Part shown: piece by piece, positions 1 through 64,000 of the stretch
Position numbering within the stretch: the stretch's first letter is position 1
Layout: the number at the start of each line of letters is the position of its first letter
Origin: Zootoca vivipara
Lineage: Eukaryota
Assembly (NCBI RefSeq): GCF_963506605.1
Contig: NC_083277.1
Coordinates: 17,670,001 to 17,734,000, forward strand
Direction: 5' to 3'
Length of the DNA: 64,000 nucleotides
The notes under the pieces: model-generated
The model's input: only the letters and a program-made list of their open reading frames with translations
What the model was told of the DNA's origin: nothing
Database searches by the model: none
Position numbers and translations under genes: made by a program

Positions 1-294
1 CTCTGAAATCAGATCTGTTTTCTGCCTTGGGGGACATAGTTCAGCAGAATCCGTGTTTATCAGGACTGCGAGGGTGGGAGAATAGCATTTTTTGATGCCA
101 GTTCCAGTAGTTTGATTACCACTTTCATGGCAGTTGCTTTTGCTGGGGAGATAAGTTTTCCATTATTCATACTGCTGATATATGGAGCCCAGATGTATTT
201 GAAGGCTCTGAATTGGACTTCAAAACTTTACCATTCCTCTGTCTGTAGCATGGCTAGCTGTATGTCACCCAGTCATATTGCAGAGGAAGGATAA
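1..294 (+). pseudogene. Decayed PRYSPRY (B30.2) terminal exon, 3' part; truncated by the window start
   Basis: Frame 1 reads FLPWGT*FSRIRVYQDCEGGRIAFFDASSSSLITTFMAVAFAGEISFPLF. This matches the SPRY C-terminal pattern (RIxVxLDYExGxVxFxDA...FxF...FxGExxFPFF). In-frame stops at 4-6 (TGA) and 37-39 (TAG). Confidence 0.75.
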
Positions 295-1076
295 AGCTTT
301 AACAAACAACAGGGGTGGGGAAGAGATGAAACCACTGACAAGTACTGTATAAGACACTTGGGTCCTCTTAGATAGAGATGAGTTTGTCAGTTCTGCTTTG
401 GTGAATCTTTGGATTCTCACAGGATGCCGATTCAAAATATTGGAAGCGGGGGTGGGGGGGGGGAAAGCAGGGCAATATATAGCACCTGCACTACCTGTGT
501 TTTGGTACCAGAACTAATATTGTATTTCACCACAATCCCCTCTTTTTGCCAATTATTTCTTTATTGTTTTTCTAAGTTATTAACACCCCATAAATTCCTC
601 TTGGTTCACTCCAAGCTGTCACTGTTTCAGCAACCTAGGAAGGGGGCTGGGTGTGTTTAATGCTTTGGCATTGCTGCTGCTGGTAAGTCCTTTAAAAAAT
701 ACGATTCATAACTTTTTGCAAATCCTCCAGTGTCCTAGCATTATGTAGCAGGTGGAGAACAGTGCAGAGCCTTGGAGTGTCTTTTGGTACGAATTGGTTT
801 ACAAAAGAAAAATGCGGACAGCTACTAGAATCATTGGCTGCAGGCTGTATCTCTGCTTCACCAAGCAGGGGATAAAGTCCTTGGTCGTCGTGGTGCTTTT
901 ATAGATGTGCTGTGGGTGGCAGGAAATAGCTATCAGGGGCACAAAAAGGTCGATTGCCATTCAAGGTGTTTTTAAGAAAGGCGTAAAATGACAGGGAGCC
1001 TCAGCTAACATTTGGGAGGAGTTTTCGAAGCAATGGAGAGCCGAGAGGTTTAATTATATTTTTGGCGGCAGTGTTT

Positions 1077-1123
1077 CAGTTCTTCTAGGAGCGTTGTGGG
1101 TGGCTCTGAAAAGAGCCTTTGGG
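1077..1123 (-). terminator. Histone mRNA 3' stem-loop plus histone downstream element
   Basis: Minus strand reads CCCAAA-GGCTCTTTTCAGAGCC-ACCC (1098-1123), the canonical SLBP-binding stem-loop. Purine-rich AGAAGAACTG (HDE-like, 1077-1086) follows. Confidence 0.95.
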
Positions 1124-1175
1124 TCTGGGTATTTTGTCAGCGGCCCTGGTCCGGGCTATTGGCCTTTTGGCCTCA

Positions 1176-1649
1176 CTACACTGCAACGGGCGCGGTGCTG
1201 GCCTTGAGGGCCACTTTGGTGCCTTTGGCGGCCTTGGTCAGGGGTTTGGGAGCAGCCTTAGCGCTGGCCGCGCTATGCAGAGCTTCGGTCTTCTTGGGCA
1301 GCAAGACGGCGTGGATGTTGGGCAAGACTCCGCCCTGCGCTATGGTCACTCCGCCCAGCAGTTTGTTCAACTCCTCGTCGTTGCGCACCGCCAGCTGCAA
1401 GTGGCGCGGGATGATGCGGCTCTTCTTGTTGTCCCTGGCTGCGTTGCCGGCCAGCTCTAGGATCTCTGCGCTGAGGTACTCGAGCACAGCGGCCAAATAA
1501 ACGGGAGCTCCGCCGCCGATGCGCTCGGCGTAGTTTCCCTTGCGCAGCAGCCGATGGACTCTGCCCACGGGAAACTGCAGGCCGGCCCTGGAAGAGCGGG
1601 ACTTGGCCTTGGCCCGCGCCTTGCCACCTGTCTTGCCGCGACCAGACAT
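1176..1649 (-). CDS. H2A: Histone H2A variant, 157 aa, intronless, with extended Ala/Lys/Pro-rich C-terminal tail
   Basis: ATG at 1649: [40 protein letters not shown]...VLLPKKT, then [36 protein letters not shown]. Ends TAG TGA. TATA and CCAAT upstream, stem-loop downstream. Confidence 0.96.
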
Positions 1650-1720
1650 CTTCAAAACCTCCTGACTTCTATCTCGACCAAAGAACGAAAGGAATGCAGG
1701 TGCTTGGAGTGCTTTGAGCC

Positions 1721-1801
1721 TTTTATACGTTTCTTGAGCTAGCTGCGATTGGTCGAAGACATACAGGCCAATAGAAAAAAGGATTCTATTTCTAAACCAA
1801 T
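1721..1801 (-). promoter_or_regulatory. Histone-type promoter (TATA plus three CCAAT boxes)
   Basis: TATAAAA on minus strand at 1721-1727. CCAAT/ATTGG at 1748-1752, 1768-1772 and 1797-1801. Confidence 0.8.
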
Positions 1802-2644
1802 GGGCGACGAGTGCGCGCGGGTGTGGTTCTGGGAGAGGGGAACGGAATATATTAATTGTAGAAGAAAGGACAAATATTGTCTCTCTCTGCTTTCTGTTCA
1901 CCCGACCCTTCCCGTACAGTTTTCTAATGGAAATACTGATGCTCGTGGGTTGTTGTGCCCCCCCCCCCATACGATGTTTTGTGAGAGCTGGGGATATTTT
2001 GCAAGTTTCTCCCGCCTATACAGTTCCTAGCAGATTCCTTTGCTTCTACATTTCCAGCGCGTCGGCCAAGAAACCTGTTACGCAGTTTACGTTAGACATT
2101 CCCTGCGATACTTCGTAAAAGTGCCCTTCTGGACTCCAAGGCTAAATAGGTGCAGGCTGCGGTGGAGAAAGCAGAGGGAAGAGTTTGGATTTGGATTTGA
2201 TATCCCGCTTTATCACTACCCGAAGGAGTCTCAAAGCAGCTAACAGTCTCCTTTCCCCTCCTCCCCCACAACAGACACCCTGTGAGGGGGGCGGGGCTTG
2301 ACGTTTCTGTGCACTTGGGAAAAATGGCAACCAAGCGCTTCAACGGGTTGAAAGGATTAGACACATGCGAGTTCTCTCTGTACTAGGAGAGCGGAAATAA
2401 TGTAAATGCTGCACAAAAGTAAAATAAAAATAAAAACATTAGGAGATCAGGATTCTGTTGAGTAGGGTTGAGAGATGGAGTCTTCAAAGCAGTGTGATGA
2501 GTGTGAGGCGTCCCTTTCCTGAAGCTGGAGGGAACAGGGGAGAGGGAAGGATTTGGCCTCTTTCAATGCTGGGCTTTGCCAGTACTTGAAAGCAGCAATA
2601 ATCCCTCTTCCTGCTTCCTAGTGCCTTCAAAGCATGGGGTGGAG

Positions 2645-2750
2645 AATCATAGAATCTTAAGAGAATGAAGTGACCCCCATGGGTCATCTAGTCCAACCCC
2701 CTGCAATGCAGGAATCTCAGCTAAAGCATCCATGACAGATTGCCATCCAA
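2645..2750 (-). mobile_element. CR1-type 3' end fragment
   Basis: gaatcatagaatc...catctagtccaaccccctgcaatgcagg, the reverse complement of the CR1 (ATTCTATG)n tail. Confidence 0.6.
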
Positions 2751-3113
2751 CAGAAGGCTGACCTTTCTGCCTACCTGCAGATCTTTTGCATGTGCCTAAG
2801 AAACTAATGGCTGGCTATTGGAGTCACTCAGAGTGTGTGGGCACTTGGACTTGTGTGGAAGGGGTGTATGTCATAGATTAGAAGATGGTTCTGTTACCAG
2901 AATCTTTAGAGAGCCCGAAATCCACTAGATGAGATAATTAGCTCTTTTGCTCAGCGTTACTCTGGATTGCTGCCAATATCTTCTCTTGCAGGTTTGCAGA
3001 AAAGTCCCACTGGCCATGGCTTGAACAATGAAGATTTCTCAAAAACTATTGAGGGCAAGCAAGCTAAGGAACAAGAGTGCCCTGCAACAGGCTCATAAAC
3101 ATACTTCTAGCCT

Positions 3114-3400
3114 TCACAAAGCCAGGCTGCGTAATCTGAGATGGGTTGATGAGCTTCTGATCTTGAAGAAAGTGCGGGTGTTTTCCCCCCATGAAGAAGT
3201 GACCCACTGTGATAGTCTGAAAAGGAAACATCCCCGTGTTTCGTACTGGAGAGCAACCGTTACCACTCCAGGGTCAAGGCTCATGGGCAGAAAAGTCTTA
3301 GTGGAGCTGTGCACCCAGTAATCGCCACCATTAAAGGAGATGGCCCAGATCCCCTCACTGGGCACATGCGATTCGGCCCCTTCTCTATTGTAAACAACCT
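3114..3400 (-). pseudogene. Decayed PRYSPRY (B30.2) exon remnant
   Basis: PSEGIWAISFNGGDYWVHSSTKTFLPMSLDPGVVTVALQYE...WGENTRTFFKIRSSSTHLRL aligns to the local SPRY exons ([10 protein letters not shown]...QVSLNYE...[20 protein letters not shown]). The VAFYD-equivalent (DVSFSDY) is in another frame and the 5' half is missing. Confidence 0.75.
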
Positions 3401-3963
3401 ACGTAGCTTCTTGCAGTTTCTGGAAATCTCACACAGATTAATATACACAAGCTGTTTCTGTAAATGAATGATCTTTATACAACATGTGCCTCATTGCTAC
3501 AAAAGGGAACACAGGATTTAGGAAGGTGTGGGTGGTTCCCCCGCAGAGGGCACCAAGCCAAGGGGTTGAAAAAAACAATAAGGCATTATTGTGGAAATAA
3601 GAAATACTTAGTGGGTGGCATCAAATGTTATTCTTGTTCAGGGTGCCATATTACCAAAGTCCATCCCTGGACAGACCCTGGTTAGCGCGCCTGCAACCCC
3701 ATGAATTGCACACCACTCACGCAGATTCGGGTGACGTGTAACAATACATTGAAAGTAATATACATAAGATACTTAAAACAATACAAAATAGTGACAGTAG
3801 CCTAAAAGATATATAATATTCCACTAGACGTTTCGTAGCACTCTTCCATTTTGCAGCTTGGTCAACTGCCCAATATTCAAAATAATAAAACTTTTCTTTT
3901 TTAAGTGGGAGGGACAGGAGATTGGGGCGTCACACAAAATACCTGGGGGTCAGGACGCTGGGC

Positions 3964-4099
3964 CAGGCCTAGGCAAACTCTGCCCTCCAGTTGTTTTGGG
4001 ATTACAACTCCCATCATCCCTAGCTAACAGGACCAGTGGTCAGGAATGATGGGAGTTGTAGTCCCAAAACATCTGGAGGCCCGAGTTTGCCTATGCCTG
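3964..4099. mobile_element. Hairpin hAT-type MITE (gggactacaactcccatcatccct family)
   Basis: Near-palindromic CAGG...CCTG element. Further copies at ~7191-7327 (8-bp TSD (t/a)tctagac), ~11510-12068 (interrupted), ~32731-32840, ~37600-37737, ~60557-60692 and ~61078-61211. Confidence 0.8.
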
Positions 4100-4576
4100 T
4101 GGGCCTGGGCTAACCCCAAACAATACTCCACCTTAAACACATGTATCTTAAAACAAAATATTGGCACCAACATTGCACAATGTTAAAGTGTTCCTTTACT
4201 CACAGGCATTTCAGGGGACAGGATGGGATGGTTTTAAACATAGCCCTAGTTAATTGGTAAGACTAGTTTTGTTATTTTGCTGGAGTGGTGGTTTTTTTTT
4301 AAAAAAAAAATAATTCTTACACTATGAACATTATCTGTATGTATCATTTTTGTTCAGTATGGTACTTAAAAAAAAGCTTTTAGGTTGCCTTCAATCTTTA
4401 AAGAAAAGCAACAGAACAAACTAAAATTATCCTAACAGAAGTGCAGCATAAAAATTAGTTGAGTCAAAACGAAGGTTAAAGGATTTTTTTAAAAAAAACT
4501 TTATTAAAGTTTAAAAAAACTTTATTAAGATTAATGAAATGATTGAAAGACTGCAATGGCTACATCAAATCACAGG

Positions 4577-4582
4577 TTTATT
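4577..4582 (-). terminator. Candidate polyA signal (AATAAA) of TRIM-A
   Basis: The acaggtttattaaa context is conserved downstream of all paralogs (~16092, ~29010, ~29903, ~40624). Confidence 0.45.
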
Positions 4583-5129
4583 AAAAGTAAAATCCTACAG
4601 TTCTACGCTAACAAACAGTACAGTTAATATAGGGGAAGACTAAGGGTCAAAAATAGACAATATTTGTTTTAGCATTCAAAATGCAGGTTTGTAAAGCTGC
4701 AAAATGCTGAGAGGAGAAGCTAATGATTACTGTATTAGAATCCCAAAAAAGGTGGTGGGGGATTTAACCCTTTCCTCCTTTGCTTTGGTCCTGAGTATAA
4801 TCCCTCCTCTGAAGCTTCTATTTGCATTGGGAGGAAATCCCCCATTGGCACCACTAAGAGGGTGCAACAGTAAAGGAACATTATTTGCAATATTATAGTG
4901 CTTCTTTGCTGTACTGAATTATAAAGCAATCATCTGCAGAGTCAACCCAAAACACCTTGGTCCTTTGTTGAAGGAGAATGTGGGACAGCAGCCTGGGATG
5001 GAAACTGCAGCCTATGCAGACTTTCAAAGACAATGTGCACAGAAATGATATCCGCTGCTCTATGGGACTAACATCTGGACTCGTCTGAGCACCCAGGAAA
5101 GGCAAAGCAAAGGTCAAGGACCATGTGCT

Positions 5130-5650
5130 TTAGTAGCACAGCTGGAGGCAAGCTGATGGATCTACAATCCGGAAAAAGGGGAAAACTTCCTCCTCTTCAA
5201 AATCAATTGACTCGAAAATAAAGAGGCGGGTCTTATCTTCAGCATCATAAAAAGCCACAGTCCCTGCTTCGTAGTTCAACGAAACTTGGATTTGTGTTGG
5301 GCCCTCTTCTGGGTCCAAATAGGTAGGTGGTGAAGTCAGAGCTTTGAACTGATCATTGCGGCGAAAGCCCACTGCCCAGATCCCTTCATCAGGTTCAAAA
5401 TTAATTTCTCTATCCCTCTCCACAGACTCTCTGGCTACGCCCACAGCCCAATGATTGACACCCTCAACATCCACTGTCCAATAATGTTTCCCTGAGCTGA
5501 ATCCCCGCATTCCAAGTAGACAGCGGGCGTATTCAAACCTAATTGAACTGTAGGGGTAGTCCTGGCGTACATTTCCCCACCATACTGATTTTCCATCTGA
5601 AGACACAATATATCGGGGATGGGCTGTTTCCGGATCAAACACCACGTTTT
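5130..5650 (-). CDS. TRIM-A terminal exon (PRYSPRY/B30.2 domain)
   Basis: tgtttcag|AAAAC...[13 protein letters not shown]...[10 protein letters not shown]...WAVGVARES...FPFF...TAA. Confidence 0.93.
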
Positions 5651-8600
5651 CTGAAACACAACAGGAAGCAGAGTGGTAAAACACAGCAAACAAGACAAGC
5701 GCTTAACAGAATCCGTAACTTCCGTAAGGTAGTGCTCGCAAATTGCACATATTCTTTAGGAGGAGAGGAATGGAGAACCAAAGTAGGCCAATTCATACAA
5801 TCAAATTTGCATGGCGAGGATACAGGGTGAGAGTTGCAAGCTGGAGACTGTGTGTGCAGAAACAAAGATGAAATTTACATTCGCTGCTTCACCCACTTCT
5901 GCCTCTGTCCCCACCATGGCATGTGGCCCTTGGAAGGCTGCTTAGAAGAGAATGTGGCCCTTGAGCTGGAAAATGGTTAATGTAACCCTTTCCACAACAC
6001 TATTTCCCCCCTTGAGCTATTTACTTGCTGGGGTGGTGGTGGTTTAGACTTGAGTGACAGCGCAGGGACTAACTTGCTTCCTCCGCCCCTCAGCACTGCT
6101 GCCAGGGCCTCAGTCCAGTTGGATCTCCCCCTGCAGCAACTTTTATCTCAAGAGAGAAACATCAGGACATCAAATGCGGAAACTCTCCAACACCTGGCCT
6201 GTTTTCGCTCTCCGGAAATAGCAGCTTACTTCTTTTCCATTTTGATTTCACCGTGTTGGCATGAACATAGTCTAGGAGTAGAAAAGAGAATAGGGTAAAA
6301 CGTCCACTGTAAGGCTAACAAAAGAGACCTTGCAGCCTGCTTAATCATGCACCAATAAATTTTGTTGCTAATTAAACTACAGTCATACCTCTAGCTATGT
6401 ATGCTTCAGGTTGTGTACAACATGGGGTACGTACGCGCCGAACCCGAAAGTAACTGAACGGGTTACTCCCGGGTTCGGCGATTCGCGCATGCGCAGACAC
6501 GCCAAATGAAGTCACGTGTGTGCGCAGAAGCGCCAAATCGCGTGGGGAGCATGCACAGATTCGGCACTTCAGGGTAAGTACTGCTCTGGATGCATACCGG
6601 GCTGTACAAGAATCATTCACAATAATTATTGACTAATGCATGAATCATGTTCTTAAGGCTAACTGTCAGATGAACAACTGTTGTTTCTTTGCCTCCTTTC
6701 CAGGGGGCAGGAGAGGCATGGCATGCATTTGTTTAATTCGCCCCATTTGACGACCCAGTGTTGTTAGACCTGCAAACTTATCATCAAAAACTATCATCAA
6801 CGGTCAGGGAAAGACCCCTAGGCTCTGGCAAAAGAAAAAGAGGAGCCATAAATGAGGACAAGAGTTACGCTCAGGGCAAGAATGTACGTTACTCGTATGT
6901 AGGTCATTGGGTTAACTGCCCAAAGGTAGTAGTAAAGCAGGCAGTTTGTCATGGGATGGGCCAAGCGAGGGGACAGTCTCATTTTGTTGAATAGCTTGGA
7001 ACTCGGGGATGGGACACCTGGAGCCTTCCGGAAGTTGCTAGATTCCCATCACCACTGGCCACCCAAATATTTATCCCCATGCTCTCCCAATTTCCCTCCG
7101 TCTGAAAGCAGGCACCTGCGGCTCAGAAGCAGTGCCCAACCATGCCAGCCACTGGGGCCTGGCTTTCATATCCCACGGAAGGTTCTAGACCAGGCACCCC
7201 CAAACTGCGGCCCTCCAGATGTTTTGGGACTACAACTCCCATCATCCCTAGCTAACAGGACCAGTGGTCAGGGATGATGGGAATTGTAGTCCCAAAACAG
7301 CTGGAGGGGCGAGTTCAGGGATGCCTGATCTAGACCAAATGCTTCTCTCCCATTCCGGGATGGATGCAAACTCACCTGCTCTCAGACTGGCCGGTTTTGG
7401 ATGTTCTGGGGAGAGAAAGGTGAAAGGGAAACTCAGACAAAGTTTCAGATACCATATATGTTAAAAGAGTTCACTACTGTATATACCGGTGTGTGTGAAT
7501 GCTCTTCATTTTTGGAGGGAGAAACCAGAAAAGCTGCAATATTTAACCGCGGTCCCAATCATGCAGGTAAGATTTTAGCTAGTCATGCTGGGAGTTAAGG
7601 GGATACTTGTTTAATATTTACTGCTTCGTTCCCTATGACGGAAAGCAGTCTCGGAAAGAAAGTTTGAGTCTCCCAATACTGAGTAGTAGCTTTGGTTAAG
7701 CTGTCTTGTTATTGTGACTCACTACTCTGAATAACTCTACAGACTTTTTATACGGATCTGCTCTAATTACTTGAGGGTTAACCACAAACACATATCAAGA
7801 CCTGGCTTTGTGAACTGCCAATGTTGACTCCCATATATATAACTCTGCAGTGTCCCTTTTGAGCCTGAGCCTGACTGTCTCATGTCATTGTTATTATCCT
7901 AGGTAAAACATAATCTGTTACCTGAAAGCTGACGCTGCACCAGCTGTAGTTTTTCATTAAGCAACTCAACTTTCTTATTCAGATCAGCTTTGGGTTTCCC
8001 AGATATTTCTATGTTGCATCTGGAAAGAACATATGACTTAAAATAAAGCATTGCCCTGTATTGCTCCCCGATTCCTTTCCTGTTGAATGAACTAGCAATT
8101 GCTTCACTTTCATGGCATAATCTAGGGGTGCCCAAACTTTTTTCAAAGAGGGCCAGATTTGCTGAAGGCCGACCAAAAATTAAAGTTGTTGAGCTTTTTT
8201 TAAAAAAAAATTGCCGCAAGACATATACTACCACGGGGGCCGAATTAGGCCCCCAAAATAGACCTTGGGCAAACCTGGCATAATCAGCTGCCCGAGATGG
8301 CGGCCTCGATCTGCCTAATGGCAGGACTGTCCCAATCTTCCAAATAGCTCAGTTGGTTAGAGCATGGTGCTGATAACCTCAAGGTTGTCAGTTCAATCCC
8401 CATATGACACAGTTGCATATTCCTGCATTGCAAGGGGTGGATCCTTTCCAACTCTACAATTCTACGATTCTGTAAACAGGGTCTTACCTGCTCAGCAAGG
8501 GATCCATATCCTGGGGAAAAAGATAAATCGATCAGATCCACTTTTCAAAGTTCATTACAGTTCATTAAGTACTAACTCTTAATGCATTTTGCACATTTAC

Positions 8601-11600
8601 AGCCCACCTTCCTTTCAAGACGGAACAATGAAAACGGGACAGACCATCAACACTATAGGAAAAAAAGAAGAGCAATATTATGGGTTGTATTCAAATAGTC
8701 TACCAAGAGTAGACCCATTGAAATTAACGAACAAGTTGACCATGTTCATGAGCTCCAGTGGGTCTACTCTGAGTAGGATTTAGCACGGACTACCACCCTA
8801 TGGCTCCTCCAGTGTCAAAAAGGGGGGTGAGGGGAAGAGAACAAGATTCAAAAACATGAAAGTCTCTCTCTCTCTTTTGCATTATCGCTATCAGTTTCTG
8901 CTTCTTCGTATTTGCCATCAAATTTATCATGGGCTTCTAAAAAAATGAAGGTTAGACTGGACTGAAACAAATCTGCTGTACCCTTTTCACATATCATAGT
9001 CCAACAATTTTTTAAAATTTTTCCCCATTTTTTGTTTGTTTGTTGGGGAGGGGAACAACAACAAAAAAGGCTTCGGGAGAGGAATGTCCACCCACCCCTA
9101 ATTTCCCTGGGCTTTCACATCTACTAGTACGATCCTACCTGCAGGAGTTCAAAGGCAGACTTCAGGCACTTCTCCTCTACCTCTTTAATCAGTTTGGCGA
9201 GATGAGAGCTGCGCTCTGAGAATTCACTGGCTATTTTGTCGATTGACTGCATGAGCTCTGCACAGTTTCCCACAACTTGTAGTTCCCAGTTTCCCGCAAC
9301 TTGATCCCTGATGCTTCCCAGACGATTCTGCAAAGAGCAGAGGACAAGAGAGACCAAATTGAGTGTGCTGTTGTGATTCCATCCCCGGGGGGCAGTTGTG
9401 CTTAATTTCACCAGGGCTTAATTCACTCCACCATAACAAGTAGGAGGTGTAACCTAATGCAAAGGTCCAGAGAAGAACATTACTTCCTCCTGTTTTTCAA
9501 TCCACATATTTCCAACGTTGTCCCACTATCTTATCTGATACCTTCAGTTAAGCTATACTAGTAATAATAAAGGTAAAGGTAATAAAGGTAAAAAGTGGAA
9601 GGGCGTGTGGATCCAGAATTGGCCTCCACAGTCACTTACGGACCCATTGTTAAAACCGTGTTTATGGAAGACAATCTTACTTGGATACGAGTGATCGCCA
9701 AAGAAGAAGAAAAAGAAGACTAGTAATAATCCTATATAATAATGTGCAAGTGTCTCTGCGTCCAGATTCCCTGTTTCCCTGTGTCCGCGCTACTGCGCAT
9801 GTGCCCCACGGACACAGGGATTGGACGCAGAGACAATATCTCGGTCGCCACGCCCAGGACACTCTCATGCGGTGCCGGAGGCTGTGCTAGCGGGCCGCTC
9901 CAACGCCGGCCTCCATGGGCGCCTAGAGGATCCCCGCCCCCTGCCGCCACTGTCCCGGCTTTGGCCCCGAGACAGCCATGGGCGCCCCCAGAGCCACCTT
10001 CGTCACCAGCCTCCGTTGTTCTGGCGAAGGAAGGAGGCGGAGGCGGTAGCAGCAGCAGCGGGAGCAGCCCGGCCCGAGCGTGCCTCACCTTCCCTCTGCC
10101 CGTCCTGAGCTCCTCGCCCTCAGGGGGCCGGCGTCCATGGGCGCCTAGAGGATGTGGAGCAGCGACGGAGGAGCCCGTGAGAGGAGCGGCGAGGCCGCGG
10201 CCTTCCCTCCCTCTCTGCGCTCGGCCACGGGGCACAACACGAGAGCGAGCACAGAGAGAGAGGTAAGGCCACATATCTTCTAGCGCCTGAAACACACTAG
10301 TAATAATAATAAAAAAAATTATATCCCGCCCATCTGGCTGGGTTTCCCTAGACACTCTGGCCATAGCTGCCAAGTTTTCCCTTTTCTCGCGAGGAAGCCT
10401 ATTCAGCATATGGGAAAATCCCTTAACAAAAGGGATAACTTAGCAGCTATGACTCTGGCCGGCTCCCAATCGAATATTAAAAACACAATACCTAGGAGGT
10501 GTCAACTCCTAGGGGTTTTCACCCCCCAAGAAAGGATTTCAGGGGGCTGCCCCCACCCCAAAGTTGATGGGCATTGCCATTCAAATGTGTGTGTGTGTAC
10601 TGCGTCATGTGATCAATTATGCAGGGCGAGGCTTACCTGTCCCCCCTCCAATGTTTTGTTCAAGTTGGCACCCCCACCAGTGAAAGGTCTTTAGCTACAC
10701 ATTTTGCTCCAGAAATCTATAATGTAACCATATTCACTACTGAAATCCTGTGTTCATCCATCTCTATATCTTAAATGTTACGAAAGCATTTTGTAGGTGC
10801 CTTGATTCACTTCAGCTTATGTTGTACAGACCTATCTGCATTTAGCTGTGATTTGCTGTTAGTCCCATGCATCCATTGCCCATATAACCTTGAACATTTT
10901 TTATTTTCCCTTAGCCGCACAATGATTTATCAACTATACGCCTATATGAATATACACAGGTTATTTTAGTCATTTTAGTCCCATGAGAGCACACAGATAT
11001 CCAGGGCTCCTGAACTTGATGCCCTCCACATGTTTGGGATGGCAACTTCCTGTGAATCTCAGATGAAGATCGGTTTATACATTTAAAAAACAACAACAAC
11101 AACACCTACTCCTCTAACTGGCCTGAGAGGAGCTGCAGTCCAGAATAATAATACTACCTTTATTGTCAATGTACAACCTGTGTACAATAAAATTAAGTGA
11201 GCACAAAAAGGAGGCAGCTACGTTCAGTGGATGGCAAACCAGGAGCCTGCCTACCTTCATTTCCTGAATTTCTCTCTGACTGCACACTTCAATCCCCTTC
11301 AAAATTTCATCTCTCTCCTCCTTCAAGGTTGTTAGGCAACTTTGGAGCTGATCCTTAAAGATAAAAATTGGCATTCAGCGCTTATACCATTAATTAAAAG
11401 ATTTAGAAACCACTCTTTCACTAAAGAGCTCTCACAGTAGTATACAAGTAAAACTGTAAATAAAATCCTGGGGATGGTGGCACCTGAAGACCAGCATTAT
11501 CTGGAGCAGACATAAGCAAACTCGGCACTCCAGATGTTTTGGGACTACAACTCCCTCCCCCCCCCCATGTTTTTAATTAATTTTATAAACATCTATTAGA

Positions 11601-12591
11601 AACAAAACACTACATCCACAAATACAAAACAGGAAAAAACAGAAACAAATAAACAACAACAACAAAAATGCAAAATTTCATAAACTTAACCTCTTTTCTA
11701 ATCATTTTAAGGTGACATCCTCAAGCCACCCTTACTGCGATTCACTGCAAATCCTCTTTAGCAATTTCTATTTCTTAATCTATTATCATATTTTCTATCT
11801 ATACTTATTTTTAATTCTAAACCATTATCTATCATTTTATCATATTTTCCTTGATCCTAAAAGAAATTCCTAAACTACAGCATTATATGTATTTTGAGAT
11901 CCCTTTCATACTAATTAATATTACAATACTTCTTCAAATAAACTTTAAAACTCTTCCAATCTTCTTCCACCTACAATTCCCATCATCCCTGACCAATGGT
12001 CCTGTTAGCTCGGAATGATGGGAGTTGTAGTCCCAAAAACATCTGGAAGGCCGAGTTTGCCTATGCCTGATCAGGAGGGTCACCCTTTCCCCAACCCCTT
12101 CGTGCTCCAAATTCTCCCCAAACGAAGGGCGATATCGCTTACGGTACCTTAGCATCCTGGGAAGCCTCGTTGATGGGGAGGGTGGCGTGCGCTTTGTGCG
12201 CCCGGGATTCCCTGCAGACCAGGCAGATGAAGGCGCGGTCCTCTTGGCAGAAGAGCCGGAGGGCTTCGTAGTGCTTCCCGCACAACTTCGGCGCTTTCTT
12301 CTTGGACTCCCCTTGGGCTAGGCTTAGGCGCTGCTGGCGGAGGCGCTGTATCGCTTCGGCCATATTCGCCAAGTGCCTGTTGGGCCGGAGGTTGCCCCGG
12401 GGAAAAGCTATCCTGCACTGGGGGCAAGAGGAGAGGTCGCGGCCCGGCCCCTCCGGGCACTGGGCGATGCAGGGTCGGCAAAAGCTGTGCCCGCAGTCGA
12501 TGATCATCACCGGGTCGCGGAAGTAATCCAAGCAGATGGAGCAAGTCGCTTCGTCCTGGAGAGTTATGGAGGGGTCTCCGGCAGCGGCCAT
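5130..12591 (-). CDS. TRIM-A: RING-B-box2-coiled-coil-PRYSPRY E3 ligase (TRIM27/39/7-like), ~481 aa, 8 coding exons
   Basis: Exons 12591-12148, 11353-11255, 9327-9139, 8510-8488, 8019-7922, 7405-7376, 6271-6230, 5650-5130. All GT-AG, phases join into one ORF. C3HC4 RING, B-box2, and [17 protein letters not shown] motifs. Confidence 0.88.
6381..6608. mobile_element. Tigger/pogo-like (Tc1/mariner) MITE
   Basis: TA-CAGTCATACCTC / TA-CAGTGGTACCTC termini. Related copies at ~14900-15090, 23084-23245, 27370-27586, 31722-31950, 36303-36657, 38980-39180, 44550-44787 and 46406-46600. Confidence 0.7.
8123..8277. mobile_element. hAT MITE, 8-bp TSD GCATAATC
   Basis: Present in A and C (C copy ~33615-34248 carries a nested ~450-bp insertion). 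Empty site in B (~20795). Confidence 0.7.
8343..8471 (+). mobile_element. tRNA(Ile)-like-head SINE with CR1-type tail
   Basis: AGCTCAGTTGGTTAGAGCATGGTGCTGATAAC...GTTCAATCCC head and ccaactctacaattctacgattct tail. Paralogous copies at ~20860-21210 and ~34316-34695. Confidence 0.75.
9730..10300 (+). mobile_element. Non-autonomous Helitron with GC-rich interior
   Basis: A|TCCTATATAATAA...CACACTAG|T: 5'-TC and CTAG-3' ends in an AT target, no TSD. Empty site in TRIM-C at ~36161-36180. Confidence 0.75.
10362..10451. mobile_element. 90-bp hAT MITE (TIR CATAGCTGCCAAGTT)
   Basis: 8-bp TSD ACTCTGGC. Second copy at 56884-56973 with TSD AATGGGGG. Absent in TRIM-C. Confidence 0.85.
11556..11970 (-). 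mobile_element. L1/Tx1-like 3' fragment nested in a MITE
   Basis: AT-rich insert splitting the hairpin MITE, with duplicated ctacaaYtccc. The MITE is intact in TRIM-C. Confidence 0.55.
12148..12591 (-). CDS. TRIM-A exon 1 (RING + B-box2)
   Basis: [28 protein letters not shown]...CGHSFC..C...CPQCR...CGKH...CQED...CLVC...HKAH. Confidence 0.93.
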
Positions 12592-13811
12592 GGGTGTGCC
12601 TCCTTGCGCGCAAAATGCGCGGTCTGGGCAACGCGGGAGAAAGAGAGTCCCGCCCCGCAGCGGCAGAGGTAAATATGGGGTCCAAAGACGGAGGATCCCT
12701 ACTGTCTTCGCAGCCTGGATCCCTGCAAACCGAGGAGAAACGGAAAGGAGGACACGGGCGAAAGCGTAGACGCGGCACAACACCGAGACGAGCAAGACGC
12801 CAATCGGTCTGAAGGGGGCGTGGCGCTGAAGAGAATTGGGGCGAGGGGACAAAAAAAACAGAATACAGTAATGCACTTTTCAGGAAACGACTCACACCCA
12901 TGAAGATATGCTAATGGTAGTGCTTAAATGCCCTTTGATTGCACCACTTGTCTTTCTTACATTTGCAAGGTGGCATGTATCCGCCCTTCATCCGAAGATT
13001 TTACAATATAAAACCATGGGCGTGGGGGGAAATAGCATAGTAACGACTAAACGCAATGACCCGCCCACCCAAAGTTTGAAAGGTCAAAGGTTGTATTTGT
13101 ATTTATTGTTTAGCAGAGGACATGCCAGTTATTAAACTGGTAAGAGCAGATCCTACGTTTGATCTTGGCCAAAAAGCAGAAAATCTTCTCCCTTTAACCC
13201 TCACAACAATGGCAACACTCTGCCACGTGGGGATGGGAACCCAACCGTGTCCAAATTTTAAGAAGTGGTACCTGTGTTTGCCTTTTTCCTGCTCTCTGCT
13301 TCCTCTTTCTTAATCAGTTTGGGATCCAGTTGACTAGAGGACCAGGAGTGATGGGTGTCTGGGATCTTGTTAGGATATGTTTTATTTATATACTGCTTTT
13401 CACCCCCAAAACTCCCAAAAGTAGTGAACAACATTAAAACATGCTAATACAAAAGAAATATACTGTTTTGAATTGGGGGAGGGAGGAGCAGACTCCCCAT
13501 AATTCCTTGATTTAGGAAAAGTTTATCAGGGGTGTCCAAACTTTTTCAAAGAGAGCCAGATTTGATGAAGTGAACGTGTGATGGCTGACCAAAGTTGTTG
13601 ACCTTTTTTTAGGATTGAAGTTGAGCTCTCTTTTTTAGGATTTTACCCCAGGAAATAAACTGCCACAGGGGCTGGATTAGGCCAGTGAGCTGGATTAGAC
13701 CCCCGAAACGGACTTGGGACATGTCTGGTTAAAATTATCACGATTTGATTAAACATTGTGAAATACATGGAGGAGACCGTCTGGATTTAATTATGCTAAT
13801 GAGCTATTAAG

Positions 13812-14118
13812 TAAAGGTAAAGGGACCCCTGACCATGAGGTCCAGTCATGACCAACTCTGGGGTTGCGGCGCTCATCTCGTGTTATTGGCCGAGGGAGCC
13901 GGCGTACAGCTTCCAGGTCATGTGGCCAGCATGACAAAGCTGCTTCTGGCGAACCAGAGCAGCACACGGAAACGCCATTTACCTTCCCGCTGTAGCGGTA
14001 CCTATTTATCTACTTACACTTTGACGTGCTTTCGAACTGCTAGGTTGGAAGGAGCAGGGACCGAGCAACCTGCAGATTTAAACCTCCGCCCTTCTGATTG
14101 GCAAGCCCTAGGCTCTGG
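13812..14118 (-). mobile_element. Sauria SINE
   Basis: aaaggtaaagggacccctgacc...gactctggggttgcggcgctcatctcg: (ACCTTT)n tail on the minus strand. Confidence 0.85.
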
Positions 14119-14269
14119 CTAATGGGCCATTAGCGCTAATGTGCCATTTGCAGGGGACAAAGGGATGTTTCATCTGATCTTTGCTCTCTTATAGTGTGAA
14201 ATGCTCTGGCAGCTTTTAGCCTGGAGCAGTTTGAACTGAAGGGATCTGATAGATTATTTTAGTTTTAGT

Positions 14270-14470
14270 TACAGGTAGGTAGCCGTGTTGGTCTGAGTCG
14301 AAACAAAATTAAATTACAAAATTAAAAAATTCCTTCAGTAGCACCTTAAAGACCAACTAAGTTTTTATTTTGGTATGAGCTTTCGTGTGTGTGTGCGTGT
14401 GCATGCACACGAAAGCTCATACCAAAATAAAAACTTAGTTGGTCTTTAAGGTGCTACTGAAGGAATTTTT
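14270..14470. mobile_element. Penelope-like inverted terminal fragment
   Basis: agtagcaccttaaagaccaac...gttggtctttaaggtgctact inverted arrangement. Related piece at ~53620-53730. Confidence 0.55.
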
Positions 14471-16837
14471 TATTATGATTTTAGTTAGTAACCATTACGC
14501 TCAAGAATGACAGTAAAGGACTTCTTTCTGTATTGAATTGTTTCCTGTGATTTATTACTTCTGTCTGTATTGAATTGTCTGTCTGACCAAACTGTGGGAG
14601 GCAGTGGAAGACAGGAGTGCCTGGCGTGCTCTGGTCCATGGGGTCACGAAGAGTCAGACATGACTAAACAACAACTGTATTAAATTGTTTCCTGTGATTT
14701 ATTTTTACACTCCTTCGCCAGACATGGGACTCCTATGCTACCGGTATTGGAAGCTGTGTGATACTCTGGTACAAAGGGGCCTGATACTTGGAAACCTGGT
14801 ACTGAACCCAAGGGAATAGGAGTTTTGGTTGGCTAGGGAAACAGGTCTTTGGGGCTCTGACAATCCCCAACAGGTTCTGATTGAACCCAACACAGACGAT
14901 TCAGGTTACAGACTCCGCTAACTCAGAAGTAGTACCTCGGGTTCAGAACTTTGCTTCAGAATGAGAACAGAAATTGCGCGGCGGCAGCGGGAGGCCCCAT
15001 TAGCTAAAGTGGTACCTCAGGTTAAGAACAGTTTCAGGTTAAGAACGGACCTACAGAACGAATTAAGTTCTTAACCCGAGGTACCACTGTAATTGAGATC
15101 TATGGGGGGCACCAAATTTTGGCCCTGCTCAAGGTGCCAGATTACCAAGGTCCTCCCATGATGCTAGTCCTCATTGTCTCAAAAGGGTACCCAGACCACT
15201 GCCCAATTTAGGGGGCGCAATATGTTTCCCCACCCAGGGCACCAAGCTGAGGGGGTGCAAAATAGTAATAAATAAATAAGGAATTATTGTGGAAATAAAT
15301 ATTTAGGGGGCTGGTACCAAATTTTGTCCTCACTCAGGGCGCCAAAGCCAACATGAAAAAAATATGGTATTCCACTAGCAGTATCCCAGCACTCCTCCAT
15401 ATCCAGCAGGGGTCGAACTGGGGTTGCACTTAGCAGCATGCTCAACTGCCCAATGTTCAAATAATAAAACATTTCTTAAAAAGAGGGAAGGGCGAGACAA
15501 TGGACAAGAGGTGGGGCCTCACACAAAATACAATACTCCATCTTGAAAACATGTACCTTAAAACAAAATATTGGCACCAACATTGTCATTTTTCTGGCAC
15601 AATGGTAAGATGTTCCTGTAGTTGCAAGCATTTCATGGGATGTGAGGTGATGATAGGCCTGGTTAATTGGCTAGCCTGGTTTTGTTATTTTTCTGGGGTG
15701 GTGGGTTTCATAGTTAATTCTTACACTATGACTATGAATGTTCAGTGTGGTTCTTTTTTAAAAAAGAAAAAGGGTTAGGATGGGATGGCTTTCAACATAG
15801 GCCTGGTTAATTGGTTAGTGTACTTTTGGGGGGGATGGTAGTTTTTTAAAAAAATAATTCTTACGCTATGAACATTATCTGTATAATTTTTGTTCAGTAT
15901 GGAATTTTTAAAAAGTTTTTAGGATGCCTTTAATCTGTTAAGAAAAGCAATTTAATAAACTAAACATATAACAGAACTGCAGCATAAAAAATTAGTTGAG
16001 TCAAAACAAAGGTTAAAAGGAATTTTTTATAACTTTATTGACAGATTAATGAAATTAGTGAAAGACTGCAACGGTGACATCAAATCACAGGTTTATTAAA
16101 CGTAAAAAGCTAAAGAAAGAAACCTGAGGAGTTACATGCTAATAAATAGTAAAGTTAATATAAACTAAGGATCAAAACCAGACAAAATATGGCCTTGCAT
16201 TTAGCATGGAGGATTTTAAAACTGCAAAATGCTGAGTGAGGGAAGAAGCTGATGATTATGAGAATCACAAAATTCGGTGGAGGATTTAACCCTTTCCTCC
16301 TTTGCTATGGTCCCAAGGAAAATCCCTCTGAAGCTGCTACTTGCATTGGCAAGAAATTCCCCATCGGCACCACCAAGAGGGTGCAAAATTAAAGAAACAT
16401 TATATGCAATATTATTGTGCTCCTTTGCTGTACTGAATTATAAAGTAATCGTCTGCACAGTCAAACCAAAACACCTTTGTCTTATGCTGAAGGGAGAAGC
16501 AGGGACTGGAGCATGGGATGGAAACTGTAGCCTGTACAGCAGAGCTTTCCAGAATTTCCATATTGGTGACATGCTTTTAGACATGCATCATTTCACGACA
16601 CAATAATTCAGTTTTACTAGCAAAGCACAGGTTAAACCGCTTCCCAGTCCCGGGAGGAGCGCGGGGAGCGTTTGCGCGACACACCTGCACACTGCAGCTG
16701 ACACACTAATGTGCCACTACACAGTTTGGAAAGCTCTTCTGTACAGACTTCCAAAGACAATGTGCATAGAATGGATATTTTCGGCACTAACATCAAGCAC
16801 CCAGAAAAGGCAAAGCACAGGCCAAGGACCATGTGCT

Positions 16838-17355
16838 TTAAGAGTACAGCTGGAGGCAAGTTGATGAATTGACGATCCGGAAAAAAGGAAAAACTACCTC
16901 CCCTTCAAAATCAATTGACCGGAAAATAAAGAGGCGGGTCTTATCTTCAGCATCATAAAAAGCCACAGACCCTGCTTCATAGTTCAACTTAACTTGGATC
17001 TGTGTTGGGACATCTTCTGTTTCCAAAGGGGTAGGAGGTGAAGTCAGAGCCTTCAACTGATCATTGCTAAACCCCACTGCCCAGATCCCCTCATCAGGTT
17101 CAAGATCAATTTTTCTATCCCTCTCCACAGACTCTTTGGCTACGCCCACAGCCCAATGGTCGACATCCTCAACATCCACCGTCCAATAATGTTTCCCAGA
17201 GTAGAATCCTCGCATTCCTAGTACACAGCGAGTGTATTCAAACCTATTTGAACTGTAGGGGTAGTCCTGACGGACCTTTCCCCACCATACTGATTTTCTA
17301 TCTGAAGACACAATATATCGGGGATGGGCTGTTTCCGGATCAAACACCACGTTTT
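16838..17355 (-). CDS. TRIM-B terminal exon (PRYSPRY)
   Basis: [14 protein letters not shown]...[10 protein letters not shown]...[17 protein letters not shown]. Confidence 0.93.
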
Positions 17356-19184
17356 CTGAAACACAACAGGAAGCAGGATGGTAAAGCAAACAAGACAAAC
17401 ACTTAACAGAATCAGTTACTTCCATAAGGTAGCCTACCGAGCTCGCAAATTGCATGCATTCTTTAGAAGGGGAGAAATGCAGAACCAATTAGGCCAATTC
17501 ATACAGCCAAATTTGCATGGCGAGAATACAAGCCACATGCAGGGTGAGAGTTGCAAGCTGGAGACTGCGTGTGCAGAAACAAAGATGAAATTTACATTCC
17601 CTGCTTCACCCACTTTTCCTTCTGGCCCCACACACCATGGCATGTGGCCCTTGGAAGGCTGTTTAGAAGAGAATGTGGCCCTTGAGCTGGAAAATGATTA
17701 ATTTAACCCTTTCCACACACCATGTCCCCCAATCTAAGTCCCCCCTCAGCTATTTACTTGCTGGGGTGGCGGCGGCCTGTTTTTGCTCTCCAGAAAAGAA
17801 GCTTACCCTTTATCCATTTCGCCGTGTTGGAATGAGAACGGTCTAGGAGTGAAAGAGAGAAAAAGGTAAAATATCCGCTGTAAGGCTAACAGAAGAGACC
17901 TTGCAGCATGTTTAATCATATACGAATGAAGCTTTGTTGTTAATTAAACTACAAAGAGCGAACACCCTTTCCCCCTCATTCAAGGTGCACGAGTTGCACA
18001 AGGAGGACTCCATAGAAATGGATAAGAATGTCCCCACTATTAGAGATTGGCAAGAGAAATTAATTAGCTATATTGATCTGGCCAAATTGACAAATTCGAT
18101 AAGGGGTGGTTCAAATAAAAAGTTTAATAATAATTGGGAAAAATTCGGAATATATTTGAAAGAACTTGGGTTTAAAACGAATATCTCGTAGAATTCCAAG
18201 AGGAAAATAAATGGAAGCAGTAGGAAAGTTAAAAACTTTGAAGCCAGGGAGGAAGTGAAGGGGAAGTCGATCTGGAAAAGAAGATGTGAATATTGATATT
18301 GAAATGAAGACGTAGAAGTTAGGCTGACAAATAAGGTAGAAGATAGGGTAAGTTTTATTTGAATGTCTTTGGTTGTTTATTTGTGTATTTCTTTTGTTGT
18401 TGTGTATTTTTGTTGGTATTTTAGTTGAATATGTTTTGTTTTATATTTATTTTAAATTCAATAAAGGCTATTTTAAAATTTTTAAAAAGAAGAAGAAAAG
18501 AAATGGATAAGAATGAGGAACTGGCCAGATTGACAATCCACTGATGTGATAATGATCTCAGGTGACCCTTCTCACCCCCACTTCATGAGTCTAACAGAAA
18601 GCTTTGCAAGGGGAATCACAAGGCTAGACTCACAGCTAATCACCAGGCCTTGCAAGGTGCTCAGTATGTCATATATAATTTGAAAGGTGTCAGTCCTGCA
18701 CGAAAAATTATCTTACTTCGTTACAATCCAAACTCTGGGGAAGGGTTATATAGTTCAGTGACAGATCATTTGCCCTGCATGCAGGAAAGTCTTGGAATCT
18801 GGGAGAGACTCCTCCCTGAAACCCCAGAGCTGCTGCCAGCCAGTGCAGACAATATTGAGCTAGATCAGGCACGTCCAACAGGTAGACAGTGATCTACCAG
18901 TAGGTTACTGGTAGATCACTGGCTCCCCCCCCAAGAAGCTCTTTTTTAATGTTTAAAAATAGCTTTATTGAAGTTAAAATGCATATACAAAATAGAACGT
19001 TAAACTAAACAACAATAACAAACATTAATGGTAAATAATATCAGTTAACCAAATAGCAAAATAGCAAAATAATGATTACAAAATATAAACAAAAAATTAA
19101 AGAGACAAAAATGAAACCCAAATATATATGAATCATAGTAAATCATAATAAATCATAAATAAATTATAAATAAATCATATATAA

Positions 19185-19235
<51 letters not shown>

Positions 19236-20078
19236 CATCATATATAAATCATAATTTAACAAAACTTTGGCTCCCCTAAAAAAAGTTCAACATCTTTGCC
19301 CCTCACCCCCCAAAATGGGGCTTTCCTCCTTCCTAACAAATTCTGTGAGTAGATCTGTCTCTTGGGAGTTGGCCACCCCTGAGCTAGATGGACTAATGGT
19401 CCAAGTCAGTAGAAGGCAGCTTCTGATGTTTTCTACACATCTTCTCAGAAGAATGCCCTGTCTAGTTCATTGGGCCTACTCCGAGGTATTAAGAGTTAGA
19501 CTACAGTCTAACTCTCTCCTGTTGAAAATCTCCTCTCGGTCAGTCCTAAATATACATTTTCGCTGTTTCTTTGCCTCCTTTCCAGGGGGCAGGAGAGGCA
19601 TGGCATGCATTCGTTTATTTCACCCCATTTGATGACCCAGTGTTGTTAGACCCGCAAACTTATCGTCAAAAAACAAATGTCAATGGTCAGGAAAAGACCC
19701 CTAAGCTCTTTGCCGACTGAGGTGCTGTGGTACACCACCAGCATTCAAAAACACAACAGTCACCCCATTCCTCTTTGATCAGTTAATTTCAGTCTAACAC
19801 GCACGTCTCAACATGCACATGAGGCCAAACACCTCCCAGTTTCCCTCCATCTGAAAACAGTCTTAGCAGCAGTGCCCAAGCATGCCAGCCACTGGGGCCC
19901 AGCTTTCATATCTCATGGAAGGTTCTAGACCAAATGCTTGTTTCCCATTCCAGGATGGATGCAAATTCACCTGGTCAGTTTTGGAGGTGGGGAGAGAAAG
20001 GTGGAGAGGAAACTCAGACAAAGTTTCAGATACCATCTATGTTAGAAGAGTTCACATTTGATGTATACTCTATATACC

Positions 20079-20121
<43 letters not shown>

Positions 20122-23100
20122 ACTTTTCATTTTTGGAGGGAGAAACCAGAAAGGCTGCAATATTTAACTGTGGTCCCAATAGTGCAGGTAAGATTTTAGC
20201 TGGTCATGCTGGGAGTTAAGGGGATACTTGTTTAATATTTACTGCTTCGTTCCCTATGAGGGAAAGCAGTCTCGGAAAGAAAGTCTGAGTCTCCCAATAC
20301 TGAGTAGTAGCTTCGGTTGAGCTCTCCTGTTATTGCAACTCAGTACTCTGAATAATTCTACAGACTTTTTATAAGGTTCTGCTCTAATTACTTCAGGATT
20401 AACCACAGACACAGATCAAGACCTGGCTTTGTGAACTGCCAATACTGATATGCACTGTGTGAGGTGGGGAAGGACTCCCATATATATACGGTAACTCTGC
20501 TGTGGAAAATTCTGTCTCTTGGGGGGGGGGGCGAGCCTGACTGACTCATATGATTGTTATTATCCTAGTTAAAACATAATCTGTTACCTGAAAGCTGACG
20601 CAACTTGGTCTGCACCAGCTGTAGTTTTTCATCACGCAACTTAACTTTCTTATTCAGATCAGCTTTGGGTTCCCCAGATATTTCTATGTCGCATCTGGAA
20701 AGAACATATGACTTAAAATAAAGCATTGTCTTATACTTCTCCTTGATTCCTTTCCTGTTGAATACAGTAATTGGTAATTGCTTCACATTCATGCCATAAT
20801 CAGATGCCTGAGATGGCGGCCTTAATCTGCCTAATGGCAGGACTGTCCCAATCTTGCAAAATAGCTCAGCTGGTCAGAGGATGGGGCTGATAATCCCAAG
20901 GTTGCATGTTCATTCCCCATATGACACAGCTAGGGTTGCCAGACTCAATAGAGGACAGGACTTGTGTGCCTTTAATTGCCCTGCTCTCTTTTGAGTCTGG
21001 ATACCTTAAAGAGAAACCAGCAGACCCTTCGCTTGGAAATTAAACAAAGGGTCTGCTGGGTCCTCTTAAGGTTTCCAGACACAAAAGAGAGCAGGGCAAT
21101 TAAAGGCACAGAAGTCCTGTCCTCTATTGAGTCTGGCAACCCTAGACACAGCTGCATATTCCTGCATTGCAGCGGGTGGGTCCTTTCCAACTCTACAATT
21201 CTACGATTCTGTAAACAGGGGCTTACCTGCTCAGCAAGGGATCCATATCCTGGGGGAAAAGATAAATCGATCAGCCCCACTTTTCAAAGTTGATTACAGT
21301 TCATTAAGTACCAACTCTTAATGCATTTTGCACATTTACAGCCCACCTTCCTTTCAAGACGGAACAATGAAAACAGGACAGACCATCAACACCCTAGTAA
21401 AAAAGAAGACCATTATTATGGGTTGTATTCAAATAGCGTCTACCAAGAGTAGACCTATTGAAATTAACAAACCTAAGTTGACCATATTCATTAACTCTAG
21501 TGGGTCTACTCTGAGTAGGATTAGGACTGACTATGACCCTATGGCTCCTCCAGTGTCAAAAGGGGAGGGGGGGAGAGAACACAAAAGTCTCATTTTTTTG
21601 TGTTATCGCTATCAGATTCTGCTTCTTCATATTTGCCATCACACCTGTAAAAAAACACACACAAAGGTTTGTCTGGACTGAAACAAATCTACAGTATGCT
21701 TTTCACATGTCGAAGTCCAACATTTTTTTGTTGCGGAGGGGTACACAAAAAAATAATAATGAGAGGAATGTCGATCCACCCAATTTCCCCCGGGCTTTCA
21801 CATCTAGTAGTACAATCTCACCTGCAGGAGTTCAAAGGCAGACTGCAGACACTTCTCCTCTACCTCTTTAATCAGCTCGGCGAGATGAGAACTGCGGTTT
21901 GAGAATTCTCTGGCTATTTTGTCGATTTCTTCAAGTGCTTCTAGCAGTTCCCGCTTTCCCACAATTTGATTCCTGATGTTTTCCACACCTTTCTGCCAAG
22001 AACAGAGGACGAAAGACACCGAATTCAGTATGCTGTTGTGATTCCATCCTCAGGGAAACAGAGGCAGTTGTGCTTAGTTTCACCAGGCCTTAGTCATTCC
22101 ACCATAACAGAAAGTGTCACCTAACAAAACGGTCGGTGAGGTCGGCATTTTTCCAGTGGTTTTTTTTTTAGGGGGGCTTTCCCAAAGGCATCTGTTCGGT
22201 CACTGTGAGAATAGAATGCGCACTCCCAGCAGCCAGCTTGGGGTCATCTCTTTCTGATTCATTCCCAACCCCCCCCCCCATTAGTCTCCTGGCGATAACC
22301 TTTCACCCACTTCTTTGCTCTTACTTTTTTAAAAATATATATATATTTTTATTGAGAATTTTTTTATAAAGAAAAAGAACAATGACATATCTTCCCATAA
22401 TCAAACATTCAAATCATCCACACAAGAAAAAAGAAAACAAAAAATATGTACAAATCAAGATGATAATCAATTCTAACTTAATTTCACTCATGGACTTCCT
22501 CGTGCCCCCTGTTTAGCGGTTCATTGCATATCCTTTCACGCAGGTTCTATTCATATTTTATATCTATAATTACCATTACCCCATTTTCTTTAATCTTTAA
22601 CATCCATTATATAATTCTAATCTATATTTTAAAAACCTCTCCCTTAATTCTCAACCTGCAACATACACAATTGCTTATATTTCTCTTCATATATCAATTT
22701 TACAATATTTTTTTATAATACACTCAAAATTTCTTCCATTCTTCTTCCGTCTTCTCCTCTCCCCGGTCGCGTAGTCTTCCAGTCAGGTCATCAAGTTCCA
22801 TATAGTCCAACATTTTCATTTGCCATTCCTCTACTGTAGGTATCTTCGGTGTCTTACAGTATTTTGCTAACAATATTCTAGCTGCAGTTGTGGCATATAG
22901 AAACAGATTGGTATCTTTAATAGGCAATTATTTTCCCACCATGCCCAATAGAAAGGATTCTGGTTTCTTTGCTCTTCTTTGCTCTTCCTGACCTGGACAA
23001 GAACATTACTTCCTCCTGTTTTGCAAACCACGTATTTCCAACCTTGTCCCACTATCTTATCTGATTCCTTCAGTTAAGCTATACAGTCATACCTTGGTTT

Positions 23101-26100
23101 TCAAATGCCTTGGGAGTCGAACGAAGCATTTGTTCTGGTTTTCGAATGTTCTTTGGAACCCGAAAGTCCTGCAGCCTATCGGAAGTTGTGCCTTGGTTCC
23201 CGAACATTTTGGAAGTCAAACGTTTGACTTCCAAAGTAACACAGTAAAATATTTGAGGGGGCTGGGCATTGCCATTCAAATGGTATGTGTGCACTGCCTC
23301 ATGTGATCAATTATGTGGGACGGAGCTTAACTGTCCCCCCTCCAATATTTTATTCAAGTTGACACCCCTGCCAGCGAAAGATCTTTAGCTACGCATTTTG
23401 CTCCAGAAATCTATAATGTAACCATATTCACTTCTGAAATCCTGTGTTCATCCATTTCTATATCTGAAATGTTAACAAAGCATTTTGTAGGAGCCTTGAT
23501 ACACTTCAGCTTATGTTGTACGGGCCTACCTGTATTTAGCTGTGATTTGTTCTTAGTCTCGTGAATCCATGCCCATATATCCTTGAGCATTCTTGATATC
23601 CCCTTAGTCATACAATGATTTATCAACTATACACCTATATGAATATACACGGATTATTTTAGTCCCATAAGAGCCCACACAGGTATTCAGGGCTCCTGAA
23701 CTTGATGTCCTCCACATGTTTTGGATGACAACTCCCTGTGATCCTCAGATGAATCATAGAATCATAGAGTTGGAAGAGACCACAAGGGCCATCCAGTCCA
23801 ACCCCCTGCCAAGCAGGAAACACCATCAAAGCATTCTTGACATATGCCTGTCAAGCCTCTGCTTAAAGATCTCCAAAGAAGGAGACTCCACCACACTCCT
23901 TGGTAGCAAACTCCACTGCCGAACAGCTCTTACTGTCAGGAAGTTATTCCTAATGTTTAGGTGGAATCTTCTTTCTTATAGTTTGAATCCATTGCTCTGT
24001 GTCCGCTTCTCTGGAGCAGCAGAAAACAACCTTTCTCCCTCCTCTATATGACATCCTTTTATATATTTGAACATGGCTATCATATCACCCCTTAACCTTC
24101 TCTTCTCCACGCTAAACATACCCAGCTCCCTAAGCCGTTCCTCATAAGGCATCGTTTCCAGGCCTTTGACCATTTTGGTTGCCCTCTTCTGGACACCTTC
24201 CAGCTTGTCAGTATCCTTCTTGAACTGTGGTGCCCAGAACTGGACACAGTACTCCAGGTGAGGTCTGACCAGAGCAGAAGGTTGATATATATATTTTAAT
24301 AACAACAACAACAACTTCTCTACCGAGCTTGAGAGGAGCTGCAGTCCAGAACATCTGGAGAGCACAAAAAGGAGGCAGCTGCATTCAGTGGATGGCAAAC
24401 TGAGAGCTGCCTACCTTTGATTCCTGATTTTTTTTCTCAGTGTAACTTTTCTGCTTCATAATATCATCTCTCTCCTTCTTCAAGGTTGTTAACCAACTTT
24501 GGAGCTGATCCTAAAAGAAAAAGAAAAAATGCACTCAGCGCTCCCAGTACAATTAAAAGTGTTGGTGCTGACCTTTAAGGCCTAAACAGCCTCGGTCCAG
24601 TATACCTGAAGGAGTGTCTCCACCCCCATCGTTCAGCCCGGACACTGAGGTCCAGCACCGAGGGCCTTCTGGCAGTTCCCCCACTGAGAGAAGTGAGCTT
24701 ACAGGGAACCAGGCAGAGGGCCTTCTCAGTAGTGGCACCCGCCCTGTGGAACGCCCTCCCATCAGATGTCAAGGAGATAAACAACTATACGACTTTTAGA
24801 ATACATCTGAAGGCAACTCTGAACGTGCCAGCCAGTGGGGGAGTTTCATGCTCTGGCACCGGGGGCGGGGCTGACGCCCGTTCTGGGGGTGGACGCAGCT
24901 CCCAGAGGGGCAGGACACATGTTCCGGGGGTGGGGCACACGTTCCAGGGCTGTGGCAGGCCTCCCGGAGGGCCGTGGCGCGCCTCCCAGGGGTGGGGTTG
25001 CATCTCCCGGAGGGCCGTGGCATGCCTCCGGGGGCGTGACACGCCCCTACCTTCCTACGCCCCTGGTTCCAGCCCCCACACAACCAGACTTGGCCCAGTC
25101 CGGGAGCCACACAGGTGTCCAGCGATCCACCTCCTGTGGAGCTGTGGGCACGCTAATGCATCAGCAGAGTAACAGCAAGAAGCAAGGCTGTAGAGGCATT
25201 GGCATCACAAAAGTTCTTTATTTACAACAAATAAAAAACAACAACAACATGGCTAGTGTGAGCAGCAGCTTCACACGTCTGCTCTGTCCGAAAGCAGCAA
25301 ACAAAGAGAAGAACACAAAAGCACACAGGATGGAAGTACAGTGTATGAGTTCTGTTCCCACACTCCTATCAGGAATGTCAACAGTGGATGCAACAGCAAT
25401 GGAGATGCAACAGCAATGGAGAATGAAAATACTAACAAACCCTGTTTAGGGAAGTTTTTAATGTTTGATCTTTTACCGTATTTTTAATGTTCTTTTGGAA
25501 GCCACCGGGAGTGGCTGGGGAAACCCAGCCAGATGGGCGGGGTGTAAATAATAAATTATTATAATAAATTATTACTATTATTATAATATTTTGATTTAAT
25601 CAAAGGGTTTAGAAACCACTTTTTCACTAAATAAAAGCTTGGAGATGTTGGCACCTGAAGACCAACAGTATCTGGAGGGTCATTTCCCCCTTCCCTTTAG
25701 TCCTCAAAATTCTCCAAAAACGAACGGCAATTTCGCTTACCTTAGCATCCTGGGCAGCCTCGTCGATGGGGAGGACGGCGTGCGCTTTGTGCGCCCGGGA
25801 TTCCCTGCAGACCAGGCAAATGAAGGCGCGGTCCTCTTGGCAGAAGAGCCGGAGGGCTTCGTAGTGCTTCCCGCACAACTTCGGCGCTTCCTTCTTGGGC
25901 TCCCCTTCGGCCAGGGAGAGGCGCTGCAGGCGGAGGCGCTGTATCGCTTCGGCCATATTCGCCAAGTGCCTGTTGGGCTGGAGGTTGCCCCGGGGAAAAG
26001 CTATCCTGCACTGGGGGCAAGAGGAGAGGTCGCGGCCCGGCCCCTCCGGGCACTGGGCGATGCAGGGTCGGCAAAAGCTGTGCCCGCAGTCGATGATCAT

Positions 26101-26184
26101 CACCGGGTCGCGGAAGTAATCCAAGCAGATGGAGCAAGTCGCTTCGTCCTGGAGAGTTATGGAGGGGTCTCCGGCAGCGGCCAT
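16838..26184 (-). CDS. TRIM-B: RING-B-box2-coiled-coil-PRYSPRY E3 ligase, ~464 aa, 7 coding exons
   Basis: Exons 26184-25741, 24510-24415, 21992-21822, 21249-21227, 20694-20588, 17842-17807, 17355-16838. GT-AG, open frame (1395 nt). Confidence 0.88.
18014..18516 (+). mobile_element. L1/Tx1-like 3' fragment
   Basis: ORF2-end-like [20 protein letters not shown]...WEKF, A-rich tail, long TSD agaaatggataagaatg. Related fragments at ~22325-22925 (-) and 42148-43298 (+, TSD aggaaggctgtcttga). Confidence 0.65.
18737..19432 (+). mobile_element. Squam3-type SINE interrupted by a hAT MITE (~18866-19381, TSD AGCTAGAT)
   Basis: gctgctgccagccagtgcagacaatattgagctagat...gagctagatggactaatggtcc. Uninterrupted relative at ~62113-62273. 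Confidence 0.65.
20080..20118. repeat. (GT)n microsatellite
   Basis: Direct inspection. Others: (AT)n ~19189-19229 and ~48885-48928, (CT)n ~35077-35111. Confidence 0.95.
20931..21144. mobile_element. Palindromic hAT MITE (TIR TAGGGTTGCCA)
   Basis: Almost fully self-complementary 214 bp, 8-bp TSD GACACAGC. Confidence 0.9.
23751..24278 (-). mobile_element. CR1 LINE 3' fragment
   Basis: [39 protein letters not shown]...RLRGDMI (CR1 ORF2 C-terminus) plus (ATTCTATG)n tail. Present only in TRIM-B. Confidence 0.92.
24546..25560 (+). mobile_element. L2-clade LINE 3' end, split by a solo LTR
   Basis: [18 protein letters not shown] motif. Resumes at ~25438 (ctgtttagggaag...ccagatgggcgggg..aataataaattatt). 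Confidence 0.75.
24820..25437 (-). mobile_element. Solo LTR (~618 bp)
   Basis: Minus strand TGTTAG...GTTCA, flanking aactc/aaccc near-duplication, internal AATAAA (~25217-25222). Interrupts the L2 fragment cleanly. Confidence 0.65.
25741..26184 (-). CDS. TRIM-B exon 1 (RING + B-box2)
   Basis: 148 codons, AAG|GTAAGC donor. Confidence 0.93.
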
Positions 26185-26369
26185 GGGTCTGCCTACTTGC
26201 GCGCAAAATGCGCGGTCTGGGCAACGCGGGAGAAAGAGAATCCCGCCCCGCCGGGGTATAGGTAAATTTGGGGTCCAAAGACGGAGGATCCCTACTGTCT
26301 TCGCAGCCTGGATCCCTGCAAACCGAGGATCCCTGCAAACCGAGGAGGAACGGAAAGGAGGACACGGGC

Positions 26370-26381
26370 GAAAGCGAAAGC
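26370..26381 (+). promoter_or_regulatory. IRF-element-like GAAAGCGAAAGC in TRIM-B promoter
   Basis: GAAANNGAAA consensus next to CCAAT and GC boxes. Same motif at 38422-38433 (TRIM-C). Confidence 0.5.
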
Positions 26382-27051
26382 GAGGACGCAGCGCAACACG
26401 GAGACGAGCCAATCGGTCTGAAGGGGGCGTGGCGCTGAAACGAAGTGGGAAAGTGCCGCGAGGGGACAGAAAACAGAATACAGTACTGTACTGTAATGCA
26501 CTTTTCAGGAAATGACTCACACCCTTGAAGGTATGCCTGATGGTAGTGCTTACTTGCGCTTTGATTGCACCACTTGTCTTTCTTACTTTTGCATCTCGTT
26601 TTTCCCTTAAAGGCGGCATTTATTAAAACTCTACTCCACCCTTCATCCGAAGATTTTGCAATATAAAACCTCGAAAAAATAATATAGCATAGTAATGACT
26701 AAAAGCAATGACCCGCCCACCCAAAGTTTGACAGGTCAAAGGTTGTATTTATTGTTTAGCAGAGGACATGCCAGTTATTAAACTGGTAAGAACAGATACC
26801 AGTTTGATCTTGGCCAAAAGGCAGAAAAGCTTCTCCCCTTAACCCTCACAACAACCCTGTTTGGTAGGTTTAGGCTGAGCAGCCATGGCAACACTCTGGC
26901 ACGTGGGGATGGGAACCCAACCGTGTCCAAATTTTAAGAAGTGGTACCTGTGTTTGCCTTTTTAAGGTCTTAGTTATATAATAAATGTTCATAAATGTAT
27001 AAGGCAAACACGTACATAAAAATATAAAACCAGTACATAAAAATATAAACC

Positions 27052-27306
27052 AATGACTGAAAGAAGGCTGATCGCCAAAGAATTGATGCTTTTGAATTAT
27101 GGTGTTGGAGGAGACTCTCGAGAGTCCCATCTCCCATGGACTGCAAGAAGATCAAACCTATCCATTCTGAAGGAAATCAGCCTTGAGTGCTCACTGGAAG
27201 GACAGATCCTAAAGCTGAGGCTCCAATATTTTGGCCACATCATGAGATGAGAAGACTCCCTGGAAAAGAGTCTCCTCCAGCACCATCATTCAAAAGCATC
27301 AATTCT
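27052..27306 (+). mobile_element. RTE-BovB LINE fragment
   Basis: gaattgatgcttttgaattatggtgttggaggagactc...ggactgcaagaagatcaaacc...aagctgaggctccaatattttggccac. Paralogous copy at ~38666-38915. BovB-type tails at ~14585-14675 and ~40688-40800. Confidence 0.85.
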
Positions 27307-27617
27307 GTCAGTGCCAGATTTAGGGTTGTTTGGTGGTTCCTGAGGAGGCACAAAATTGTGATAAGGAATACGGTGGTACCTCAGGTTACAGATGCTTCAG
27401 GTTACAGACTCTGCTAACTCAGCAATAGTACCTCGGGTTCAGAACTTTGCTTCAGGATGAGAACAGAAATCGCGCGACGGCAGCGTGAGGCCCCATTAGC
27501 TAAAGTGGTACCTCAGGTCAAGAACAGTTTCAGGTTAAGAACGGACCTCCAGAACGAATTAAGTTCTTAACCCGAGGTACCACTGTAATTGAGATCTATG
27601 GGGGGGCACCAATTTTT

Positions 27618-28024
27618 TGTTAGAGATATCAAAGTGCCTACGTGCAAAAAGGCAGCTCTCCACTTCAGACAATTAACTTTGGGCAGAAAGCCAGTATCTG
27701 CTTGCTCTCTCTGTGCATGGTAACAAGAGCCTTAGTAACAACTCTGTGATTGGATAAGGAGTTCCTAAAAGATAAGCTCTTGTGTGGTGTTATGTGAGTG
27801 AGTGAGTGAGTACAGTGAGTGAGGAAAGGATTTGTTTTATTTCATTTACTTTATGATGTTTTGTACAAAGCAATTTCTGGATACAGTTTGTTCAATAAAT
27901 CCTGTATATAGTTATCCTGTGTCCAGACATCTAGTCATTGCACTACAGCCAGAAGCGTCCGGAAAACCTGCGCGAGCTCTGCTGTGTCCAGGTATATGTT
28001 ATTCCTGGCACTAAAACTCTAATA
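27618..28024 (+). mobile_element. Solo LTR (TGTTAGAG...CTCTAATA)
   Basis: Inverted termini and internal AATAAA. Second copy at 39198-39634. Empty site at ~15115. Confidence 0.7.
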
Positions 28025-30453
28025 ATTTTGGTCCTGCTCAAGGTACCAGATTGCCAAAGTCCTACCATGCTGCTAGTCTTCATTGTCCCAAAGGGTACAC
28101 AGACCAGTGCCCAAATTAGGGGGTGCGAGATGTTCCCCCGCACAGGACACCAAGTTGAGGGGGTGCAAAATAGTAATACGGAATTATTGTGGAAATTTAG
28201 GGGGCTGGTACCAAATTTTGTCCTCACTCAGGGCGCCAAAGTCCATCCTTGGTGAGAACAGCTACAACTCCTGGAATCTTCTGCTCGTGCAGATTAAGAT
28301 GGTGTGTAATATAGTACATTGAAAATAAAATACATTAAATATTCAATCAAAACAATAAAAAAGTGACAGGAACTTTGAGTAGCCAACCTGAGAAATATAT
28401 GGTATTCCACTAGCAGTATCCCATCACCCCTCCATTTCCAGCAGGGGTCTAACTGGGGTTGCACTTAGCAGCATGCTCAACTGCCCAATGTTCAAATAAT
28501 AAAACATTTATTAAAAGGGGGTGAGGGACAGGAGATTGGAGCCTCACACAAAATACCTGGGGGGTCAGGACCATGTGCTAACCCCTAACCATACCCCACC
28601 TTTTACACATATATCTTAAAACAAAATATTGGCACCAACATTGTCATTTTTCTGCCACAATGCCAAGTTCCTTTAGTTGCAGGCATTTCATGGGATGTGA
28701 GGGGGTGATTTTAAATATAGGCCTGGTTAATTGGCTAGCCTGGTGTTGTTATTTTTCTGGGGTGGTGGTTTTTTTAAAGTTAATTTTTATGCTATGAATA
28801 TGAATGTTCAGTATGGTTCCTTTTTAAAAAAAGAAAAAGTTTTTTTGACGCCTTTAACCTTTAAAAAGCAATTGAATAAACCAAAAATATCGTAACAGAA
28901 CCGCAAAATAAAAATTAAATGAGTCATAACAAAGGTTAATTTTTTAAATAACTTTATTGACGGATTAACGAAATGATTGAAAGACTGCAATGGCAACATC
29001 AAATCACAGGTTTATTAAATGTAAAAAGCTAAAGAAAAAAACCTGAGGAGTTACATGCTAATAAACAGTATAGTTAATATAAGCTAAGGGTCAAAACCAG
29101 ACAAAATATGGCTTTGCCTTTAGCATGCAGGTTTTTAAAACTGCAAAATGCTGTGAGGAAAGAAGCTGATGATTATTAGAATGACAAAAGGTGGTGGGGG
29201 ATTTAACCCTTTCCTTCTTTGCTTTGGTCCCAAGTATAATCCCTCCTCTGAAGCAGCTATTTGCATTGGGAGGAAATCCCCCATTGGCACCACCAAGAGT
29301 TGCAAAATTAAAGGAACATTATTTGTAATATTACAGTGCTTCTTTGCTGTACTGAATTAAAAAGCAATCATCTGCACAGTCAAACCAAAACACCTTGGTC
29401 CTTTGTTGAAGGGGAATGTGGGACAGCAGCATGGGATGGAAACAGACAGGCTAACCCCAAACAATACTCCACCTTAAACACATGTATCTTAAAACAAAAT
29501 ATTGGCACCAACATTGCACAATGTTAAAGTGTTCCTTTACTCACAGGCATTTCAGGAGAAAGGTGGGGATGGTTTTAAACATAGCCCTGGTTAATTGGTG
29601 AGCCTAGTTTTGTTATTTTGCTGGGGTGGTGGGTTTTTTTTTAAAAAAATTATTCTTACACTATGAACATTATCATCTGTATGTATCGTTTTTGTTCAGC
29701 ATGGTACTTTAAAAAAAGCTTTTAGGTTGCCTTGAATCTTTTAAGAAAAGCAACAGAATAAACTAAAATTATCCTAACAGAAGTGCAGCATAAAAATTAG
29801 TTGGGTCAAAACAAAGGTTAAAGGATTTTTTTTTAAAAAAAAACTTTATTGAAAGATTAATGAAATGATTGAAAGACTGCAATGGCTACATCAAATAACA
29901 GGTTTATTAAAAGTAAAATCCTACAGTTCTACGCTAACAAATAGTAGTTAATATAGGGGAAGACTAAGGGTCAAAAATAGAAAATATATTGTTTAGCATT
30001 CAAAATGCAGGTTTGTAAAGCTGCAAAATGCTGAGAGGAGAAGCTAATGATTGCTGTATTAGAATCCCAAAAAAGGTGGTGGGGGATTTAACCCTTTCCT
30101 CCTTTGCTTTGGTCCTGAGTATAATCCCTCCTCTGAAGCTGCTATTTGCATTGGGAGGAAATCCCCCATTGGCACCACTAAGAGGGTGCAACAGTAAAGG
30201 AACATTATTTGCAATATTATAGTGCTTCTTTGCTGTACTGAATTATAAAGCAATCATCTGCAGAGTCAACCCAAAACACCTTGGTCCTTTGTTGAAGGAG
30301 AATGTGGGACAGCAGCCTGGGATGGAAACTGCAGCCTGTGCAGACTTCCAAAGACAATGTGCACAGAAATGATATCCGCTGCTCTATGGAACTAACATTT
30401 GGACTCGTCTGAGGACCCAGGAAAGGCAAAGCACAGGTCAAGGACCATGTGCT

Positions 30454-30974
30454 TTAGTAGCACAGCTGGAGGCAAACTGATGGATCTACAATCCGGAAAA
30501 AGGGGAAAACTTCCTCCCCTTCAAAATCAATTGACTCGAAAATAAAGAGGCGGGTCTTATCTTCAGCATCATAAAAAGCCACAGTCCCTGCTTCGTAGTT
30601 CAACGAAACTTGGATTTGTGTTGGGCCCTCTTCTGGGTCCAAATAGGTAGGTGGTGAAGTCAGAGCTTTGAACTGATCATTGCGGCTAAAGCCCACTGCC
30701 CAGATCCCTTCATCAGGTTCAAAATTAATTTCTCTATCCCTCTCCACAGACTCTCTGGCTACGCCCACAGCCCAATGGTTGACACCCTCAACATCCACCG
30801 TCCAATAATGTTTCCCTGAGCTGAATCCCCACATTCCAAGTAGACAGCGGGCGTATTCAAACCTAATTGAACTGTAGGGGTAGTCCTGGCGGACCTTTCC
30901 CCACCATACTGATTTTCCATCAGAAGACACAATATATCGGGGATGGGCTGTTTCCGGATCAAACACCACGTTTT
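30454..30974 (-). CDS. TRIM-C terminal exon (PRYSPRY)
   Basis: Five amino-acid differences from the TRIM-A exon. Confidence 0.93.
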
Positions 30975-33900
30975 CTGAAACACAACAGGAAGCAGAGTGG
31001 TAAAACACAGCAAACAAGACAAACGCTTAACAGAATCCGTAACTTCCGTAAGGTAGTGCTCGCAAATTGCACATATTCTTTAGGAGGAGAGGAATGCACA
31101 ACCAAAGTAGGCCAATTCATACAATCAAATTTGCATGGCGAGGATACAGGGTGAGAGTTGCAAGCTGGAGACTGTGTGTGCAGAAACAAAGATGAAATTT
31201 ACATTCACCCACTTCTGCCTCTGGCCCCCCACACCATGGCACGTGGCCCTTGGAAGGCTGTTTAGAAGAGAATGTGGCCCTTGAGCTAGAAATGTAACCT
31301 TTTCCACAACACCATTTTCTCCAATCTAAGTCCCCCTTGAGCTATTTACTTGCTGGGGGGTGGTGGTGGTTTAGACTGGAGTGACAGCACAGGGACTAAC
31401 TTGCTTCCTCCGCCCCTCAGCACTGCTGCCAGGGCCTCAGTCCAGTTGGATCTCCCCCTGCAGCAGCTTTTATCTCAAGAGAGAAACGTCAGGACATCAA
31501 ATGCTGGAACTCCCCAACCCCTGGCCTGTTTTTGCTCTCCAGAACTAGAAGCTTACCTCTTTTCCATTTACCTCTTTTCCATTTTGATTTCACCGTGTTG
31601 GCATCAACATAGTCTAGGAGGAGAAAAGAGAATAGGGTAAAACGTCCACTGTAAGGCTAACAGAAGAGACCCTGCAGCCTGTTTAATCATGCACCAATGA
31701 AATTTTGTTGCTAATTAAACTACAGTCATACCTCTAGTTACGTATGCTTCAGGTTGTGTACGACACGGGGTACGTACGCGCTGAACCCGGAAGTAACTGA
31801 ATGTGTTACTCCCGGGTTCAGCGATTCGAGCATGTGCAGACACGCCGAATGAAGTCACGTGTGTGTGCAGAAGCGCCAAATCGCGCAGGGAGCATGCGCA
31901 GATTCGGCTCTTCAGGGTAAGTACTGCTCTGGATGCATACGGAGCTGTACAAGAATCATTCACAATAATTATTGACTAATGCATGAATCATGTTCTTAAG
32001 GCTAACTGTCAGATGAACAACTGTTGTTTCTTTGCCTCCTTTCCAGGGGGCAGGAGAGGCATGGCATGCATTTGTTTAATTCGCCCCATTTGACGACCCA
32101 GTGTTGTTAGACCTGCAAACCTATCATCAAAAACTATCATCAACGGTCAGGGAAAGACCCCTAGGCTCTGGCAAAAGAAAAAGAGGAGACATAAATGAGG
32201 ACAAGAGTTACGCTCAGGGCAAGAGTGTACGTTACTCGTATGCAGGTCATTGGGTTAACTGCCCAAAGGTAGTAGCAAAGCAGGCAGTTTGTCAAGGGAT
32301 GGGCCAAGCGAGGGGACAGTCTCATTTTGTTGAATAGCTTGGAACTCAGGGATGGGACACCTGGAGCCTTCCGGAAGTTGCTAGATTCCCATTAACCACT
32401 GGCCACCCAAATATTTATCCCCATGCTCTCCCATTTTTTACCTGCGTCACATACTGGATAGTGAAAATCAGAAGTATATCTGTGCTGATTGAGCTGCTGT
32501 GGCACACCTGCTGGATTCAAAAACACAACAGTCACCCCATTCCTCTCTGATCAGTTAATATCAGTCTAACACGCACGTCTCAACATGCACATGAGGCCAA
32601 ACAAAAGGCCTGGCAGGCTGCCTCTCCCAATTTCCCTCCGTCTGAAAGCAGGCACCTGCTGCTCAGAAGCAGTGCCCAACCATGCCAGCCACTGGGGCCT
32701 GGCTTTCATATCCCACGGAAGGTTCTAGACCAGGCATCCCCAAACTCGGCCCTCCAGATGTTTTGGGACTACAACTCCCATCATCCCTAGCTAACAGGAC
32801 CAGTGGTTAGGGATGATGGGAATTGTAGTCCCAAAACAGCCTTTCTCTCCCATCGGACTGGCCAGTTTTGGATGTTCTGGGGAGAGAAAGGTGGAAGGTG
32901 AAACTCAGACAAAGTTTCAGATACCATATATGTTAAAAGAGTTCACTACTGTATATACCGGTGTGTGTGAATGCTCTTCATTTTTGGAGGGAGAAAACCA
33001 GAAAAGCTGCAATATTTAACCGCGGTCCCAATCGTGCAGGTAAGATTTTAGCTGGTCATGCTGGGAGTTAAGGGGATACTTGTTTAATATTTACTGCTTC
33101 GTTCCCTATGAGGGAAAGCAGTCTCGGAAAGAAAGTCCGAGTCTCCCAATACTGAGTAGTAGCTTTGGTTAAGCTGTCTTTGTTATTGTGACTCACTACT
33201 CCGAATAACTCTACAGACTTTTTATACGGATCTGCTCTAATTACTTGAGGGTTAAACACAGACACAGATCAAGACCTGGCTTTGTGAACTGCCAATATTG
33301 ATATGCACAATGGGGATTCCCATATATATAACTCTGTAGTGTCCCTTTTGAGCTTGACTGACTTATGTGATTATTATTATCCTAGGTAAAACATAATCTG
33401 TTACCTGAAAGCTGACGCAACTTGGTCTGCACCAGCTGTAGTTTTTCATTAAGCAACTCAACTTTCTTATTCAGATCAGCTTTGGGTTTCCCAGATATTT
33501 CTATGTTGCATCTGGAAAGAACATATGACTTAAAATAAAGCATTGCCCTGTATTGCTCCCCGATTCCTTTCCTGTTGAATGAACTAGCAATTGCTTCACT
33601 TTCATGGCATAATCTAGGGGTGCCCAAACTTTTTTCAAAGAGGGCCAGATTTGCTGAAGGCCGACCAAAGATTAAAGTTGTTGAGCTTTTTTAAACAATT
33701 CCCCCCGCCAAGGTACTTGGAAACCTGGTACTGAACCCAAGTATAAGAGCTGCTGGAGGGTTAACAGCTCTGCTATGATGCCTGGGGCTGGGAGGAGGGA
33801 GCAAGGGGGAGTTCCTACATCCGGGAATCTGTCTTTGTTCTCTGTATACTGTTGTTGGTTTCGTTTTTCAACCGGGGCAGCCATGGAATGCTGCAGTCCC

Positions 33901-35073
33901 GGGAAGGTGATTTATGCTTGTAAATAAAGACTTTAGCTTAGAAGAAGAAGCTGTCTTGTTCTGATTTATCAGTGTGCTTGCTCCTGCATGTCTACACACC
34001 TTCACACTGCAAAAGAAAGAGGACTGCATTGTTTTGCCAATACAAACAGAGCTGTGCAGATAAGGAAGCGCACTGGACTTTTGTAATGATTCGGCAAAGC
34101 CTTAATGAGGCAATTAAACCTCATTAAATCATCATACAAGGGCTTTTTTAGGATTGAGGTTGCTGAGCTTTTTTAAGGATTTTGCCCCAGGACATATACT
34201 GCCACGGGGGTCGAATTAGGCCCCCAAAATGGACTTTGGACAAACCTGGCATAATCAGCTGCCCGAGATGGCGGCCTTAATCTGCCTAATGGCAGGACTG
34301 CCCCAATCTTGCAAAATAGCTCAGTTGGTTAGAGCAGGGGTAGGCAAGCTAAGGCCCGTGGGCTGGATGCGGCCCAGTCGCCTTCTCAATCTGGCCCGTG
34401 GGCAGCCTGGGAATCAGCATGTTTTTACATGAGTAGAATGTGTCCTTTTATTTAAAATGCATCTCTGGGTTATTTGTGGGGTATAGGAATTCGTTCATCC
34501 CCCCCCCCCAAAAATATAGTCTGGCCCACCACATGGTTTGAGGGATGGTGGATGGCTGAAAAAGGTTGCTGACCCCTGGGTTAGAGCACGGTGCTGATAC
34601 TCCCAAGATTGCAGGTTCAATCCCCATATGACACAGCTGCATATTCCTGCATTGCAGGGGGTGGATCCTTACCAACTCTACAATTCTACGATTCTGTAAA
34701 CGGGCTTACCTGCTCAGCAAGGGATCCATATCCTGGGTGAAAAGATAAACCAATCAGCCCCACTTTTCAAAGTTTATTACAGTTCATTAAGTACTAACTC
34801 TTAATGCATTTTGCACATTTCCAGCCCACTTTCCTTTCAAGATGAAAACAGGACAGACCATCAACACTATAGTAAAAAAAGAAGAGCAATATTATAGGTT
34901 GTATTCAAATCGTCTACCGAGAGAAGACCCATTGAAATTAACGAACAAGTTGACCATGTTCATGAGCTCCAGTGGGTCTACTCTGAGTTGGATTTAGCAC
35001 GGACTACCACCCTATGGCTCCTCCAGTGTCAAAAAGGGGGGTGAGGGGAAGAGAACAAGATTCAAAAACACGA

Positions 35074-35115
<42 letters not shown>

Positions 35116-38100
35116 TGCATTTTCGCCATCAGTTTCTGCTTCTTCGTATTTGCCATCAAATTTATCATGGACTTCTAAAAAAAATGAAGGTTCAGCTGGA
35201 CTGAAACAAATCTGTTGTACCATTTTCACATGTCATAGTCCAACAATTTTTTAAAAATTTTTCCCCATTTTTTGTTTGTTTGTTGGGGAGGGGAACAACA
35301 ACAAAAAAGGCTTCGGGAGAGGAATGTCCGTCCACCCCTAATTTCCCTGGGCTTTCACATCTACTAGTGCAATCTTACCTGCAGGAGTTCAAAGGCAGAC
35401 TTCAGGCACTTCTCCTCTACCTCTTTAATCAGTTTGGCGAGATGAGAGCTGCGCTCTGAGAATTCACTGGCTATTTTGTCGATTGACTCCATGATCTCTG
35501 CACACGCAAGTAGCAGTTCCCAGTTTCCCGCAACTTGATCCCTGATGCTTCCCACACGATTCTGCAAAGAGCAGAGGACAAGAGAGACCAAATTCAGTGT
35601 GCTGTTGTGATTCCATCTCCAGGGAAAAAGGCACAAACGGGGGGGAAAGAGCCAGTTGTGCTTAGTTTCACCAGGGCTTATTCACTCCACCATAACAAGT
35701 AGGAGGTGTAACCTAGTGCAAAGGTCAGTAGGGTGGACATTTTCCCCCAGTGCTTTTGGGGGGGGGGCGCCTTCCCAAAGGCATCTGCATCCCAAGGCCA
35801 GCTTTCTGATTCATTCCCAAACCCCCCATTAGTCTCCTGGCAATAGCCTTTCGCCCACTTGTTTGCTATTACTGACCTGGAGAAGAACATTACTTCCTCC
35901 TGTTTTTCAATCCACATTTTTCCAAGGTTGTCCCACTATCTTATCTGATACCTTCAGTTAAGCTATACTAGTAATAATAAAGGTAAAGGTAATAAAGGTA
36001 ACAAGGGTAAAAATAATAAAGGTAAAAAGTGGAAGGACGTGTGGATCCAGAATTGGCCTCCATATTCACTTACGGACCCATTGTTAAAACCGTGTTTATG
36101 GAAGACAATATTACTCGGATATGAGTGATCGCCAAAGAAGAAGAAGAAAAATAAGAAGACTAGTAATAATAATAATAATTTATTTATATCCCACCCATCT
36201 GGCTGTGTTTCCCTAGACACTCTGGCCGGCTCCCAATCGAATATTAAAAACACAATACATAGGAGGTGTCAACTCCTAGGGGTTTTCACCCCCCAAGAAA
36301 GTACAGTGGTACCTCGGTTTACAACACAATTGCTTCCGGAAGTCTGTACAGGTTACATAGGAAGTCTGTAACCTGAAGCGTACTTAACCTGAAGCGAACT
36401 TTCCCACTGAAAGTAATGGAAAGTGGATTAATCCGTTCCAGACGGTCCGTGGAGTACTCAACCTGAAGCATACATAACCCGAGGTATGAGTGTATTTGGT
36501 TCCGGCAGTCCGTACTTAACCTGATGCATACTTAACCTGAAGCGAACTTTCCAATTGAAAGTAATGGAAAGTGGATTAATCCGTTCCAGACAGGTCCGTG
36601 GAGTACTTAAACTGAAAATACTCAAACCAAGGCATACTTAAACCAAGGTATGACTGTATTTCAGGGGGCTATCCCCACCCCAAAGTTGATGGGCATTGCA
36701 TTCAAATGGGTGTGTGTGCACTGCGTCATGTGATCAATTATGCAGGGCGAGGCTTACCTGTCCCCCCTCCAATGTTTTATTCAAGTTGGCACCCCCACCA
36801 GCGAAAGGTCTTTAGCTATGCATTTTGCTCCAGAAATCTATAATGTAACCATATTCACTTCTGAAATCCTGTGTTCATCCATCTCTATATCTTAAATGTT
36901 ACGAAAGCGTTTTGTAGGTGCCTTGATACACTTCAGCTTATTTTGTACGGACCTATCTGCATTTAGCTGTGATTTGTTGTTAGTCCCATGCATCCATGCC
37001 CATATAACCTTGAACATTCTTGAGTTTCCCTTAGTCGTACAATGTATAGCATTGTATATGAATATACACAGGTTATTTTAGTCATTTTAGTCCGATGAGA
37101 GCACACACAGATATTCAGGGCTCCGGAACTTGATGCGCTCCACATGTTTGGGATGACAACTCCCTGTGAGTCTCAGATGAAGATCGATATATACATTTAA
37201 ATAACAAGAACAACTCCTCTAACCAGCCTGAGAGAGCTGCAGTCCAGAATAATAATACTACCTTTATTGTCAATGTACAACCTGTGTACAATAAAATTAA
37301 CTGAGCACAAAAAGGAGGCAGCTACGTTCAGTGGATGGCAAACCAGGAGCCTGCCTACCTTCATTTCTCTCTCACTGCACCCTTCAATCCTCTTCAAAAT
37401 TTCATCTCTCTCCTTCTTCAAGGTTGTTAGGCAACTTTGGAGCTGATCCTAAAAGGAAAAAAAAGGCATTCAGCGCTTATACCATTTATTAAAAGATTTA
37501 GAAACCACTCTTTCACTAAGAGCTCTCATAGTAGTATACAAGTAAAACTGTAAATAAAATCCTGGGGATGGTGGCACCTGAAGACCAGCATTATCTGGAG
37601 CAGACATAAGCAAACCCGGCCCTCCAGATCCTTTGGGACTACAATTCCCATCATCCCTGACCAATGGTCCTGTTAGCTAGGTATGATGGGAGTTGTAGTC
37701 CCAAAACATCTGGAGCGCCGAGTTTGCCTATGCCTGATCAGGAGGGTCACCCTTTCCCCAACCCCTTCGTGCTCCAAATTCTCTCCAAACGAAGGGCGAT
37801 TTCGCTTACCTTAGCATCCTGGGCAGCCTCGTCGATGGGGAGGGTGGCGTGCGCTTTGTGCGCCCGGGATTCCCTGCAGACCAGGCAGATGAAGGCGCGG
37901 TCCTCTTGGCAGAAGAGCCGGAGGGCTTCGTAGTGCTTCCCGCACAACTTCGGCGCTTCCTTCTTGGGCTCCCCTTCGGCTAGGCTTAGGCACTGCAGGC
38001 GGAGGCGCTGTATCGCTTCGGCCATATTCGCCAAGTGCCTGTTGGGCCGGAGGTTGCCCCGGGGAAAAGCTATCCTGCACTGGGGGCAAGAGGAGAGGTC

Positions 38101-38253
38101 GCGGCCCGGCCCCTCCGGGCACTGGGAGATGCAGGCTCGGCAAAAGCTGTGCCCGCAGTCGATGATCATCACCGGGTCGCGGAAGTAATCCAAGCAGATG
38201 GAGCAAGTCACTTCGTCCTGGAGAGTTATGGAGGGGTCTCCGGCGGCGGCCAT
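30454..38253 (-). CDS. TRIM-C: RING-B-box2-coiled-coil-PRYSPRY E3 ligase, ~469-474 aa, close paralog of TRIM-A
   Basis: Exons 38253-37810, 37448-37359, 35561-35379, 34732-34710, 33511-33405, 31613-31572 (or -31557), 30974-30454. GT-AG, open frame. Confidence 0.88.
34335..34578. mobile_element. hAT MITE, TSD GGTTAGAG
   Basis: CAGGGGT...ACCCCTG termini. Other hAT MITEs with clean 8-bp TSDs at 49721-50070 (CTATAGTC), 50786-50911 (CACGTACT) and 62780-63030 (GTTTACTC). Confidence 0.85.
37810..38253 (-). CDS. TRIM-C exon 1 (RING + B-box2)
   Basis: 148 codons, AAG|GTAAGC donor. Confidence 0.93.
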
Positions 38254-41204
38254 GGGTGTGCCTCCTTGCGCGCAAAATGCGCGGTCTGGTCAACGCGGGA
38301 GAAAGAGAGTCCCGCCCCGCAGCGGCAGAGGTAAATTTGGGGTCCAAAGACGGAGGATCCCTACTGTCTTCGCAGCCTGGATCCCTGCAAACCGAGGAGG
38401 AACGGAAAGGAGGACACGGGCGAAAGCGAAAGCGTGGACGCAGCACAACACGGAGACGAGCAAGACGCCAATCGGTCTGAAGGGGGCGTGGCGCGTGCCG
38501 CGAGGGGACAGAAAACAGAGTAATGAACTTTTCAGGAAATGACTCACACCCATGAAGATATGCCTGATGATAGTGCTTAATCGCGCTTTGATTGCACCAC
38601 TTGTCTTTCTTACTTTTGCATCTTGCTTTTCCCTTAAAGGCGGCATAAAAATACACTATAAACCAATGACTGAAAGAAGGCTGATCGCCAAAGAATTGAT
38701 GCTTTTGAATTATGGTGTTGGAGGAGACTCTCTAGAGTCCCATGGACTGCAAGAAGATCAAACTTACTTATCCATTCTGAAGGAAAACAGCCCTGAGTGC
38801 TCACTGGAAGGACAGATCCTAAAGCTGAGGCTCCAATATTTTGGCCACATCAGGAGATGAGAAGACTCCCTGGAAAAGAGTCTCCTCCAGCACCATCATT
38901 CAAAAGCATCAATTCTGTCAGTGCCAGATTTAGGGTTGCTTGGTGGTTCCTGAGGAGGCACAAAATTGTGATAAGGAATACGGTGGTACCTCAGGTTACA
39001 GACTCTGCTAACTCAGAAATAGTACCTCGGGTTAAGAACTTTGCTTCAGGATGAGAACAGAAATCGCATGGCGTCGTCGTAAGGCCCCATTAGCTAAAGT
39101 GGTACCTCAGGTTAAGAACAGTTTCAGGTTAAGAACGGACTTCCAGAACGAATTAAGTTCTTAACCCGAGGTACCACTGTAATTGAGACCAATTTTTTGT
39201 TAGAGATATCAAAGTGCCTACGTGCAAAAAGGCAGCTCTCCACTTCAGACAATTAACTTTGGGCAGAAAGCCAATATCTGCTCTCTCTCTGTGCATGGTA
39301 ACAAGAGCCTTAGTAACAACTCTTGTGATTGGATAAGGAGTTCCTAAAAGCTCTGTGTGGTGTTATGTGAGTGAGTGAGTATAGTGTGGAGAAAAACTGT
39401 AACAGGTGGTTGTGTGAGAGAGGGACAGAGAAGAAAGGATTTGTTTTATTTCATTTACTTTATGACGTTTTGTACATAGCAATTTCTGGATACAGTTTGT
39501 TCAATAAATCCTGTATATAGTTATCCTGCGTCCAGACGTCTACTCATTGCACTACAGCCAGAAGCTTCCGGAAAACTTGCGCGAACTCTGCTGTGTCCAG
39601 GTGTATGTTATTCCTGGCACTAAAACTCTTAATAATTTTGGCCCTGCTCAAGGTGCCAGATTACCAAAGTCCTCCCATGCTGCTAGTCTTCATTGTCCCA
39701 AACGGGTACACAGACCAGTGCCCAAATTAGGGGGTGCGAGATGTTCCCCCGCACAGGACACTAAGTTGAGGGGGTGCAATATAGTAATATGGAATTATTG
39801 TGCAAATTTAGGGGGCTGGTACCAAATTTTGTCCTCACTCAGGGCGCCAAAGTCCATCCTTGGTGAGAACAGCTACAACTGCTGGAATCTTCTGCTCGTG
39901 CAGATTAGGATGGTGTGTAATATAGTACATTGAAAATAAAATACATTAAATATTCAATCAAAACAATAAAAAGTGACAGGAACTTTGAGTAGCCAACCTG
40001 AAAAATATATGGTATTCCACTAGCAGTATCCCAGCACCCCTCCATTTCCAGCAGGGGTCTAACTGGGGTTGCACTTAGCAGCATGCTCAACTGCCCAATG
40101 TTCAAATAATAAAACATTTATTAAAAGGGGGTGAGGGACAGGAGATTGGAGCCTCACACAAAATACCTGGGGGTCAGGACCATGTGCTAACCCCTAACCA
40201 TACCCCATCTTTTACACATATATCTTAAAACAAAATATTGGCACCAACATTGTCATTTTTCTGCCACAATGCTAAGAAGTTCCTTTAGTTGCAGGCATTT
40301 CATGGGATGTGAGGGGATGATTTTAAATATAGGCCTGGTTAATTGGCTAGCCTGCTTTTGTTATTTTTCTGGGGTGGTGGTTTTTTTAAAGTTAATTTTT
40401 ATGCTATGAATATGAATGTTCAGTATGGTTCCTTTTTAAAAAAGAAAAAAATGTTTTTTGATGCCTTTAACCTTTTAAAAGCAATTGAATACTGTAAACC
40501 AAAAATATCGTAACAGAACCGCAAAATAAAAAATGAGTCATAACAAAGGTTAATTTTTTTATAACTTTATTGATGGATTAACGATATGATTGAAAGACTG
40601 CAATGGCAACATCAAATCACAGGTTTATTAAATGTAAAAAGCTAAAGAAAAAAACCTGAGGAGTTACATGCTAATAAACAGTATAGTTGAGTTTGACCAA
40701 ACTGCAGGAGGCAATGGAAGACAGGAGTGCCTGGTGTGCTCTGGTCCATGGGGTCAGGAAGAGTGAAGAGTCGGACAGGACTAAATGACTCAACAACAAC
40801 AAAAGGGTGATGATTATTAGAATGACAAAAGGTGGCGGGAGATTTAACCCTTTCCTTCTTTGCTTTGGTCCCAAGTATAATCCCTCCTCTGAAGCAGCTA
40901 TTTGCATTGGGAGGAAATCCCCCATTGGCACCACCAAGAGTTGCAAAATTAAAGGAACATTATTTGCAATATTATAGTGCTTCTTTGCTGTACTGAATTA
41001 AAAAGCAATCATCTGCACAGTCAAACCAAAACACCTTGGTCCTTTGGTCCTTTGTTGAAGGGGAATGTGGGACAGCAGCATGGGATGGAAACATACATCC
41101 AAAGACAATGTGCACAGAAATGATATCCACTCCTCTTTGGGACTAACATCTGGACTTGTCTGAGCACGCAGACAAGGCAAAGCACAGGCCAAGGACCATG
41201 TGCT

Positions 41205-41722
41205 TTAAGAGCACAGCTGGAGGGGAGTTGATGAATCTACAATCCGGAAAAAGGGGAAAACTTCCTCCCCTTCAAAATCAATTGACTTGAAAATAAAGAG
41301 GCGGGTCTTATCTTCAGCATCATAAAAAGCCACAGTCCCTGCTTCATAGTTCAAAGAAACTTGGATCTCTATTGGATCCTCTTCTGGTTCCAAAATGGTA
41401 GGAGGTGAAGTCAGAGCTTTGTACTGATCATAACTAAAGCCCAACGCCCAGATCCCTTCATCAGGTTCAAAATCAATTTCTCTATCCCTCTCCACAGACT
41501 CTCTGGCTACGCCTACAGCCCAATTGTCAACATCTTCGACATCCACCGTCCAATAATGTTTCCCAGAGCTGAATCCCTGCGTTCCAAGCACACAGCGAGC
41601 GTATTGAAATCTCTTTGGATTGTAGGGGTAGTCCTGACGGACATCTCCCCACCATACTGATTTTCCATCAGAAGACACAACATACCGGGGATGGGCTGTT
41701 TCCAGATCCAACACCACATTTT
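41205..41722 (-). CDS. TRIM-D terminal exon (PRYSPRY)
   Basis: ENVVLDLETAHPRY...SGKHYW...FPFFRIVDSSTPLQLCS*. Confidence 0.93.
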
Positions 41723-44700
41723 CTGAAAGAGAACCAGAAGCAGGGCAAGACAAACGCTTAACAGAATCAGTTACTTCCGTAAGGTAGCGTACCGAGCTCG
41801 CAAATTGCATGCATTCTTTAGAAGGGGAGAAATGCAGAACCAATTAGGCCAATTCATACAATCAAATTGGCATGGTGAGGATACAGGGGCACATGCAGGG
41901 TGAGAGTTGAAAGCTGGAGACTGCGTGTGCAGAAACAAAAATGAAATTTACATTTGCTGCTTCACCCACTTCTGCCTCTGGCAGGGGCAAAACTTGGATT
42001 TATTTCACCAGGGCCAAAGGCTCAGTTTGACTGGGGGACTGGGAGTCTCAATGGTGCCCCTCCGAAGGCTTCATCTCGGGCAAAAACCCTGGCTAGCCCC
42101 CCTGTATGGCTCTGCCTCTGGCACCACCCAGCATGGCCTGTGGCCCTAGGAAGGCTGTCTTGAGAGAAAAGAAGGGGGGTTTTGTACGCAACAACAGCAG
42201 CAAGGATGCTGCTTGCCAAGGGGTAGAAAGGAGATAAAATCCCATCAAAAGAGGAGTGGCAAGTAAAACTGCTTGAATAAATGGAACTAGCGAAAATGAC
42301 GGAAAAGATCAGGGATCAACCGACCCAAAAGTTTAAAAAGGAATGGGAGATTTATAGGCTATATTTAAAAGAACATTGTCCCCATATTAAAACTTTAGAA
42401 TGCTTGTTTGTTTATTATATTCAGTGGATATAAGGAATAGCAGGTAAAAAGGTAAAGGGACCCCTGACCATTAGGTCCAGTCGTGACTGACTCTGGGGTT
42501 GCGCGCTCATCTCGCATTATTGGCCGAGGGAGCTGGTGTATAGCTTCTAGGTCATGTGGCCAGCATGACAAAGCTGCTTCTGGCAAACCAAAGCAGCACA
42601 TGGAAACGCCGTTTACCTTCCCGCTGTTTATCTACTTGCATTTTGACGTGCTTTCGAACTGCTAGGTTGGCAGGAGCAGGGACCGAACAACGGGAGCTCA
42701 CCCCGTCACAGGGATTCGAACCGCCTACCTTCTGATCAGCAAGCCCTAGGCTCAGTGGTTTAACCACAGCGCCACCTGGGTCCCTTAAGGAATAGCAAGT
42801 TAGGTGTAAATATTAAGGGAAACGATATACAAATGGTTGGAAATAAATTTTAAATTTTCTTTCTCATTTTTCTTTTCTTTTTCTTTTCTCCTTCTTTGGT
42901 ATTTATGGTTTGTATTTGTATAAGGATTATAATATTTGTTTTATATGTTTGTGTTTTTTACAAAACTTAAATTTATAAAACTTAAGTTTTACAAAACTTA
43001 AATAAAATAACCGTAAAAAAATCAAAACTTTAGAATGCTTTGAATAACTCTCGGAACTCCGTAAGGGATATAATGCAGGCTATGTTTATTGAAAAATAGA
43101 GGAAAGTAACAAGGAAACAAAGAACCCACACCAAGGAAGTCAGAAGTCGATGGCTGAAATATTTTTGTGTTTTCGCATTGCACTGTTTTATTTCATTTTT
43201 GTTATTTGTGAGTTATGTGCTGTGTGTTTTTGTGTGTGTGTGTTTTTGTGTGTGCAGTTTATAAACCATTTTTTTATTTTTAAGGAAGGCTGTCTTGAAG
43301 AGTATGTGGCCCTTGAGCTGGAAAATGGTTAATGTAACCCTTTCCACAACACCATTTCCCCCAATCTAAGTCCCCCTTGAGCTATTTACTTGCTGGGGGT
43401 GGTGGTGGTTTAGACTGGAGTGACAGCACAGGGACTAACTCGCTTCCTCCGCCCCTCAGCACTGCTGCGAGGGCCTCAGTCCAGTTGGATCTCCCCCTGC
43501 AGCAACTTTTATCTCAAGAGAGAAACATCAGGACATCAAATGCTGGAACTCTCCAACACCTGGCCTGTTTTCGCTCTCCAGAACTAGAAGCTTACCTCTT
43601 TTCCATTTTGAGTTGACCTTGTTGGACTGAGAACAGTTGGGCTCAGAACAGTCTAGGAGGAGAAGAGAGAGCAAGGTAAAACACCCACCATAAGGCTAAC
43701 AGAAGGGACCTTGCAGCCTGTTTAACCACGCACCAATGAAGCATTGTTGTTAACTACAATAACCATTCACAATAATTATCAACTAACGCATGAATCATGT
43801 TCTTAAGGCTAACTGACAGATGAACAACATCTATGATATGACGAATGATTCTGTTAAAGTGAGGGCAGCCGTAGTGGTAAGAATGATAAAACAGGGTGAT
43901 CAAGTGAATTCTGGGTAGCAAAGAGTGAACACCCTTTCCCCCCCACACTTACGGTAAGGTGCATGAGTTGTATAATGGGGACTTGATAGCAATAGAGAAG
44001 AATAGAGATTATTCTCTCCTCCACCCCCGATGTCATAATGATGTCAGGCGACCCTTCCCCCCTCCCCCCACTTCATGGGTCTAACAGAGAGCTTTGCAAG
44101 GGGCTTCACTAGGCCAGAATCTCAGCTAATCGCCAGGCCTTGCAAGGTGCTCAGCAAAGCTGCCTTTTTTTTAAGAGTTCTTTGCGCAGGGCTTCTCAGG
44201 CACTGCTGATTAGCTTTCAAACCCCTTTTCGACTGAGCCTGGTCATTATCTGCCCTGCTCTTGATGGCGGGTGCAGAGAAGACGCTCACGGCATAGATGG
44301 GGAGGCCTGGTGCAGGAGATTGGACGAGATTACCCTCATGGTCCCTGTCTGTACAGGGGGAGAGAAAGGGTTAATAGGTAGACCAATAGAAAAGCCCAGA
44401 GGCGGAGCCTACCTGCTTTTAAAAGGCTTAGCCAGAGGTTTAGAGAGTTGGAAATAGACAGTTAGTTCGGTTGGTTTCTTGTGGGTGGGAAGCATAGGAG
44501 TCAGAGTGGGTTAGAGACAGAGGGAAGACAGAGAGAGTCAATCTGATTACAGTGGTACCTCTGGATGCAAACGGGATCCATTCTGGAGCCCTGTACGCAC
44601 CCAGAGCAGTACTTACCCTGAAGCACCGAATCTGCGCATGCTCCCTGTGTGATTCTGCACGACATAATTCGGCACGTTTGCGCATGTGCGAATCGCCGAA

Positions 44701-56407: not shown

Positions 56408-58236
56408 GTAGGTGGGCGGGCGGGCGGGTGGAGAGAGAGCTGCAGGCGACATGGGCGGAGATGGGGCAGCTGAAAAGCCATGGAAGGAACCCCGGGAGGT
56501 CCGAAGCGTGGTCTGCTTAAGAGGTTTTGCTTTTCTAATTTAAACTGGTGGCAGTGTGGCGTAGTGGTTAGAGCGCTGGGGGGGGGGTAGGTTCAGAAAA
56601 GAGCAGCCAGAATGATCAAGGGGGTGGAGGAGTGACTCCCCTAACAAGGAAAAGCTGCAACGTTCGGGGCTTTTTAGTGCAGAGAAAAGGTGACGTGAAA
56701 GAAGCATTTAAAATTGTTAATGGCACGGAAAAATGTTTTTCTCCCTCTCGCACAGCTCTAGAACTCGTGGGCATCCCGAGAAAGAAGGTTCAGGTCCAGC
56801 TTTAGGATTGGTCACTGTTTGGAGCCGTCACAGTGTTTCAGCCTCGCCTACCTCGCAGGGTTGTTGTGAGGTTAAAATGGGGGCATAGCTGCCAAGTTTT
56901 CCCTTTTCTCACGAGGAAGCCTATTCAGCATAAGGGAAAATCCCTGTAAAAAAGGGATAACTTGGCAGCTATGAATGGGGGTGGGATGGGAGAGAGGAAG
57001 CACGTGTGTCACCTTGTGCCCATTGGAGGAAGGTGGGGTCAAAAAGTACTATAAATTAATAAAACAATTAAGGGGGGGAGGCTTGTCTAAGGGATACACA
57101 TTGTGTGGGTTTTTCCTCTATTGAAGCATCCCTGTAGAAAAACTATAGACTGCAAATGCGCCATGCATTTAAAGTATATCCCCCCCCAAAAAAATAGAAT
57201 CATGGGAACTGTAGTTTACCCCTCACAGAACTACAATTTATTAAACTACATTTCCCACCATTCTTTTGGGGAAAAGAAATAGGCAATGTGTGTGCTTTAA
57301 ATGCAAGGGGTGTACACCTAGAAACAAATTGTATTGGGCCACAAATAAACCAAATGAATAATAATGTTTTCCTATAATAATAACGTTTTGGCATTTTTGT
57401 AGTTTTTGCTTGGTGTAAATGCTGCAAGACAGATTCAAAGTAATTAAGACAGGCTCAACCCTTGACAATAACTTCATCAGCCCAGTAGTTTGCAACAAAG
57501 AAGGAAAAGGAACCAACTTTGTTCCACTTTATGAAAGCGTTCCTGCCAGGGTATTTAGACTCATCCATCCTCTTCTACTCCCCCAAGCCCAGGAAAATAA
57601 TTATTTAGTGCTCAAATTTAGTGCTGGGGGGGGGGGGCGTTCCCTGGGAAAGGAGCAGGCCTAGAGGAAAACTGCTCAGTGTGGATGAGGCCTTATTAGA
57701 GGCAGTTCTGCCAGTTTATAATCCGCCTTTAACCGTTTGCAGATGGCTTTAGTGTTAATGACTTCGGGTACTTTCGGATGGCGGCTTTGCATTGCAAATG
57801 AGAATATTCAGATATTGCACCTAGGTTATTGGCAGCAATGTTTTAAGCAACATCAGATTTCCTCCTTAAAAGTTAAATTTGGATTAAAGGGAAGTGGGCT
57901 GGCAATTATATGCTGATGTTGCATAACAATTTGTTGTATGTTTTTATGCCGATGTTGTATGAACTCTGTAGTACCCGCCCCCCCCCCATAAACACCCATC
58001 CTTCATCCTTAAACAGCATACAGTATGATAGGGCACATTGGGCTGCAACCCTGTACTGTACACACAATAGGATCAGGTTGCTTGAATAAATCTTTAATAG
58101 TGCGTCCTTCATCAGTATGGCCAACCTGCTGAATGCAGCGAGAGTCTGCATTTATTTTACAATTATTGTCATAAAACTTGTAAGCGGCTTACAAAAAGAA
58201 TAAAGTAATAAGCAGTAAAAAAGTGTAAAAGCAATT

Positions 58237-58573
58237 AAAGGTAAAGGGACCCCTGACCAGTCGTGGCCGACTCTGAGGTTGCGTGCTCATCTCGCATTAT
58301 TGGCCAAGGGAGCCAGCGTATAGCTTCCAGGCCATGTGGCCAGCATGACAAAGCCGCTTCTGGCAAACCAGAGCAGCACACGGAAACACCGTTTACCTTC
58401 CCGCTGTAGCGGTTCTTATTTATCTACTTGCATTTTGACGTGCTTTTGAACTGCTAGGTTGGCAGGAGCTGGGACCAAGCAACGGGAGCTCACCCCGTCA
58501 CAGGGATTTGAACCGCCGACCTTCTGATCAGCAAGCCCTAGGCTCAGTGGTTTAACCACAGCGCCACCTGGGT
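58237..58573 (-). mobile_element. Sauria SINE
   Basis: Same family as 42443-42784. Confidence 0.88.
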
Positions 58574-58964
58574 CGGTGCAATTATTACACTTAAAAAAAA
58601 CAAAAAACTTAAATCAACAGTAAGCTAAAAACCAGATTAAAGCACATGTCAACTTTCTGCATGTCAGGATAGGCTTCCCCAAACAAATATGTTCTGAGCA
58701 AGTACCGAAAAGTGAAGGCGCCTGCCTGATGTCAATAATTTGCTCCGTTAAATGTTTCAGGGAAACTATTCAACACATACGTTTGTCCCTCTAAGAGTTA
58801 AAACCACCTTCAAACACAGCTGTTGGAACTTCCCATCACTCCCTCCATCGCAATCTAGTTCTCCCATAAGGCAACCACTTCCTGGTTGCAGAAAGGAGAC
58901 GCCCCTCTCTGTAAGCAAAGGAAAACTAAACTTTGTTCCTCTGCGTTGCAGCTAGAAGACGCCA

Positions 58965-59387
58965 ATGGCTGCGCCGAACCCAGAGAAAAGCCTCCAGGAT
59001 GAAGCCACCTGTTCCATCTGCCTGGATTATTTCCAGAACCCGATGATGGTCATCGACTGTGGGCACAACTTCTGCCGGGACTGCATTGCCCAGTGCTGTG
59101 AAGGGTCCATTGCCAACGTGTTCTCCTGCCCGCAGTGCAGAAAACCCTTCCCTTGGCAGAACCTGCGGCCAAACAGGCACCTGTGGAATATCGTTGAGCT
59201 GGCCATGCAGTTCAGCATGCGGCGAGCCAAGGAGTCGGGAGAACAGAAGCTCTGCAAGAAACACCAGGAGCCCCTGAAGCTCTTCTGCGAATACGATCAA
59301 ACGTCCATCTGCGTGGTTTGTGACCGGTCCAAGCTGCATAAATATCACAATGTGATTCCTATAGAGGAGGCTGCTCAGGTTTACCAG
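58965..59387 (+). CDS. TRIM-E first coding exon (RING + B-box2)
   Basis: [40 protein letters not shown]...CPQCR...CKKH...HKYH; CAG|GTAACG donor. Confidence 0.93.
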
Positions 59388-62300
59388 GTAACGTGGGTGG
59401 CTGAGAGGGGCTCGTAATTTTGGGGGGGGGAGGGGGGAGATTTTCAATCATGTTTTTCATACAGTGATTGCTAAAAACAATAATGTTTGATTCCCAAGGG
59501 AGGGTCAGTTAACAGCCGAGCTTGTTGCCAAGGTGACAAAATGAAGGTTACAAATGCAAAGGATAAGTGAAGGGTTGATATAATTATGTACAAAGTGGAG
59601 GCACTGCTTATCTCTTGGCTACTGCAAACTTTTTCAGTTGCTGATTAATGGGAATTTAGATGAAGAAAAAAACTTTAAAACCTGCCTGGTGTTTGAGCAC
59701 CACAAATACAGAAAAAGGAACGGCATCTATTGTATCTCAGCGAGTGGGTGGCTGGAAGAAAGCCGGTCTTATTTGAAGATTGTGTGTGAAATATGCCAGA
59801 GGAGCGGTTTTAGATTAGTTTAATACAGCATGGAATGCAAATTAGCAATCTGATGGTATTTAGATGTTGTTCCAGCACTGAGCTTAAATAATTTTCTCTC
59901 GCATGTACTGTAGCTGCTTATTTGAGAAGGACATGGTGAATGGCTCAAAAACTGTGTTATTTGCATCTGTCTTAGGAGAAAATACACCACTGCTTGCAAA
60001 CTTTGAAAGAAGAGAGAGACAAGATTTTATCATTTAAATTAGATGCAGAGAAGCCAAGCCAGGATCTGCTGGTAAGTGCAAGCACAATCGGAAGTTGGTT
60101 TTTAATTTGTATATGGCGTTTCTACATTTCTGTGTTGGGAATTTCAGCTTTGCATGTGTTATCCATGCAGAGTGCCAGTTTTTAAAACCCCAAGACTACC
60201 AGTTTATCACCTTTAGCTGTTTGATCCAATTCAGTAAAGTGTACACCTGGAATTGATGTGAGTTCAGTTCAGGTTTTGTATAACAGCAATTAATCAATTT
60301 GTATACAGGAGAGAATCTTTTGAGTATCTATTTTTATTAATGTTTAACTGTTTGGCGTTTTATTATGTTTTTGTATGTGCTGGAATCTGCCCAGAGTGGC
60401 TGGTAAAACCCAGCCAGATGGGTGGGGTACAAATAATACTATTATTATTATTGCTACTTTTAATAATACATGCATATATACACTCTCACAAGACATATAG
60501 ATTGCCTAAGGTGAGCAATAATAGTACTTAAACTTTTCTTGTTACAAAGTCTAGATCAGGCATCCCCAAACTTCGGCCCTCCAGATGTTTTGGACTACAA
60601 TTCCCATCATCCCTGACCACTGGTCCTGTTAGCTAAGGATGATGGGAGTTGTAGGCCAAAACATCTGGAGGGCCACAGTTTGGGGATGCCTGGTTTAGAT
60701 TCTTAAGATTTCAGGAACGGATTAAATTCGTAAGTCGAGGCACCACTGTACTATGTTATGGTTTCTAAACATCCCCACAACTTTTATCTATGTTAAAGCT
60801 TGTTCATGCTCACTAAATAACATTCCCTATACTTTCGTAATATGCTTGCTTGGAGACATACACATTTCATCTGGATAATGCCGATTCTCAATTTGCTTTG
60901 ATGAACCCATCCTGACATTAGTACATCGGCTTATGATTCTTCTTATCGTGACAGCCATATAACCACCTCATCATGTTTGGAGATTCCATCATCCAAAACT
61001 TACAGGCCGCTGAGAAGATGAGCAAAACTTTCAGTACCTTTATCACTCACCTCACATGACAAATTTCAGCTAAATGGGGGTTTCCCAAACTTGGTTCCCC
61101 AGCTGTTTTTGGGCTACAACTCCCATCATCCCTAGGCAGCAGGACCAGTGTTCAGGGATGATGGGAATGGTAGTCCAGAAACGGCTAGAGACCCAAGTTT
61201 GGGAAACCCTGGGCTAAACTTTAACCTCAGACATTAGAGTTATAAGTTCCAACGTGGTTCTGTGTTTTATAAAAAAAAAAACCTTTCAACCTGGTGCATT
61301 AAGTTGATACCTGTTGCCCCCCCCCCAAGTGTTATGAGCATGCTTCATGCACCTGTGAACTAGCCCTTGGCAGCTGGATTCTGAAAGTAGCGACTTTACA
61401 AGAGCATCTAATTATAATCTGTTCGATGAGTTTCAGTTTCAGCTGGTGTTTCACAACACCAGCTTCTCTTTCTGCAAAAGAAGACATGGCAACACACATC
61501 TACAACTCGGTGCAACACCATTTTGCTTTATATGCAATGGAAGCAGCCTGGGGAACAGCTGGATTTTGACATTGCAAAGCAGGTGAAAGGACCTTTTAGC
61601 CCTGCAGGGGTTGCTGAGCTACACTTTCCATCAACCAGCGGGCCAGGGATGTTGGGGGTTATAGTTCAGCGACTTCTGGCAGGCCAAAGGACGCCCGTGC
61701 CTCTCGCAGAGACATTTGATAGCGCGCTGGAACACACAAAATGGCGCGTTGTGTGTCAAGGTGCTTTCCAATGGGTGGGTAAGAAATATTATGAATTAAA
61801 AAACAGTGTCGCCGTCCCCCTCCCCACTGTTTGCACCTGTCCCAATCAGGCAGAAACCGAAGCCGAGAGGCAGAAGCTTATGTTGGAATTTCAGCAGCTC
61901 CACCAGTTTCTAGAGAAAGAAGAACAACTCTTGTTAACCCAGCTGCAGAAGCTGGAGATAGAGATAGAGAAGAAGAAGGAAGAGCATGCAGCTAAATTTT
62001 CCGAGGAGATTTCCCATATCAGCACCCTAATTGGCGAGCTGGAGCAGAAGGGTCAGGAGCCGCCAGGTGGGCTGATGCAGGTAACACTGTAAATCAATAA
62101 ATGCCATTATTTAAGGGCCGTAGCACAGTGATAGCACATGCAGAAGAAAGTCTCGGGTTCAGCTCCCGGCATCTCTGTGCCGGAGGGGAGGCTTTGCCTG
62201 AAATCTTGGGAGAGCTGCTGCCAGTCAGAGTAGCCAATACTGAGCTAGATGGACCAATGGCCTGATATGTTCCTTGTTATTTCCCATTTTGTTGCATCCT

Positions 62301-63389
62301 CCTCATTTGGCCTTCTCGCTCCTCTCGCCGCATTCCTCCAGTGGCGCATCGTTGCGGGGTTAACACCTTTCCTGATCTCTGGAAGCCCAGTATTTTGAAC
62401 CTGGGGGGAAAGATGACCTGAGTTTCTGCTGGTGTTGTGTGTCCAAAGCAGGGCCTTCTTCCCCCTCAGCAGAGCAAGATCTTAGCCTGTACTGTGTGGT
62501 TTGTTGGCATCCATCTGCCTCGAGAGACAATGGAGTGCGTCTCCGGGGGGTGAAGTCAAACGGCTGTATTAGTTACCTCCCTGGGATACAAGCCTGGGCA
62601 GGGTGTATGAAGGTCCTGGGCTGCCTAGACGACAAGATCCCCCCACTCTCAGCCTCATGGATGCTGTTGAAAGGAAAGCAGAGCAATACATTTGGCACCT
62701 GCTTGGCTGCAGGAGTTGCCAGAAGGAGGTGTACAAGGTGACTTAGGGACTCCACTCCGGATTTGTGTAGGGTTTACTCCAGGGGGTCAGCAACCTAAGG
62801 CCCATGGGCCACAAGCAGCCCACAGGGGTCATTTAACCGGCCCATGAGCCGCCTCCAAACCGAGCCACTAGGTGAGCCCCCACGCGCTGTGCTAAACCGG
62901 TGCGGCACGGGGACTCGCTTCCGCAGTGCCGGAAATTGCGGGCTCACGTGCGAGCGCAATCTGGCCAACAGAGGGATGGATCTCTGCTGGAGTGAAGCGG
63001 CCCGGGCGAGGTAAAGCTTGCCGACCCCTGGTTTACTCCTTAGGCTTCTCTTCTCCCAAAGATATCCCGCAAGGCATTAGCTATTGTGCTATGCATCCAC
63101 AAAAAGACTTGAATTGGTTTGTTAATGCCGCCAAACTGAAACGAATGCTTTGCGGGTTGAAAGCAAAATGAGCTGGGAAGGTAGCAGGTAGTTGATGCAG
63201 CAACCTTTTGTCTAGGCCTGGTCAGTCCCTGGATTAGGGGCCACCAGGGAAACCTATGAATGCCGTTTCGAGTTTTATGATGTAAGCAAAGGATATAAGA
63301 TGAACCCCTGTAGAAATTAATTGGACAACCTAACCTCTCTGTCTTGTCTCCTCTTTTTCTCGCTAGGATATTGGAAGTATCTTCAACAG
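58965..63389 (+). CDS. TRIM-E: RING-B-box2-coiled-coil TRIM gene, 5' part (continues beyond window)
   Basis: Exons 58965-59387, 59976-60071 (96 nt), 61850-62080 (231 nt), 63367-63389 (23 nt). GT-AG, in phase. Confidence 0.9.
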
Positions 63390-64000
63390 GTATGAGGCCG
63401 TTCTTCCTGTTGCCATTTCTCCACCCTTCACAGAAGGCCATTCTAGTAATGTTCTGCATGCGTGCCAGGATCAAAAGCAGTATGTCTGAGTGGGAGAGTG
63501 TGATTTTCAGTCCTGGTCCTGGTGGCAGGCTTTTCAAAACCATCTGCTAAGGAGGGAATGCTGTACTACGTAGGCCTTTTTTATATATACAACATTTTTT
63601 ATTAATTTTTTTCCCAGTTTGTACATCTCAAAATAAACATTTTACATCATGCCATGAAACAATGGACTTAACCTCCTTCGCTTTTCATGATTCTTCTTGC
63701 TCTCTTATTCTATAAGTTAAACCTACTGCTTCCGCAAATTCTATCATCTTAAAGTTGCCAACCTTCCTTACTAGAGATCTTGCTCACTTTCCATCTTTGG
63801 GCTTGGACTACGTCGGCTGTTGGTCTGATCCACCGGGATGCTTCTTGCATCCTTCCCCTTCTACCTAGATTTCTCTGAATTTTCACTAGCATGTGCCCCT
63901 ACCCCACACCCTACCCCACACCCAAAGTTGCAAATCCATTGGCCAATGTCCTAGTTCACCTTCGTTCAGCTTGGCCAGCTGTTTACAGTATGTAGATACA

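What the first reader, a model, noticed from the sequence alone, without database searches (positions are those of the whole stretch)
1098..1801. Long-tailed, stem-loop-type H2A variant with an H1-like C-terminal extension and no SQ(E/D)Y
Seen: an intact intronless 157-aa H2A with TATA/CCAAT promoter, perfect stem-loop and HDE, so probably expressed. After LLPKK it has 37 residues ([37 protein letters not shown], 6 Lys, Ala/Pro-rich), versus about 10 in canonical vertebrate H2A. The core has H2A.X-like features (KTGGK, AKSR, LLGGV) and further changes (ERIGGG, YLSAE, KKSRII, PNIHAV). The acidic patch and the K118/K119 ubiquitination site are kept. Known: the H2A tail lies at the DNA entry/exit site, and basic extensions (plant H2A.W, macroH2A linker) bind linker DNA and compact chromatin. 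Inference: a possibly undescribed squamate H2A variant with a built-in linker-histone-like tail, perhaps germline or embryo specific. It fits none of H2A.X, H2A.Z, macroH2A, H2A.J or the short H2As.
Basis: partly seen in the sequence, partly recalled or inferred. Interest (0 to 1): 0.82.

Follow-up and report, generated by a model that had tools for sequence, protein, structure and literature searches.

The report
Long-tailed H2A histone of lizards and snakes
This is a real, intact histone H2A gene whose protein has about 27 extra residues at its end; geckos, skinks, lizards, snakes and probably the tuatara have all kept this tail, but I found no paper describing it, and where it is expressed and what it does are still untested.

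Summary
Window 1179-1649 (minus strand) encodes an intact, intronless 157-aa H2A. It has a TATA box, CCAAT boxes and an Rfam-scored histone 3' stem-loop. After LLPKK come 37 residues, against 10 in canonical H2A.

It is not a recent stop loss. Proteins with the same tail plan exist in every major squamate group I could sample: geckos, skinks and cordylids, lacertids, an amphisbaenian, iguanians and snakes. A tuatara H2A carries a probably homologous tail.

The 122-residue core is identical from lacertids to snakes, including the variant-specific I44, G46, S60, S77 and H113. The tail keeps its length, four lysines at fixed spacing and a terminal PVAV(Q) motif.

It fails the defining tests for H2A.X, H2A.W, macroH2A, H2A.J, H2A.Z and the short H2As. 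Pipelines call it "histone H2A-like". Nine full-text searches found no description.

"H1-like" is too strong: the tail is only 16% lysine, with net charge +5. The linker-DNA mechanism is inference.

The scan had already noted this multi-copy variant on the overlapping upstream window (s1-850965).

The parts
1179..1649 (-). Complete intronless coding sequence of the 157-aa long-tailed H2A
   Evidence: Translation; ORF list; Pfam Histone and Histone_H2A_C; the exact protein is on record on a 123,560,741-bp contig that also carries a Zootoca vivipara RefSeq H2A-like protein.
1290..1649 (-). Core, residues 1-120: N-tail, histone fold, docking domain, acidic patch, K119/K120
   Evidence: Residues 1-122 are identical in 14 lacertid, amphisbaenian and snake proteins apart from one I80V in one Lacerta copy. 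Acidic patch and K119/K120 are invariant in 26 orthologues. About 94% identical to human H2A chains in the PDB.
1179..1289 (-). C-terminal tail, residues 121-157: short conserved start (TEALH), variable Ala/Ser/Gly linker, then a conserved block with four spaced lysines and the terminal PVAV motif
   Evidence: K131, K142, K145, K149 and H125 are at least 90% conserved. Shuffle tests. GC3 0.70.
1173..1178 (-). Tandem stops TAG TGA. Other squamates have a terminal Gln where Zootoca has TAG.
   Evidence: for the DNA; for the ...PVAVQ ends of the relatives. The CAG-to-TAG origin is inferred.
1077..1122 (-). Histone 3' UTR stem-loop (SLBP-binding element) with flanks
   Evidence: Rfam RF00032, 34.4 bits (cut-off 34), E = 3.3e-6, full model 1-46.
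1720..1727 (-). TATA box (TATAAAAG), 78 nt upstream of the ATG
   Evidence: Read directly; not tested functionally.
1748..1801 (-). Three CCAAT-type boxes: CCAAT 1752-1748, inverted 1772-1768 and 1801-1797
   Evidence: Read directly; not tested functionally.

Best explanation
Shown: this is one copy of a small tandem family that encodes a lepidosaur-specific H2A variant. The gene has the build of a replication-dependent histone gene: no intron, TATA and CCAAT boxes, and a 3' stem-loop. Its core is almost canonical, with the acidic patch, docking domain and ubiquitination lysines intact, but it carries five fixed substitutions (I44, G46, S60, S77, H113). Its C-terminus runs 37 residues past LLPKK. 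Core and tail have been kept under purifying selection since at least the gecko/other-squamate split. The tail probably dates to the split from the tuatara. Inferred: the protein pairs with H2B and forms ordinary nucleosomes. The H2A C-terminus leaves the particle next to the dyad and the entering and leaving DNA. So the two extra tails per nucleosome, each about +5 in charge and long enough to reach the linker, would lie on linker DNA or beside H1. This would modestly protect extra DNA and stabilise or compact chromatin, as described for plant H2A.W, the macroH2A linker and (as proposed) the bdelloid H2Abd variants. The strictly kept hydrophobic end (K-VAV-KP..AP-VAV-Q) suggests that the tip also docks on a specific partner or surface. 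I put about 0.9 on the identity and conservation, and about 0.35-0.4 on the linker-DNA mechanism.
For: Gene anatomy. Conservation: the cluster of 54 sequences includes Podarcis, Lacerta, Zootoca, Rhineura, Pantherophis, Naja/Notechis, Protobothrops and Python. Further full-length matches come from Paroedura, Heteronotia, Eublepharis, Sphaerodactylus, Tiliqua, Hemicordylus, Sceloporus, Anolis and Sphenodon. Tail lengths are 31-52 residues in all 26 proteins, with net charge +2 to +7. Tail similarity beyond composition: Zootoca vs snake z = 11.2, vs gecko z = 11.0, tuatara vs gecko or snake z = 4.4-4.6. Signature sites appear stepwise: S77 in tuatara and all squamates; I44, G46 and H113 in squamates; S60 in non-gecko squamates. 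In the tree the squamate variants are set apart from canonical H2A and H2A.X (89/91), with the tuatara protein next to them (91/70). The tail keeps coding-type GC3. Mechanism by analogy: a review and the primary paper say that extended H2A C-tails protect or may contact linker DNA and lie close to the H1 site.
Against: No nucleotide sequences of orthologues could be fetched, so there is no dN/dS. The tail is only 13-16% Lys in most species and has no S/TPKK motif, so its affinity for DNA may be low. Anolis tails have diverged strongly (z = 1.6-2.7). The AlphaFold model was poor throughout (mean pLDDT 44.8) and says nothing about the tail. No squamate canonical H2A or H2A.X was in the tree, so the sister relationship is unresolved.
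Confidence: 0.6

Rival explanations
1. The tail mainly acts as a docking peptide rather than a DNA-binding arm. The conserved hydrophobic end (K-VAV-KP..AP-VAV-Q) would recruit a chaperone, reader or modifier, or fold back on the nucleosome surface. The lysines would be secondary or would be modification sites.
For: The best-kept part of the tail is not its charge but the alternating hydrophobic pattern and the terminal PVAV(Q), which is the same from geckos to snakes. Lysine density is low for a DNA-binding tail. A paper reports that the H2A.X linker region binds 53BP1, a precedent for H2A tails acting as protein-binding peptides.
Against: No partner is known or predictable from sequence. There is no match to any solved chain. 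Anolis replaces PVAV by SLAV/TLAV and tuatara by PIEAR, so the motif is not universal.
Confidence: 0.25
2. It is a germline, oocyte or early-embryo H2A. Its stem-loop mRNA would be stored or used in rapid cleavage cycles, like the Xenopus H2A.X-F, fish H2af1o and sea-urchin cleavage-stage histones that I recall from memory. This concerns where it acts and is compatible with either tail mechanism.
For: It sits in a solitary tandem H2A-only array with no H2B partner within 8 kb. Earlier scan notes (unchecked) place the canonical clusters elsewhere. No indexed RNA run holds the stretch, which is weak evidence and would fit restricted expression. The bdelloid long-tailed H2Abd1 is highly expressed in embryos.
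Against: No expression data at all. Stem-loop mRNAs are lost from poly(A) libraries whatever the tissue, so the blank means little.
Confidence: 0.3
3. It descends from H2A.X, as a duplicate or as the orthologue itself, and lost the SQ(E/D)Y end. It may act in place of H2A.X in squamates.
For: T7, S17 and G99-G100 are as in H2A.X. PDB H2A.X chains score the same as canonical H2A (240.4 vs 240.7 bits), and the alignment runs on to residue 139. One paper reports that no gamma-H2AX antibody stained spermatocytes of four reptiles.
Against: The tails show no convincing similarity to two H2A.X tails (z from -1.1 to 2.7). No SQ(E/D)-hydrophobic end occurs in any of the 26 proteins. The tail starts with TE.LH, as canonical TESHH does. 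The reptile panel in that paper also included a turtle, so an antibody mismatch is the simpler reading. Whether squamates have a separate SQEY H2A.X could not be tested here.
Confidence: 0.1
4. It is a recent stop loss, a frameshift into the 3' UTR, or a decaying copy of a canonical H2A gene, so the tail would be meaningless.
For: Such read-through models do exist: frog models P0229 and P0178 translate straight through the stem-loop.
Against: The tail is in frame and of similar length in 26 proteins from all major squamate clades. It shows residue-level conservation (z = 11) and coding-type GC3. The stem-loop lies well beyond the stop.
Confidence: 0.02

Closest known systems
Bdelloid rotifer H2Abd / H2Abd1 / H2Abd2 (Van Doninck et al. 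2009, PMC2642717)
   Same: The core is close to canonical. The C-terminal tails run 28-43 residues past LLPKK, there is no SQ(E/D)-hydrophobic end, and the genes have 3' stem-loops. Only a few short motifs in the tails are conserved. This is the closest formal parallel.
   Different: The lineage is unrelated and the tail sequences are unrelated. In bdelloids these variants replace canonical H2A and H2A.X altogether, and H2Abd1 has an SPKK-like motif. Here there is no SPKK motif, and whether canonical H2A coexists was not tested by me (only unchecked scan notes say so).
Plant H2A.W
   Same: An extended C-terminal tail on an otherwise H2A-like core. Its tail protects 10-15 bp of linker DNA, which is the model for the mechanism proposed here.
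   Different: H2A.W is defined by a KSPKK minor-groove motif and is specific to plants. No S/TPKK occurs in any of the 26 tails.
macroH2A (its basic linker)
   Same: A basic stretch after the H2A docking domain that protects about 10 bp of extranucleosomal DNA and aids condensation.
   Different: macroH2A has a macro domain and a diverged histone fold. This protein is 157 aa, has only the Histone and Histone_H2A_C domains, and its core is about 94% identical to canonical H2A.
H2A.X
   Same: The N-terminal 38 residues and G99-G100 are as in H2A.X, the tail is longer than canonical, and the gene has a stem-loop. Scores against PDB H2A.X and canonical H2A chains are equal.
   Different: It lacks the defining SQ(E/D)-hydrophobic C-terminus and has no SQ or TQ in the Zootoca tail. 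It lies in a tandem array among TRIM genes rather than as a solitary gene.
Canonical replication-dependent H2A
   Same: The gene architecture (intronless, TATA/CCAAT, stem-loop), the start of the tail (TE.LH vs TESHH) and about 94% core identity.
   Different: Five substitutions fixed across lineages, 27 extra C-terminal residues, and no divergently transcribed H2B partner within 8 kb.

Membership tests
Histone H2A (core family) | Histone fold plus H2A C-terminal docking segment | tested here: met
   Pfam PF00125 (7.7e-15) and PF16211 (1.5e-20); 211 PDB H2A sequences match with E down to 6.5e-83.
Histone H2A (core family) | Acidic patch (E57, E62, E65, D91, E92, E93, numbering with Met1) and K119/K120 | tested here: met
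   All are invariant in the 26-sequence alignment A3.
Replication-dependent-type histone gene | Intronless gene ending in the conserved 3' stem-loop instead of a poly(A) signal | tested here: met
   Uninterrupted ORF; Rfam RF00032 at 34.4 bits against a cut-off of 34.
Replication-dependent-type histone gene | S-phase-coupled expression and 3' end cleaved after the stem-loop | not testable with these tools
H2A.X | C-terminal SQ(E/D) followed by a hydrophobic residue at the very end | tested here: not met
   The protein ends ...STAPVAV. None of the 26 orthologues has the motif. The other two reading frames of the tail DNA do not hold it either.
H2A.W | S/TPKK-type minor-groove motif in the extended C-terminal tail | tested here: not met
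   No SPKK or TPKK in any tail listed; the definition is taken.
macroH2A | Macro domain after a basic linker | tested here: not met
   157 aa with only the two histone Pfam domains.
H2A.J | Short C-terminus with an SQ motif (from memory: ...TESQKTKSK) | tested here: not met
   No SQ in the tail. The PDB H2A.J match stops at residue 124. The defining sequence is recalled from memory, not fetched.
H2A.Z | Diverged L1 loop, docking domain and extended acidic patch (about 60% identity to canonical H2A, from memory) | tested here: not met
   The core is about 94% identical to canonical H2A chains.
Short H2As (H2A.B, L, P, Q) | Truncated docking domain and C-terminus, reduced acidic patch | tested here: not met
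   Full docking domain, full acidic patch and a lengthened C-terminus; the definition is taken.
Lepidosaur long-tailed H2A (the group defined here) | S77 and a tail of at least 30 residues with lysines spaced +3, +3, +4; in squamates also I44, G46, H113 and a terminal PVAV(Q) | tested here: met
   Anolis departs at positions 44-46 (VGS/ISS) and at the end (SLAV/TLAV). Tuatara has only S77 and the lysine block.

The most novel reading that the evidence does not exclude
Lepidosaurs have a nucleosome-intrinsic linker-binding system. In this reading, the long-tailed H2A is made from stem-loop mRNA in the germline or in early cleavage. It occupies the entry/exit DNA, partly replaces or competes with linker histone H1, and recruits a partner through its conserved PVAVQ tip. 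This would be a vertebrate counterpart of plant H2A.W that arose independently about 250 million years ago.
Probability: 0.15. Interest if true: 0.85.

Novelty: new variant of a known kind. Interest (0 to 1): 0.62.

Why it matters
New histone variant families in vertebrates are rare, and almost all known ones were defined in mammals. This one has a core frozen across lizards and snakes and a tail kept in every squamate clade sampled. That means selection has acted on a specific chromatin function that mammals and birds appear to lack. It gives a natural vertebrate test of how lengthening the H2A C-terminus at the DNA entry/exit site changes linker DNA protection, H1 binding and compaction, a question studied so far mainly in plants (H2A.W) and with macroH2A. 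It also matters for annotation, because pipelines file these genes as plain "histone H2A-like". Finally, any squamate chromatin proteomics or gamma-H2AX work needs to know that this abundant-looking paralogue exists.

Tried and rejected
So I got no orthologous DNA, no synteny, no dN/dS, and no view of the upstream copies in this genome.

So there is no expression evidence.

3. The full-length word search was swamped by more than 100 gene models of 250-274 aa that hold two H2A domains. I got round this with a query cut to residues 20-157, which lowers the length ceiling.

4. The tail-only search of solved structures found nothing at E up to 10, so there is no sequence link to H1, H2A.X or anything solved.

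5. AlphaFold2 on the 26-sequence alignment gave mean pLDDT 44.8. It is uninformative, and I made no fold search.

6. The promoter/terminator scan uses bacterial consensus sequences and is irrelevant here.

7. I did not run the exhaustive representative search. At 50% clustering these proteins fall in with canonical H2A, so a tail query would most likely miss them, and the operators asked that it be used sparingly.

8. Frog and bird "long H2A" hits (P0229, P0178, P0241) were rejected as relatives. The frog tails are translated stem-loops, and the bird tail is unrelated.

9. H2A.X ancestry of the tail was considered and not supported.

Full report
**What is there**

On the minus strand, window 1179-1649 is an uninterrupted 157-codon reading frame. 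It translates to a complete histone H2A and is followed by two stops, TAG TGA. Pfam finds the core histone fold and the H2A C-terminal segment. The protein matches 211 distinct H2A sequences of solved structures, about 94% identical over residues 1-128.

Rfam places the histone 3' stem-loop family at 1077-1122 on the same strand, at 34.4 bits against a cut-off of 34. Upstream, on the gene's strand, I read TATAAAAG at 1727-1720, CCAAT at 1752-1748 and two inverted CCAAT boxes at 1772-1768 and 1801-1797.

After LLPKK there are 37 residues (12 Ala, 6 Lys, 7 Ser/Thr, 3 Pro, net charge +5), against 10 in canonical H2A. The other two frames of the tail DNA contain stops and no SQEY.

**Is the tail real?**

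The opposite is found.

- A word search with the tail alone hit one cluster of 54 sequences. Its listed members come from Podarcis (three species), Lacerta, Zootoca, the amphisbaenian Rhineura, and the snakes Pantherophis, Naja/Notechis, Protobothrops and Python.
- The window's exact protein is on record on a contig of 123,560,741 bp. That contig also carries a second, slightly different Zootoca vivipara copy, so the window is most likely Zootoca vivipara and the gene is at least duplicated there.
- A second search, with the query cut to residues 20-157 to escape fused double-H2A models, added four geckos (Paroedura, Heteronotia, Eublepharis, Sphaerodactylus), a skink (Tiliqua, two copies), a cordylid (Hemicordylus), iguanians (Sceloporus, Anolis carolinensis, A. 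sagrei) and the tuatara.

Residues 1-122 are identical in all 14 lacertid, amphisbaenian and snake proteins, apart from one I80V in one Lacerta copy. That identity includes the five departures from canonical H2A. Tails are 31-52 residues long in all 26 proteins. H125, K131, K142, K145 and K149 are at least 90% conserved. The end ...(A)PVAV(Q) is the same from geckos to snakes.

Against 3000 composition-preserving shuffles, the Zootoca tail aligns to the snake tail at z = 11.2 and to a gecko tail at z = 11.0. In the window's own gene, tail GC3 is 0.70, core GC3 is 0.83, and flanking GC is 0.45-0.46. A recent stop loss or a decaying copy is excluded.

**How old, and from what?**

The tuatara protein P0179 has a 39-residue tail with the same lysine spacing (+3, +3, +4) and the word SKATK shared with geckos. 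It aligns to gecko and snake tails at z = 4.4-4.6, with 0.0003-0.001 of shuffles reaching the score.

The signature sites appear in steps that follow the accepted phylogeny:
- S77 is present in the tuatara and all squamates.
- I44, G46 and H113 are present in squamates.
- S60 is present in all squamates except geckos.

In a maximum-likelihood tree the squamate proteins are set apart from canonical H2A and H2A.X rows (89/91), and the tuatara protein is next to them (91/70). Copies within a species or genus group together, which points to local duplication or gene conversion. This tree lacks squamate canonical H2A and H2A.X, which I could not fetch, so the sister group is open.

The tail starts TE.LH, like canonical TESHH. 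It shows no convincing similarity to two H2A.X tails (z from -1.1 to 2.7). Extension of a canonical-type H2A is therefore the more likely origin. From general knowledge, the gecko split is roughly 190-200 million years old and the tuatara split roughly 250.

**Context**

No H2B or other histone ORF lies within 8 kb, and the window holds only one stem-loop. The rest of the window is an array of TRIM-type exons: RING and B-box exons, and PRY/SPRY exons.

An earlier first-stage note of this scan (s1-850965) reports several copies of the same variant just upstream of the window start. I could check that only indirectly. Zootoca has two distinct proteins on one contig. Lacerta agilis has three on one contig, with consecutive accession numbers. 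Other unchecked notes place the ordinary histone clusters about 100 Mb away on the same sequence piece or on other pieces of the genome.

**How it probably works**

Shown: the histone fold, docking domain, acidic patch and K119/K120 are intact, and the gene has replication-dependent-type signals.

Inferred: it forms ordinary nucleosomes with H2B. The H2A C-terminus emerges near the dyad and the entry/exit DNA, which is established structural knowledge and is also stated. So two extra tails of about +5 charge each could lie on linker DNA or next to H1. This is the mechanism described for H2A.W (10-15 bp extra protection) and the macroH2A linker (about 10 bp), and it is the one proposed for the bdelloid H2Abd variants.

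I give this about 0.35-0.4. The tail is only 13-16% Lys in most species and has no S/TPKK motif, so "H1-like" is too strong. The most conserved feature is the alternating hydrophobic pattern K-VAV-KP..AP-VAV-Q, which fits a docking peptide as well as, or better than, a DNA-binding arm. The tail alone matches no solved chain at E up to 10. The structure prediction was too poor to use.

**Comparison with known families**

The protein fails the defining feature of each named variant:
- H2A.X: no SQ(E/D)-hydrophobic end.
- H2A.W: no S/TPKK.
- macroH2A: no macro domain.
- H2A.J: no SQ.
- H2A.Z: the core is canonical-like.
- Short H2As: nothing is truncated.

The closest formal parallel is the bdelloid rotifer set. 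Those variants have tails 28-43 residues past LLPKK, a canonical-like core, stem-loop genes and no SQ motif, but they arose independently and their sequences are unrelated.

RefSeq and UniProt hold these proteins as "histone H2A-like" or "Histone H2A". Nine full-text searches of open papers and preprints found no description of a reptile long-tailed H2A. A 2021 review of variants lists only H2A.W, bdelloid H2As and macroH2A as extended-tail forms. Subscription-only literature was not searched.

**What could not be done**

- The run search found DNA holders of the same organism and three 2026 RNA runs kept as raw reads, but no indexed RNA holder.
Expression is therefore untested.
- Whether squamates keep a separate SQEY H2A.X is also open. 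One paper notes that no gamma-H2AX antibody stained spermatocytes of four reptiles, but that panel included a turtle, and an antibody mismatch is the simpler reading.

**Verdict**

This is a real, intact and strongly conserved lepidosaur-specific H2A variant gene. It is known to annotation pipelines but apparently undescribed in the literature. I class it as a new variant of a known kind, extended-tail H2A. The H1-like mechanism and the germline guess remain hypotheses.

Noticed in passing
window 1173-1178 (minus strand): Both Zootoca copies end ...APVAV and are followed by TAG TGA. Most other squamate orthologues end ...APVAVQ. The last Gln codon seems to have become a stop in the Zootoca lineage, leaving the old stop right behind it.
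   Followed up: partly
proteins P0229 (Ascaphus) and P0178 (Rhinoderma): These frog 'long H2A' gene models contain KALLRA(T/A)H, which is the histone stem-loop read as protein. They are read-through models, not a tail family.
   Followed up: partly
proteins P0016-P0135: More than 100 fish, shark and hagfish database models of 250-274 aa, often named 'H2AX-like', match the query with roughly twice a single H2A's score. They look like two neighbouring H2A genes fused in one model, and they swamp full-length H2A searches.
   Followed up: no
window 13078-13186 (-) and 26723-26833 (-): Two partial U2 snRNA matches just above Rfam's cut-off (47.6 and 48.7 bits against 46). Each covers about 110 nt of a 192-nt model and lies about 100-200 nt upstream of a TRIM RING/B-box ORF, so they belong to a repeated unit.
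   Followed up: no
window 5130-62092: An array of TRIM-type genes. Near-identical PRY/SPRY exons lie at 5130-5693, 16838-17488, 30454-31017 and 41205-41843. RING/B-box exons lie at 12139-12876, 25627-26619, 37747-38253, 53955-54500 and 58965-59417. I checked three of them in Pfam. The scan already holds a note on this array (s1-853973).
   Followed up: partly
paper PMC9597255: The authors state that no antibody against gamma-H2AX gave any staining in spermatocytes of four reptile species. Whether reptile H2A.X C-termini differ from the mammalian epitope would be worth checking.
   Followed up: no
window 51055-52019: Long ORFs on both strands are made of Ser/Phe/Leu/Pro repeats (SFLPSFLP...) or, on the other strand, Lys/Glu/Gly/Arg repeats. 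This is a simple-sequence tract, not a gene, as far as I looked.
   Followed up: no
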